Shown here in pieces: positions 1-64,000 of a DNA stretch of 64,000 nt. The stretch's first letter is position 1. Each line of letters starts with the position of its first letter. The position numbers and the translations under genes were made by a program. The notes below the pieces were generated by a model. That model saw only the letters and a program-made list of their open reading frames with translations. It made no database searches and was not told where the DNA came from. Source of the DNA: Lytechinus pictus (taxonomy: Eukaryota); the NCBI RefSeq assembly GCF_037042905.1, contig NC_087251.1, positions 25,918,001 through 25,982,000 on the forward strand, in the 5' to 3' direction.

Positions 1-316
1 TGCTGCATGAGGCATTGTATATTTATGAAAATTGATGGTAAGGTATTGAAGAATTCTAATGAAAAAATATATACTTTAAGTCTAGTAAAGTCAAGTTAGA
101 TAACAGTTGTCTTCTTTCTTTTCTTATAATTAATTGAGGTATAAACCTTGGATATTTCTGTTTATCGATCACATATTCCATATGTTATTTCTGGGCCTTA
201 TAAATTCATGATTTTGATTAATCATTTATCACATTTCTCTCTTATGTTTCATTTCTCATTCAGGAACAGCACAGCGAAAGACGGTTCAGCGATGCAGGTC
301 TGTTAGAAAGTGGTAG
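1..316 (+). CDS. Probable last two coding exons (1-37, 264-316) of an unidentified upstream gene
   Basis: Donor G|GTAAGG at 38 and polypyrimidine+CAG acceptor at 263. The spliced frame reads ...CCMRHCIFMKIDGTAQRKTVQRCRSVRKW* (TAG 314-316). Protein not recognised. Confidence 0.45.
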
Positions 317-366
317 AAGAGACAGTGAAGCTGAACTATTGGACATTTGAATGGATCTTCACCACA

Positions 367-790
367 GGGGGCGTTTCATAAAGCTGTTCCTAATACGTTA
401 AGCATGACTATGTTGACCTGTGTGCCATTGCATAACAATTACTATAATGGTAATTATGAGGGTGATGGTGCTCATTATATAGCCAATTAAAATTAAAGAT
501 GCCTTGGAAGTAACCATATTAGTAACTTGTATATAATGTGGCCCTCTTCTTATGATACATGAACTTCTTAAAATGTGTCCTGTCTAATGAAATGTGAGTG
601 ATTTTCCTAATCAAATATTGACTGATGATAAACTTTGCATTGAAACTGTGCTTGTTTACAAGAATTTGAAGAGATGAAGACCGAATTTCATGCTATTTCA
701 TGGGAATCAAATAAATTGAGAATCTGATTTGATAGCCCAAAATGTCACCAGTCATGGGTCTCTTATGAACAGCTTTATGAAATACCACCC
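367..790. mobile_element. Degenerate PIF/Harbinger-like MITE
   Basis: Inverted ends GGGGGCGTTTCATAAAGCTGTTC ... GAACAGCTTTATGAAATACCACCC. TSD unclear. Confidence 0.5.
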
Positions 791-1376
791 TTGAAAATAA
801 ATGTCTGTTTGGGATGATATGATTGCCAAATAACAATTCAGAAGGACATAATAGAATTCACATATTATAAATATCTTTGTTTATTTATTTATTTCCAACA
901 CTGCTTAACTGCAGCAGATTGATTCATTTCTATTTTTAAGGCAATTTCTAAAGTAAAACAAGTGTAATTGATTAATGAAAAAAAGCAAAGAAAATTCATT
1001 GATAGCGATGACCAACATGAAATGTATATATGCAACGTTTTATTCATATCAAAGGCTTTGGATTTTTGCATACCTTGGGTTATCATTTTGGCAAAGGATG
1101 CCCCCTGGCTACTGTCAGATGGAGTGCAATAAAGGCTTGTTTAAAAAGAAAAACACTTAAAAACAGACCCTCCAAAGTAGAAACTACTGGCAAAGAAACT
1201 TGGGATGGGATGTGATTGAAATACTTTCTACAATGTTAGGTATTCAAGGGGGGTGCTGTCTGAAGGGAGTGCCAATCTGCCCTTGCCCGTGTAATGTTTT
1301 TCCTAGATGTCTTGCTAATATGAATTGAAATAATCATTGACTTTTGTCCTGGAGCCATGTAAAAATCTTTAGTATA

Positions 1377-2340
1377 CAGTGCGTATCAAAAAAAAGTTTA
1401 CACTTAGAAAAAATCCTGTAAAATTATACATTTGTATTATCCTGAAGATTTTTCCACATTTTAACATTGGTACAGATCCATTTAAGCAAATAACGAAAAA
1501 TATTTCCACTTGAGTGAGCAACACTTACTTCTGATAAGTTAGTGAAAAATGATTTGCGCAGAACTTTGAAATAGTTATTCGAATAAAAGTAGACCTTAAT
1601 CATGAAGAACATGTGGGATTTAGCTAGTGCAATTGATTTGAAGATATCCTTTACCTTTTTTAACTTGTTTCCTTGCCCAAAACACTTCGCAGAGTGCATT
1701 GTGCCCCACCCTACTCCCCCACACACCGAGGCCATCGTGACGATATTTGCTTTACACTGAGCTGTGATTTACATGAAATGACTTAGGCTTGATTTTCATT
1801 TTGTTAATCATTGTCAAGCTTGGAAGAAGTGTGGAGAAACAAGTAATAAATGAAAAATGTAAACCCACTTTAAATGATAAAAACTTAGTGACAAAATGCA
1901 GGAGATGTCTGATATAAACTTTTGTTCAGATTCAGTTGTCCTCAGATCCAGCTGGCACAAAAAGGGTACGTGCTTACTATGTGTTGAAATTTCAATTCGG
2001 GTGGCAAAATTGTTTAAAAAGTGCTTGAATGTATCTTTTTATTTTAATTGACTAAAAGTGCAAGGGAAAAGTATGAGAAATGTTTTGCAGGGTAAGTTTG
2101 ATTTCGCCCTTTTCTCTTGACACAGCGTGAAAACAAGCATTTCTTCGCAAACAGATTTCTGCGAGCTTTACAAACATGGACACTGCTCACTCAAGTGTAA
2201 CATTCTGTCAAAACTTCTTCTTTCATTGGATAGATGAGACCCAAACCCAAGATTATATGTGAAAAAATTACCCACATGTTGTATATTTTGTAATTCCCAG
2301 GGCTTTTTTCAAAGTGTAAACTTTTTTTTGATACGCACTG
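1377..2340. mobile_element. Non-autonomous Tc1/mariner-type element (964 bp)
   Basis: TIRs CAGTGCGTATCAAAAAAAAGTTTACACTT / AAGTGTAAACTTTTTTTTGATACGCACTG, flanked by TA on both sides. No transposase ORF. Confidence 0.9.
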
Positions 2341-4345
2341 TATATCAGTACTAACTAAGTTCTGACTGAATTGACTTATGAAAAATTTGATGAAAGAAAT
2401 ACCATCTCTTGTATGAATATTTCAACCAATAAAAATTAAGTTGAAACACACTTTGTATATTCTATACTTTAAAAATATTCAAAGTTATTTTCTTGCCCTT
2501 ATTTAATAGAATTTCTCAAGCCACTTTATTAGATTATATTATTTTCAACATCCCAGAAGGGATAAATCTGAGAACTGTTTTATCAATTCTTAGTTTTTAT
2601 TTCTGGATGATTTTATATTGAGAACATCTCTAAGAATATATTTAGCCGGTCTAAATTATAATTAATATTTTGTGATATGCACCTCAGAGAATGATGGTGA
2701 TGTCAATGTATTAAAAAACTTGTTTAGAGTTTGTTTGTTTTTATTATTGTTTACATGACAAATTATGTCTTCAAATCGAAATATACTTGCATTAGACTGC
2801 ACTGGCCTTGCCTTTGCCTATGGCTGTTTTTAACTATTTAATGTTTAACATTTAAAAATTTTGATATTGATTTTTTCCTTCTACCATGCAGCTATTCAAT
2901 AGCATAGACTATATTCCTTATTTATTATTAAAGGCAGATAATGAGAGAAAAAAGAGAAATGTTATAGAGAAAAGGTTACTAAGCTAATATTAATATATAG
3001 TACATGGCTGATTGGAAATCTTCCATGAAACAAGATACTTTGATCATCTATATTGCTTTTAAAATATAACTTTAGCGTAACTTCTTCTCACTGCTCACAG
3101 CTGTCGATTCAGTCCTTACAAATTAATGTATTCCTGCAGATAAAATTGATAAAAAAATATGTAATGAGAAAGAAGATAATAGTAGTTTGCAAAGAGTTTC
3201 AATGATTTTTGTTTGGTACATTTCATTATGCATGAACGTTGAATATTTGTTTTAGTAATTCATCCCTCAATCCTTAAAGAAACATACATTGTTTATCGAT
3301 TAAAAAAATAGTCACCTTGTTCTGGCCGCAATCTATTAAGACCAAATTATTTAAACCTATAACCTTTTTCTTAAGCCCCAATTCGTATTTACTTTTCAAA
3401 AATATATTTCGATATTCTTTCAATATCACTAAACCCACTATCTGAACAAAACATAATATGTTTCTACTTTTTTTTCTTTGGGGGGGGGGGGTGCGTTATT
3501 AAAATAGAATTTTTTTTTTCTGTTTTAGAGTACTTTTGATTTGAAAGATTATTGAGAGTTTGACTTAAAAAGTTACTAATAAAAAGAACTTGCCTTGATT
3601 ATGATATGAATTGGCTTACTTTGATTTTACATTGTTTATTTATATCCTTTGTGACAAAACAATCCTTGTTTATAATTTATTATTTCTCAAATTTGATAGT
3701 ATTATTGAATGTTGAATTATTTCATTTTGAAAAGATGTAATGAAAGTCTACGATACTGTTCATGCTACTCATGCTTGAAAATCATGTTATTTAGATATTA
3801 CATGTTTCATGATATGAAGTTAATGCAATATTGAATGCTAATAGAAGATATTTTTAGATACTGTATGTTCAAATGCAAACTTTGTAATATACACTCCACT
3901 CTGTAAATTGTTCTGCTTTGATTGTAAATTCATCCCAAGCCATAAACTTAATAGATTATGGTCTATTAATGATTATATTGTTTTTTGTCAATTATTCTTT
4001 AACAAGTATTTGATAGCAATAATAATGTGGATGATAATTATGATGGCACTGGTGTACAAATACAGGGGAGGGGCTTGGGGGGCCCCTTAACCTTCCAAAA
4101 TGTTCTCGACTAAGAAGAAAAGGATAAAAAAGAAAGAAAAAGTTTAAAATATTTGACCAATTTCAGAATATTACCTCCAATTCTATTTAAGAAAAAAAAA
4201 TTGTTGTAAGAAGGGTCAATTTTTTTGCTCGCTCACAGCTTTTTATAAATTTCACCCCCCCCCCTCAAAATCTTTGCTTCATTAACATGACGCTACTGGA
4301 GGATGGTGATATGAGTGATGTGTGTTAGGCTATGTGAATGTTTTG

Positions 4346-4500
4346 TGATGATGATGATGATGAAGATGGTGATGATGATGATGATAATGATGGGATGATG
4401 ATGATGACTATGATGATGATGACCATGATGATGATGACCATGATGATCGATGACCATGATGATGATGATGATGATGGAGATAATAATGATCATGATAATA
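4346..4500. repeat. Imperfect (GAT)n microsatellite
   Basis: Direct reading. Explains the poly-D/M/H/I ORFs in the track. Confidence 0.95.
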
Positions 4501-4821
4501 TAAAGTCAGATTTTTATTAGGTAATAAATTTTGGTATCCATTCAGGGGCTGCGGAGCGATTTTCAAAGTGGGGGGGGGGGGCTGACCATGCAAAAATTCA
4601 CAATCCGATTGTCATTTTTATGTTTATGTACACGGTTTTGGAAAAAAGTGGGAGCCTGAAGCCCCCCCCCCCCCCCCCCGCTTCCACGGACTCTGCATTT
4701 CACAAGGAACTCTCACTGTATTAGTTTTAAAACAGAAAAATTAAGAAAAATAAAATCCACAGATTCGCTTTTCTCCATCGTAGCTGGCGCAACAACTTTG
4801 TTCGTAAAATATCACATCAAA

Positions 4822-7131
4822 ATGGCAGCGCCCTGTGAGGAAAACGTGAGCGTGGACGTGGTGACGGGAGATGAATTCAGGCAAATGGACCCCATTCGTT
4901 TCAAGAATATGGTTTATAAACGTGTAAAAATTTGTGCGGCCAATGAGTATGAGCATGAGGGATGGATTTACACGATAGATCCAGTTTCACTTAGGTAAGT
5001 CGAATTGCCATTTTTATAACAGTCCCATATATCGAAAAAAGAGTTGGAATTTACAATTTCATTTCAGCTTTTTATTGTAACTTTTAGTAAATGTAGAAGT
5101 GCAATAATCTCATGAATAATTCAATTTTGTATCAGCATTGTCCGATCTTGACAAAAGACTTTACTGGCACTGGTGGTGATCTCATTCTCAAATATGTGGG
5201 CAAGTTCGTTTTAATCATTTGGTAATTAATTGTCCGTCGGCCATCCGCCCACAAAAAAAAAATCGATCTGGCGTCAACGTCAGACTTAAAGATTCAGTCA
5301 GATTAGACATAGTCAAGGCAAGTTTGTACAGGCTTAGAGCTCTGACTTGATTCTGACCACAAGTAATTGCCAGCAAATTGTGTGTTAGATAGCTGGCAGC
5401 CGATTGTTTCGAGGAGTTTTTTAACATTTTAAATATTTTTTAATTTCTCCTCGTTCAAAGATGGCTCGCGATTGTGCAGCCGCCATTAGGGGGTTAACAA
5501 TGCAAAATCCCCCCAATGGGGTTCATCAATTTTTGTCTTTATTTCATAAAAGTATGTAAAAAGAACTGGACCTAAAGATTCTTATTCCGTTTTGGCCTGA
5601 AATGCACCAAAACAGGAAAAAATAAACTTAAAAGAAAAAACAGTGACTCAATTCGGTTGTCGTGCAACTACCACTTCCCTGGTTTATCCGAACTTAATAC
5701 ATAAACATATGGCCATTGAGTCCCTGTACTTATCGAGTTAGAACTTCAGTCTCTGTAATTGTGGAGTGGAGCCAACGGAGTTCAGCGGAACAATCAATAT
5801 AACAGAGACTGAAGCTTTTGGTCTAATTGTGTGTGTGTATTTCACATTTATCATAGTCAATCAGATACGATTTTTTACGTCCGGGTCTGACCTTTCTTCT
5901 CACCATCCGCAAGATGTGACCAGGCCCAGCCCAAATCTCAAACTTTTATCATCTTCAATGCCGCGTGGATTACAGGCGTGAGCCACACTGCTCAAAGGCT
6001 TCATAGTTCTGCTCTATAAAAGTCTATACCTCCGCACGTTGCTCTGTAATCTTTCAATATCCTTGCCTATTTGAGGATTACTGGGCATGTTAGCTAATGT
6101 TGCCGATAAGCTTATATAACAAAATATAAATACCAACTTATTTCACCTGAATTTTCAGTTATTATCATGGCATGAATCATAATTACATAGTATTAGCGCA
6201 TGAGCAATATCACCAGCTACCGCCTATTGTAACCTGCTAGAGCAAATGTGATGTGAGAGGTTAGTATTACTAATCAGTAATGTGAGATAATGTATCTAGG
6301 ATTGATAATTTATGTCTTGTTTCATATGATATATTTACTTTTTATTTAGTAAGTCAAAGTATACTAACCATGCATTAGTGTGAGTTAGTCAAAGCTGGAT
6401 TTTTCTGCACAATTACTCCATACTAGTCCATACTTCTGTTATAATGTTGTTGTCAATGGAGTAAAGGGGAATCCAATCTTGGTATTTAAATAGATTTATG
6501 GTAGAGGAAAATGGGACAGATTGGTGAAAGTTTAGAAGAAATAGGACAAGGAATAAGAAAGTAATGAATCAAAGTAAGTTATTAAGTAAACTCAAGTAAT
6601 GTGACAAGTGGCAAGGACAGCTCCTCCAAAACACCCCACCTGGATCTTCCACTGAATTAAGATGCACCATGTATATGCAGTCTATCTTATGTTTGTACTT
6701 TGAAGAATTTTTTTCTATTCCTTTGTGGATTTGTTTTCCATCACAGCATCATCTTGGCCCAATGTGAAAACTGCTCGCCTGATGGAAAGCTCCCTCTATC
6801 TGTCGTCATGGGACACAGCATCACAGACATCACTGTTCTGGACAATGACACAACCAAGCACAAAGCTTTACTTGATAAACTCTTCAAAGACAACACCCAG
6901 ACACAGTCCCTGTCCGCGGGTGAACTTGCAAACCAGAAGGAAAAACTAAAGGAGTGGTTGAAACTTAATAGAGTACCAGTGAAAGAATGCGGAGAGGACA
7001 ATAACTCCTTGAATATTTCAGATGTGCTGGTGATTGAGCCTCCGTATGAACCTGACAACTGCCTGTGCAAGAATGAGATCATTTTGGCTCGTGTGCAGGC
7101 TCTCATTAGGAACATGGGTGATGCATCATGA
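4822..7131 (+). CDS. GEMIN6: Gem-associated protein 6 (SMN complex, Sm-like fold plus C-terminal domain); exons 4822-4994 and 6747-7131
   Basis: ATG 4822 in context CAAAATGGC, donor AG|GTAAGT at 4995, acceptor CACAG at 6746, phases match. Motifs GWIYTIDPVS, VVMGHSI, LKEWLKLNRVP and IEPPYEPDNC..NEIILARVQ resemble human Gemin6 (GWVLTTDPVS, IMGHAV, LKKWLEKNHIP, IDPPYGPENC..NEIILSRVQ), recalled from memory. Confidence 0.93.
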
Positions 7132-7783
7132 CATTGGATAATTGGATTTCTCGTGTTCCTCGGGTCTTGAATTTTGTTTGCTGGACTTGAAATTGTATTG
7201 TTCTTTTACATGAATGTGACACCTTGGTCAGGACATTTCCTGAAATAAATTTAGCAATGTTTGTAGAACTGTATTTGAAGGACTGGCACATGGAAGTTAT
7301 TATATTAGTGTGTCACCTGTAAAAGATATTGACTGTAATTGAACTTCATGTACCAGAAGTTTTATAATTGCAGAACTGGGTTCAAGAGACTGGCAAGTCT
7401 GCAGCAGGACATTGACTATAAGAACTAGCCACCCATACAAACCACCAGAAGTCTGTGTTTATCGGCAAGATGATGGGTAAATTGAGAGATATACTCCCTT
7501 TTCTTTCTATAATTTGATCGTTTCTTATGTGTTTTCGCTGTTGAATATCATAAAGACAATAATAATCTTTTCATTTCAGTGAATGAGACAAACTATCACT
7601 TGTATGCGATATGATTGTTTACACAATCTTTTCTCGGCTTCACTCTGGAAAGCTAGGGATATCCAAATTTCCACAGAATTGATAGTTTGTCCCATCACTC
7701 TCACTGAAAGTAATTATTTGTTTTATTATTTTTCTCAAATGCTGTTCTTGTATTTCCAAAGTTTCCAGATTTTGTGAAGCATC

Positions 7784-8042
7784 TTGATAAAGAAAATTTG
7801 AGGGAAAAAATGTACTGGAAACGTGACCAAAAAAACCCAGAAGTCTCCACTTTATAGAACTGTAGACAGGTATTGATAAAAAAAACTTGAGGAAAAAATG
7901 TACTTGTAACTTGACAAAAAACCAGAAGTCTCCATTATATAAAACTGTAGACGGGTATTGATAAAAAAAAACTTGAGGAAAAATGTACTTCTAACTTGAC
8001 AAAAAACTAGAAGTTTCCATTATATAAAACTGTAGACGAGTA
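7784..8042. repeat. Tandem repeat, 3 copies of about 85 bp, downstream of Gemin6
   Basis: Recurring TTGATAAAAAAAACTTGAGG...ATGTACT...AGAAGTCTCCA...AACTGTAGAC. Confidence 0.85.
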
Positions 8043-8679
8043 TTTGGAAACTGATGCTACCATTTCTGAGTTGTCAGTGGATAACTTTGTTATCTACATG
8101 TATTAGAATGAAAATATTTTTGTTTTCATGACCTATTTAAAATTTCATTGGCTTGAAGAGTTTCTGTAATTTGATATTTCATTTTAAAAAGGGACAAAAT
8201 GAAACATTACAAACAATATATACTTACAGGAAAATGGAAGTATACACTTCTGTACACTTTATCAGAAACAGAATCATGTTTTGATCATTTTAGGGAAAAT
8301 TTGACAGAAAATGAAAATATAATGAAGAATCAAACATCTGAAATTGTTACCATACCATGATAGTTATGGCTAAATTAAATGCTATACAACTTCTAGCCCT
8401 TCTTTTGGATGCGATTTTTAAAAGCTAAGATTTCATCTTGTAAATAAAGAAAATATATATTTTTCATCAATGTGAAGGAATATAAACAATTTTTAACATC
8501 TTAAAAATAGAGAAACAATATTTTTTTTTAATTTAAGAAGAGTGTAGGATTTAGGAATTGTTTGTAGAAATAAAGTAGAACCTTGACATTACAGTTAAAC
8601 ATTACAGTATATTGACAATATTGTCAGCAAGTATCAATTTCAAATCTCCATTCATGAAGCAATTTATTCTTTTGTTTAA

Positions 8680-9225
8680 AGAGGAAGTCCACCCCAACAA
8701 AAAGTCTGTCGAGATAAGAAGAAAATTTATGTCAAATATGCATGAAAGCTTTATAAAACTCGGATATTGAGTTAGAAAGTAGTGACATTTGACAATTATG
8801 CATATTTTTCACAAAAAATGTATGCACAACAAAGTAATATATACTTTGAGAAATATGATGACACACTCTGTATTTCTTTTGTATTTTATTAAGTGAATAT
8901 TTGACATTTTGCAGATTTGACAATGAGGAATATTTTCATAGAATCACGATAAGTTAAAAGAGTGGAAATGCCACATGCTTACAAAGCAAATTTGTTGCAC
9001 ATTATTATGAGGAGAAATAAAAATACTCCATGTTTCATAATAATAAACAAAAAGAAAATGGTGGGTGGGTGATGTCATCTGTTTCCTCATTTCCATACCA
9101 ACCATGATGTACATGTATAACTGTTTTCATAAAATCAAGCAAAATATAAAAATGGTTTTACTCTAATTTACATAAAAAATTGATTCATTTATTCATATCA
9201 TGTTTCTGTTTGATGGACTTACCCA
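8680..9225. mobile_element. Degenerate copy of the TTAA-flanked Kolobok-like MITE family seen at 50313
   Basis: Left end TTAA|AGAGGAAGTCCACCCCAACAAAAAG, decayed right end ...TGGACTTACCCA|TTAA, internal similarity to 50313-50903. Confidence 0.6.
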
Positions 9226-12200
9226 TTAAGAAAGCTCAATATTGTCACTACATTACTCTCTATTTTATCTTTTCTCTCCCACCCCACCCCCATTTAACTT
9301 TCTCCCATTCTTCCCCTCTCTGTGTTTCCCTATTATTTTTTTCTCTTGATTTCCTCTTGTTAATAAAATGTTTTAATTCTATAGTTGTACACAGCAACTG
9401 CAAAGAGCCATTGTCAATCACATGGAATTACAAAATGACCAAATCTCAAGATAGTTGCACAAGTTCTTACCCCCACATGTTTACAATGAAACCCATTTTG
9501 CTATGTTTTTTTCTCATTTGTACTTGTATATTTGAATACCCGATTATCCAAAGTGTAACCAGTAGAATTTAATCTATATCTAGAATGGATTAGATTCCTT
9601 CTCTTTATTGATATTGCTGTCTCAATAAACAGTATTCCATGAATAGCATAAAAACTTTGGATAGTTATCTATTGATTCGAAGTACTGTATATTGATAATC
9701 CATTTGATCATTCTAAATGTTTTTTTCTGGAGTGTGAGGATTCAGAATATCAAGAGGGAATGTGAGACATTTATTTTTATTTGATTAGAGAGAAAAGAAG
9801 TAGGTGAGTGTGGAGAACCTTTTACGTATGATAATATCTGTTCATATCATCTGCTTTGTTATTTTTTGGTATGTCATGCCTTTATCAATGCCTCCTCTGT
9901 ATATATGGAGGCAGTGTTGGGATGTGATGGAGGCCAATGAAATGTAACATCTATGTGGTGAAGGCATTAGTTAAGTGGTGATTAGGGTAATAAAGGGACA
10001 ATTTTATTAGATCATAAGAAATGCGTGTGTGTCATATAATTGTGGCAGCAGTGGGATGTGTTGTGGAGGGTGGCTTGGCAAAGATGGTGAGAGAAGATTA
10101 TGAAGAGTCAACCTGACTAAAAAAAAGTCCACAATAAAGGTAGGTGGCAGTGGTAGGATCAAGTTGTGGTGGAAGTCTGTATGTTTTGAGGGGGCCTTTG
10201 AATAGATGTGTGATGTAGAAGTTTAATGATATGGAGGCATGATTGTGAGGTTATGAGTTTGAATCTCAGCTCGGCCATTGTCTCTAATTATAACCATAAA
10301 GGTCGGAGAATTTGTTTTCTGTCGTCTATAAGGTCAGCCGCTATGACTGATCAACTTACAGGTAAAATGTTTCCTATGTAATTGGTTATATACCAGCTTA
10401 GCATTGATGCGGTGGAACGCAGCTCTGCCGAGTGCCCTTGGGAAATACTTCAACAGGATCAGAAACAGACAAGGATCATATAATATTTTTGTAGACTAGT
10501 TTATTAAAGTGGTAAATGCTTGCTCAGACTGAAAAATTACAAAAGCCTCCTCCACTTGGATGGCAGAGGCGATATATGTATTGGTAGAGTTGTAGAGGTA
10601 TGGGTGATTAAGTCAACCTCACATAATTTTCAATGAAGGCTCCATTATAATGGTGGCAGCGGTGGGATATAATTCGTTTTTGTCAGAGACACAATGACGT
10701 AGACATTGATAAGGTGTTAAAGGCAAGATAATGATCACAATCGGTTGGAATCTAGCAGTGTTTTAATGGTACTTATAACCACTGCTCATAGACCGAAGGA
10801 CTAAAGTCCAGTGATACAGATTTTACCTTTGTTTTGTATTCGTCATTTCTATCTGAGACTATGATGGGGTAAGAGTATTTGACCACAGCCAAGGCCAGAA
10901 GAGCAAGGCATAACAAAACAATGCAAACCATGATACTACATGGCATTGAGATACATCAGGACTCCTCATGGAATCTTTGATATCTTTTAGGTATGTTTTA
11001 TTTACATGTAGGGGGGGGGGGCTACTTTAGATAAAATACGGTCAATATCCGTAAACAATAATTTTCTGTGCCTCTGTTTTTACTTGGTTCATCTCGTAAG
11101 CTGTGGGGGTTTTGTAGATACTTTCAGATACTCTCTTTAGCTGATGGTTCTTGTAAATGTCTTTGTGAACATTGATGTGTATCCAAAAAGATCTTTCAAC
11201 AATCTTATTAGAAATGTCTGAAGAATTGACTTCGGGTTTGTCCCTTGGTGATTATAGCTTGATTCATGTTAACTCTAGCAAACGCCCTAACCTCTTGCCC
11301 GATCCACTGCACATTCCATCATCCTCAACCTAATCCTTCTATTTCCATGTTGCAGAATTATTTTCTTTGATTAGTCGTCAGTCGATTGCAGTTTGCAAAA
11401 TGAAACAGTTCATGTCAATAGTACTTTGGCATATCCTTTCCAATGATAATTCCTCTGACAAAATATTCTCTGCCATAAATTTGTCCCTGTCAACAATTAA
11501 GACTTAATACATACCATGTGTCCTTACCGCACCGTTTTGTTAGTTTGAGAATAAATTTTTTTTAAAGCCAAACCGTAAAAGTAATTATGTTGGATGGTTC
11601 TCTTGTTTTTCACTGAAGTCTTAATCAGCTAATCTTATTCAAACTAAAAAAAGTGATTAGATACGTAATAACTTGACTTCAGCATCCAGCTGACTCGTTT
11701 TATTTCACATTGTATGCACACTTTGAAGTTGTATTTATGCCCGTTATTCCCATGAATGTGAGAAAACACGACACAATCAAAACATAAACAGTAATAATAT
11801 TGTGACTACTGGAACCATTTGGGGGTTCATTAGACAAAGATACTTTTTGTTTGCCTGCAATTAATCGATACGTAAGAAAATACCTATTTTTTGTGATTGT
11901 CTATCCTCCTCTTAGAGTAACTCATTGCAAGTTTATTTGCATGAAGTAGAAACGGGCCCCTATTCTGATCGACGATTGTCTTCTACTCTGGCGCGTTTAA
12001 ATAAATCAATTACGTTTGCCATGTGTGATATGCTATATACATCAGTGTCTAATTTACAAATTTATTATCCTGTGAAAAGATGCAGATCCCTGCTCTTTTA
12101 TATATGTATTGGAATATGTAGCACAATTGCATTTCTGAGGTAGGCCCTACATTAATATTCCCTTGTGTGAAGAACGGGCCTAACATTTGGACAGTTATAT

Positions 12201-12456
12201 CCTGAATAGAATCATAATAAAAACCTGATTTATTTGCATAATAGAAGTACATAAAGCACAAAAGAAAGACAAGGAGATGAGACCGGGAGAATGGCATAAT
12301 GATTGAGAGATATGGGTCCAAATGATCCGAAAAGGAGCCGCATATGATGATAGACTTGTAAGGCAGATTGTATATAGACTATGAAAGTTGCTCATCTTTA
12401 ACATGTTGAGTCCATTCTAAAAAAAAAGGAATGAAAAACATTAATGAACAATCTAG

Positions 12457-14050
12457 TCATTCTTGATTTTTCCTTTTACAGTAATATGGAGGCAAGCACA
12501 ATCTAAGCAGTTTGTAAACGAGATACATTATTGTCAAAATTAAAGAAGTTATCACCAAAATCACATCTAATAAATAATACTGAATAAACGATAAGTCGTG
12601 GGCAGGGGATCGCATGTAGCTTAGCACCATGTTTGATGACGTGCTCAATCCAAAAAGCTGCTCGATCAGGGGCTGTCATTGGCCGGTCTTTGAAAATAGC
12701 CGAGGCACGCTTCACGTTCTTACTGTACTCTGGATTCTGCAGAGCTTCTGTCAGGGTTTGGTAGATGTAGTTAGCGCTCAACTGCATCTTGTCAAGGGTG
12801 GTACCTAGTCTCATTGTCTTGACCTTTATGGAGATGTCGATCTGGTCACCAACTAGGGGCATGATGACGAGAGGAACACCATGATAGACTGCTTCGAGGA
12901 AGCCATTGTTGCCACCGTGATAGACCAAGAGACGAGTCTTAGGGTGACCAAGAATATCCTGGAGGGGAAGCCATGGCAGCACTTTGATGTTTTCAGGTTT
13001 TTCCTCTAGGGAATCTGCTTCTAGATGAACCAACACCTTGTGAGGCAAACGACCAAATGCCTCCAGGAAAACTTGAGTGAGCTCAGGTTTAGACTTAGTT
13101 AGCTGTGTGAAACTTGAACCAAGAGAGAAGACAACGACTCCTCGCTCTCCAGAACTTTGCATTAAGTTTTCCAATTCATCATTCAAAGGTCTAGCTGCTC
13201 TTGTCGTTAACCCACCGACAGGGATGATGTTTGGCGTTAAGGAATACGGGAACTCAACTGCGAATTCGGTGTTGATGAGATAAAGATTGACTTCATCCTT
13301 AATAGAGCTTTTTATACTCTGATCCAGGCTGTATGTGTCTGCTATTTCGTAATAGGGCCTCTCAACCAAGATATGACTAAATAAGTTACCTACCAGGTAG
13401 GCCATAGTATTGATGACGCGTTCCAAGAACGTCATGTTACAGGACAGTCTTGTGTTAGACATAGGTTGATATGAAAGGTGAACTGGTGATCCAGCAAGCT
13501 GCTGTACGTATACGTTCGTCGCAGTCGGTGAAACAAGGACTCCGTGAACTTGTTTGTTCATTTATTTCGAGAGGAACGACTTAACATAGATCCCGCATGG
13601 CCAAAACACATCACCAACAACGACGTCCATCTTTTCCAATCGTTTCATGAGCTTCTTGTCGCTAAATATTGCCTCGCAAATCTGACGATTTAGATTCGCA
13701 AACAACGATACCAAAACAATCATTTGACTAAGGTGGCCATCGGCGAAAACCAAATCATTTACTTGTTTGTTCAAGTGAACTAATTCTCGATCCAGATTTT
13801 GATAAATGTAGCGTTCAAACTTGAAATATTCCGTGTATTCCGTCTGATCGTAGTTATCACTCATAATATCATTGATTAGAAACGTCACCTCATGACCACG
13901 ACCAACAAGGCTTCTTCCTATAGGAATCAGGGCCGTCATGTGACTAGGCGCTCCATAAAACCCGATGAACAAAACTTTGGCACTATCGCAGAATGTGAAA
14001 CTTCCAACCAATAGACATACAAGAAACACGAAGTAGTCTTTCAGAGCCAT
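12457..14050 (-). pseudogene. Intronless UDP-glucuronosyltransferase (GT1/UGT family), disrupted by an in-frame TAA (13564-13562) and a +1 frameshift (about 12621)
   Basis: Signal peptide MALKDYFVFLVCLL, catalytic-His region GAPSHM, UGT signature WLPLQDILGHPKTRLLVYHGGNNGFLEAVYHGVPLVIMPLVGDQ, then RAAFWIEHVIKHG. The C-terminal IQYYLLDV, TM helix and basic tail are in a shifted frame. Confidence 0.85.
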
Positions 14051-16060
14051 TGTGCGTATAATGTCATAGGGTTTGTTTCGTAAATGGAACTGCAATCTCG
14101 ATCGATGTTGCTTTTCTGTGCATTGAGCATCAGGTTTGTGATATTGTAAAATAGTCCTGGCTCGACAAGAAACTAATTTGATTTTTCCATTTTCACACAT
14201 ATCATCCGGAGATCTGTCTTTATAAACCACTCAGAGACATATTCAATAGCGTTATTTTTACTATCCATTAATGAAAGAAGCGCGATGTCTGAAAATATCT
14301 GAAGTTTTATAATAACTTGTTTATAAAGAAAACGCATCCGGTTTGCAGGTCAGACAGGAATCGCTTTCTTCCTTATCGATTGACCATCTGGTATAGAGCG
14401 TTCACCTTGGCTGCTTATGAATTATGATAGAGGAAAAATCATGTAGAAATCTCCGATGTTTGATGCACATATTTATTATTCATCCCCCCCCCAACATTAT
14501 GATGACTGCTTATGGTAACCATGGTAACGATATGTAGGCGTAGAAACAGGGTCATCAGGAAATGAATGATGGATAGCTAGGGGAGCTGGGGCGGGAACCA
14601 TCATAAACATGTGTACCTCCAAGCTCTGTTTCGAATTTTAAAATTGGTGAATACTGTTATACCATGTCATACTCGTAAACTAACTCAAGACCGACCAAGC
14701 TAAGTTTCTTGTAATAATATACCATCGGTTTCGTTGATGTGATTGTTGCATAAATGAGGGCACAAAACACACATCATTTTTAAGTGGCATATGACATAGG
14801 CCTACATCATCAGTGTGGGAGGAGGAGACAAGTGCACGTGGTATACAATTCTGCCAATCAACCTGCTTTTTGCACGTGGGTACAATTTTAATGAAGTTGT
14901 CAGATCTGACTAATATTCAGTAGCCGTGTTGATGAGCTACATATTAATATTGTTTGGGGAGAAACTTGGGACTTTTAAACCTGTATGCAATAGCATTGAA
15001 GGGGATTTAAAGTCCTCCTCTCAGAAATAAATGTCATTTAGTTTCATGCTAGTGAGCGTAGCGACCGAGCAAGATAATTTGCCGCAATATACTGTGAAAC
15101 TTTGCATTTTCTCACTAAGATATCGGGGTTTATGCCGTGTTGCCTTTCAAACTTTAGACTTCATTTCATACATTTGTATGTGAGCAAGATAATTTCAAAT
15201 GGTGAATCTTAGCATCATGGCGCACTGTACAACATTAAATTGCAAATAGCAGATATTCTTATTAGACATATTATAAGCTTAATCTGTTCCCGTTCTAGTT
15301 TCCAAAACATCAGTTCTTTCCAAAAGTTTTAAGAGCATGCGTCTCCAGTTGGCCTACTTTCATTCCGACGCCCTTTACAATGTTTACTGTATTTAGAATT
15401 TTACAAGAAAGTATTTGGTTCATTTATTTTTGTAGTTAAACTCTTCAGAAATTTTTACTCAAATTGCGCGGGCGATTATAAATGGAGCATTGAATTCACT
15501 GCTTGATTGATGTTGCGTAACTTCGGAACACTGGCATACAGTTGGGGGCATGCCCCCCATCCCAAAAGTTTCACGACCAATATGAAAAAAAAAAGAGAAC
15601 AGGAAGGGGAAGCGTGAAATGTGGTATTATTTTGTGAACATAATATCTGAAACTTTGATTTTTTTTTTGTATATAAAGGTCTAAATTTTTGCTCAATCCG
15701 CCATATCTGATCCTCTTTTCTTTGGCTAATTACGCCACTTCTTTGGAATGATGGGGGTGAGAAGGGGAACATGATTGAACAAATATGGTCCGTGTACGCC
15801 GGTTGACGGCTCCCAAACGGTATCACATCTCTCAATACTTTTTGGGTTGTAGTTTAATTTGCTTACAAGAGACACACACACATTGTACGAATGATAGACG
15901 AGGAAAATATCTGTGGAAAAATAAACACAAAACTTTTAATTTCGTCGTCGTATTTCTACACTGGACCGTGCCCCCCTCCCACCCCCCCCCCCCGAATGCG
16001 ATGGTAATTGCTCCGCAAATACTTTTAACATAATATATCAAAAAGAAGCATCGAGTATCT

Positions 16061-17684
16061 CATGGGTGTCGATCACGGGGGGGATGGGGGGGATATATCC
16101 CCCCCAATATTTCAAGTGGGGGGGATGGCCTGTATTATCATCCCCCCCAATAATTTAGGGTAGAAAAATTATAATAATGATGATGAAAAAATGAAAAGTT
16201 TGATCATGATGATTATAGTGATGATTATACTATGCCATCAATCAGTTTGTTTCCCTCGCAATTTGTGTATATTGTTATTAAATGAAAACATTCTTTTTCA
16301 GGACTATTAAACAGATGGGTGGAAGTTCAAGATGAAAAAGAATGAAATGTTTATGTATATGATATTTTTTAACACATGACATAAAAGGACCCCAACGAAA
16401 AACAACTTTTGTTGATAGGGTGTTCCATCCCACCAGTGGTGAATGAATTAATTTTAATAAATCAATTAATTCAAAAGGGTGGAAAAACAAACGGGAGTAA
16501 AAGGGTGGCAAGATAAATCGTCTAAGGAATGACCATATAGCTATTAGAGTAATAGCCCCACCAATGAAAATATTTGGGGGGAACATATCGTTTTGCCCCC
16601 CTCCCAATAATTCCGCATGTGCAACTAAAAATAAAATAAGATTGTAATGCTACACTGAAACCAGCAAGCGAGATTAAGATACCAACTCGATTTTGATCTA
16701 AAATCGTGCTCAAAATGTCTGCTTTTCAGATCGGAATATAAAATTTTTCAGCTCGCGCTTCGCGCTCGCATCATTTCTGTACCAAAACCCCATACTTTTC
16801 ATGATTAAATAGGTGAATAGAATGTCCCGTTTTCAGTTCTATACCTCAAAAGAACTCCCGCTTCGATTTGCAATAATCTTTTGTTGGATATATATCTTGT
16901 TCTTTATTAAAAGCGTCCATTAAATTGTCTTTTTGTCCAGATCGAAATATTACAATTTTCAGCTGACGCTTTGCGCTCGCATCTATTGTTCTTCTAGGTA
17001 CCCATCTTAATCATTGGTACCAAAAGTGCTTAGAATATCAAGCTTTCACGTCAGAATATAAAGAAATTTTAGCTCGCTCTCTAGTGAGATACATGTATCT
17101 ATGCTCCTCATGAGTTACTACAAGCAAACCTAAACAGGTACATTTTTCCTGTTTTCATGTCATACTAAAAATTTTCAGCTCGCGCTTCGCGCTCGCATTG
17201 TTGGTGAGGTTGAGATATGTGTCTCTTTCTCATGATTCATATATATATATATATATATATAAAATATAGGCCTATGTGTAGGGGTGTGTGGGTGAGTTTG
17301 TTCGTTTTATATGAACGAGCGTCTTTGGAACGTTGATTCATGATTTTGCCCCCCCCCCCAATCTGAAAAATGGATCGATGCCCCTGTGTATACATCATGC
17401 TCAATCAACAGATCACTATGTACATGTTCCAGATAATTTTTGTCATTTTTTCTTTCGTATGAGTTTAGAATAGGCTTACTTGTAACACAAATTGAATTAA
17501 AAAAAAAATTATATAAGTACAGTACACTACAACAATGAAGGAATTTCCAAGAACACCATGCATATCAATCACTCCCAAATGTCCTAACTTGTGATTTTAG
17601 TGGGGGTAATGTTGAAAGATCCCCATCCACAAGAACTTTTGTGTCATCATCCCCCCCAACCAAGAATACTGATCGACACCCATG
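16061..17684. mobile_element. Composite non-autonomous DNA transposon (hAT-like CA..TG ends) containing a truncated second MITE that ends at about 17386
   Basis: Perfect 14-bp TIR CATGGGTGTCGATC / GATCGACACCCATG. Flanks TATCT / TATACT suggest a degenerate TSD. Internal GCTCGCGCTTCGCGCTCGC motifs and an inner end GGATCGATGCCCCTG. Confidence 0.7.
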
Positions 17685-20003
17685 TATACTCAAAATTCCC
17701 AATTCAAATGTGTCCCGCGACATGAACCAAATATTTGACGCCTGATCTTTGAAAAAAATGAACAGCTCAACAATTCCAACGTGTTCGTAGGTGGTACAAG
17801 CATCGATCCTGATTGGTTAAAAGTTGTGTGAAACCTCTGTGATGTCATGCCTTCATTTATATTTTGTTTTCAAAGTGCGACGTGGTCATACACGGTGGTG
17901 CACAGTCTGCACTGGCTTGCTATTAGCGATCCGATGAATTAGCCCGAACGGACTTTTCTCTCAAATAGCGCGCCAATTTGGCTCCCAGCCTGAGCTCTCG
18001 CGCGTTATTTGGTGATTTGAGCTAAATTTCCATGAACTTGCTAGAGATAGTGGAGCACCGCATATACTGAGTTAAAACGGGATATCTGATTTGGAGCGGC
18101 ATCTAATCGAGGGGCGGATCGAGACTTTTGCTAAGAGTGGGGGAGTGGGTTTGACCAGTTGGTTTGACCCAACGACGTTGAGCTCAGAAGAGGGGTCGGA
18201 GTTTGATTCCATCTCTCTCTCTTTTGTTTGTTTAGGGAACCCTAGATCCACCTCTTTCTTTCGGTCTTTAATTCCCTTCCCTTCTTCCCCTTCATCCATC
18301 CTTTATTTATATTCTTTGTTAATCTCTTCATTACTGAGAGGGGTGAGCCAGCAGCATAAAGCTAAGGCTGTTTGGCCCCCGACGCTTTCCTCTTTAAATC
18401 CCCCTTCGCTCTTTTTCGTGGGGGAGGGGGTTTAGCCGTGTAGGGCCGTTTCGGTACGGCCTCTTTCTTCCCCTCTTCATTTTTATTCCTTTTCATTTTC
18501 ATTTCCACTTCGTTTATCTCTCCTTTATTTACGGGCCGAGGATGGGGTAACTCTCCATCGCCCCCGGTAAGCACTGCCCTTTATATCAACCTATCCCTTC
18601 CCTTTCTTTCTTTTGCTTTCCTTTCCTAGTATTTGCTTCGCTTCCTCTCTCCTTCCCTTCCCTTTATTTTCCCTCTCTTTGTCTGTAATTTCCCCCTTCC
18701 TTCTCTCTTAATTATTTTCCTTCTCTTTTTCTATTTTCCCCTTCTTCCTTTACCTTCTCCTTTTCGTGCCGCCATTAGAGGGCCGCGGCCGCTGCAGCCC
18801 CCTTGATCCACCTATATTTTATCCTTTCCTTTCATTTTCTATTAATTTTGCACGAGAGGAGGCCGGACAGGGGTTTAAGGCTCCTAGATTCACAATTTTG
18901 TGTAAAAAGTTAACTGATATTTATTTCCTTTTCTCTTTCTTTCTTCTTTCTCCCCTCTTCCTTTCCCTTCTCCTTTTTTGTGGGAGTGGGGGCAAGGCCC
19001 TTTCACCCTCTCCATGGATCCACGCCTGAGAACAGAGCAGGAGTGGAGAATGAGACCTGAACGAATTCAGTAGTCAATAATATTTGTAATTTGAAACACA
19101 TGGTTAAGTATTATTTAGGCCCCGTTTCAAAATAACTTTGCAGTTATGGTAACTAATGTACCATGGTAACAAGGTTGAACAGCCAATCAAAATCAAGGAT
19201 CCCATTGTAGTTTCCAAAATGAAAAATTACCATGGTCAGGAATCTTTATGAAGCAGGATATTGATGTAGCTGTTACAAGGATACTTTGATGTCAGGGTAC
19301 CGAGTAGTAAATGTAACATCAATTTTGAGAGTTGGGATGTAAGTGTAGGAGAAAAAAATAGTGAATGGGTGTCTTTGTTAAACTGGTCTTTTGAATTTCA
19401 TTGGTGTATTTTGGGATACCATACATTTTACAATGCTATATTAACATCTACCAGAGATTTTCATATAATAATCATATCAAAATGATTTGCCTTTACTCAT
19501 AACAAACTGAAGAATACACACACCTCAATTATTTGCATAAATTAATGCCTTTATTTTATTAGTTATACATTCCACAAGTTTATGTTTCATTCATTATCTA
19601 AATTTTATCAATTTCAATTTAGCCAATATTGCACCACAATAATTTATCCTTGCTTCATAAAGCATGTTAACGATAAAGGCACATTGGCATATACATCCTC
19701 ATGTTCATCTTGGAAGCCATAAAGCATTTTAATCTTTAAAAGATAACTATTACGTAAATGCTACATGACCTGAATAACATCAAATTAATTTAATGGGGTA
19801 GCCCCACCTTAATTTTTTTTTAAATAAATATTTGTAAAGAACTTAAGTCTTCAATTTGTAAATCTTTCCTCAAGAATAAAACCCTTACTTCACTGATTAC
19901 CGCCCATATAAATAGCAAAGCAAAGAAGCAACAATGATCAAAAGTCACAGCTAATTTGGACCTTCCTTTAATAACAAGAATGAACTCAAATTGATCTTGA
20001 GCA

Positions 20004-20443
20004 CCCGGGGGGGGGGGGGGCAGTCGAATATATTGCTGTACACACGCGTGACCTAAAAACACATTTAAAGGGATGTTTTTTAGTTTTGGACGTGGGCCAC
20101 GCTGCACTCGTTAAGGGTATCAAAAACACAGATTTTCAAAAAAAGGAGGTAGTTTTGAAAGACTGGTCAATGGCCAATCGCAAGGTCAAACTTAGGGTAT
20201 TTTTTTTCCCAAAGCTTTTTTTTTAAGACTAGCCAAATGTGTTTAGGGGATGTTTTTTTCCCCAAGCTTTTTCCCCGGGGTCATATTCTGGCAACTTGTT
20301 TAGGGGCCAAAATGTGTAAATAAAGCCTGCGAAAAACTTGTTCAGGGGGTTATTTTGCAAACAGAGAAAAACTTGTTTAGGGTGTGTTTGGAAATAATTT
20401 GGCCACGCGTGTGTCCAGCAATACATTTGACTAGACCCCTGGG
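20004..20443. mobile_element. MITE with 8-bp TSD and CCC..GGG termini (superfamily unassigned)
   Basis: TSD CTTGAGCA on both sides. Inverted ends CCCGGGG..CAGTCGAATATATTGCTGTACACACGCGTG / CACGCGTGTGTCCAGCAATACATTTGACTAGACCCCTGGG. Confidence 0.88.
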
Positions 20444-20621
20444 CTTGAGCACTATTCTTTTTCAAATAAATTCATGAAGCAAAGGTAGCCCTGTGACCCA
20501 ATACCAGAGTCTACTTCTAAGTAACAAAATCCTTACATGACATCATTGATTTATGTACATGGAGTCAAAGATTAATTACTGTACTGTTTTGCAAGGATTA
20601 TCTCTCTGATTTAGGGTTTGT

Positions 20622-20890
20622 GGGGGCATCGTGGTCTGGTGGTTATGATTCTCGTCTGTCAATCTGAGGGACGTGGGTTCGATTCCCAGCCATGACATGT
20701 TTTTTTCAGCAAGAAATTTACCAACATTGTGCTGAACTCAACCCAGGTGAGGTGAATGGATATCCAGTAGAAAAATTCCTTGAATGCTTTATTGCCTGTA
20801 TGGCAGCACAGCTAAAGCAGGGGGTAATAATAGCAGCACTTTGTATCCTCAGGCAAAAAGCGCTTAATAAATCCAGCACTTAATATTATG
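20622..20890 (+). mobile_element. tRNA-derived SINE
   Basis: Head GGGGGCATCGTGGTCTGGTGG (A box) and GGTTCGATTCCC (B box), core ACCCAGGTGAGGTGAATGG, AAGCGC/AT-rich tail. A second copy lies at 41100-41383. Confidence 0.8.
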
Positions 20891-23164
20891 ATTAATGAGC
20901 ACTTTGCGAAGTCTGTATTACAAAGAAGCATCACATCCTTTAATATGCAAAATTGAAAATAACTAAAAATTTTGAATAGGTGCTTAATATGAAAGCTGAG
21001 CTTATCACAACTAGCATGTACAGATATTGCACTGACAAACATACTATGCACAACTACTGCACAGCCCCAGCATGCACTGCATATATACAGTATCATAAAC
21101 CAACAGCAGTAATATGGCAATACTCGCTTTTCTAGTATACCTGTACTGTATATTTATACTGCTCATACTCAAATGGAGTATTTAAGTATTTCCAAGTAAT
21201 AGGTAAGAAATGTTGAGAATAACAATAATGTGAAACAATGAATTTGCCAAAATAAACCTTTTCATCCTTTAATTCCTCAACAATACTGACTACACATATT
21301 GACATTGGCTGCATGCATAGATAGTAGGCCCAAGGGCACTTGATTCTGAAAGTTTTGACTTGACAATCAGATTAAAGTCTTGTAGCATAAAGGGATACGA
21401 TTAATGAAATGTACCTTGTTTCATATAGTTTGACGTGGAAGAGTTACACCTAATATAATTAATTGTATGTTTATATTACAGGGCCCAAGTACCCTAACAA
21501 AAGTCACATTAGCCACATCTTCCAGCTGTATTACTGTCAGCATCTTTCCGTTTCCAATATCTTTCAATCTCTGCATATACAAGATTACAGACGTAATACC
21601 AGATTACCTTAAATACAATGATGTAGAAAATTTTAGTTCCTATTGGCGCCCAAAGAAATGGATATACCGGGGTAAGTAAAATATGCATTACTGGAATAAA
21701 TAAAATTAATTGAAATCCAAGTTGTATGTTAGAAGCATGGCCTCAAATTAAATCTTAGACACAATTACCAATCCCTCACTCTACGTGTATACTACAAAAT
21801 GGTGTGATCTAGTTTGCAATAAGCTATATATATGTACCTGATTTTATGAATTATGCCTTGCAAAATGACACTTAATCAAGAGTAATATGTTTTTGACAGC
21901 AAGTAGTAATGTTTTTTTTCTATGTTTCGTTTTGTTTAATTTGCCATTTTGTTCATGGTAAAAAAATAAATGTTCTTTTATCAATGCAACTCTTTGTTTG
22001 GTCATTAAAAAAATGTTTCATTTTCTCTGATTGTAATCCTTCATATTTTGGATATGTAATCAATAAAATAAACTTGAAACTTAAAAATCAAAATACAACA
22101 CGAGGGGGGGGGCGATCAGAAAGCTGCTTTAAATCCTACATGCTGTGAAGCCATAGATGTGACTTTTGCTAAGCTATCTTACATGGGAGACCTGAACATG
22201 TATGTTCCCATGACTTATCTGTTGTAGCAGAGAACTTATCAAATACATCCCTGCAGAAATACCGCTTGAAACATCATGCCCCAGACAGTTCTCTTCGGAG
22301 CATTCACTTTTCAGAACTACTTCACCAACATCATGAAACCGTAAACCTCTTCACCTATTTTCTCTTAGATTGAAAATCACCAGCCTTCTACAATAACCAT
22401 ATGATTATATCTATTCAACATCAATATATTTAAGTACAACTTTTGAACAAAATAAAGGTACAATGGACACAACTTGTGCAAGATGATACTTCATTCTTTG
22501 GCATAATACTCTCCAAGCAGTTTACTCAGCATAAATAACAGATTTGTGATCATTTTCATTCATAGAAATATTCAGGTCACAAACATCATGACCCATGCAG
22601 ATATAAATCTGAAATATTACAAATAGAATTCATTGTAAAGTGCAATTTTTTAAATTCTATTATTGATATCTTTTTATTCTTTCATTATTTTTTTTTAGGG
22701 GGGGAGCAAAAATGAAAATAGTTTCCAAATAACTTTCATGATCTCTCTCCTCCACAAGTCCTCTTAAAGGTGAACATTTATCATTGACAAAATGATTAGA
22801 ACATAAATAAGGCATGATTTTATGGCAATGAATTTCATTATGAATAACCAAATGCTCTCATCCATCAAGAACATGGACAATCATCATTATTTATAGAAGT
22901 CGATTTCTTGCACGTTGTGGTGTTGGACATTGACTGGCCATCAGATTTTGGCTTGCCGCACAATATCTACACACTTCCACTCCCTCCCTTGGGAGCATAT
23001 AACAAGAGCTCCGACAATAAAATTGCTAGGCATACTACATTTTCTTTTGCCTATAATAGGTATCCATTTAACATGATTTACTAATACATGCAATACAGTG
23101 TCAAAGTTTGAAATCCATAATCCATGGAACTGATGCTATAAATATGTACTGTTGGCATGATTTA

Positions 23165-23680
23165 TACATATCCCTACTGTGCACTGATGAGTTGAAGTTG
23201 TTATTCTAGGGCAAGTTCCTAGATCCATATCAGGTTCTTTGTTCTTATGAAATGAGGACATATCCCTCCTGTGCGCTGATGAGTTGAAGTTGTTGAACAA
23301 TAGCTTCTATGATGTGGCTTCTTCTGGGGCAAGTTCTTAGATCCATGTCAGGTTGTTTGTTCTTATGTGATGAGGACATATCCTTATTGTGTGCTGATGA
23401 GTTAAACAATAGCTGCAATTATTCTGCATCTTCTTGGGCAAGTTCCTAGATCCATATCAGGTTTTCTATGACATGGGGACATATCTTCACTGTGTGTTGA
23501 TGAATTGAACAATACCTGCTGTCCAGTTTCTCTACAGCAGGTTCCTATATCCATATCGGCTTATTGGATCTTATTTTGATGGGGACATATCCTTCATTGT
23601 GTGCTGATGAGTTGAACGATAGCTGCAATTATTCGGCTTCCTCTTGGGCAAGTTCCTAGATCCATATCAGGCTGTTGAAT
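23165..23680 (-). repeat. Four degenerate tandem copies (about 100-120 bp) of the DHX57 terminal coding segment in its 3' UTR, plus the intact copy
   Basis: Repeated GGACATATCC..TGTGTGCTGATGAGTTGAA..GGGCAAGTTCCTAGATCCATATCAGG, matching the last exon. Confidence 0.85.
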
Positions 23681-26600
23681 CTTATCGGCCAAAAGCTGAT
23701 CAAGTTCTCTCCGAAGCTCTCTCATCAGCTCACCTACCTATGTTGAAGACAAATGAGTTAGACTGAAATGAGACATGTACCAAGGGCAGTCTCAAATGCA
23801 GAATGAGAGGGGGGACACTTAATATATCTGGCTTACTGCTTTATTGTTCAAAATGCAGCATATTTCCAAATGCACACTTATGACTGAATAATAATCAAAT
23901 CACATTAGATTTATGATTTTGTGATTGAACTCTTTATGCATTAGGCCACAGTTGCTGTTAATAATAGAATCACTAATAATAATAGAATCACTAATTACAG
24001 TTCCAAGCTCACCTCAATAGACTTGACCCGGAACTGAATCCATCCATTGTCAAGTGATATGATGAACTCTCCTCCCTTGAGGTCAATGTTGAGTTCACAT
24101 CCCCCAAACAGGAGCAACGGGTAGACAGACACCATGCTGCAATCACGTATGTATACCTAGAGAAGAAAAACAAGCCAGTTGGTAGATATCATCTGTGCAC
24201 TGCAAGATATATGAAATGAATTTTTGCCAATGATAATAATCCAATGTCAAGACGCAAACACTGGATCTATGCTTGCGATCATCATAGGCAATTATTATTT
24301 ATCTTTTGATACGCTCTAGATAACAGAAAAGGAAATAAGACATCTTATTCAAGAGGAAAAAATAGTTGATAGTCCGAATCTGCCCCCATGAATTTGGCAT
24401 AAAGTTTTTCTACAAAGCAAATCAGGTTGACTGCAGGAATTAAGGATCTATGAATATCTAATATTAATATATCTTCCAAAACTTACTGTGAATAGATTGG
24501 ATAGGTGACATACATCTGTAAATCATGTGTAAAAATATATCCTTAGACAATCTATAACAAAATCATGCAACCCCTCTCCCCTAAAAATCAAGACCTATAG
24601 GAATTTTTAACGATACAACTGGATATATTGAAAGTACATTACAGCTTAATAAAGGCCTTGCACATTTTACTCAACTAATCTTATTTTACATGATTATGAA
24701 GCTCATTAAATTCATACCTTTGATGTTTTGATTTTCTCCAAGAAGACAAGATATGGGCTCTCAAAGTACCTCACTTGGAAGTTGACAGATTTTGGATGAA
24801 CACTCACCTGTAAAAACAAATCAACAGTTTCCCTTTATTTGTATTGTTACAAGTTCATTTTATTTTATTTTCAGTTTAATTCAGTTCTGAACTTGAGCAA
24901 TTGCCAGGGTTCAAAGAAAAAACACAGCTTGAAGCCTCATGAGCTCTTTGACAACTGGTGTAGCTCATGTATAGAAAGTATAATGTTTTATTTCCCCCTG
25001 ATGAGATCTAAAGGCTATGTAAGATCTATGATCTTAAGGTCTTGAGGGAAACTGATTACAGGCATATCTTACATATCCATCATCTTTGGTCTTGAATTTG
25101 AGTTCCTGGGCCTTGGGATTCAAAGGAACAGCTCCTGCACTGGACTGGGTGTATTTGGCCTCTGGGGTCAGGACCTGGACTACATTAGGATAGAGGGCAG
25201 CACAAAGAACCGCTACGACCAGCCGGTCATTGCTGGCATTCACGTTGATCTGTCAGAATTAAAGCATTAGTAAAATGTATGTCTATTAAAGGGTGCATCA
25301 AATTCTACAATTTTAAGTCAAAAGTAAAAGCAACAAAAAAAAAATCCCTTAAATTCATCTCCCTCACTTGTATGTATTCTTTCCTCCCTACATACCTGCC
25401 AACCTTTGATAATAAAAAATCAGTATCAAAGCTACGACGGCACCGAGCGGGTGTCCGGCCCGCTCCAACGGTAAGGACTCTTTGCATTTACACCATGTAA
25501 AAGTAGCATTTCCCTACACCTTTTAAAGCAAATTTACCCTCATTACCACACCAGAGGATGACCTACATGTAGTCGACCTTAATTTATCAATTAAAAATTT
25601 AGAAAAGGTATTTTAAATATCACTTTTGTGACAAAAACCCACCTAATTTCATTCAGGTGTGATTTGTTTTCATCTAAATCTGTAAGGAATAATTTTTCTT
25701 GTTCACCAGATCTCTCAAAAACTTTAATTTTAAGCATATTTTTGTGAGGCCCTCTATTGGTGGAAAGAGATTGATGCAGATTCTCTTTTCAATTAGAAAA
25801 AAAATTATTTCAAGAATTCAATTGAATTTTGGGCCAGGGCATATTTTTTATGATAAATTTAGATTTAAGTTAGCCCTACTTTATTAAAAATTGATGTGCC
25901 AAAAAATCAAACATCTATTTATCCAACCTACATCATCATGCAATCATGCATCAAGTCAAGAGGAAATAAGCCAAACATTGACAATCTTATTTCACCACAC
26001 AGGGGTTACTGACTGAGGACAAGTTTCTATCATAAACTACAATGGATAAGTGTTTGTTGGTATAAGAAAGCAGATTTTCAACCATGATAAAAACGGAGCT
26101 GAAACTAACGGCTGCATGCGCCCGACCCGCACCCACCACAGCACTTGCGGTGCGCCGGCGAGACGGGAAGGCTGAGGCGCAGCAACTCGGCGGGCGCCGG
26201 GAGTTTAGGCAAGCGAAGCAAGTAGATTTGGTGTTTGACTTCGAAGGCTAAATTGAGATCAAAAGTTGAAAATCTCCTTTCTTCCTCGAAAATTTGACAA
26301 TTCTATGAGAAAATAAAGTACAGATCAATGTTAAAATTGCGTTGGGATAGATCTAAAAGTTAGAGTAACTGCGTCGGTGTGCGGCCATTACTTCAGCGCA
26401 GCCCAGCAGACAAGCAATATACCACCGAAATCACCAACACACTCTAGACATGTACACTACACATTCTCTAACTCACTCCCACACTACAAAATCATCCGGC
26501 GACATGGGCAATACTTGAAATAAAGTGATTTCTTCTTACCTAAATCACCATATTTCGCATAAAAAATATCACCATCGGTGATTCTTAACATCGTAGTTAG

Positions 26601-29600
26601 GAAACAAGGGGTCTAAAAAAGTGAAATTTTCACGGTTTTTCCGATGTTCGTGGATTGTGAAAACATGTCCTCACTAAAAACTGGCACTTTCGCGAGCCGA
26701 TATCAGCCGCCATTTTTTTCCGGAAGTCAACGATAACATCGAAGAATAGCGTGTACGCTCGTTATTTTCACATGCATTTGCAATGGAACTGCGCACTTAG
26801 CAGTGTTTGCGCGCCGTTTACTGTGTATTTGCGTAGCCGTGCGCTCCAGTCGTTTATGTGTTAGTCGCATCTTACAGCCGTGCATGCGTTAGTCGCATCA
26901 TACAGCCGTTTCAATAATTTCAACACTAAATTGATTACCGGGTAACCCCAAAATCGGAATTTTGGTTTTAAAATTCGGAATTCGGAATGGAGGTCCAAAA
27001 ATCGGTATAATTCCGCCAAAATCGGAATGGTTGGCAGGTATGTCCCTAGGAAATAATGAGTCTTTGGCCATGCTGGAAATGGCAGCTTGATCTAAAGATG
27101 GTCCAATAATATTACTTTGTGCCTCAGAAAAATATATTCCATAATTTACAAGGTGTTATATAAATGCCTATTATCATTATCCCAGTGGCGGATCCTCCCT
27201 GTAGGATACAATACCATTTCAGGGATAACATCATTTGTGCACAATAGTTGGCCCATGCCTGATTATCACAATATCATACAACCCCATTTCAAATCCTTAA
27301 ACATCCACTGAATCAGCCACTGTCATTCCAACTACACTTTATATTTTGTCATCTCATCACCACATCAATGCCATTGGCTCCACCATTTCAACCGAAGTGT
27401 CAGCATTCTTAGCACTGAGCTGCAGAATGATGCGCTGCTGAGATTCTTTGTGCACTAATACCATGCATGAAAATGTGCTTCTAAAAGCGATTCTACGCTA
27501 TCAATGCGACAGGCCGTGTCTTTGCTTACCTGAGGGTCACATGCCTTGATGATCATATCTCCGTAACCATTCGACCTCCTGTCCATCTGACGTCCAGTCA
27601 TATCAAGGCCAACGAAACCAATGCCTCCAAGGAGCTCTGCAAACTGATGCTTCATGCTGGCAATCATCTGCACAAAATGAGTCAAATCAACAATTGCGAT
27701 TCCGTTTGTTATCTAATGTTGCAAGATTTTGGCAGGATTCCTCACTCTCTGCTTTTGCAATCTGTCATTAATTTGAAGTTTAAAGTTGTCATAAACATTT
27801 GTGACATTAACAAACGAAATATTCAATAGTCTCAATCTTTTGCAGGCCCTAAATCTTAAATTCCACAAATCCAATGGTATTTTGAAGAGTCTTATTTTAC
27901 CTTTCCATCAACTGAATAGGGTGAGTGTGGATCATTTTTTATGTCTATTACATTGATAAGGGTCAATATGGAGATCTGGTGAAGCTCATATGAAATCCCT
28001 TGTGCAGGGTAGGTGACAGACCCCAAGGAATATAAATTTATAGCTATCAGACTCAAGGGAAATGGTTGTAGTGGCATAAACATCAAATTGATTAAATGAT
28101 TTGTTCTGGAACATTACCTGCAGCGTTTTGACTGAAAGAAAGTTCTCATGACAGAACCTGTAGCTGAAGTAGTTGCTTCTTTCAACTGCTGTGGTCCAAC
28201 CCTGAAACAAGAAAGATATTTGAAAGTAATATTCATTGAAATAAATCTTTTACTAATAATCAAAGTCGGCATGGAAAAAACAATTTTAGAGTCACTCATC
28301 CCCCTCCACAACCATATTTGTAACATATTTCAATGTGAAAATTATTGATGATTTAAAACTTCAATTAAAAGTATCATACTTGGATTATTTCAAAATAAGT
28401 TGTAGCGAATAGCTGTAATTTTTAAATCATTGAACACCTTTGATCAGAGCTTGATCACCACTTTGTCTATTTTTTATCATGCCATGACAGGTGATCCAAA
28501 TCTATTGCTTTTGTTGTATTCAACCTGATTCTTTTGTACAACCACTGGTCTAGACTTCACTGTTTACGTAGCAGCCAAGAATTCCTTTCATTCATGTACA
28601 TTTATATACCAAAGGAATGTTCAACTTCTATTTCTTCTGCTTGTGCTCCTAGATGTTTTCGTCACTAAGCAACAGCCAGCCAGTTAGGATGAAGTATGAG
28701 AGAAACCTCATTATTAATAACCATACTTCACTGCACTCAGTAGAAAGTTTATACCTAGTGGAGACATGTGCAATTTCTATGAGTCATCCTCATTTGCTCT
28801 TAACTCGGCAAGGTTTTAATGAGTTGTGGATTATTACACATTGGGTTTTCTACAGTCATACTATCATCAGGTGAACCATCTTTTAGTTGCATCCTGTAGA
28901 TTTCCATCTGTAAATATGCATCAGTTGTGATTTCCAAGTGGGAGTGCAATATTGTGTTTGGAGAACACTTCACTCATCTTCATCACAACACACTTTGACA
29001 AGGTCTTGCAGGTGCAGTCATCATTGCAGTATCACCTCCATATATTTTAAAATATATTTTGCACTTCTCTTGTTAATGGACACCGTGCCATCAGGCTCTG
29101 GACACTCACACGTATTGCGAGGTTACTATTAGTTTACTAACCTAGCACCATGAACCGCGTTTGGCAGTGGATTTCTAACTAGTGGGTCGCGCGTGCTGGG
29201 ATCTCACTTCTGGTGTCCACAGCACACGACTTCTATGGCTTGATTTTTCTGTGCGCGGCGGCATGTAATGAACCCTTGGGTGGGCTCTGGATGTAATTTA
29301 AATCACTGAACTCCTTTGCCAGTTGGAGGACTGATCAACTATTTCTATATCAAGCACTCAAAGGCCGGTAAGTTTATTTATATTTTTCTATCACCTGCAC
29401 ATTGAAGGCAATGCAAAACTTTAGGACACACTCAACTGTTTGTGAAACAGCCCCCCAAAACCTGTTGCAAAAATCATACTGCTAAGTAAATCCCATTTAT
29501 GGCAACTTCTAGGATAACATGAAATAACCAATGGTAGTAAATTAAATCTAAGGTAACCATTATGCATCAGACCCTAAAGTTAACAAGTGGAACGCCTCTG

Positions 29601-32600
29601 GCAGTCTCGCCTGCATTACGCGATTTAATATAGCAGCAGTGCTAACTTTGAAAACTACAATAAAATAATCATTCACAAAAACACCATTCATATAATGACA
29701 TAATACCACGTTCATTGACCATAAATGACATTTGAACGGTGACTTAAGACTTGTCAACTACACCCATGTCCACATTTCATTCACTCTATCCATAAACTTC
29801 AAAGTTATGATGGCAATTCAACAATTACCCCAACATGGCCTAAGTTTATTGACCTTAACTGACCTTTGACCTTGGTTTTGTGACCTGAAACTCACAGGGG
29901 ATGTTCAGTTATACTTGATTACTCTTATATCCCAAGTTTTATGAACTAGATCTATAAACTTTCAGAGTTATGATGGTAATTCAACAAATACCCCCAACAT
30001 GGCCAAAGTTCATTGACCTTTAATGACCTTTGACCATGGTCATGTGACCTGAAACTCGTACAGGATGTTCAGTGATACTTGATTACTCTTATGTCCAAGT
30101 TTTATGAACTAGATCTATAAACTTTCAGAGTTAGGATGGTAATTTAACAAATACCCCCAACACGCCCAAAGTTCATTGACCTTAAATGGCCATTGACCAT
30201 GGTCATGTGACCTGAAACTCGCACAGGATATTCAGTGGTACTTGATTAACCTAATGTCCAAGTTTCATGAACTAGATCCATAAATTTTCAAAGTTATGAT
30301 GGTAATTCAACAAATACCCCCAACTTGGCCAAAGTTCATTGACCCTAAATGACCTTTGACCTTGGTCATGTGACCTGAAACTCAGGCAGGATGTTCACTC
30401 ATACTTGATTAACCTTATGTCCAAGTTTCATGAACTAGATCCATAAATTTTAAAAGTTATGATAGTAATTCAACAAATACCCCCAACTTGACCAAAGTTC
30501 ATTGACCCTAAATGACCTTTGACCTTGGTCACGTGACCTGAAACTCAAGCAGGATGTTCACTAATACTTGATTAACCTTATGCCCATGTTTCATGAACTA
30601 GGTCCATATACTTTCTAAGTTATGATGTCATTTCAAAAACTTAACCTTAGGTTAAGATTTGATGTTGACGCCGCCGCCGTTGCCGTCGGAAAAGCGGCGC
30701 CTATAGTCTCGCTCTGCTATGCAGGCGAAACAAAAATTACCATTTCATTGTCAGATGATGCAATGGAGCTCTGAGGAGTTAGTTTCTCTTACCTTGTAAG
30801 CCCTTAACAGTGTCAGGTGATCACTATTACCAATAGCAAACTCTTGTCGCTTTTTATCTGCCTGGTCTCGTTTGTCAAATGGTGCCATCTAAATGGAAAT
30901 TAAAGACAAAGATAATAATGTGAAGTGATGAGGAAATGCACATATTACAATCTATACAATTAGCCTTAATTCGAACACATATTTCAGTAATCAATAATGA
31001 TAACTGAAATTATGCTACCTTCACTTTGTTATAGGAGTGTATTATATTTTTAATTTCATTTATTTCCTATTCTCATAATGAAAATAAAATCATTGGTATG
31101 CACAAAAAAATATATGAACAATAAAAAGAATCAACATAGAGGCTTCTCAGTACAACATATATCTTTCACAGGGATGTGTTTGGTCCTGAAATGGACCACC
31201 AAAACTCAATGATATGGCAAAGTATATTCTTGCCATCTTCAGGGGGAAAATAAAGAATATTGGGGACCCAGCAGAGAGTTCCAAGTATTGAAATCAAATA
31301 TACAAAAGGGAATAGAGAGAGGTGGGGTGATCATGTGAAAAATAACTGTTGAATACACTTACGAATGGTGATCTAAAGCTGAGACTTGCTGCGATGGTTA
31401 GGACTGGGTCAAGGCACTGGAAGATGGCTCCAAAGAGCATCAGCTTACCGATCCTAACATCTACCGGAAGAGATGCAAGATGGTAGCCCAGAGATGTCAG
31501 ATCCTAAAAGAAAGAGAAAGACGGTAACATTTTGATGGCTTGGGTAAGGATACAAGTGCATATCATGAGACATTGTTGATGTTGTACATAATAGACACAG
31601 TATTTAAACAATGATGATGAGGGTGACAAATTTCATTTAGGCCTATATCAATATTTCTATTTTGTTGGCTGATATTTTTATTTTATTATTTTATCACAAT
31701 TCATGCTCACACCAAAAATGTGCAACATAGAGAGATACAATCAATATGTTCCATTAACAGTAGTTTTTTTGTGCATGGTTTGCCATAGGCTAACAAAGTA
31801 CAGTCATGCTTAATTGTACATTCAATTTTTTTTTTTTACTAAGCACACACATGGGACTACAACTACAATAATTTGACCCATTTGATAGATGCTTGCATTT
31901 TTGCTATGTATATACTAAAGCCTTGCCACAGAACACAGCTGACTGTATTAAAGTCTAGTACTGGGATCTTCTATTAAAAAAAAATCCCTAGACGTCCCCA
32001 AGATGCTGGCATCAGAATAACATGAGGATAAACACCACTGTACTTTAAAGACATTCCAGAAAATCTTTACCAAAATGCAAATCATGTCATGCTTGTCATG
32101 AATGTGATTTCTCTCAGAGTTCAAATCTCTTGATACATAGTGTTATGAAAACAAATTAAAACATAACAAACATCTGTTGAAGCATGCATCAGAATGTCAA
32201 TTCCTACATGGTTGGAAATATGATTACAGTAGAAGGGATCTCGGAAGCTTTCCTATGCATCTCATGATAGGGGAGAAAGAGTTCTTTCTTCTTTGAACTG
32301 AGCATTCTTCATAGGCCAACAGAATAAATCATCTATCAAAAAAATGGCAGACAACAAATGGAAAGAACTTGCTACCTATCACAGGGAGGCCACTCATGGC
32401 ATCTTTAGTATTGCCCCATCCTTGCAAATCAAACAGATTTGAGAAGTGGGCTAGTATTGATTGGCAATGCCATGTTGTTAGTTCCTCTCAACAAAGCATC
32501 TCGATAGCTGCTACTATGCCACGTGTATTTGCATATTTTGTTTTTGATCAATCCTAGAATCATATAGAATCAAATCAATCAGACAAATTTGACTAAAATC

Positions 32601-35600
32601 AAATCAAATTAAAACAATGCCCATGTGGGCTGAAAAAAAATGCCATCAAAAGAGAGGACTTTTTTCTCGTGGATGCCTTGGACAGAATAAGAATTCCATT
32701 CTACCAATTTTGATGCTCATCTTCATAAGAAGGCAATATGGACCAGCACCTTCAGACAATGTATCTTAGAAATGAAGGACATTGGTAGTCAGATGACACT
32801 CAGCAACATTTGGTGCAGGTCAAAACCTCCCATCCATGAAAATCTGATCAGCTCGACTCACCCCAATGGGAGGAGGGATGCCCGGACAAAATTTGACACC
32901 TCATAGATTCAAATGATCATATGGTGAAAAAGCTTTTGCTAATAATGCTCCCACTTTGTGGAATGCACTCCCTTCAACAATATGCAATACCAAGTCTATT
33001 GTCATTCAAATCCAGCCTTAAGACATTTATTTTAATCACATTTCAAATAACCCAACCCCGCCTTCCCTGTAAGGATTCCCTCTACGCCTCTAAATAGGAC
33101 AATAGGAGGTGCACTCTAAATGCAAAACATTATAATTATCATACCAATGATGATGCCAGTCTTCATAGAAAGGCAATCTTGACCAAGACCTTCAGTCATA
33201 TCTTTGAGGTGAAGGACATTGGGAGTCATATGAAGACTCAACAACATTTGGTGCAGGTCAAATCCTACCATCCATGAAAATCTGATCAGCTCATCTTTCC
33301 CAATGACAAAGGGGAAAGACAATGATTTTGACACACAATTAGGTGCTTTTGGATTCAGCTATTAAAGAACCTGATTAAAGGTGTGAAAATAAGCACAACA
33401 GCAATTTCTGAGAGATTCGGTTCCCCCAAAACATTGGCTACTATAATTCACTGCAGTGCCTACAGCCAATGGAGACAAAAAAACAGCAATATTGTATAAA
33501 GGTTAAGATGGACCATATCATGTTGGAGAATCACACAAACATTGCTTTCTATAGTTGACCCCCTCAATTCCATGTCCATATGCTTTATTTTACAATGCTT
33601 TTTTATTTATATTCTTAAATCTGTCTTGCAATCACTGATTGATATTATGTTCATCTGTTAATTTGTATTTGATTTATATTAATTTGTATTATGTTTGAAT
33701 GGAAATGAAAACAAAGACTTGAATCTTGAAACATAATGCAACTTGATTACATATATGAAATAAAGTTTTCATCTAGTTCATCTTCACCACACAAAGACAG
33801 TTTCAGTTGATCAAACAAGATAATTAGATTTTAATCTTGTATGCAACAGTGATGAAAAATGGGAAATTTTAAGTTTACTATGAAATGTTTGAAAAACCTG
33901 ATCTATTGTAAGAGCTCCTAAGTCTTGCAGCCTCTGAACAGCATCATCAATATTCTCTGTCTTGGGAGGCTCTAGTAACTTGTTCAACACTTCCTACAAA
34001 ATAAAAAGTGAAAATTGCAATCAATTGCAAGTTAATCACAGAGTCCCAGAATCAACTTTAGTCTGTATTCCTAAAATCAATCATATGTCTTCCAGTTAGT
34101 TGAAAGTTTACCATTGAATACTAATCTCATTGCTATGAAAGGATCAATTAATCAGACATATTCATGATTGATACTAATTTCAAAAAGTTTCCTGCAACTT
34201 CCCTTAACAATACCCCTAAGAACTTGTCATAGTATTCTTGAAAGACATCTGTGATTTAGATTTAGAATTGATATTAATTCCAAACAAGTTTCTTGCTACA
34301 CCCCCTAGTGCTAGATTATATTTCTGACCTTGACATGGTATCCTTGAAAGACATCTAGGATTTTAATCCTTAGTACAAGCTGCTCCAATGGAATACGCTG
34401 GATCTCTGCACATGAAACAAAAAAGGAAGATATATTTGAATCCATTCAATTAATTTTCAATGTGTACATGAAACTCCAAATTCAAATAAAAAATATAGCA
34501 TAAGTTACCCATGTATCAGTCATGATCATAAGAATATGTTCTGATCCAAAAGAGAGACAAAGAGATAGCAAATATGAATGCATCATAAACACTTTTGTTT
34601 CCAAATTTAATGCTTTCCCAAAAGCCATCCATACCTGGTAACTGTTGTTCCCTGAGTACATGCTCAAAGGTGTGTTTGGAGAAGAGGTGGAAACAGACTC
34701 CGGCCGTCACACGCCCTGCTCGACCTCTACGCTGCATGGCATTGGCTCTAGACACCCAGACGGTCTCTAACGACTCCATTCTCTTTCCAGAGTCATATCT
34801 GATTTTATAAAGAATAGAAATGTATACATGCTTAATTATTTGAGGCCAGATCTGATCAGTTTTGGTTCTTCAAATTGGCAGAGGCATCATTCTTTTATTA
34901 CTGCACTTTCCCTTTTTCAAAGTTTTTTAAATGAATTGATACTGATAAAGGGTATGCTTCAAAATTAGAAATTTGTCAAACTGCATTGAGAAATAGTGAT
35001 TTTGACATCCAATCACATGACAAATATTGGGAATTCAGTGATTATTAACTTCACAAAAGAGAAAAAGTATGATTTGATTTCATTCTCATGTATTTTGTAT
35101 CATTTTGGACGCAACATTAGAAGATATTTGGCCATATATCAAAATGTAATCAGTTTGTTCTAAATGAAAGAGGACCTGAATATATCATTTTATGTTTCAT
35201 AGTAATAGATGTGTAGCCATTTATGCAGATTTAAGATTCTCTCATTATGATACAGTCATCATATATAGGGGTTAAAAATTGTAAATGTTTTTTAATGTAT
35301 CAGCGTTTTGATAGATAAGAGGCCAAATAAACAAATTCATCTTGATAATTCACTCACCGCTTCTCTTTCATTCTACCAGCATCAATAACAAAGACAATGT
35401 CATCAATGGTGATAGATGTCTCGGCTATGTTGGTTGCTATGACGATCTTAGTGATGCCTTCCTTTGGTTTATCAAAGGCTGCATTTTGGTCTTCGCTCGA
35501 GAGGGATGAGTGGAGGGGTATCAGCTTGTACCTGAGAGGGAGCAATTAAAACAAAGCCAACTGAATAATCAGTCCTAGTTATGGTAACAAAAGATTGGGT

Positions 35601-38600
35601 TTATTTCATAACCTTTATAAAATATTTTAGCCATTTATTTCATAGTTTTGAATAGCCTGCCTAGCTCAATAATGTTGGGAGGACAAACCTAATTTTTTTC
35701 AAAGTGCTACAGTGTAAAACATATGGTTACCATAACACTTTGGCAAAATGGCTTCATTATTTGAGGTAGAGAGCTTGTATTTAATCAGATTACTTGATGA
35801 ATTATATTCTAGTAGTCACTAAAAATTGAATTTACCTTACCCAAATATGAGATAGGAAGTCTCATCACCATCCAAAATACATATACAACTATCAGGGTTT
35901 GCAGTGAAGTGCAATATATTTTTTTGTTTTTATTTAGTAAACACATGTTGAGCTTTCTCTCTGACCTATGGTAGGCCCCCTTGCCCAACCACCTCCCGAA
36001 TAAGGATAGAATAAAATTCTTACTTTTTAGGTTTTCTAGGTCCACAGAGTGAGCTTTGAAGCTGCTCATAGAGATCAGTGATTTCACCCAGTCCTGGTAG
36101 AAATATCAAGATGGCACCATCCTTGGGGTACTGAAAATAAGAATTTAAACAAAAGAAATCCACTATAAGCATAGAACCTACTTGTGTAAACCCTACATTA
36201 CATTGTAAAATGCAAAATACAACTTCATCTTGCATGGACAGCACTATGGACTACAAAATCACTGCATAAACAATGTTCAAAACTTTGTATACTCAAAGTG
36301 TGATTATAATAATAGGCCAAATGCACTCTCTCGAGCCCTCGAGGCAGATTATTAAATGTGAATTCAATCATTGTTTCCTTTTAAAATGGCCATATACAAA
36401 AAGGTAAGTCCAATAGACATTGTAAAATAATAACCTGATTCAGGAAGCAATGAGTTAAAATAATATTAAGAAGTCAGGATTTTAATTGAGAATGTAAAAA
36501 AGTTTGAAAGACAAACCATCCCTGAAATACTTTGTTGAAAAGCCAAGAGAGTCCAAATAAGTGTACTTACATCATGATCTCCATCAACTACCCATTTGAC
36601 TAGATCTTCAATCAGGTCATTGTTAATCTTCTCAGGGTCAATAGTAGCTAATGTCTTGATGGTAGACATCTCATAATCTAAACAAAATTACAAAATGTAA
36701 ACGAGGAGTTTTCATCAAACCCTGGGACCATTTTATAAAACATGGATGCAACCATGTGAGAAGAAAGTATCCCAATGAGAATATTGAATCATATAACTAT
36801 AAATGATCAATATGCTTTAATTGTGTCAATTTGAGTCATCTCCCCCTCCCCCCTCCCCTTTTCACTCTATTCCCCGTCATAGAGATTCACTTTAAAATAA
36901 AATCCACTATGGTCAATGCTTGGATAACTCCAAATTGTGAACTCTTTTTTTCTTTTATAAAAGTAACATGCTGATAGATTGGACATTATACTGGTACTCT
37001 TTGAACCTTTGGTTTGGACTCCCCCATTGGTATAAGGATGGATATCAATCTAAAGCTGAGAATCCATATCTTTCAGAATTAGTCTTTAACTAAAAATACA
37101 CCTTTCAGGTATTGATGTGCTTGGTCACAGGTATATTTGATTTTGATTGAAGGCAAAGAAAACAAATTATAACTCTATCATTATTTTTATAAGTGGGGAG
37201 GGGTCTTACCTTTATATCTGAGTGCCATCTGCTGCAGCGTCAAATTAGCATCTTTCACGTTATCTTTGGCAGGGTTAAAGGTAGTTGAAGCGAAGGCTTC
37301 TGCTATCTCCTCATCCAGGTTGTCATACCTGACCTTGCTCATAGCTCTGGCCGAAGCCTCAGAAGGTACCGCATTGCTTTTCTTGATAGGCCGGGCTAGG
37401 GGTGAGTTCTCATCTAGGACATACCTTTAGGAGTACAGACATTAAAGATGGTTGATAAGAAATAATGATGATTTTTAGTATTGCAGGCCCTGTAACACAA
37501 TGCTTAGCAATTGATTATAAAACATTTTTGTTGTTGATTGCATTAATTGCAATGTAAAATCAATCATGAAAATCAATTGTATGATTAGTCACTAACCTTT
37601 GTGTTATGCCACCCAGATCTTTTCTACAGGAATGATCTACATACTGAATTGGACCTAGGTCTTAATTTGAAAATATGGGTAGTAACAGCTTGTACTTGGC
37701 TTCAACTAAATAATCACATTTTACATCAAGTAAATTATTTGGCAATGTTCTCATTATACCCAAAAAGAAAGACAGTATCTGTGAATTTGGCAACAGAGAA
37801 GATATAGCAATAACAATCATAATACATAAATTAATGTTTGAAAATGACCATTAAAAGTTAATATGCATTCTCATAAATGCATGATTACTGCTACTTCATA
37901 TTCTATACAGGACATTTTTATTCACTATTGTAAGCTGATATATTTTTGGTTTTGATTTAATACTTTACACTACAGCTGAATTAATGTAACAGAGTGCAAT
38001 TCAAAATCACCCTTCTTACCCAGTATATTCAATTGCATCTTCCAAGAAGTATTGATCTACTGGAAAGGTTTTACCTAGACAAAAATACAAAATTACAATT
38101 GGAAATACATCAAAATATTACAGCTAGTATAAACATTTTGGAAAAATATTCAAGTCTGAAAATAAATGGCAGTGTTAAATATGAACTTAGTTGGGCCAAT
38201 GATCCTAAAATTTATGTTTGAGAGAATCTGTCATATTGACCAAGTATTTCTATTTAAGAATGAATTATGTGCCAAACAATTCTGGTGGAAAATGAGTAAA
38301 TGCTCAATAAATAAAAAAAGGCATTTGGTAATTATTTGCCTGCATATAAGATTTTAGCATTTCATAAATTTTCTGATAGTACATTTCAAATCAAATAACT
38401 CATATTATTTTTCATTGTTTAGCTAATTTAATTTCATTCATTTTTCACGCTGTTTTACTTTCTGCAAGATCATACCTTTTAACATAATTGGAGTATTTAA
38501 GAAAAAAACTGAGTTAATACATTTCTGAGGAAAAATTATGAGGAAAATTCAGTATTTTCTATGAAACATAATTAGCACTTTCGAAAAAAGGGAAAAGTCT

Positions 38601-41600
38601 GTAGATAGCAATGTAACTCAGAGTGATGAAGCTTGTTAACTTACCAGGGATGTTAATGACAGGACAATCAAAGAAATAGCTGGAGAATAGATCAGCATTG
38701 AGGGTAGCACTCATGAGAATGATGCGGAGGTCAGGTCGCTGAGGCAACATGTCTCTTAGAACCATCATTAAGAAATCACTGGATTAGAAATAGACAAGTT
38801 TGTGAGATATACCTCAAACATCTATCTAGCCAATTAAAGAAAATATGATGGAATAAGGCTTCAAATATCAATTGATTGAAATAAGTTTACCCTTTCTCGA
38901 TAAGAACGTAAATGTCCTTCATATTAGATATATACAGTACTACTAGTAATTAATGGTCGATGCACACCTGCCAACATTTAGAAATACAAAATCTGTAAAA
39001 CCAATGGCCACGGGGCCGACTAAGCTCCCACAGGGTTCCCCCTGAAATTCATATATTTTAGAAACTGAACCCTAACAGGACCGGTCTTTTCAAGATGTAC
39101 TGAGGACTTGGGGGCATGAATGGGTCTATGGCAATTTTTCTGCCCTTTTAATTTTCTCACATGAAATTTCAGAAATCAGGATGTTCTAATTGTGGGCCAT
39201 TTTGAAAGTTGTAAAAACTAATCAGGACAGTAGGCAGTCTGTCTATGGATTAGTGTGTATGTGTCATCTGACTTCTTACCAATGCTCTCACATTTCTTTC
39301 TTGAATATTCTACCCCTTCCTCTCCACCCCTCTGCTAATTTTTCTCCTACAATTTCAAAACATCTGGGAGCCCATTCAAAGTTTTGTAACTTTACCATTA
39401 TGGCAACTGCCATGGTAGCAGGACTCAGAAGCAAATCACAATCAAGGATACCACGGTGGTTACAATAGTTGAATGCCCTTACGAAAGGGGTCCCCTGGGT
39501 TCTTTCAGCATCCCGTAAGACAGACAATCAAATGTGATTTAGGTGATAACACCCCTGTACCGGCTGCACAGATACATTGTTAGTGCTAACAGAGTACTTA
39601 CAGTAGAACCAGTCCCATCTTTCGGATTGTGATGTCGAATGATGATCCAAAATAATGTGTTGTGACATGAAGCATCGCTGCAATATTATCAGTTGTAACA
39701 GGGCCTCTGTTAGTACATTATTAGTGCTAACAATGTTTATATGCAGCCAGTACAGGTCTTTCATTAGCCATTTACATTCTCAATATCATACCTCTCTTCA
39801 CTTCTCTCATGGACTTCATCCACTATGATATGGGAGACTCCGTTGAGGACAGGGTCACTCTCCAACCTTCTGAGTAAGATTCCCGTCGTACAGAACATCA
39901 GCCGAGTCGAAGAAGACTATAAAAAATAAAGACGAGTTCTGAGGTCCGTTGCAGAAAGAGTTGCGTTTAAACGCAAGTCAAAAAATCAATCGCAAGTCCA
40001 AAATGCGCGCTATTGATTGGTTGAAAATCAAGTTGCGCATGATTTTTAGAGTTGCGTTTGATTGCAACTCTTTCTGCAACGGACCCCTGGTCATTAGAGT
40101 GATCCAAAGAAAGAACAGTCTCATAAGTGGTTGGGAAAAGTTGGTTATCAAGAACTAGTGTCCACTGTAACATTTTTATATTATTTTCATAATCATTACA
40201 ATTATCAGAAAGCATCTTTTAGTTTGCTGCGAGTCACATGAATTGTACATAGAAATATGGATTACACAAAATGCTCAGCCCAAACATCGCTCTGGTTTGG
40301 GTGACATATTTATGTGAGGGCATGTGAAAAGCAATCATTTGCAGCAGACATTTCTATTCATAATTCTCATAAATTCTAATCAGTTAGAAAAACAGAGAAA
40401 ACAAAGCAATCCTTAGCTATATTATGTAGATCTAGTTCTCCATAAACAATGTGCTACTGGAAATTGAGTAGATCCATACAGACATACCTGTTTATTTTCT
40501 AGCCTGATCTGGTAACCCACAACATCTCCTAGCCTGGTGGTCCTCTCCTTGGCCACCCTGTCAGCTACTGCTGTGGCCGAGATCCTCCTGGGTTGGGTAC
40601 AGATGATGTTACTTACATCCAAACCTTTACCTTGAAGGGAGGCATCAAGGATAAACTGAGGCACTTGGGTTGTCTTTCCGCACCTAAAGTGAAAATATAT
40701 AAACAATGATAGAAAGGCCATTGAAAGAGGCATCAATGAAATACAGCCCTGCCTCAGGTCTCACAGGTACAATGAAATTTCTGAATTATAAAATGTATTG
40801 AATATCAACCACATACTTCAAACATCTACATTACCAAATGTTGAGATCTCTTCAACTTAACTTTCACTAGGCCATGGTATTTTGTGAGATCATATTGAGT
40901 GGGGGGGGGGGGGAGGGGAGGGGGGGGGCTCATAGTAAAACATTTAATGAGAGGATCTCAAGGGGGGAGGGGGCAGCCATATGATCTCATAAAATTACCA
41001 GAGTAGTTAGGGTTTGGTTAAAGCAGAGTTCAGAATTCAGGTCAGAAAGTATAAATTTGCAGAATAATCTTATACAAATCATAACTGTAAGTTTATAATA
41101 ATACTAATATGTTCCATTCGTATAGCGCAGCTTCTATAATTGCATATACTCTACTGCGCTTGACACTTGGTATCATATCATTACTTTGGCTGTAGCTGAG
41201 CCATCGTATAGGCGCTAAAGCATTCAAGGAATAAATCCTACCGGGTACCCATTTACCTCATCTGGGTCGAGTGCAGTACAATGTGGGTAAATTTCTTACT
41301 GAAGGAAAACACGCCATGGCTGGGATTTGAACCCACGTCCCTTTGAAAGACAAGAGTCATTATCACTAGACCACGATGCCCCCATGTACACTAGTAACAA
41401 TCAATTATAAATATTGTAAACATAAACTTATTTCTTTTGTTACATCACCGTGTTGTATCTTACCCTGTAGCTCCACTCACTACAAGAACCTGGTACTTGC
41501 TCAAGGTGCCTAGGATGTTATCCTGTTCTTTCCAGGCAGGTAAAGCCTCTCTCCTCTCCAGCATTGACTTGTAAGCATTGCTTGTCTGTACATGAATATA

Positions 41601-44600
41601 AGTAAAGACACATTCAAGAAATATATGGGGGACCAAGGATACTTCATCCAGAGAAAAAAGAATTCTGAACATGCAAAACTATGATGTGAGATATACCTAC
41701 AATCAATCAATGAGTATTTGTGACTGATCACAAGTTATTGTGATACAGGACCCAGAATTTTATTACTGGTTCATAGGAAAATATATAAACACTCCTCATA
41801 AAGCTCCCAAACCCTATCTAATTCAAGTGATATAGTATTGAAAAGAAAACATTTTCAATAAATTATATATTACTTGGGCCTTCTTGAATTGCTCCTTCAG
41901 CCTTCTATTGTCTCTTTCTTCATCTCGTTTACTCCTCTTTGGTGGAACATACAAAGTTCTTCCAAGATTCTTAGCTCCTTCTCTTCCAGTCAACACCTCT
42001 GCTTCCTTTGCATCACCCGCTGTAGCTCCTGAAGCCGAGTCAGACTGTTCATTGAGCAGTGTTTCTCCATCAGGAGATTCTTCTTCTATATCCTCTACAA
42101 CAAGTTTACTCCTTGCAGGCAGTTTCCTAGCCTGAAACGGCAGAGGCTTGCCATCTAGTAATATCCTCATCTCCTGTTCATCCTCCAGGACACCAACAAG
42201 GCTAAACACAGCTGGGCTCCCACTCGATGCATGCTCCAAGGACTCCTCGGCCAGCCGCTTGGTCACGTTCAGGCACTTCGCTGACTGGAAGTCGGGATGG
42301 GTGGATGAAAATGCGATAATCGGTGGTTGCCATGGGTACAAGTTATCACTAGGAAACCGCACCTCCAACTGGTACCACTTGGTGTTGTCCTCATCCATAA
42401 ACTTATCAAACTCTGTATCCTCAGTGTCCCAAGGGGCCTCGTGAACGAACTTGCATCGAGATCCAAACCTACAGCTACCTTCCTGATAGAAATGGCAAAG
42501 ATTCTGTTTTCTCCTACGATTTTCCCTCTCCTTCTCAGCTGACTTCTTCTTTTCATTCTTTTGTGCTTCCTTGAGGGATTTATCGATGTGAGAGAGCTTT
42601 AGTCTCAATGTCCAGACGTGATTAGGTATTCGCTCAGAGAAGTCTGATTCATATATTGAGCTCAAAGCAAAAGCTTCTTCCTGTCTCTGGTCTATGAGAG
42701 ACTCTTTAGTGACACTGTCATCAGCAGCATCTGGGGTGAAAGGAATATAAATCCAACCAAAAGCAAATAAATTTAAGTAAAACTTAAGTATACAGCCTAA
42801 TTTATATGTGAAGAACGGGATGAAATTATCTAACAACTGTTTTTTTTTCTTACACTGCACATTTAAATTGTTTTCTCAAATTGATAAATCAGAATTTTTT
42901 TCAACTTGAAATAAAAATCAAACTTTCCAGACATGTTCCACACACAGGATAACAACAGGGTGCGACATAAGCGCTTGCCCGATTGCCCGGGGCAAGTAAA
43001 AGTTAGAGTCGGGCAAGTGTTTTGAAGTAAAGACAAAAACTACTTGCCCGAATCGGGCAAGCAACATTCTCACTGTGAAATGAAATTTTACAAAGTTTCC
43101 CCATACTTCACATGTAAAAATAAAGGAGAGAGAGAAAAAAAAACGAAGTTAACAACTTCCCTCAATTCAAATTGCAAGCCAGTTTGCGACATTTTTTGTG
43201 ATCTACACACAAAAACACACACACAGTCAGCATACATACATGTGGCTGGTGCGCCCAGCCTCCAGCCTGTGTGACAGGCATGCATGGATCTCCGTGCTGC
43301 TGTGCATACCTGTACTATCCTCGATCAAACTCCGAATCAAAGTGAACAAGCTCACATGAAAAATAGTTTTTCCAACAAAATAATCACAAAATCGGCGGGA
43401 AATTTTTTATACTTATATGGATTCTCAGATTACTGATTTGGTGATGTGATCGGAGGAGCAAGTTATTGAGTTTTCATTACTTGTTTTAGTCGTTGTTTTG
43501 AGTGTTGTTGTGATCAGTGTAGTGGGAAAAAAGATGCGTGCAAGTCCACGATGCCACAATGATTCATTTGATTTTTAAGTTTGTCAATGTTTCTCTGTGA
43601 AATTTTATTCATTTCTAAAACGTTTATTTTTCCAACAATTTTTAAAATATATTTTAAACAAAAAAGAAATATCAGCAAGATTTTTGTTAGATGATTGCAT
43701 TTTTGTTTTGTTTCAAAATTTGAGCTTTCTTCCTCTTTCTTTCTTTCTTTTTCTTCCTTCCTTCCGTAAGTAATCCTTACTTGCTACCTTCCTTCTTTCT
43801 TTCTTTCTTTCTTTTCTATCCTTTCTTCATCCTTTCTTCTATCTTTCCCGCTTGCCTTTTTTGTTCCATCTATCTTTCTTTTTAATCTTTCCTAGCTTTC
43901 TTTCCTGATCTTTTTTTTCTCTCTCTCTGTTCATTTTTCTCTGTCCTTCATTTTCTTACATGTATGTACATGTACTTTCCTTCTTTTAAAAAAATTTCTT
44001 CATTTTTCTTTCCTCTATTTTTTCTTTGCTTCCTTCTCCCTTCCTGACTTTGTTCCTTTTTTTTTCTTTCTTTCCTTCCTTCTTCCATTATTTTTCTTTT
44101 TTTTATTCTCTCTTCACTTCATTCTTTTCATCCTTTCTTTCAATCTTTATTTTCTTCTTTCCTTCTCTTTTTCCTTATTCTTTCTCTCCTTTTTTTCTAT
44201 TTCCTTCCTGTTTTCCCCTTTCTTTCTTTCCGTCCGTCCTTCCTTCCTTCTTCCTTTTCTTTCTTTCTTTAAAAAAATGAAGAAAATCTTTTTTCCTTCA
44301 TTCTCTCTTTCATTCCTTTTTCTTACTTTCTTACCCCCTTTTTTATTTCTTTCCATTCTTTCTTTCACCCATTAATTAATTTTCCCTTCCTTTCCTGTTC
44401 TTTTCTTTCCCTTTTTCTTTATTAATTCAAAGAATGAAGGAAACCTTTTTTTCTTTCCTTTATTCTTCCTTTTTTCTCCATTCATCTCTTGTTTTTCATT
44501 TTTTTCTCTCCTTCAATCTTTCCTTCACCCATTCTTTCACCTTCCCTTTATCTTTCTTTCTTTCTTCCTTCCTTGAAAAAAAAATTACAAAGTACAATAG

Positions 44601-46220
44601 TTCACGTTTAAAGAGAGGAAAGGGGCAATGGTATATAAAATCATATTACTCTCTTTTGCAGCGGTAAATGTATTTTCGGGCAAGTATTTTCCAACTATTT
44701 AGAAATTCACTTGCCCGACCGGGCAAGTGCTTCTAAAAAGTTATGTAGCACCCTGAACAAAACAGCAAATCGTACATTGAAACTCATGCATGTATCATTA
44801 AGAATATTGAAAGGATAAGAAATACTAAAGATTTATTCATTTCCACAATCTCACAAGTGAATTTCTTCAGACTCACCTTGTTCTGACAATATCGAGTGAT
44901 TTTTCAAAAAATCTTTGTAGAGTTGTTCCAATGCTAAACCTGCATCTGCATCATTATCCTCTAATGCTTGCAGACTGTCTTTCTTAGGGTATCCACACCT
45001 AAACACCAACAACAAATAAAAGATATCAAATGTTGCCAAGTAAAGACATGCTTGATTTTTTTTTACTTGCATCTACATGTATTAAGAAGCAAAGACCAGA
45101 ATTAACCAAATCAAATACAAGTATACAGAAGCTAAAAGGAACAAACAGCATGAACTCTGACCTCTGATTGGTACACAGAAGATAAAGTTAAATGTAGTGG
45201 TATTAGAAGAGTCGTGTTGCTATGATAAACTAACCTGATAAGTTTCTCCACAGCATATTTACTGATCTTTTGGGTATCATCTTTGTTTTCTCTATCATCC
45301 TCTTCCTCATGCCAGACACCGAGAGGGGTAAAGCTTGAACCAGATGCCTCTACCTTCAGGGAGTTGTCATCAGTCCAGAAGTGACGATTGGTATCATAAT
45401 CAAGCTCTTCGTAGTCTTCTAGTCTGCAAAGCATGAGATTAAGGGACAGTGATTATTTCAAGTACAGGATATTCTACTGACTGTGTGTAAACAGGGTACT
45501 TAGATCATGGATATTGCATCCTTGATTTTCATACATTCTACAGAGTGTTCTCCATCGAGAAACATTGTAGTTGCTAACAATGCCAGGCTGTCACCGAGTA
45601 TAACTAATCTTACATACCCTGTGATATCATTAAAATGTATTACCCTCCTCCCTCTTCCTTCCCCTTTCTTCCTCGTCCTCTCCCCCTCTCAATAGGATTT
45701 GTCAACAAAATAAACATAGACGGAAAGAAAAATAAGAAAAAGAATGGGAATAAAAAATATTGGAGCGTTGCTAGAAACTTCCAATTTATTGGATGTTTAT
45801 GTTTTTTGTCTTAGTTCTATTGTTATTATCCTCAAATTTGCAGAACAATAAATTGGCACATCTCAAATATCTCACTTATCACCTAGACAAAAATTTAATA
45901 AGATCCCCCATCCCCCTAAAAAACAACAACAACAAGTTTTCTGTGTGCACAAACTACACATCATGAATATGCATCACCTCATTTGCATATCTCATTATGT
46001 ATGCAAACTTCAATTTTTTACATGATATGGACACTTTAGAAACACATCCCATTACAGAACTGATCTCACTATCTTCAAAAGTTATCTAAAATGGACATAA
46101 AGATGATTTTGTTTTTTTATTCATATAAATCAAGCAAAAAATAGTGATTTATATTTCACTAACCACCACACAAAAATATGGTGAAATTTCATAGATGTGA
46201 GGCATCCCTTCATGTACCAT

Positions 46221-46251
<31 letters not shown>

Positions 46252-47621
46252 GCCTAGGTAGCCCTAGGTTCCACAGCTTATTAGTCTGTGAGGAATTTCT
46301 TTAAGGGGACAGGTTGCCCTTGGTGTGGCCTACCATACTTCGGTGGGATGCCCATGATTGGTGATCTTCCCTCGTCCCCAAAATATAATCAAAAGTCAGG
46401 ATAGGTTGTAAACTCTTAAGGTTTCCATAGTGTAAAAGAAGGGTGTAATAGACAATCATATGCCCACAAAATAATACATGGTGTACTGTGCCCCACTACA
46501 CTCCAATGAGTGTAGTGGGGGCACAGCATAGCTCTAATCGGGACCAGGTATCACGCACACCTAGCCTGTAATCCTACCCCATGTCTAGGTCCAGGTCTGC
46601 TCCATGTAGTTCCCTCAAGATATCCTTGACTAGTTCCTGGTTTTCATCACTCATATGGAGGGACTGCATCTTGACCTTGGAGGGTTGATAGTTGCCTCTC
46701 CTGCGACTAGGAGCATTGGATTGATAAGATTGGTAGGCCTTTGGTTGGTGAGTTTGAGGTGCCTGGTAGCTGTGACAAAAGAAAAACACAATGGAAGTAA
46801 TGTGTAAATTGTAATGAATCACTTCAATTTCATTTATTTAATTTGAAATTGACTGAATTATTTTAAGTTGAAATTGCAGATCTGCATAAGAAATAATCAA
46901 ACATACACAAAAAAGTAACTTCACTTATTCTATCCAAAATTCTATCCAATCTCATTTTTGTATTCTATCCAATCTCATTTTTGTATATAATTGTTTTAAT
47001 ATTGAATGTTTAACGTCCAATCAAAGTTGTTTCACAAAATTTCAAACAATCAATATGAATCTTCATATTATTCTAATAAACCTCCAAAATTAGATGAAAT
47101 TCATTTAAAATATAAGATAGATCACTCAATCAAATAGCAATTGTCAATCAAGTTTATACATGTATTGCAAAACAACTATTGGATAATATTTTCCAACACT
47201 ACCTGGATGTCTTCTGCTTGTCCTGTTTGGGCATGAGTACAAAGTCATCATCATCATAGTCATAGGACATGGATACACTCTTGCACTTCCTGGCTCCTGT
47301 GTCTGCCACCGGTCCATAGGGCTTTAGGTTTGACCCTGGCTGCTGGCCTCCACCACCTCTAGCTCCTCCTCCTCTTCCACCACGGCCACTACCTCTTCCT
47401 CCTCGTCCTCTCCCTTCTCCACCTCTACCTCCTCCTCCTCTACCTCTTCCTCCTCCTCTCCCTCCTCCTCCTCTCCCTTCTCCTCCTCTCCCTTCTCCTC
47501 CTCTCCCTTCTCCTCCTCTCCCTTCTCCTCCGCCTCTTCCTCCCCTTCCTCCACGGTTGGCCCTGCCTCCTCCCCTGTTCGGCTTGCCACCCCTTCTCAC
47601 TGCTCCTGATGGTTGGCTCAT
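23594..47621 (-). CDS. DHX57: Putative ATP-dependent RNA helicase DHX57 (DExH box); 25 coding exons, about 1454 aa
   Basis: Exons, all GT-AG with consistent phases, total 4365 nt: 47621-47203, 46769-46578, 45423-45235, 44998-44877, 42730-41874, 41585-41464, 40683-40488, 39916-39792, 38778-38645, 38074-38020, 37424-37210, 36677-36571, 36130-36024, 35531-35358, 34798-34635, 34405-34329, 33993-33898, 31503-31363, 30888-30793, 28201-28118, 27667-27530, 25249-25073, 24807-24718, 24156-24013, 23737-23594. Features: N-terminal RGG tract, UBA-like segment, CCCH finger ([19 protein letters not shown]), RWD-like region, [44 protein letters not shown], and C-terminus [22 protein letters not shown] typical of DHX57. 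Confidence 0.95.
25391..27042. mobile_element. Non-autonomous DNA transposon with 6-bp TSD (hAT-like) in a DHX57 intron
   Basis: TIR CATACCTGCCAACC / GGTTGGCAGGTATG, TSD TCCCTA on both sides, subterminal AATCGGAAT repeats, CpG-rich interior. Confidence 0.88.
29582..30735. mobile_element. Helentron-associated (HINE/DINE-1-like) non-autonomous element with internal 163-bp tandem repeats
   Basis: AACAAG start, subterminal inverted repeat GTCTCGCCTGCAT / ATGCAGGCGAAAC, about 5-6 units of about 163 bp (GACCTTTGACCTTGGTCATGTGACCTGAAACTC), (GCC)n microsatellite, terminal stem-loop, A-rich end, no TSD. Confidence 0.75.
32718..33300 (+). repeat. Two diverged direct repeats of about 140 bp flanking an L2/CR1-type LINE 3' fragment (about 32915-33045)
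   Basis: Repeat core CAACATTTGGTGCAGGTCAAA..CATCCATGAAAATCTGATCAGCTC occurs twice. The intervening DNA translates [21 protein letters not shown]..(frameshift)FKSSLKTF, typical of an L2 ORF2 C-terminus. Confidence 0.65.
39942..40086. mobile_element. PIF/Harbinger-like MITE (145 bp)
   Basis: TIR GGTCCGTTGCAGAAAGAGTTGC / GCAACTCTTTCTGCAACGGACC with 3-bp TSD CTG. Confidence 0.8.
41100..41383 (-). mobile_element. tRNA-derived SINE with the same head and core as 20622
   Basis: Reverse complement begins GGGGGCATCGTGGTCTAGTG..GGTTCAAATCCCAGCCATGG..CTCGACCCAGATGAGGTAAATGGGTACC. Confidence 0.8.
42956..44755. mobile_element. Non-autonomous DNA transposon with 5-bp TSD (hAT5-like) and an internal CT-rich tract (about 43720-44575)
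   Basis: TIR CAGGGTGCGACATAA / TTATGTAGCACCCTG, TSD AACAA, subterminal CTTGCCCG..CGGGCAAG motifs at both ends. Confidence 0.88.
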
Positions 47622-48066
47622 GGTGTAACCGTGTTAGGCTTACTGAAGTCAAAGCACTGTAGAGAGTTTAGGGTGCATGATCATCTAGTATATCCTTGAC
47701 AAGGCGAATCTATGTAATATAAAGATATATTAATAATTAATCAGAATTCAGAAAAAAAATACATTCCCTTATGAATTTAACCAGTGGTGTAATGTGCAAA
47801 AAATCTTGAGGGGGCCAGATATGGTGTATCGGGAAAAATTATTGAAAACTTACAAGTGAATGAAGTGAGCGAGCGAAGATATCTAACATTTTAATTACAA
47901 AAATCCAATTTTGTAACAGATGTTGACATAATATTTTAAGAATAATATCATATTTCACCCTTCTCTCTTTCCTGTTCCTTTTTCTTGGTCGAGAAAAAAT
48001 TGAGGAGGGGGCAAGCACCCCCCCCCCCATCTGCACATCACTCATTTTAACTTTAAAAACTTATAA

Positions 48067-49036
48067 AACAAGTGGAATGCCTCTGGCGGTCTCACCTGAC
48101 CTGCATCACTCGATTCAATATATTAGCAGTGCTGACTTTCAAAACTACTATAAAATAATTATTCACAAAAAACACCATTCATATAATGATACAATACTAC
48201 GTTCATTGACATTTGACCTTGATCATGTGACCTAAAACTTGTCAGTGATACTTGATTACCCCTATATCCACATTTTATACACTATATCTATAAACTCTGA
48301 AAGTTATGACAGCAATCTAATGATTACCTCTAAAATGGCCAAAGTTCAATGAACTTAAATGACCTTTGACATTGGTCATGTGACCTGAAACTTTGATGGG
48401 ATCTTGATTTCTCTTATGTCCAAGTTTCATGAATCAAATCCATAAACTTTCAAAGTTATTATGGTAATTCATCAGATACCCCCCATATTGCCAAAGTTCA
48501 TTGACATTTGACGTTGGTCATGTGACCTGAAATTCGCAAAGGATGTTCAGTGATACTTGATTACTCTTATGTCCAAGTTTTATGAACTAGACCAATAAAC
48601 TTTCAAAGTTATGATGGTAATTAAACAAATACCCCCAACTTGGCCAAAGTTCATTGACCTTACATGACCTTTGACCTTGATCATGTGACCTGAAACTCAC
48701 ACAGGATGTTCAGTGATACTTGATTACTCTTATGTCTAAGTTTCATGAATCAGATCCATAAACTTTTAAAGTTATGATGGTAATTCAACAGATACCCCCA
48801 ATTTGGCCAAAGTTCATTGACCCTAAATGACCTTTGTCATGTGACTTGAAACTCAGGCAGGATGTTTAGTAATACTTGATTAACCTTATGGCCAAGTTTC
48901 ATGAACTAGGTCCATATACTTTCTAAGTTATGCTGTCATTTCAAAAACTTAACCTTCGGTTAAGATTTGGTGTTGACGCCGCCGCCGTCGGAAAAGCGGC
49001 GCATATAGTCTTACTCTGCTATGCAGGTGAGACAAT
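48067..49036. mobile_element. Second HINE/DINE-1-like element, same family as 29582
   Basis: Start AACAAGTGGAATGCCTCTGG, internal units of about 150-165 bp, end GACGCCGCCGCCGTCGGAAAAGCGGCGC..GCTATGCAGGTGAGAC. Confidence 0.75.
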
Positions 49037-50312
49037 AACTTTTTTTGATCTGTTGATGGATTTAACTTAAACCTTCACCAATATTTTTCATTACTTTTTC
49101 TTTGATTTTATAGTTTTACAATAAACTTTTTATCAGGGTTAACCATGAACTTCCCTTTTAAAGGAAACCAAAACCCAAGAAGAGAAGCAATCTTATTGGA
49201 AATAGTAAAATGAGTTCATCAAAATCGGTTATGAAATCAGCTAGTTATGGAATTTTGAAAAATCTACTTGTAGGATGGGGGGTCGGGTGTCCGGACACTT
49301 TATATTTTTGAAGCCTTTTTTTGTCTTTGGATTACATGAAAAAAAAAAGAATTCAATAGTTGTAATCATCTTCTATTTTGTTCTCTAATTTCCTAACATT
49401 TTGTACTAAAAAATGATGAAACTTTGCTTGTAAATTTTTCCAAATGACTTTCTAAAATTGATCGTCCGAACACACAACCTGTCCGGACACACAACTGGCA
49501 GACTGGGTATACTTTCTATGCCTATATGGATATGGGGATTCTCAAATTGGCAAACATGCTTCAAAATGGCTGATTTTGTGGACATTTCTACGTAAAGAAT
49601 GGAAATTTTAATCAATTTTCGTAATCGTGAACAGGATAGCTATATAACTAAACCATGTATAATTTGATGCGAGCGCGATGCGAGCGCGAAGCGCGAGCGG
49701 AAAAAAAATCGAGATTTAGACCTAAAAACGGGACACTCTATTCACGTTTTGTAAATCATGAAAAGAATGAGTAATAGGGGATCTTCGTACATTAATAATG
49801 CGAGCACAAAGCGCGAGCAGAAAATTTTTGATATTGTGATTTTAAACTGGAAAATGATTTAAATTAAGAGAACAAGTTGAGTATCTGAATAAACATACGC
49901 GCGTGTTTCATATTTAGACCTAAAATCTAGGCATTCTAAATAATCTTTTATCATGAAAATCAAAGTGAGCGCGAGCTTAAACTATTTGATATTCCGATCT
50001 GAAAAGAGTTTTTTATAGGACTGGGACATCCTTAGGACATGTCATCTTATGAAAATATTGACTGTCTTCCTATTCCTCTTGCTAAGCGCGAGATGAAACA
50101 ATTAAAAGGGACAATTTGATTATTTAATTGATATCTTATTCATTAATGCCTAATGAGGGCACGAAATCTGATGATATTATGGCCTGAAAACTGGACATTC
50201 CAAGCACTTTTGTAATTATAAATAGGATGCAAGTTAATATATTTAAATCATTAAAGCGAGCGCAAATTGTGAGCCTATTTTTTTATACACTGTCATGAAA
50301 AGGGGATTTTAA

Positions 50313-50903
50313 AGGTCAAGTCCACCCCAGGAAAATGCTGACTTGAACAAATAGAGAAAAATCAAACTAGCATAATGCTGAAAATTTCATCAAAATCGGA
50401 TGTAAAATAAGAAAGTTATGACATTTTAAAGTTTCGCTTATTTTTCACAAAACAGTGATATGCACGACTAGGTGAGTCAGTCAATGATGTCCATCACTCA
50501 CTATTTCTTTTGTTTTTTATTGTTGAAATTATACAATATTTCATTTTTTATAGATTTAACAATAAGGACCAACTTGACTGAACCATATAGTATAAAACAA
50601 TGCTAATTCTACATGTTCAGGGAGTAATTAATCGTTGTATCACTTGACAATGAGGAGAAAATTAGAATATATCATATTTCATACAATAAAATACAAAAGA
50701 AATAGTGAGTGGATGACGTCATAGTCTCCTCATTTGCATACCAGCCAGGATGTGCATATAACTGTTTTGTGAAATTAAGCAAAACTTTAAAATGTCAGAA
50801 CTTTCTTTTTTTACATCCGATTTTGATGAAATTTTCAGTGTTATGCTTGTTGGATTTTTCTCTTTTTATATAAATCAACTTTTTGTTGGGGTGGACTTGT
50901 CCT
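50313..50903. mobile_element. Kolobok-like MITE with long imperfect TIRs, inserted into an older GCGAGCGCGAAGCGCGAGC-rich element
   Basis: TTAA|AGGTCAAGTCCACCCCA ... TGGGGTGGACTTGTCCT|TTAA. TTAA TSD with RR..YY termini, and more than 150 bp of internal inverted similarity. Confidence 0.85.
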
Positions 50904-51053
50904 TTAAGTAGTTTGTTGTATAATCAATATTGAGACAACACAACCTGACAACTCGCCAATCAAAATGCAAGCGTGCAGCGCGAGCTGATACGTTTTTACA
51001 ATGAGACCTGAAGAGCGATATTTTGAAAATTTTAGGGAATACACGAAAATAAA

Positions 51054-51699
51054 AGGTATGATGGGGTGTCCAAACTTCGCGCACTTTTCAAAAATATTCA
51101 TCAGGCTTAAATTTTTTTCACAAAATATTCATAATTTATACAAAACCAATTAAAAAAATAGTTACCACATTGACGGCAAGATCGTAAACTATAAAATCAT
51201 GGACGAAAACGTAAAGTAGGTCAAGGGGATTCGCCAGTATCGCGATCTCAAAATTCTATTCCGATCGGCGAATGCGCGCTGTGCTGGATAACCGTTCAGA
51301 AAAAGTGTGACCTAACTTCGCGGACCAAAGTTTTTGCGGACATTTAAACAAAAACTCAAGCTAAAAAAGTGAAATATTTATATCAGATTGATGGCAAAAT
51401 GCTATAGAATCGGTTAGTACCACATTTTAACTCACATTTTTGATGATTTCTGCTTGCAAAATGGTGATATCGTGATGCTTGTTGAGAATATCAGATTTCT
51501 TCAAAACGGGCGCTAAACGTGACAAATTTGACGATCTTTTCATGAATACTGAACTCATCCTAAAGAAAATTACACCAAAGGGTAATTTTAGGTCGCTTTT
51601 CACGTTGATGTCAGATTTTAAGGATATTGGCTAGTTTTTTAGATAATGACCGTCCGCGAAGTATGGACACGCGCGAAGTTTGGACTCACTGCCATACCT
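51054..51699. mobile_element. Probable MITE, unclassified
   Basis: Imperfect inverted ends AGGTATGATGGGGTGTCCAAACTTCGCGC / GCGCGAAGTTTGGACTCACTGCCATACCT. No TSD seen. Confidence 0.5.
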
Positions 51700-54391
51700 G
51701 CAAGATAAATCAAAATTTGCGAGCGCGCAGCGCGAGCAGAAACTTTAATATTCAGACCATAAAACTGACATTTTTACCACTCCTAGTACCAATGAGGTCC
51801 AACATTACATGTATGGACCTCATAGGCGACATCAGTAGTATTTTTGGTTAGAAATCTCTGAGAACAGGATATTTAAACATTATATCACAAGTACAAGCTA
51901 TAATTCCTTTCTCTTATTTAAATTATAATTTTATAGTGTAAATGCATCGTTAGCAACAACAAAAAATGAAAGAAATGAAGGGGAACTTACATTTTCACCG
52001 GTATTTTATAGATGGCAAATATAGCGATCTTCAACGCTTATATATAAGCGTCGAAATTTGTAGCCATCTCCTTGTATTAGTCTATATTATACGACGTGTC
52101 AAATTGTAGCGAACTAGTTCGCTATTTCCAGATCTCCTCTATATATATATACACGACGGGAAATTGTAGCGAACTAGTTCGCTATTTTCCAGATCTCCTG
52201 TATATACATACGATGGGAAATTGTAGCGAACTAGTTCGCTATTTTCCAGATCTCCTCTTAACGACGGGAAATTGTAGCGAACTAGTTCGCTATTTTCCAG
52301 ATCTCCTCTATATACAGCCATCTCCTTGTATTAGTCTATATTATACGACGTGTCAAATTGTAGCGAACTAGTTCGCTATTTCCAGATCTCCTCTATATAT
52401 ATATACACGACGGGAAATTGTAGCGAACTAGTTCGCTATTTTCCAGATCTCCTGTATATACATACGATGGGAAATTGTAGCGAACTAGTTCGCTATTTTC
52501 CAGATCTCCTCTTAACGACGGGAAATTGTAGCGAACTAGTTCGCTATTTTCCAGATCTCCTCTATATACATACGATGGGAAATTGTAGCGAACTATAGTT
52601 CGCTATTTTCCAATTCTCCTCTATGTATACGATGGGAAATTGTAGCGAACTAGTTCGCTATTTTCCAGATCTCCTCTATATATATATACACGACGGGAAA
52701 TTGTAGCGAACTAGTTCGCTATTTTCCAGATCTCCTGTATATACATACGATGGGAAATTGTAGCGAACTAGTTCGCTATTTTCCAGATCTCCTCTATATA
52801 TATATACACGACGGGAAATTGTAGCGAACTAGTTCGCTATTTTCCAGATCTCCTATCGCTATTTTCCAATTCTCCTCTATGTATACGATGGGAAATTGTA
52901 GCGAACTAGTTCGCTATTTTCCAGATCTCCTCTATATATATATACACGACGGGAAATTGTAGCGAACTAGTTCGCTATTTTCCAGATCTCCTGTATATAC
53001 ATACGATGGGAAATTGTAGCGAACTAGTTCGCTATTTTCCAGATCTCCTCTTAACGACGGGAAATTGTAGCGAACTAGTTCGCTATTTTCCAGATCTCCT
53101 CTATATACATACGATGGGAAATTGTAGCGAACTAGTTCGCTATTTTCCAGATCTCCTCTATATATATACGACGGGAAATTGTAGCGAACTAGTTCGCTAT
53201 TTTTCGGATATCCTCGATATATACGACGGGAAATTGTAGCGAACTAGTTCGCTATTTTCCAGATCTCCTCTATATATATACGACGGGAAATTGTAGCGAA
53301 CTAGTTCGCTATTTTTCGGATATCCTCGATATATACGACGGGAATTTGTAGCGAACTAGTTCGCTATTTTCCAGATCTCCTCTATATACATACGACGGGA
53401 AATTGTAGCGAACTAGTTCGCTATTTTTCGGATCTCCTCGATATATACACGATGGGGAATTGTAGCGAACTAGTTCGCTACAATTCCAATCGTATTGTTA
53501 GAGGAGATCTGGAAAATAGCAAACTAGTTCGCTACAATTCCCCCTCGTCTATATATCGGGGGGATCCGAAAAAATAGCGAACTAGTTCGCTACAATTCCC
53601 ATCGTATATATAGGCCCTAGAGGAGATCTGGAAAATAGCGAACTAGTTCGCTACAATTCCAATCGTATATATCGAGGAGATCCGAAAAATAGCGAACTAG
53701 TTCGCTACAATTCCCACTGGTGTATATATCGAGGAGATCTGGAAATAGCGAACTAGTTCGCTACAATTTCCCCTCGTCTATATATCGAGGAGATCCAAAA
53801 TAGCGAACTAGTTCGCTAAAATTCCAATCGTATATATCGAGGAGATCCGAAAAATAGCGAACTAGTTCGCTACAATTCCCACTGGTGTATATATCGAGGA
53901 GATCTGGATATAGCGAACTAGTTCGCTACAATTTCCCCTCAGGCGCGGATCCAGGAGGGGGCCGAGCCGGCCCCGGCCCCCCCTATTTTTTGACAACCTG
54001 CAGAAAAAGTGTACTCTTTAACTTGATAGAAACTATGAAAAACAGAAAGAAAAGTAAGAAAGAGGTATCATACCCATGATGTGTAATTTACAACCTCGTA
54101 ACGGCCGGCCAACCCCGAAAGGAAACAATAAAAGGGTGAAGGGGAGAATTAGAAAATAAACTTTATATAAAAAATTTCGCTCGCGCTTCGCGCTCGCATT
54201 GATTGTGTAATGAATCCCATTCAAGAGGATTAAATGGCACTTATACATCCAGATCTGAAATCAATTTTGCACACAATATTTTAGCTCGCACATCAAGCTT
54301 TATTATTTTGTCTGTTTTACACAAATTGTTTATATCAAAGTTTTCAGCTCGCGCTGCGCGCTGGCATTGTTTGATTTGTGAGTTACCTATC

Positions 54392-55885
54392 CACTGGCGT
54401 AAATCCGTGTTGATGGGAGGGGGGGATGACTGAAATATTTTGGCATTTTTTTTGCAATCATGTTTTTAGATATGCAAGGAATTGCCATTGATATGTCCAC
54501 GGTGGCGTACCATGGGTCACGGCATGGGGGGGGCACCAGCAAAAATTTTGAATCACTGAGTGAGTGCGCTAGTGAGCGCGCTCAGTTGCCAGTTATACTG
54601 ACCTAATAGAGACATTTTAAGGACAATGTCATTAAATTGATATGTATCTCACTGATCAAATAATGCGAGCGCGAAGCGCGAGCTGAAATTTTTTCATATT
54701 CACACCTAAAAAGGGACATTATAATCAAATTTGTGTAATCATGATAGGTACCTGTCTCGGTAAACAATGCGAGCGCGAAGCGCGAGTTGAAAATTTAGAT
54801 AATTCAGACCTGAAGTGGGGCATTCTAAGGTTTTTTGTAAGAATTAACTAGGACCATACGTATTTCATTAACCAAATGATGCGAGCGCGAAGCGCGAGCT
54901 GAAAATTTTTGATATTCCGATCAGAAGGGACATTTTAAGGGCTGATTTTAAAGGAATTTATGAAAAGCAGACATATCTCACCAATCCACTAATGCGAACG
55001 TAATCACGGACATGAAATGTTTCATATATACGAAGACCTTAACATGGGGCAATCACTTTTTGAGTCGTGAAAAAGAAGCATATGTCACTACATAAAACAA
55101 TGATAACTCAAGTGCTAGGAAATATATTTGGTTTATATTGAGTTGAAAACGGGATGTTTTAGTACAACAGGATTATATATTACGTTAAACAGACAATGCG
55201 AGCACCAGGAACAATGAAGACGTAGGCCCTGGGCAAATTATGTTTCATAAAGTTATGATAAATATGTTTCTTATGTAATGTAACATAACATAATTATAAT
55301 ATAATATAACATTATAATGAATAATATTTTCTTCTTTCCCACTACATTTCTCTTCCTTTCTCCCTCTTTTCTCCTTTCCCCTTTCCCCGTTTTGTTTTTT
55401 TGGTCAGCCGATGGGGGGGGGGGGGGATGTGCCCCCCATGCCCCCCGTAGTTACGCCACTGTATGTCCATATGGCAAATACCCCTCCAATATTATTATCT
55501 TTTTTACCCCATGATGGTTTAATGGTTTTATTAGAGATTACATTAAAAAAATGTTGACATTCCATCTTAATCCCTTCCCAAAGACCCCAACATTGATGAA
55601 TTGGAAGAAACAGGGGTTTCTCTTCAATGTTATAATAAGGACATAAGTATTTCGTTTGGAAATGGTGAACTGGCTCTTTATTTGCATTTTATGATTCAAT
55701 AATATTGTTTTATTTGTTAAGCGGTATTTTAGGAAGAATTTTCACCAATAAAATAATTATCTCTTGTGATTTTTTTTTAATTTCTTTCGTAAAAAGTGGG
55801 GGGGATGTTTGTACAGGCCATCCCCCCCTCCTCGAAAAGTGGGGGGGATATATCCCCCCCATCCCCCCCGGGATTTACGCCAGTG
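54392..55885. mobile_element. Nested hAT-type MITE with 8-bp TSD
   Basis: TIR CACTGGCGTAAATCC / GGATTTACGCCAGTG, TSD TACCTATC. Confidence 0.9.
54500..55461. mobile_element. Innermost nested hAT-type MITE with 8-bp TSD
   Basis: TIR CGGTGGCGTA / TACGCCACTG, TSD TATGTCCA. Confidence 0.88.
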
Positions 55886-56247
55886 TACCTATCCTCTGGA
55901 AATTCTTACCAAAATATGTCAAAATTCTCCTTTATCATGTCAGTTTATAAAAGAAAATGAGCTCGTGCTTCGCGCTCGCATTTAATTATTTGAGAAACAC
56001 AGCTTTTTCTGTATTTAAATAAAAACGCGCTTAGACTGTCCAGTTTTCAGGTCGGAATATCAAAAATTTTGAGCTCGCACTTCGCACTCTCATTATTTAA
56101 TTGGTGATACTTGTATCCTTTTCATTAATCACTAAAAACAGTCCTAATTGAGTCCCTTTTCACGTTACTATGATAAAATTTAGGCTCGCGCTTCGCGCTC
56201 GCGTTGTTTAGTTGGATACTTATCTTTTTTCATAATTATAATTATCT

Positions 56248-56469
56248 TGGTGGTGATTTTTTTGGTGGTGATTTTTTTACCTGATTGCTAAGAAAGCATG
56301 AATGCTTGTAAGCAAGCAACCAGAGGACCGACGGCTTAAGGTCCCCTCCGAAGGACCTGGTACTGAGGATTAATGCCTTACCAAAGGGCACTAGCGCACC
56401 AAGTGGGAATCGAACCCGGGTTACCGGAATACGAGTCCCCCGCTCTACCGACTGAGCTCTCTCGCCTCC
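56248..56469 (-). mobile_element. tRNA-derived SINE of a second family, inside the 53940 element
   Basis: Reverse complement GGAGGCGAGAGAGCTCAGTCGGTAGAGC (A box)..GGTTCGATTCCC (B box)..GTGCCCTTTGGTAAGGCA, ending in a short tandem-repeat tail. Confidence 0.8.
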
Positions 56470-57279
56470 TCAGAATCTTCAGGTCTAAGGACATGAAATA
56501 TCAAAGAATTTGAGCTCGCGCTTCGCGCTCGCATTATATATTAAGACCACACGAGATACCTTATCTTGTTTATAATAATAAAATTAACATATACTTAAAA
56601 CTTCAGTCTCTCGTTAGGACTACCCCCTAAAAAACCGAAAAAATCAGATTATAGCGGCCAATCGAGAAAAACGTTGATAAAAATATTTTTCGGCCCCCCC
56701 CTATTGGCGAAAGCTGGATCCGCCCCTGCCCCTCGTCTATAATCGAGGAGATCCGAAATAGCGAACTAGTTCGCTACAATTCCCACTGGTGTATATATCG
56801 AGGAGATCTGGAAATAGCGAACTAGTTCGCTACCATTTCCGCCCGTCGTGTATATACAGGAGATCTGGAAAATAGCGAACTAGTTCGCTACAATTTCCGC
56901 CCGTCGTGTATATACAGGAGATCTGGAAAATAGCGAACTAGTTCGCTACAATTTCCCGTCGTATATATATATATAGAGCAGATTTGGAAATAGCGAACTA
57001 GTTCGCTACAATTTCCCGTCGTTAAGAGGAGATCTGGAAAATAGCGAACTAGTTCGCTACAATTTCCCATCGTATGTATATACAGGAGATCTGGAAAATA
57101 GCGAACTAGTTCGCTACAATTTCCCGTCGTGTATATATATATAGAGGAGATCTGGAAATAGCGAACTAGTTCGCTACAATTTGACACGTCGTATAATATA
57201 CACTAATACAAGGAGATGGCTACAAATTTCGACGCTTATATATAAGCGTTTAAGATCGCTATATTTGCCATCTTATAAT

Positions 57280-57775
57280 TTCCCCATTTTCACGGCTTTT
57301 TCCTGATTTTCTGGGCAGCTGCTCTTCTCTTCTGACTCGCGATCGAAGCTGATATGAAGATCACGTGATTCGCGTTCTCGTCAGCTGATCGGTTGGTTAT
57401 TCTTTTCGTCAGACGTTTATAATGCTAGCATTCATCGCTAATTTAGGTGGAAGAGATTGAAGTTAAACAGCGCCAGGTCGGAATCATAATTATTTTGGAA
57501 GAGTGTATTTATACACTCGATCTCATACCTGACGTAGACGGCGCTATTCAACAAATGCACAATCTTCAATATAAAAAATAAAACAGAAAGAACGCCTTGA
57601 ACACAGGCCAAAATGCCTAACGATTTCTCCGCGGCATTAACAACTATCGTAAAGGGCGCTCCATTTATCAATAAAGATGGACGCTAAGCTGTCTATGGCG
57701 ACAAAATTTGCCGCAAATATTTACGAAGAATTGTGAGAAATGGTCTGAAAATGCAACAAAAGAACCGGTGAGTAC
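57280..57775. promoter_or_regulatory. Probable bidirectional CpG-rich promoter (DHX57 leftwards, unknown gene rightwards with first-exon donor CCG|GTGAGT at 57768)
   Basis: CpG-enriched unique sequence with CTCGCGA, E-box ATCACGTGAT, TGACGT and ATGGCG motifs, plus a strong + strand donor. Inference only. Confidence 0.5.
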
Positions 57776-58033
57776 CGATTAAACATTATTAAATTTGTAA
57801 ATAGATTATACATACCTTGTAGATTTAGTTTTTAAGGTGATATTAGTGCTTAGTTCTAAGCTAGGGAGGCCCAAACGCGCGTGAGTGGAGTCCCAGTTTA
57901 TTAGCACGGGTAAGTATTGGGGTGTCGCCTAGAGTGATTTTTACAGAGCACTTTTTAAAAATCACACAAAATAATGAAAGTTCGATTTCCGAGATGAAAT
58001 ATGTTTTGTATATTGACTTCCAAACTCTATAAT

Positions 58034-58489
58034 CAGTAGAGGCGCACGGCCAATATTGGAGACTATCTCCAATGTGGGAGATTATCTCCAATATCAGAGA
58101 CTTTTTGTAAAGAATTTTGGTATCCAATTTTAGAGACAGTCTCCAGTTTTGGAGTCCAATTTCCTTTGTTTACATTTGCTGCAAAAGGATTACCTTGGCC
58201 GCTTGGCGGCAAATAAAAATGTGATAAGCAGATTCCTCATAAAAAATTACCCCTTTTCACCGTCTACTTTAAAAATTCACCGTCTACTTTTGTTTTGATA
58301 AGGATTTTTGTTGTCAATCACACACAAAACAAATGGGCTTCTGACCTCAGTGAGACAAAATTTTGGGTGGAAAAAATCATGCTTTTGTTGGTGTTGTTTC
58401 TTTTGTCCTCTTGCAAAGCAAGTCTCCAATGAGGGAGATTGTCTCCCCTATTGGAGAGAGTCTCCCATATTGGCCGTGCGCCTCTACTG
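58034..58489. mobile_element. MITE with 23-bp perfect TIR and 5-bp TSD
   Basis: CAGTAGAGGCGCACGGCCAATAT / ATATTGGCCGTGCGCCTCTACTG, TSD ATAAT, subterminal GGAGAC..TCTCCA motifs. Confidence 0.9.
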
Positions 58490-59374
58490 ATAATCCATAT
58501 TGAACAAGATATAAAAATCACCTAACACTAGTAACAGGCAATACGAGCGCCAAGCTCGAGCAAAATTTTACATATTATAGTGACATGAAAGATTCTTTTT
58601 ATTTTCCAAGTCTTCCCCTCATCTTAATTCTTGTTTTATTTACTCATCTTCCTCCATGCAGAGCTTCTTTTTTCTCCTCTCTTTTCCCTCCTTTTTCCTT
58701 TTTTTTTCTTTCCTTTTTTCTTTTTTTTGCTCCACCAATAGGGGGGGGCGGGCCCCTCGGGCCCCCCCTGGATCCGCCTATGACATACCGGTACCGGTAT
58801 GTCAAGGTCAGGAGATAGGGAGAAATAAAAAATAAATGAAAATGATTTTAATAAAAAAAAAAACTACATGAAAGTTGAAACAGACGGCTGCCAGCTGTCT
58901 AACGTTAGACTTACCGGTACGGTCGGTACCTGACTGTACTTGCTGGACTTGGATCTAGACTAGAGTCTATTATTAAACGTTACGATCTAACTTGGTGCCT
59001 TTCTAATTTTTTCTAAATTTCTGTCTCCCCTGCGCGTCCCTGATGACGTTATTGCAACAGCGCCTAACTTAACTTCACACGCACACAGCCGATTGCCATT
59101 GCGCTATACCCATTAACCTCCCCACCACATCTGCTGCCCCCGTATGGAACGCGGAAAGGCTAAAATTTGATCACTGTCACTTTTGATTTGATGGACCTCC
59201 GTACCAGCCATCATCAAATCAAGTGCAGCCATCAGTAAATCAAAAGTGGCCATCATCATATCAATTTTAAGCATCATATCCCTCTGTACCAGCCATCATC
59301 AAATCAGTTTCTAACATCAAATCAATGTTGTCCTTTCGGCGTTCCTGATGTGCGCGCCAAAAGGACACCTGTAA

Positions 59375-61137
59375 GTTGATGGCAGCCACTTTTTATTTGA
59401 TGACGGTTACTTTTGACTTGATGACGGCCACTTTTTATTTGATGACGGTTACTTTTGACTTGATGACGGCCACTTTTTACTTGCTTTTTATTTGATGACG
59501 GTTACTTTTGACTTCATGACGGCCACTTTTGACTTGATGGCGGCTGCTTTTGATTCGATGATGGCTGCTTTTGATTTGATGATGGCTGCTTTTGATTCGA
59601 TAGTGGCCACTTTTGATTTGATGATGGCTGCTTCTGATTTGATGATGGTTGCTTTTGATTCGATAGTGGCCACTTTTGAACTGATGATGGCCACTTTAGA
59701 TTTGATGATGGTCACTTTCAATTTTTTTATCGCTTTTCATTTGATGGTCACTTTTTGTTTGATGGTCACTTTTTATTTGATCACTTAATTTGATGGTCAC
59801 TTTTTATTTGATGGTCACTTTTTATTTGATGGTCACTTTTCATTTGATGGTCACTTTTCATTTGATGGTCGCTTTTAATTTGATGGGCACCTTTTATTTG
59901 ATGATCACTTATTTGATGGTCACTTTTAATTTGATGGTCACTTTTAATTTGATGGTCACTTTTAATTTGATCATCAATTCTTATTTGATGGTCACTTTTA
60001 ATTTGATGGTCGCTTTTTATTTAATGGTCACTTTTTATTTGATGGTCACTTTAAATTTGATGGTCACTTTTTATTTGATGGTCATTTTTAATTTGATGCT
60101 CAGTTTTTATTTGATGGTCACTTTTAATTTGATGGTCGCTTTTTTGTTGCTCACTTTTTATTTGATGGTCACTTTTAATTTGATGGTCACTTTTTATTTG
60201 ATCATCACTTTTTATCTGATCATCACTTCTTTGACGGTCACTTTTTATTTGATGGTCACTTTTTATTTGATGCTCACTTTTCATTTTATGCTCATTTTTC
60301 ATTTGATGCTCACTTTTAATTTGATGATAGATTTTTATTTGATGGTCACTTTTTATTTGATGGTCGCTTTTAATTTGATGGGCACCTTTTATTTGATGAT
60401 CACTTATTTGATGGTCACTTTTTATTTGATGGTCACTTTTTATTTGATCATCACTTTTTATCTGATCATCACTTCTTTGACAGTCACTTTTTATTTGATG
60501 GTCACTTTTTATTTGATGCTCACTTTTCATTTGATGCTCACTTTTTATTTGATGGTCGCTTTTTATTTGATGGTCACTTTTTATTTGATGGTCACTTTTA
60601 ATTTGATGGTCACTTTTTTGTTGGTCACTTTTTATTTGATGGTCACTTTTTATTTGTTGGTCACTTTTTATTTGATGGTCACTTTTTATTTGATGGTTAC
60701 TTTATATTTGATGCTCATTTTTTATTTGATGATCACTTTTTATTAGATGATCACTTTTTATTTGATCATCACTTCTTTGACGGTCACTTTTTATTTGATG
60801 GTCACTTATTATTTGATGCTAACTTTTTATTTGATGCTCACTTTTAATTTGATGGTCGCTTTTTATTTGATGGTTATTTTTTATTTGATGGCTACTTTAA
60901 ATTTGATGATCACTTTTTATTTGATGGTTACTTTTTATTTGATCGTCACTTCTTCTTTGATGGTCACTTTTCTTTTGATCGTCGCTTTTCATTTGATCAT
61001 CACAATTTAAGTTGATGGTTTCGGCATTCCATACATGGTCGCTTTATATTTGATGGTCGCTTTTCATTTGATCGTCGCTTTTATTTGATCGGCACTTTTC
61101 ATTTGGTCGTCGCTTTTCATTTGATCATCACTTTTTA
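59375..61137. repeat. Minisatellite: 21-bp units grading into 18-bp units (TTTGATGGTCACTTTTTA)n
   Basis: Direct reading. Generates the repetitive LMVTFY / KSDHQI ORFs. Confidence 0.95.
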
Positions 61138-64000
61138 CAGTACGTGCGCATAAACGTGTCGCAGTGAGCATGCACTGAGCAAATCCTCATGTACGTATAG
61201 CTAGCGCGCTCTTTTTGCTTCCGAGAATTGAAGTGCAGGTGCATATATATGAATCTATTGATCGTGAAAAAATAAATCTGGAAAATGGAGGGTATACTTA
61301 ATAGTTTAGGGATGCCTCAATCAGTTATTAACAACTTTCAACGGGAAGGGGTAAGTTGAAGTTAGAATTTACTTAGATCTAGACCTACGCTTTAGATCTA
61401 ACTTTGTTTGTCTATTTTGTTGGTGTGAAACGGTACTATAGGCCTTGGCCTAGGCCCTACTCCCTCACAACATTGTCACTGGGGCGTTGCACTGGGGCCT
61501 ATGCTCTAGTATAGACCGGCTAGGCTAGGGCCCTATATATAAGTGTCACTAGGCCTAGTCACTAATAAGCCTAGACCAACCTGACTCCATTGTTGAGAAC
61601 TGTGCTAGTAACTTAGTGTTAGAGCCAGAGCTACACACGAAACCCATGCAAATGCAGAAAAAATACAGTTAGTGTTCAGTTCTTAAATATTTTCAGATCT
61701 CTAGACCCTAATAATATTAATTTTAGCTGATGATTGGCATTGCCCATTTTGCAAATGCAGCGCGGCGGGGGCAGAGGGAGGGGGTAACACTAACGAGTAA
61801 CGTTGAGTCTTATCCATTGTAGTTATACACTCAAGCCTAGCGCCTATAACATACAGTTCAATTGTTACTGTTAACCCCCTACCCTCTACTCCTGCCCCCG
61901 TTGTGTTGAAGAAAACCTTTTTTTTTTTTTTTTTTTTTTTGCTATAGGCTATTCATATTTATATATATATATATAAACAAGGCCATAGATATGAATAACA
62001 ACAAACCGAGTCGCCCTTTTCCAAAACTCCCAACCCCCCTCCCCCCATAAAAATTTGTTGCGTCTATTATTGGGCTTATTTTCTTTTTACCCAAAATTAA
62101 GGGGGGGGGCTGCGTGCGCAACCTCCCAACCCCCTTGGCGACGGTCATGCAGTTGACCCACAGAAATTTAGAAAATTTATATTTTTCTTGCAAAAATGCA
62201 TAAAATTTACAAAAAATTGTGCAACAAATCCTTCAAGTTCTGCTCGATTGCTTCGCTCCCTCACTTTCGAATAGGGTCTATTTTTGAAAATTGCAAGAGT
62301 TTTTAACAATGATGGGATGAGGATGTTTTAAACACTCTATCAAAAGTAGGTTCAATTTTGCACCTTTACCAATGTCACACATGGAACACATTTAATGATG
62401 CAAATTTGCACCTTTCAGAAAAGAAATCACCTTAAAAGGTACAGCTTAATTGCACCTATTTTTCTGAAAGGTGCAAATTTGCATCATTAAATGTGTTCCA
62501 TGTGTGACATTGGTAAAGGTGCAAAATTGAACCTACTTTTGATAGAGTGTTTAAAACATCCTCATCCCATCATTGTTAAAAACTCTTGCAATTTTCAAAA
62601 ATAGACCCTATTCGAAAGTGAGGGAGCGAAGCAATCGAGCAGAACTTGAAGGATTTGTTGCACAATTTTTTGTAAATTTTATGCATTTTTGCAAGAAAAA
62701 TATAAATTTTCTAAATTTCTGTGGGTCAACTGCATGACCGTCGCCAAGGGGGTTGGGAGGTTGCGCACGCAGCCCCCCCCCCCCCCTTAATTTTGGGTAA
62801 AAAGAAAATAAGCCCAATAATAGACGCAACAAATTTTCTGGGGGGAGGGGGGTTGGGAGTTTTGGAAAAGGGCGACTCGGTTTGTTGTTATTCATATCTA
62901 TGGCCTTGTTTATATATATATATATAAATATGAATAGCCTATAGCAAAAAAAAAAAAAAAAAAAAAAAGGTTTTCTTCAACACAACGGGGGCAGGAGTAG
63001 AGGGTAGGGGGTTAACAGTAACAATTGAACTGTATGTTATAGGCGCTAGGCTTGAGTGTATAACTACAATGGATAAGACTCAACGTTACTCGTTAGTGTT
63101 ACCCCCTCCCTCTGCCCCCGCCGCGCTGCATTTGCAAAATGGGCAATGCCAATCATCAGCTAAAATTAATATTATTAGGGTCTAGAGATCTGAAAATATT
63201 TAAGAACTGAACACTAACTGTATTTTTTCTGCATTTGCATGGGTTTCGTGTGTAGCTCTGGCTCTAACACTAAGTTACTAGCACAGTTCTCAACAATGGA
63301 GTCAGGTTGGTCTAGGCTTATTAGTGACTAGGCCTAGTGACACTTATATATAGGGCCCTAGCCTAGCCGGTCTATACTAGAGCATAGGCCCCAGTGCAAC
63401 GCCCCAGTGACAATGTTGTGAGGGAGTAGGGCCTAGGCCAAGGCCTATAGTACCGTTTCACACCAACAAAATAGACAAACAAAGTTAGATCTAAAGCGTA
63501 GGTCTAGATCTAAGTAAATTCTAACTTCAACTTACCCCTTCCCGTTGAAAGTTGTTAATAACTGATTGAGGCATCCCTAAACTATTAAGTATACCCTCCA
63601 TTTTCCAGATTTATTTTTTCACGATCAATAGATTCATATATATGCACCTGCACTTCAATTCTCGGAAGCAAAAAGAGCGCGCTAGCTATACGTACATGAG
63701 GATTTGCTCAGTGCATGCTCACTGCGACACGTTTATGCGCACGTACTGTAAAAAGTGATGATCAAATGAAAAGCGACGACCAAATGAAAAGTGCCGATCA
63801 AATAAAAGCGACGATCAAATGAAAAGCGACCATCAAATATAAAGCGACCATGTATGGAATGCCGAAACCATCAACTTAAATTGTGATGATCAAATGAAAA
63901 GCGACGATCAAAAGAAAAGTGACCATCAAAGAAGAAGTGACGATCAAATAAAAAGTAACCATCAAATAAAAAGTGATCATCAAATTTAAAGTAGCCATCA
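60886..64000. repeat. Large near-perfect inverted duplication (arms 60886-62422 and 62460-64000, right arm cut by the window edge; 37-bp spacer)
   Basis: The right arm is the reverse complement of the left. The only differences I noticed are G9 vs C14 (about 62101/62773) and ATAAAAA vs AGAAAA (about 62047/62839). Confidence 0.95.
62333..62549. mobile_element. Small CACT-ended (EnSpm/CACTA-like) MITE at the palindrome centre
   Basis: CACTCTATCAAAAGTAGGTTCAATTTTGCACCTTT ... AAAGGTGCAAAATTGAACCTACTTTTGATAGAGTG with repeated GCACCT motifs. Boundaries are inferred from the CACT terminus because the flanks are also symmetric. Confidence 0.6.

Follow-up and report, generated by a model that had tools for sequence, protein, structure and literature searches.

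The foldback element at 51999..57284 of the window, the 64-kb stretch of sea-urchin DNA that was analyzed as a whole, is with a probability of about 75% a recently spread, non-autonomous Mutator-like element (MULE) that was internally deleted from an autonomous element encoding a RecQ helicase, a GCM-like domain, and a DDE transposase. A wider reading, which falls slightly short of an even chance, is that it belongs to an undescribed Mutator-like lineage in the DNA of several animals, with a transposase that joins RecQ helicase, GCM, and DDE parts in one protein (plus an N-terminal kinase in some families) and with a helicase that is needed to move elements with long palindromic foldback arms.

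Structure of the foldback element

The whole element measures 5,286 bp, is non-autonomous, and has its ends in common with about 55 genomic copies. A sequence-only reading had placed the ends at 52011 and 57272 with a TTATA duplication. The 12-mers beside these positions recur identically at 30 of 30 matched loci, so each boundary moves 12 bp outward. TTATA is internal to the element, and neither it nor TAT is the target duplication because the sequence beside them is identical at all copies. The true duplication is the 9-mer CATTTTCAC, located at 51990..51998 and, in identical form, at 57285..57293. Both tips are 12 bp long, asymmetric, and positioned outside the mirrored inverted repeat (TIR). 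The left tip (CGGTATTTTATA, 51999..52010, forward strand) has 55 genomic matches against 0 for the control, and the right tip (57273..57284, reverse strand, GGGAAATTATAA when read inward) forms an end that recurs among the genomic copies.

Arm comparison delimits a non-repetitive part of the TIR on each side (52011..52106, forward; 57177..57272, reverse), and each part carries the second 18-bp palindrome, which had been recognized at 52034-52051 and has a mirror copy at 57232-57249. The two arms are mirror-symmetric over 285 bp with 2 mismatches. The rest of the arms is assembled from units around an 18-bp palindromic core that is indeed nearly invariant, with 38 exact copies and 2 variants inside the element and none in the rest of the 64-kb window. 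The left arm (52107..53462, forward) consists of 23 forward units, 22 with exact cores and one with a variant at 52586, and holds a 254-bp internal duplication; it re-copies a portion of the TIR near 52316-52360. Unit orientation flips at a central core (53463..53480) with inverted flanks. The 16 reverse units of the right arm are divided between an inner part (53481..53939, reverse; eight units, one variant at 53517) and an outer part (56729..57176, reverse; eight units). The previous count of 16 reverse units is retained, and that of about 25 forward units is replaced by 23 plus the central unit. Exact cores are spaced 51-61 bp apart in 32 of 37 intervals, and 34 of the 38 SpeI intervals in the sequence measure 51-61 bp, in agreement with the fragments predicted for SpeI digestion.

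The right arm is interrupted by a 2.8-kb stack of nested transposons. The description of an element made almost entirely of units without a unique middle is therefore wrong for the window copy, where nested foreign elements account for 2,789 of the 5,286 bp (53940-56728). The range 53940..56728 is taken up by a CAG..CTG miniature element, whose inverted ends measure 15 bp and whose duplication of 5 bp reads CCCCT; a 1.1-kb form of it is present at the identical site in the C2 and C5 copies, both of which contain transposase remnants. A second miniature element (54392..55885, 15-bp inverted ends, 8-bp duplication), which we take to be hAT-like, harbors a third nested element at about 54500-55461 and is missing from the C2, C5, and C20 copies. 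A SINE-like insertion on the reverse strand (56249..56466) shows a B-box-like motif by eye, is missing from C2 and C5, and contains no tRNA detectable by ARAGORN. After removal of the nested insertions, the window copy consists of repeat units almost throughout and has no unique middle. It also lacks a coding region, as had been noted, and the ORFs of at least 100 codons inside the element are mere read-throughs of the repeat. The proposed hairpins are predicted by single-strand folding (z = -9.9), but they do not serve as evidence of function because any palindrome would give such hairpins.

Copies across the genome

Genome-wide, the 18-mer has 1,367 exact matches compared to 0 for its reversed control, and the family comprises about 55 left and about 55 right ends, which are paired (controls 0). 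This multicopy state supports the proposal of a mobile foldback element and excludes a single-copy sequence. The copies are young, recently spread, gene-less non-autonomous elements; 20 reads of left ends are 99-100% identical over 107 bp, a count that takes in overlapping loci as well as the copy in the window. For about 21 of the 55 copies, either the whole sequence or both ends were read. The 21 complete pairs show 14 exact 9-bp duplications, four exact 8-bp duplications, and one 9-bp duplication with a mismatch, while two pairs have none; duplications of 8-9 bp are thus found in 19 of 21 pairs and 10-bp duplications in no pair. The C16 and C5 copies yielded no matching duplication, and inspection revealed no common target sequence among the duplications. 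Within the family, the arms reach lengths of up to 0.5-2.5 kb.

Foldback structures are a known artefact of long reads. An inverted duplication or a chimeric read as the source of the element nevertheless has a negligible probability, given the dozens of dispersed copies, the asymmetric tips, the common nested insertions, and the distinct 8-9-bp duplications, which by themselves refute an assembly artefact.

The fused helicase-transposase

Non-autonomous copies of the window type descend from gene-bearing copies, and remnants of the gene are kept in three larger copies (C16, C2, and C5). In C16, helicase and transposase remnants are located directly inside the right tip. The C2 and C5 fragments are 92-98% identical to them, C2 has exact ends and an 8-bp duplication, and both copies share the nested insertion of the window copy at the same site. 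The search for a transposase ORF between matching TIRs that the sequence-only reading had proposed hence leads to remnants, and an intact transposase was not found in this assembly, where a lower-bound search returned one broken locus and two fragments. The large C2, C5, and C9 copies are ruled out as intact masters, as their interiors are composed of nested retroelements, satellites, and short gene fragments, and the C7, C10, and C14 copies (6-8 kb) contain no match to the fused protein. Contigs from three other sequencing runs carry the gene without the LINE insertion of C16, and one of them extends into upstream helicase sequence that is missing from C16, which indicates that fuller gene copies exist in the population. 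No RNA reads on the transposase or helicase were found in the 6% of one RNA run that was read.

In relatives elsewhere, one ORF of about 1,300-1,600 residues encodes a RecQ helicase, a GCM-like zinc domain, and a MULE-type DDE transposase, which is supplemented by an N-terminal kinase in some relatives. The ORF is single and intact in P0153 and L078-L080. P0153 comprises 1,290 aa and aligns with the three main pieces from C16 in their order at 44-48% identity. An HMMER search identified 235 protein clusters, and a word-index search for longer homologues one protein. The helicase is encoded upstream of the transposase core in 17 of 24 metagenome loci, and three more loci are cut by the contig start. 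Its domains are DEAD, Helicase_C, and weakly matching RecQ_Zn and RQC. For the zinc domain, GCM is the best match in both structure searches (Z 7.3, rmsd 4.0, 134 aligned; Foldseek E 0.023), with a Z score within the range that the tool terms common, and the Atlas gives 0.95 to a cluster with 12% PF03615. PDB sequence searches with either profile returned no significant match. Around L070, the only relative with both ends, no duplication was found.

It is improbable that the copies were moved in trans by another MULE, for example the FLYWCH/Phantom-type one at C20:115.9-116.8 kb, with the helicase-transposase remnants representing captured cargo or a dead ancestor. The genome does offer PF10551 matches at 17 or more other loci, of which some have long open frames, and the assembly contains the cognate gene only in broken form. 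However, no core lies within about 1.5 kb of any of the 17 PF10551 matches (element ends may be more distant), similar palindromes are carried by relatives of the fused gene, and the contigs of the three other runs point to fuller gene copies in the population. The canonical PF10551 proteins of this genome gave no tblastn match with the family copies examined or with C16.

Placement among transposon superfamilies

The transposase core is MULE-like. In hhalign, the family profile matches canonical MULE transposases with 94.8% probability (E 5e-8), and the D, D, CxxH, and E positions line up; the second Asp and the Cys are at least 90% conserved in 50 sequences. The first Foldseek match of the transposase fold is ISCth4, an IS256/Mutator-like transposase (E 1.4e-4); its VIA-align score (Z 11.1) is level with that of Hermes, a hAT transposase (Z 11.0). 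The Atlas gives 0.93-0.94 to PF10551 clusters. The best PF10551 score is 21.9 bits against a curated cut-off of 27.6, and an E value of 0.05 or less is reached by 4 of 50 members (best 2.5e-4). As all PF10551 matches fall below the cut-off, the lineage is a divergent one among MULEs.

The element itself fits this placement, with duplications in the 8-11-bp range of MULEs that lack sequence preference and with long TIRs (the 285-bp near-perfect mirror plus the arrays). As in Muta1-like type-2 foldbacks, the TIRs are made of subterminal tandem repeats in variable number. The 8-9-bp duplications and asymmetric tips place the element among the Mutator-like foldbacks, of which Tm1 and Muta1 are known examples, and the superfamily was hidden from the first reading because the termini and the target duplication had been misplaced. 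A Phantom assignment does not apply: PF04500 (FLYWCH) has no match on the fused transposase of any member, and none of the 19 genomic FLYWCH matches lies within a mapped family copy.

AcademH shares with the present family the RecQ helicase within the element, a duplication of about 9 bp, and an occurrence in animals, and is also known from fungi (PMC10045372, PMC10799480, PMC3627910). That the family is an AcademH element, i.e., an Academ lineage with a RecQ helicase, in foldback form is very improbable. AcademH carries a helicase gene and duplicates 9 or 10 bp on insertion (PMC10045372), and RecQ is present in Academ (PMC3627910), whereas the duplications here are 8-9 bp (mostly 9, 8 in four, 10 in none), helicase and transposase form one fused ORF, and foldback arms are present. 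Academ cores had no Pfam match in a 2017 survey (PMC5751038), while the cores here weakly match PF10551/PF00872. The MULE-like core with CxxH speaks against an Academ-type core, in a comparison that relies on passages citing AcademH and its description there. KolobokH (PMC9587614) likewise combines a CxxH-group transposase with a RecQ helicase, but it has a 4-bp TTAA duplication, encodes the helicase downstream of the transposase, and is reported from fungi only; here the duplications are variable (8-9 bp), and the helicase is upstream in the 17 loci mentioned above.

The 18-bp palindrome and a proposed mechanism

Most likely, the transposase binds the 18-mer, a role suggested by similar 18-bp palindromes beside the ORF in several relatives and by analogy with the subterminal repeats of Muta1, which are bound by the transposase and raise excision (PMC5499845). 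The motif T[AT]GC[GC]A-N6-T[GC]GC[TA]A, which was derived after inspection of L070-L072 (three loci sharing one assembly prefix), occurs 14 times, spread over 6 of the 24 loci from relatives; L081, L083, and L086, which are only semi-independent, contribute one site each. Neither the 58.7 kb that flank the element in the window nor 17 unrelated MULE loci contain a site. Different spacers are found in L074, L078, and L084, and L069 has no palindrome arrays within its contig. The array had been proposed to hold binding or recombination sites for a dimeric protein. This is probably right, with the family's own transposase, rather than a recombinase or host factor, as the most likely binding partner.

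Alternatively, the 18-mer may be no protein site and reflect neutral minisatellite growth in a MULE; the core would then look invariant owing to recent amplification, with slippage confined to the TA runs. This is unlikely, though the copies are very young, the flanking ATTG and TTT positions are likewise conserved at 0.97-1.00 (429 units), and the smaller complete copies differ freely in their number of units, from 19 to 51 cores. The half-site and the 18-bp geometry recur in families whose proteins are only 28-38% identical, and positions 2 and 5 vary both in old sea-urchin arrays and between families; the binding and excision data on Muta1 (PMC5499845) also speak against it. The central six bases match the half-sites in conservation across degenerate sea-urchin arrays, though the matching rule accounts for part of this.

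The autonomous parent would encode one large protein composed of a RecQ-type helicase, a GCM-like zinc domain with a helix-turn-helix, and an RNase-H-fold DDE transposase with CxxH, and window-type copies would arise from it by internal deletion. As modeled on Muta1, the transposase would bind the inverted half-sites of the 18-mer cooperatively in both arms, pair the ends, cut at the tips, and insert with a 9-bp (sometimes 8-bp) stagger. A higher unit number would increase binding and excision, so that cores are kept while the TA-rich linkers slip. In the most speculative step, which we propose only tentatively, the fused helicase might melt the hairpin and foldback structures or drive gap repair at the donor site. 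Such action would also explain the frequent internal deletions and unequal arms.

Comparison with known foldback systems

Drosophila FB and sea-urchin TU elements have modular foldback arms, as found here; the outer-domain units of TU are about 15 bp, unlike the units of this family. Tm1 of root-knot nematodes (Mutator/Foldback; PMC3169594) has short asymmetric tips outside the inverted repeat (CGG.. / ..CCC), a variable number of tandem units per arm, mostly 9-bp duplications, and mostly non-coding copies. It differs in its direct repeats of about 14 bp and its Phantom-type transposase (FLYWCH and MULE), compared to units of 51-61 bp with a palindromic core and a transposase with a GCM-like domain and fused RecQ helicase. 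Muta1 of Aedes aegypti (PMC5225508, PMC5499845) is a type-2 foldback MULE with 8- or 9-bp duplications, many non-autonomous derivatives, and conserved subterminal repeats in which variation is limited to the linkers. Its TIR of 145 bp, nine 12-bp direct repeats, and 504-aa transposase without helicase contrast with arms of 0.5-2.5 kb and a protein of about 1,300 aa or more. Tetris of Drosophila (PMC4079207) has modular foldback arms and 8-10-bp duplications, by which it was assigned to Mutator, but is without a known transposase.

On the protein side, MULE transposases with an N-terminal WRKY-GCM1-fold zinc domain have been described (PMC1702500), and the word "helicase" is absent from the text of that paper. 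It appears 0 times in the text and three supplementary files of PMC6446971, with none in the covered part of Table 1, and a motif search of the three files was negative. No paper describing a RecQ-fused MULE was found, provisionally, in a search that left Repbase, Dfam, and the AcademH, Phantom, and TU papers outside. The foldback form itself is already known from Tm1 and Muta1; the RecQ helicase-fused Mutator-type lineage is seemingly undescribed.

Implications

By itself, the window copy is an ordinary non-autonomous element. Through its relatives, a sea-urchin foldback family is now connected with its transposase, whereas elements such as Tetris lack such a connection, and some 235 unannotated protein clusters are supplied with a family name. 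The excerpted literature offers no explanation of why some cut-and-paste transposons carry RecQ. If the wider reading is true, the family would add a third case, after AcademH and KolobokH, to the independent recruitments of RecQ by DNA transposons, and intact single-exon fusions with a defined binding site would make the role of the helicase directly testable. The intact fused ORFs (P0153, L078-L080), the candidate 18-bp site, and dozens of natural mini-elements would together provide a tractable system for such a test.

Structure of the element and its family

The element is a multicopy, non-autonomous foldback transposon with target duplications of the size typical of Mutator-like elements (MULEs), and it descends from elements carrying a helicase–transposase gene. 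It shares its foldback form with Tm1 and Muta1, as far as these MULEs are described in the excerpts consulted. The 18-bp palindromic core occurs in 38 exact copies and two variants in the window, all within 52107-57176. As proposed by the sequence-only reading, the cores form an array in both orientations; it comprises 23 forward and 16 reverse units on either side of a central unit at which the direction switches (53463). A further palindrome, recognized at 52034-52051, is mirrored at 57232-57249. The ends of the element had been placed too far inward: as the 12 bases beyond them are identical at every copy, the element takes up 51999-57284 and is flanked by a 9-bp duplication. Neither is it built almost entirely of units, since nested insertions account for 2,789 bp of its right arm (53940-56728): an outer miniature element, two inner ones, and a SINE-like piece. 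The outer CAG..CTG element has a 5-bp duplication, whereas that of each inner element is 8 bp long. In 429 oriented units taken from 15 copies, conservation is 0.92-1.00 at core positions and 0.39-1.00 in the flanks, where the lower values are partly due to slippage of TA runs.

In the 812-Mb genome (368 contigs), the terminal inverted repeat pattern matches 114 times compared to once for the control. The asymmetric 12-bp tips outside the inverted repeat yield 55 matches each (control, 0), although three of the right-tip matches carry two mismatches and may be chance. The 1,367 exact cores found genome-wide are about what would be expected of 55 copies with some 25 cores each. Paired copies span 1.3 to 22.7 kb. 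Target duplications in the 21 complete pairs examined are exact and 9 bp long in 14, exact and 8 bp long in four, and 9 bp long with a mismatch in one; the copies on contigs C5 and C16 have no matching duplication. The spread is recent, as the left ends share 99-100% identity over 107 bp. Copies of 2-3 kb (L031, L038, L040-L045) form a sub-family that has in common 334 bp of degenerate units and a short middle of unique sequence.

The element lies ∼4.4 kb upstream of the start of a DEAH-box helicase gene, whose exons (40422-47633, minus strand) encode an RG-rich start, a CCCH finger, and RWD-like and helicase motifs; we take this gene to resemble DHX57. The 22.7-kb copy on contig C2 is inserted ∼90 bp upstream of an exon (L034:2-472, G000:C2:16447400-16447840), presumably of a quinolinate phosphoribosyltransferase-like gene. 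MULEs favor the 5′ ends of genes. Elsewhere in the window, tandem arrays with 21-bp and 18-bp periods (59376-61137, ∼81 copies of the 18-bp repeat) contain long open frames on both strands, and one 163-bp unit forms two arrays (29766-30627 and 48242-48932).

Remnants of the helicase–transposase gene

In the older C16 copy, remnants of both helicase and transposase adjoin the right tip on its inner side. What is left of the RecQ-type helicase is its C-terminal half (Helicase_C, E 4.6e-5), the N terminus having been lost to a deletion from the array. Next come a cysteine/histidine domain, a LINE insertion, and a transposase core disrupted by a stop and frameshifts. The C2 copy, which has exact young ends and an 8-bp duplication, and the C5 copy retain rearranged pieces of this gene at 92-98% identity. 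In both, the outer nested element of the window also occupies the identical base position, which together with the gene pieces links the window copy to them by descent.

No intact gene copy was found in this assembly by a search that sets a lower bound. The LINE is absent from the gene contigs of three public runs, and one 4.5-kb contig extends into helicase sequence missing in C16, so more complete copies are present in other samples; among the run pieces listed, none covers the whole gene. The single RNA run, of which 6% was read, contained no reads of the gene. In C2 and C5 (L032:5063-5462, L035:3773-4172) and in the annotated protein P0001, the transposase precedes the helicase, opposite to the order in C16 and the relatives. 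The same junction occurs in runs X1 and X2 and is probably a tandem-duplication scar.

Relatives and protein classification

HMMER retrieves 235 related cluster representatives. P0153 is a single 1,290-aa ORF with DEAD, Helicase_C, RecQ zinc, zinc, and core domains; it contains Walker A, DEAH, and motif VI, and the three main C16 pieces align to it in the same order at 44-48% identity. The helicase lies upstream of the core in 17 of 24 metagenome loci (about nine families by inspection, many rows being near-identical copies); of the others, three start too near to show the order, one lacks a core, and three give marginal results. L069 and L078-L080 have open frames of 1,327-1,369 codons without interruption. 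A protein kinase is added in the same ORF in P0034/P0170, and kinase frames also lie upstream of the helicase in L073, L075, L083, and L089. In L075, a PF20700 Mutator-like transposase frame (156-1337), which may belong to a nested element or be a second gene, immediately precedes the kinase frame. Outside the element in L070, an ORF (8902-11178) weakly matches the stonustoxin helical domain below threshold (E 0.005).

The core profile aligns to canonical MULE transposases with a probability of 94.8%, and the D, D, CxxH, and E residues line up. All Pfam MULE matches of the family fall below cut-off. For the predicted model of P0003 (pLDDT 84.9), the top Foldseek match is ISCth4, which VIA-align places level with Hermes. 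DNA-bound GCM is the top match of the zinc domain in both structure searches, with helix-turn-helix domains ranking next for its C-terminal helices; the modest scores are consistent with the WRKY-GCM1 domains reported for MULE transposases in the consulted part of PMC1702500. After the core, P0003 is predicted to contain a small all-beta domain (565-620), weakly matched to Agenet in two members, that may be a Tudor-like chromatin reader. A Phantom-type FLYWCH and MULE transposase in this genome (L047, G000:C20:114928-118221) is unrelated to the foldback family by tblastn.

Palindrome arrays adjoin the ORF in L074, L078, L084, and L072 (periods of 57, 66, 54, and 73 bp, respectively), and each unit is based on an imperfect palindrome. 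In the L073-L077 family, the upstream 57-bp unit recurs downstream in inverted form. No duplication was found at the 220-bp inverted ends of L070, and the contig of L069 contains no array. A total of 14 sites in six of the 24 loci fit a motif with the half-site and geometry of the window palindrome; since the motif was derived from L070-L072, the sites that count as semi-independent are the single ones in L081, L083, and L086. The motif is absent from the remaining 58.7 kb of the window and from 17 unrelated MULE loci, which may stop short of their own ends. Positions 2 and 5 are the most variable in old sea-urchin arrays and likewise between families.

The RecQ-bearing DNA transposons named in the literature consulted are AcademH and KolobokH (PMC9587614, PMC3627910, and PMC10045372, in the parts consulted). 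As far as these parts go, the sea-urchin family lacks the features of KolobokH and differs from AcademH by its MULE-type instead of Academ-type core, Academ being compared by description. No RecQ-fused MULE was found in the literature searched, partly as excerpts; the word “helicase” is absent from the text of a review of 1,631 MULEs (PMC6446971).

Proposed mechanism

In Muta1, the subterminal repeats are bound by the transposase and differ only in their linkers, and excision rises with copy number (PMC5499845, in the part consulted). By analogy, GCM-like domains would bind the 18-mers in pairs, the tips would position cleavage, and insertion would be staggered by 8-9 bp, a joint reading to which we assign a probability of roughly 0.7. 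More speculatively, and with somewhat less than an even chance, the helicase would resolve hairpins and foldback pairing or steer gap repair at the donor site. It is not needed for the 9-bp duplication, because Muta1 and Tm1, as described in the excerpts consulted, make one without a helicase. The window copy itself is ordinary, and its interest rests in the lineage behind it.

Follow-up and report, generated by a model that had tools for sequence, protein, structure and literature searches.

A Mutator/Foldback-type transposon at the first splice donor of DHX57 in Lytechinus pictus, a probable weak or null allele

The 64,000-nucleotide stretch of the Lytechinus pictus genome analyzed here (the window) carries a long foldback element close to the 5' end of a helicase-type gene, and this raises the question of where exactly the element lies and what it leaves of the first exon and its splicing. 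Judging from protein similarity, the gene is L. pictus DHX57: 18 of the 26 tblastn stretches were 100% identical to L. pictus XP_054758550.2 (7 of the 26 to L. variegatus), similarity to named DHX57 proteins was full-length, and RWD and CCCH domains were identified (Pfam). The ATG at 47621 corresponds to residue 1 of DHX57; thus, the exon upstream of it is non-coding, as the initial annotation had stated, and the acceptor TTACATAG that it reported to end at 47710 on the minus strand was confirmed. An excerpt of one paper (PMC5062577) includes a table with two predicted human DHX57 knockouts, which was not used as evidence.

We analyzed public reads over the right flank of the element; runs with minor shares (X12–X20, two seawater runs among them) do not enter the analysis, and X11 does. 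In other animals position 51989 was joined straight to 57285 (25 RNA reads of run X23 and one DNA contig of run X8), and the X23 consensus was identical to window positions 51960–51989 in 30 of 30 letters. These joints place the element at 51999–57284 (5,286 bp), between two copies of a 9-bp target duplication, CATTTTCAC, which is the longest direct repeat around both ends and takes in the final 8 nt of exon 1 and the first base (G) of the donor GT. A contig of run X11 tracks the right end up to 57284 and departs there; contigs of this run leave at both 57273 and 57284, as expected of two end types. The element had initially been assigned the ends 52010–57273; these, taken with a 3-bp TAT or 5-bp TTATA duplication, were ruled out by the reads, and the rejoined site proposed earlier retained 28 bp too many. 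Its placement within the non-coding first exon of DHX57 was borne out by the empty-allele reads, at the extreme 3' end of that exon. We regard the identity and placement of the element as highly likely.

All the reads sampled came from the empty haplotype and not from that of the window, as indicated by G57450A, which the X8 contig carries together with 16 of 16 X23 reads and 3 of 3 X24 reads. The filled junction was absent from the reads and contigs examined. In these three runs, the insertion was rare or private to the haplotype of the window.

The element combines unequal 11-bp tips and a nested 2.79-kb insert with a palindrome of 2.49 kb, built from 57-bp units of which 23 are forward, 1 is central, and 16 are reversed (Table 1); only 2.49 of its 5.29 kb is therefore self-complementary, and not the whole 5.3 kb as had been claimed. 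The inverted arms (52010–52295 and 56988–57273) match in 284 of 286 bp. The left array includes an exact 254-bp duplication (52062–52315 and 52316–52569), and the outer part of the left arm a 61-nt imperfect hairpin at 52010–52070 (−20.6 kcal/mol). The predicted fold of 53000–53939 reached −661.7 kcal/mol (z −58, with 0 of 20 shuffles as good). The minus strand of 52010–57273 contains 65 ATG and 4 AATAAA, and the nested insert holds AATAAA at 55714, 55682, 55532, and 54304 as well as cryptic minus-strand donors at 56381 and 56280. No transposase family was found in the 15 stop-to-stop frames of at least 70 aa in the element, which is expected for a non-autonomous copy; one repeat-driven PsaJ score exceeded the cut-off in this search without a matched stretch. 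ARAGORN found no tRNA.

Table 1. Coordinates of the foldback element, its target duplication, and adjoining DHX57 features in the window.
Feature	Position	Strand	Remarks
DHX57 exon 2	47202..47709	−	alternative acceptors ending 47710, 47657, 47639; start codon 47621
Exon-1 splice donor GTAAGT	51985..51990	−	5.3 kb from the remainder of the exon; 8 X24 reads depart at the matching base 57286
Left duplication copy	51990..51998		minus strand: the final 8 nt of exon 1, then the G of the donor, which is intact but displaced; direct repeat and reads
Whole putative non-autonomous foldback (Mutator/Foldback-type) element, 5,286 bp	51999..57284		empty allele; X11 contig; no transposase in 15 frames
Left non-inverted 11-bp tip	51999..52009	+	begins CGGT; shares 5 of 11 positions with the right tip
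Outer part of left inverted arm, outside the array	52010..52100	+	mirror 57183–57273; 89 of 91 bp shared with the right end
Left array, 23 forward units of ~57 bp with 18-bp palindromic core	52101..53462	+	
Centre unit (53463–53480) and 8 inner reversed units	53463..53939	−	folds back on the left array
Nested 2,789-bp insert	53940..56728		CAG...CTG ends; 5-bp duplication CCCCT (53935–53939, 56729–56733)
Right array, 8 outer reversed units	56734..57182	−	
Right non-inverted 11-bp tip	57274..57284	+	ends CCC; X11 contig
Right duplication copy	57285..57293		donor broken there: AAAT/GGGAAA, minus strand
DHX57 non-coding exon 1, upstream part	57286..57500	−	5' end diffuse, about 57350–57500; stranded X24 depth

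The duplication of 9 bp, measured against the empty site in X23 and X8, falls within the 8–10 bp of Mutator/Foldback elements, the long inverted repeats carry tandem subterminal units, and the tips within the duplication, which are short, unequal, and non-inverted, are those of the Phantom/Tm1-like group. By these features the element is classed as a non-autonomous Mutator/Foldback-type DNA transposon. Foldbacks of the P superfamily (Galileo type) have a THAP/P transposase and a 7–8-bp duplication; this assignment was rejected on the 9-bp duplication. We found no published account of this foldback family or insertion in a search that left the original TU and Phantom papers outside its range. 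A match of exon 1 in a metagenome contig (L001) was a chance one of 22 bases inside a bacterial-looking, AT-rich coding contig.

Promoter-like DNA had been noted to the right of the element, and transcribed exon-1 DNA was indeed found there: the stranded depth of run X24 at 57299–57327 was 18.5 (first mate plus) versus 0.4 (first mate minus), corresponding to minus-strand RNA, and fell to 0.9 by 57530; this RNA extends from 57286 to about 57450–57500. Because the empty-allele RNA begins to the right of the element, the start site does not map to its left, the outcome that would have spoken against the initial annotation. No sharp transcription start was found in the exon-1 region among the read ends listed.

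Eight X24 reads depart exactly at the donor, and the mixture in their consensus is matched by three exon-2 acceptors, 47710 being one of them (28 of 30 columns; none of 5,000 shuffles did as well). This three-form model was picked after trying one to five forms; a single acceptor and paired acceptors fitted worse (360 and 103 of 5,000 shuffles as good, respectively), and an eight-read majority model explained just 22 of 30 columns. The exon 1–exon 2 splice itself is deduced from a mixed 30-letter consensus rather than from a directly observed joint. Nine further X24 reads leaving at 57285 are partly explained by the unspliced form (21 of 30 letters); another source of these mixed reads within the window reached at best 11 of 12 fixed letters, at 59128, which was judged to be chance.

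The position given initially for the donor, AAAT/GTAAGT at 51990 on the minus strand, holds, whereas its description as strong and its 20-bp spacing do not: it scored 3.7 bits with a matrix of approximate frequencies, and its GT lies 9 bp from the left end of the element, with 8 exon bases between. It is one of 14 minus-strand sites scoring at least 3 in 47710–59200 and lies in the middle of the range of 20 approximate DHX57 donors (−6.5 to 8.0, same matrix); it is singled out by the reads, not by its motif. Higher-scoring candidates for a first-exon donor are 57528, 51697, 48095, and 58914. Site 57528 was rejected, as the X24 minus-strand depth is down to about 1 and no loose end lies there among those listed. 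The read evidence covers the right flank; 58914 and the sites left of the element (51697 and 48095) are outside it and may have minor use.

A transposase encoded elsewhere would have cut the element out and inserted it in the open 5' portion of DHX57. The staggered cut of 9 bp evidently fell across the exon-1 donor, so that the promoter-side target copy now lacks the GT and the intact donor sits just beyond the left end of the element. Polymerase from the normal start would enter the element after 70–200 nt. On the minus strand no GT scores above −1.1 in exon 1 or above 0 in the right arm, and the first good donors inside the element are 56381 (3.9) and 56280 (3.3; same approximate matrix). 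Transcripts would mostly stop or be polyadenylated in the nested insert, or be spliced from one of these two cryptic donors to give a 1.1–1.2-kb leader with 9–10 ATGs, and RNA crossing both arms would form a long duplex that could invite silencing. The outcome is probably a DHX57 allele that is weak or null, for which an intact second copy probably compensates. Knock-down, through transcripts that end early, splicing at cryptic sites, and ATGs in the leader, is reasonably likely; the explanation as a whole, a foldback transposon at the donor producing a weak or null allele, stands at slightly better than an even chance. In a maize study (10.1101/2023.06.05.543741), none of 7 Mu alleles tested gave a read-through or spliced-through product, and in yeast, a longer Muta1 derivative placed in a 5' UTR blocked expression while a 500-bp one leaked (PMC5225508). 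Against knock-down, strong loss was recorded for just 5 of 20 5'-UTR Mu insertions in maize (PMC7337890).

The main rival to knock-down, omitted from the initial annotation, is a restart of transcription: a promoter in the left arm would read outward, use the intact donor left by the duplication immediately outside the left end, and splice to exon 2. The product would be near-normal DHX57 whose first exon comes from the transposon, and the allele may be switched by the family's silencing state. This is the best-documented alternative for the class; in the same maize study (10.1101/2023.06.05.543741), 20 of 33 Mu alleles, including 5 with 5'-UTR insertions, restarted inside Mu. The left arm is CpG-rich (observed/expected about 1.6–1.7), and a start near 52100 would yield an exon of 110 nt containing a single short upstream ORF. 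However, the arm is a satellite-like palindrome and not a MuDR TIR, and the approximately three RNA reads on the end of the family, which came from about 6 in 100 reads of each run and from other copies, were all directed inward and none outward. We consider restart possible, at roughly one chance in five. It is doubtful that, going further, the duplication-supplied donor and an outward-firing left arm let the satellite-armed foldback replace exon 1 and put DHX57 under the silencing state of the family, as a natural "Mu-suppressible" allele of a laboratory sea urchin whose promoter-side RNA would feed the hairpin that sets this state.

First-exon definition would favour a cap-proximal donor once the normal donor is gone, and a weak exon-1 GT at 57364, 57336, or 57293 could accordingly be spliced straight to exon 2, removing the element and intron together and leaving a clean mRNA. 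These sites score −1.1, −1.6, and −4.3, respectively, which amounts to no usable donor at the entry end, and no loose ends occurred at any of them among those listed for the empty alleles sampled, making such skipping improbable. Full read-through, the leading idea of the initial annotation, would produce a 5.4-kb first exon spliced at the intact donor 51990, with arms forming long dsRNA to be edited or diced; the arms would pair over 213 bp perfectly (outer duplex −876.6 kcal/mol), in addition to the inner hairpin (z −58). Read-through RNA may arise as a minor nascent species, but a full-length 5.4-kb hairpin leader is unlikely because its path contains 4 AATAAA, two earlier cryptic donors of similar score, and 68 ATGs that would block translation; a product of this kind was also missing from 7 of 7 maize alleles in the study cited above (10.1101/2023.06.05.543741), and we rate read-through slightly below skipping. 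An assembly error, which would agree with a filled junction seen in no read or contig examined, is very improbable given the exact 9-bp duplication, the family-type unequal tips, the nested insert's own 5-bp duplication, and two arm differences unlike mis-joins.

The preferred reading, a foldback transposon at the donor, makes this locus an ordinary, well-built case of a known type of insertion mutation, for which no new element or mechanism is needed. The window sequence carries an unusual DHX57 allele; thus, 5'-end gene models, promoter calls, primers, and guide designs based on it would misfit most animals, in which exon 1 and its donor are contiguous. The insertion represents a recent Mutator/Foldback-type jump beside a sea urchin start site and establishes where the family truly ends and how long its duplication is. 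It also supplies a single-PCR marker with which to test how an animal gene tolerates a long hairpin element placed at its first splice site.

Tm1 of root-knot nematodes (Mutator/Foldback, Phantom-like; PMC3169594) shares the 9-bp target duplication, short non-inverted tips that differ from each other and flank the inverted repeat (A1 beginning CGGT and A2 ending CCC, as here), tandem-repeat arms of unequal number, gene-less members, and nested elements with their own duplications. It differs in its tips (7 bp versus 11 bp here), in its unit (about 14 bp versus about 57 bp with an 18-bp palindrome here), and in having a middle domain, whereas here the arms meet at one unit. The transposase of the Phantom/Tm1-like subclass combines FLYWCH and MULE domains; none was found in the frames of this element. 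Muta1 of Aedes aegypti, a type-2 Foldback MULE (PMC5225508), shares 8–9-bp duplications, long arms with subterminal tandem repeats, and non-autonomous derivatives, but its arms measure 145 bp, versus 1.0–1.5 kb here, and have repeats of 12 bp and a palindromic tip of 10 bp. Tetris of Drosophila virilis and the sea urchin TU foldbacks, the latter likened by description only, have long inverted arms with a tandem-repeat domain, 8–10-bp duplications, and no coding capacity (PMC4079207); both possess a middle domain, unlike our element. From the maize Mu alleles the present case differs in its animal host, its satellite palindrome, a duplication that splits the donor, and an allele known from DNA alone. 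At the same time, in those 5'-UTR alleles (10.1101/2023.06.05.543741; PMC7337890) a Mutator-type element likewise lies near the start site, and, the Mu-suppressible ones included, they offer the same options for the transcript: to terminate in the element, restart, splice, or read through.

The minus-strand gene at this locus is DHX57. RWD and CCCH domains lie in one internal exon, which also matches named DHX57 proteins; in a comparison of three cluster members, 18 of 26 tblastn stretches of L. pictus XP_054758550.2 were at 100% in the window (the rest appear to cross exon borders) versus 7 of 26 for L. variegatus DHX57. The protein begins with the ATG at 47621, where its first residue aligns; therefore, the sequence upstream of it is untranslated, confirming the non-coding upstream exon postulated in the initial annotation. 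In the longest form of exon 2, the UTR portion (88 nt) contains two upstream ATGs, whereas the shortest form has none, a difference that could tune translation. GEMIN6, DHX57, and MORN2 are adjacent in mammals; given these neighbours, the Gemin6/DHX57 order (Table) may be old.

Reads and contigs from four of 24 runs (raw RNA runs X23 and X24, contig sets X8 and X11) were placed on 57183–58025 only; about 6 in 100 of each raw run was read, with 248 and 92 reads placed, respectively. Matching breaks off at 57285 in 25 X23 reads and one X8 contig. Past this position the X23 consensus equals 51960–51989 (30/30 letters), and 23 X8 letters, compared by eye, fit the same place; thus, the empty allele, lacking the element, joins 51989 to 57285. 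CATTTTCAC, the longest repeat around the element ends, is present at both 51990–51998 and 57285–57293. The element occupies 51999–57284 and has unequal 11-bp tips. In X11, one contig tracks the element's right end as far as 57284 and a second departs at 57273, as expected of two end types. The ends proposed initially, 52010/57273, and a TAT or TTATA duplication read there from sequence alone, were overturned by the empty-allele reads; the rejoined site proposed at first is 28 bp too long.

At the junction, X23 had 2 reads on the element side and X24 about 1; the depth in X8 was 3.4 there versus 38.3. These reads carry G at 57251 plus 4–8 or more further differences and, therefore, come from other ends or copies. 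The G57450 of the window was absent from all 16 X23 reads, all three X24 reads, and the X8 contig; thus, the insertion is rare or private among these runs. Within exon 1, at 57319–57450, there are two deep haplotype groups. Variants at 57319 and 57328 occur in about one third to one half of X23/X24 reads and are fixed in X11; a 14-bp stretch after 57415, carried by many reads and X8, is missing from the window.

Within 57183–58025, the span covered by reads, the element site is the end of DHX57 exon 1. X24 depth at 57299–57327 was 18.5 with the first mate on the plus strand versus 0.4, decreasing to 0.9 by 57530, and X23 had the same slope above a two-strand background (33 versus 12). If the libraries have the usual orientation, the signal is minus-strand RNA whose start is spread over about 57350–57500, no sharp start being present among the loose read ends listed (142 further rows exist). 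At 57286, immediately before the donor, eight X24 reads depart; their loose ends have a median length of 99 letters and give a mixed consensus (agreement 0.57). When models of one to five forms were compared, the one selected, with three exon-2 acceptors whose first bases are 47709, 47656, and 47638, accounted for 28/30 columns of this consensus, a fit equalled by none of 5,000 shuffled consensuses; an equal mix of the three predicts an agreement of 0.52, and the eight-read majority model explains 22/30 columns only. From these loose ends, exon 2 lying outside the covered span, we infer a well-supported exon 1–exon 2 splice. Nine more X24 reads at 57285 fit the unspliced form at 21/30 letters and are partly unexplained. 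Stranded coverage and the reads departing at 57286 bear out the initial placement of the element inside the DHX57 first exon.

The target duplication spans exon positions −8 to −1 plus intron +1. Its promoter-side copy reads AAAT/GGGAAA, without GT, and the intact AAAT/GTAAGT lies past the left end of the element. Reads leave at the base matching the donor annotated at 51990; its description as strong did not stand on sequence alone, as it scores 3.7 bits with a frequency matrix, shares a score of at least 3 with 13 other sites, and is unselectable by score alone.

The interior of the element holds 40 units, each about 57 bp long and containing a palindromic core of 18 bp (23 forward, one central at 53463, and 16 reversed). 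Minus its nested insert, the host element is a 2,492-bp palindrome without a middle domain. The structure at the right edge of the window is either an element of very recent origin or a fold-back produced by assembly.

Features in and around DHX57 and the element
Feature	Position	Strand	Remarks
Gemin6 gene	4660–7131	+	downstream of DHX57
UDP-glucuronosyltransferase gene	12503–14230	-	downstream of DHX57
163-bp repeat, in two arrays	29766–30627; 48242–48932		in separate DHX57 introns
U12 minor-spliceosome snRNA gene, full-length	46219–46372	+	Rfam RF00007, 110.6 bits; within DHX57 intron, opposite strand
Acceptor region of DHX57 exon 2	47622–47710	-	three alternative acceptors apparently in use
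Inverted arms of element	52010–52295; 56988–57273		2/286 positions differ
Nested insert	53940–56728		2,789 bp; interrupts reversed array; CAG...CTG ends, CCCCT duplication
tRNA-derived SINE-like piece	56290–56470	-	in nested insert (third nesting level); A and B box-like words, by eye; no tRNA by ARAGORN; contains best cryptic donor, 56381
Candidate divergent gene sharing DHX57 promoter (hint)	57550–57910	+	good donors at 57768, 57910; up to 3 plus-strand X24 reads
MITE-like piece	58029–58494		466 bp, upstream of promoter; 75-bp inverted ends, 84% identity
Second foldback-like structure	~59160–64000		21-bp and 18-bp tandem arrays (59376–61137), then arms
Arms of second structure	60886–62422; 62460–64000		almost perfectly complementary; 37-bp loop; extend beyond window

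The reads in these runs come from other haplotypes, and what follows on the RNA of the filled allele, the window's haplotype carrying the element, is prediction. The best spare donor in exon 1 scores −1.1, and none in the right arm is above 0. A transcript from the normal start would meet no usable donor until it reached those of the nested insert, 56381 and 56280, beyond which lie four AATAAA sites. Leaders via these donors would measure 1,069 and 1,170 nt from 57450, with 9 and 10 ATGs, respectively; predicted read-through to 51991 has 5,460 nt, 68 ATGs, and strong duplexes. Because of these features, we favour the reading that the filled allele is probably weak or null. Restart of transcription in the left arm, with use of the displaced donor, is the main alternative and appears unlikely; RNA reads at the family end were few and all ran inward. 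The maize data point both ways on the output of the allele: read-through was found in 0/7 alleles, but 20/33 restarted inside Mu (bioRxiv 10.1101/2023.06.05.543741), and strong loss accompanied only 5/20 5'-UTR Mu insertions (PMC7337890). It is improbable that the element supplies a switchable DHX57 first exon.

The element behaves like a non-autonomous Mutator/Foldback element: the duplication and arm structure are those of this group. None of its 15 frames of at least 70 aa matched a transposase family. In the literature searched, outside which most subscription papers fall, no prior description of this element family or allele was found. Tm1 of root-knot nematodes (PMC3169594) shares with it the 9-bp duplication, tandem-repeat arms, nested inserts, and unequal tips starting with CGGT and ending with CCC. 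Duplication length and arm plan are shared with Muta1, the Foldback MULE of Aedes aegypti (PMC5225508), and Tetris of Drosophila virilis (PMC4079207), and maize Mu prefers 5' UTRs with 64- to 90-fold enrichment (PMC7337890). The insertion at the DHX57 exon-1 donor is real, recent, and of a known kind.

Follow-up and report, generated by a model that had tools for sequence, protein, structure and literature searches.

The TU elements that Liebermann et al. reportedly described in sea urchins in 1983 are said to have a foldback structure like that of Tetris and Tm1. Tetris of Drosophila virilis consists of an outer tandem domain, an inner domain and a variable middle and has no ORF (PMC4079207); Tm1 of root-knot nematodes is a foldback element of matching anatomy (PMC3169594), and a target-site duplication of 8-10 bp is given for both (PMC4079207, PMC3169594). 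In maize, Mu killer (Muk) derives from a transposon by rearrangement and inverted duplication, and its transcript can form a long hairpin; the terminal repeats of Mutator serve as promoters of the element's genes (PMC8224964). The locus considered here, near the end of a 64,000-nucleotide stretch of Lytechinus pictus DNA (the window), most likely adds another instance to a class of elements already known; its palindrome is not simply host DNA that was mirrored at a MITE.

Our preferred reading, to which we assign a probability of roughly 0.55, is that the palindrome is a real, young and non-autonomous derivative of a foldback DNA transposon, one end of which has been copied in mirror image. 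With Tetris and Tm1 it shares long inverted arms, a tandem-repeat outer domain followed by a unique inner domain, an apparently variable middle and a lack of coding capacity; unlike in these elements and in TU, the mirror symmetry extends here through the middle, as far as a 37-bp loop, and the middle bears an inward-facing exon with a splice donor. The likeness to the TU elements of Strongylocentrotus lies in the foldback arm architecture; a literature search for the sequence of the TU repeat unit or inner domain and for a TU domain name found nothing. Among the three origins offered by the preliminary description, a large foldback transposon gives the best fit, with its tandem outer domain, its short shared inner domain and the differing interiors of contigs, and this reading is favoured because the anatomy matches that of Tetris and Tm1 and because contigs branch at 61192-61195.

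The palindrome of at least 3.1 kb around a 37-bp spacer that had first been described is borne out by arms at 60886-62422 (1537 bp) and 62460-64000 (1541 bp, the right arm being cut by the window end), which are 99.5% identical over 1542 alignment columns and enclose a non-symmetric loop (Table 1). The near-identity claimed even across the T23 and (TA)n tracts likewise holds, T23 and (TA)8 being of equal length in the left and right arm. The arms differ at two sites only: a G9 run at 62101-62109 corresponds to C14 at 62773-62786, and a substitution with a 1-bp indel, which is not a plain run-length change, distinguishes 62048-62049 from 62838-62839. The outermost 252 bp of the palindrome comprise 14 variant minisatellite units and match their mirror at 252/252 positions; since the match does not exceed 66% when these 252 bp are set against the left array in any other ungapped register, the symmetry of the arms is copy-specific and not merely that of a common satellite. 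Folding of the central 243 nt gives a z of -32, equalled by none of 200 shuffles.

Table 1. Features of the palindrome and its surroundings, in window coordinates.
Feature	Position	Strand	Basis or detail
Candidate left terminus, with a 16-bp motif at 59142-59157	59137-59160	+	Inverted recurrence inside the arm
Small inverted module made up of the array's repeat family, with forward units first and 21-bp units in reverse after them	59163-59352	.	Separates the main array from the candidate terminus
21-bp minisatellite, outer part of the left terminal repeat	59376-59718	+	TRF period 21/42/63, unit list
18-bp minisatellite of about 81 units, 15-bp variants among them, forming the outer domain of the left terminal repeat	59706-61137	+	TRF, unit list
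Unique inner domain (about 58 bp) of the family terminal repeat	61138-61195	+	Contigs branching at its end
Left-arm interior ('type A', 1.23 kb), which has its mirror copy in the right arm and lacks a long ORF	61196-62422	+	Symmetry, ORF list, contigs
TCT initiator match (consensus YYCTTTYY) with C61211 as candidate start	61209-61216	+	Weak, post hoc
Twelve T>C differences, read as A>G from the opposite strand and with their mirror at 63593-63674; candidate ADAR hyper-editing	61212-61293	-	X2 record 5
Inward-facing first-exon-like unit: ATG, 22 codons, donor GGG/GTAAGT at 61351	61285-61356	+	Sequence inspection
Central unit of 217 bp, CACT...AGTG, in which an internal motif recurs; MITE-like (unproven)	62333-62549	.	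Folding, motif counts
37-bp loop, with the internal 8-mer once in exact form and once, less exactly, on the other strand	62423-62459	.	Motif search; X1 record 4
Right arm, mirror of 61138-62422	62460-63748	-	Donor 63535, initiator match 63670-63677
First part of the right 18-bp array, mirroring 60886-61137 exactly and leaving the window	63749-64000	-	Tandem-repeat and symmetry comparison

Outward, the arms continue into a 1.76-kb minisatellite of 21- and 18-bp units (59376-61137), a continuation that the preliminary description had overlooked, and this array is followed on its inner side by a unique segment of about 58 bp. Contigs of four of five public runs were compared with 61138-62510 only, which gave eight records from runs X1 (a DNA run), X2 (presumed to be an RNA run, its nature being a guess) and X3, and none from X4. 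X1 record 1 covers 61138-61195 and continues past the start of the compared stretch, while X1 record 3 and X2 record 7 each share 30 letters and then diverge, the former behind 61195 and the latter behind 61192. Branching at the end of the inner domain is thus seen in two of the eight records, from runs of two studies, and array and unique segment together look like the terminal repeat of a small TU/Tetris-like foldback family because other contigs share the end of the segment before diverging. The type A interior itself was found in X1 (records 2 and 4), X2 (records 5 and 6) and X3 (record 8), X2 holding two variants of it, of which one is exact and the other bears a 12-bp insertion. We note that the X1 contigs leave 61736-62103 uncovered and that there are no loose ends at 62333, neither of which was used as evidence, and that the X1 contig depths (11.8, 5.9, 5.5 and 3.7) are not copy numbers and fit an A-B element or a heterozygous A-A element alike.

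We infer the outer ends of the element from the 16-bp motif of the candidate left terminus, which has copies with two mismatches at 61019-61034 (minus strand) and 63852-63867 (plus strand) and a shorter inverted copy at 59334; the three matches, its own site included, compare with 0.23 expected, and none of 100 shuffles reached three. By mirror arithmetic, the right end is predicted at about 65750, beyond the window end at 64000; within the window neither a target-site duplication of the element nor a transposase was seen. Pattern scans with the array unit gave 0 loci in viral contigs and 0 in metagenome contigs, a scan of viral contigs with the inner domain gave 0 loci, and Rfam at gathering scores had 0 matches over 57000-64000. 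The array ORFs (321 and 216 aa) were discounted, since the 18-bp unit is free of stops and yields such frames as a by-product.

The arm has 24 stop-to-stop frames, the longest of 96 aa and none of note. Its first-exon-like unit of 22 codons, too short for large protein searches, had 0 Pfam and 0 PDB matches up to an E of 10, and no spliced joint from it was present in the contigs compared over 61138-62510; downstream of the splice donor lies a CTAG-rich stretch (61500-62000). The TCT initiator consensus (PMC4102762), on which the candidate start site is based, has 158 matches across both strands of the window.

Evidence bearing on a transcript comes from X2 record 5, which shows 16 differences in total, four of them unlisted and the 12 listed ones all T>C; the chance of an all-T>C pattern is about 1e-6, assuming only transitions spread by base composition. 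The change affects 12/26 T in 61212-61293 versus 0/10 T in 61169-61211 (Fisher p 0.015, with a post hoc boundary), placing the cluster in the interior and not in the shared terminal repeat. ADAR neighbour preferences are non-significant at these sites (p 0.13 and 0.056), a 5' G preceding 0/12 edited versus 5/19 unedited A (p 0.13), and 5' G avoidance is the reported ADAR direction (PMC5625713). Within the window, the only pairing partner for this interior is the mirror arm, and the left arm folded alone forms no unbroken helix longer than 10 bp. The edited contig derives from another allele or copy, as indicated by its 12-bp insertion, and X2 record 6 shows no editing; the T>C calls compare an X2 contig with the assembly. 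Bisulfite conversion, which yields C>T or G>A, was rejected as a source on account of the wrong direction of change, and reversal of CpG decay was rejected because TpG is found at 3/12 sites only. Hyper-editing also arises from sense-antisense pairing in trans in some animals (PMC9989829). Judged from the letters of this one contig, the cluster is typical of ADAR editing of double-stranded RNA and supports a real hairpin without proving one; it may reflect editing of the hairpin predicted here.

At the centre, the innermost 90 bp of each arm had been taken for the TIRs of a CACT-ended MITE. The CACT start is there, at 62333, and is a weak detail, since CACT occurs at nine places in the unique arm (1/9 followed by an A-run) and any such start would automatically have its mirror copy in a palindrome. 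The central 217 bp contain the internal 8-mer three times, a count reached by 30/5000 shuffles. Like non-autonomous CACTA/EnSpm elements, they start with CACT and repeat a short motif in both orientations; unlike these elements, whose terminal motif is CACT(A/G) (PMC11219922), they have C as the fifth base. No target-site duplication was found around the unit, its flanks being mirror images (AAA and TTT) with no direct repeats; such flanks are expected if fold-back replaced one of them and are therefore not decisive for the origin. The window contains no second copy of the central 217 bp, and a pattern scan of metagenomes with the unit gave 0 loci. On sequence grounds a MITE is thus weakly supported, and what stands of the MITE-seeded inverted duplication proposed earlier is that the mirrored interior could reasonably have originated by fold-back at the central short inverted repeat; the MITE itself is unproven.

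In a foldback element with one end mirrored, as we prefer to read the palindrome, the family terminal repeat would consist of a minisatellite array of about 2 kb and the unique inner domain of about 58 bp, with interiors that vary between members. The type A end would comprise this terminal repeat, a promoter-like stretch, a first exon and the start of an intron. Most likely, a broken or stalled strand would then have snapped back at the short inverted repeat (62333-62549) and been extended along its own arm, mirror copying thereby replacing the other interior of the element. The product would be an almost pure palindrome with a predicted length of about 6.6 kb and two terminal repeats, which a transposase acting in trans could still mobilise, and a transcript from either arm would read through the centre to form a hairpin of about 1.2 kb, an ADAR substrate. 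Set against the fold-back priming of palindromic amplification in yeast and mammals, as reviewed in PMC7999016, the locus is alike in that a short inverted repeat and its small spacer occupy the exact centre of a long, near-perfect palindrome; it is unlike in that transposon terminal repeats, rather than a chromosome break, seem to bound this palindrome, and the fold-back event is a putative one.

An assembly or library artefact would account for the palindrome if an ordinary A-B foldback had given fold-back reads at its internal short inverted repeat and the mirrored A had been joined to the similar opposite array. The restart on the opposite strand comes after no more than 37 bp, and foldback reads are called over a range of 200 bp (PMC12870357); the arms are identical over T23, (TA)8 and the 14 satellite units, with both differences at G/C runs, and they carry the same letters at 61537, where X1 and X3 differ. 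X1 moreover has one A and one other interior, the second of which (record 3) fits the outcome to be expected of a normal two-ended A-B element, and leaves the palindrome unbridged. Against this, the T>C cluster requires a complementary partner for the A interior, the window is free of N, and the loop is genomic, being present in X1 and carrying the arm's own motif. X1 record 4 runs from 7 nt of the left arm through the loop into 307 nt of the right arm, and a real palindrome is favoured because the loop is joined to the arm end in this separate library; with seven letters of left arm, the record fits a single arm with a short inverted repeat equally well. The artefact, which the preliminary description had also entertained, is weakened by the T>C cluster and the two arm differences and draws strength from the fact that none of the eight records compared over 61138-62510 bridges both arms; on balance we regard it as unlikely.

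It is quite unlikely that the A-A form with 3-kb arms is a normal foldback subfamily whose identity stems from recent transposition or arm conversion, other interiors belonging to sister subfamilies: the two A-type variants in X2 would suit such a subfamily, whereas the run of exon, donor and intron-like DNA up to a MITE-like centre suggests a truncated end and not a designed terminal repeat. An inverted duplication or triplication at the level of the host, seeded at the central repeat, would have the mirror continue into the DHX57 promoter region or a second palindromic junction. Fold-back priming at 42-229-bp inverted repeats beside a break is known to give large palindromes (PMC7999016), hairpin-primed inverted triplications have been described (bioRxiv 10.1101/2025.01.14.632981), and a perfect 24-bp palindrome lies at 58781-58804; yet all mirrored DNA seen falls within an apparent single repeat family and there is no sign of symmetry beyond the array, and we regard a host-level event as very improbable.

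If the palindrome is real, the foldback shape could arise in one step, by the mirroring of a promoter-bearing end at an internal short inverted repeat, and long double-stranded RNA would come from a defined locus next to the 5' region of the host gene DHX57, in a laboratory-type sea urchin that allows cruciform instability, small RNAs and editing to be tested; should the palindrome be an artefact, it exemplifies the type of mis-assembly to be expected at foldback elements. Like Muk, the locus shows an inverted duplication of a transposon end, here an apparent one in the assembly, and a potential long-hairpin transcript; unlike for Muk, the sole hint at the level of transcripts is the ADAR-like cluster that one contig of the presumed RNA run X2 displays. 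That the locus would be an animal counterpart of maize Mu killer, with a promoter in each arm, a perfect hairpin of about 1.2 kb, ADAR hyper-editing and small-RNA silencing of its own foldback family, seems distinctly improbable. In favour of the preferred reading, a second foldback with near-identical arm ends is located 4 kb away, at 52010-57273.

The arms of the palindrome (60886-62422 and 62460-64000) agree at 99.5% over 1542 alignment columns, which bears out the preliminary description of a structure of at least 3.1 kb; its 37-bp spacer is confirmed as a loop of that length, and near-identity extends, as had been claimed, across the T23 and (TA)n tracts, with T23 and (TA)8 of equal length in both arms. 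Only two sites differ between the arms, one being G9 versus C14 and the other a substitution plus a 1-bp indel next to a C6 run. The last 252 bp of the arm consist of satellite units that match their mirror exactly, and no other ungapped alignment register exceeds 66%. NC_087251.1 continues on both sides: other features recorded on it lie 5-7 Mb ahead of the window and as much as 22.6 Mb beyond it, which places the palindrome away from the contig end. As to its origin, the three options offered earlier (a MITE-seeded inverted duplication, a foldback transposon or a fold-back artefact) are partly supported, in that we favor, with a probability of about 0.55, a genuine foldback-family element in which the short inverted repeat at the center served to mirror one end. 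An element so formed would have a terminal repeat and an inward promoter in each arm, and its transcript would be a hairpin.

The components of the left arm are listed in the table. Most units of the arrays at 59376-61137 are 15, 18 or 21 bp in length, all multiples of three, probably as a result of triplet slippage, and with this periodicity both strands keep long frames free of stops. The 16 bp at 59142 form a motif with an inverted copy at 61019 and a mirrored copy at 63852 (three matches including the query's own site, versus 0.23 expected), and we infer that 59137-59160 is a candidate left end of the element; equal arrays would place the right end near 65750, for a total length of about 6.6 kb.

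Features of the left arm and of the neighboring gene (window coordinates)
Feature	Position	Strand	Remarks
Small inverted module of the array repeat family	59163-59352		leftward of the 21-bp array
21-bp array	59376-59718		related to the 18-bp array; leftward of it
18-bp repeat array	59706-61137		about 81 units
Unique segment	61138-61195		58 bases; inward of the array
Interior	begins inward of 61195		1.23 kb
Exon-like unit	ATG at 61285		22 codons, then donor GGG/GTAAGT at 61351
DHX57 coding exons	23597-47622	minus	

From its sequence features the interior resembles a first exon with the beginning of the intron behind it, oriented towards the center in both arms. It carries a match at 61209-61216 to the initiator consensus YYCTTTYY (PMC4102762), one of 158 across the window, and a CTAG-rich stretch (9 per 500 bp versus a mean of 1.4). 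A search of the interior for a long open reading frame and for Rfam families returned none, and the 22-codon peptide has no match in Pfam or PDB.

Contigs of four out of five sequencing runs were compared with 61138-62510, which gave eight aligned records. Record 1 of the DNA run X1 spans 61138-61195 and extends beyond the start of the compared stretch; records 2 and 3 both continue from it, the former agreeing with the window up to 61703 and the latter departing into other sequence after 61195. Record 7 of X2, a run guessed to be RNA whose study and organism label differ from those of X1, departs after 61192 into a third sequence. Because the records diverge at these points, the array and the adjoining ~58 bp appear to behave as a common terminal repeat that is followed by several different interiors. 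X1 record 4 reads through the loop, taking in 7 bases on the left-arm side and 307 on the right-arm side, and differs from the window once; the loop is therefore genomic and joined to the arm end. At 61537, X1 and the further run X3 have a common letter that is absent from both window arms.

The central 217 bp (62333-62549) open with CACT and an adjoining A-run, a combination seen at just one of the nine CACT of the unique arm, and an 8-mer occurs three times in the arm tip and loop, with one copy inside the loop (30 of 5000 shuffles reach that count, as does one of 16 other non-homopolymer arm tiles). These features are suggestive of a unit in its own right; against the earlier proposal of a MITE at the center, the flanks are mirror images of each other and the window holds no second copy. 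A MITE is plausible and unproven. Fold-back priming has been documented at inverted repeats of 42-229 bp (review, PMC7999016).

One X2 contig is exact over 61163-61449; X2 record 5 (61138-61324) has a 12-bp insertion and 16 other letter differences, and all 12 differences listed among these 16 are T>C, a pattern with a chance probability of about 1e-6 even if all changes were transitions. A T>C change on the left arm corresponds to A>G on its complement, or to A>G in the plus strand of the right arm (63593-63674). This is how A-to-I hyper-editing appears in unstranded data, and such editing is abundant in the purple sea urchin (PMC5625713). A 5' G precedes none of the 12 T>C sites versus 5 of 19 unedited sites (p 0.13) and a 5' U precedes 6 of 12 versus 3 of 19 (p 0.056), both in the expected direction and not significant. 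The changes affect 12 of 26 T in 61212-61293 whereas the 10 T of 61169-61211 are all unchanged (p 0.015 with a boundary set post hoc), and the mirror arm is the sole pairing partner of 61212-61293 within the window. The cluster is compatible with a transcript starting near 61211, running through the center and self-paired back to its start site, then unpaired. Against this reading, the cluster is carried by a single contig, with no matching DNA, from another allele or copy.

This distribution bears on the somewhat unlikely alternative that fold-back reads, for which criteria have been described (PMC12870357), generated the palindrome at a genuine element with different interiors at its two ends. 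The two arms are not bridged in X1 record 4 under the 31-letter rule, and this record is compatible both with a full palindrome and with one arm that has a short inverted repeat at its tip. An element with two interiors, however, would be expected to pair within its shared terminal repeat rather than in its interior, the opposite of what the cluster shows. Convergent promoters of such an element could alternatively supply sense-antisense pairing, which in trans gives editing in some lineages (PMC9989829). Less likely again, identical interiors at both ends would be the ordinary form of one subfamily, and an inverted duplication at the host level, for which a basis is found in bioRxiv 10.1101/2025.01.14.632981, is the least probable origin.

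TU elements are presumably similar in build to the element described here. Judged by its modular organization (a terminal repeat with variable interiors), it appears to be built like the foldback elements Tetris (PMC4079207) and Tm1 (PMC3169594). In maize, Mu killer is derived from MuDR by inverted duplication and silences its family through a hairpin transcript (PMC8224964); the resemblance is in a possible mode of action, and the evidence at the present locus is confined to its shape and an indication of double-stranded RNA. The literature searched for these comparisons does not list the element.

A second foldback at 52010-57273, with 57-bp units and outer ~290 bp that are 99% complementary, indicates that such elements occur near the palindrome. 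Its ~57-bp unit has an 18-bp palindromic core, its left arm exceeds the right in length, and both flanks carry TTATA (or TAT), which may represent a target-site duplication. Within it lies a 2.8-kb insertion (53940-56728) whose inverted ends are of the GGATCC type and which is bordered on each side by the 5-bp direct repeat CCCCT; it seems to hold further nested repeats. Smaller elements are found at 58029-58494 (75-bp inverted ends, 84%) and 50309-50907 (MITE-like, 136-bp inverted ends, 87%).

The window encodes a Gemin6 C-terminal domain, a UDP-glycosyltransferase and an RWD/CCCH exon with 97% identity to DHX57 of Lytechinus pictus. Human DHX57 has GEMIN6 on one side and a head-to-head MORN2 on the other. 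The CpG-rich segment 57300-59160 has strong splice donors in both orientations (+57768, +57910, -57528, -57815, -58914). The DHX57 5' UTR exon probably lies in it, as does the beginning of a divergent gene, an intron of which might enclose the palindrome. Weak additional matches to the last DHX57 residues at 23269-23467, directly downstream of the final exon, may be incomplete duplicates of that exon's end, and two arrays of one common 163-bp repeat (29766-30627 and 48242-48932) lie in DHX57 introns. The UDP-glycosyltransferase gene (12503-14230, minus strand) is visible as two long frames, the 3' one of which ends in sequence no longer UGT-like, perhaps owing to a frameshift or intron. A perfect 24-bp palindrome with a donor-like site on each strand is located at 58781-58804, 350 bp before the candidate left end of the element.
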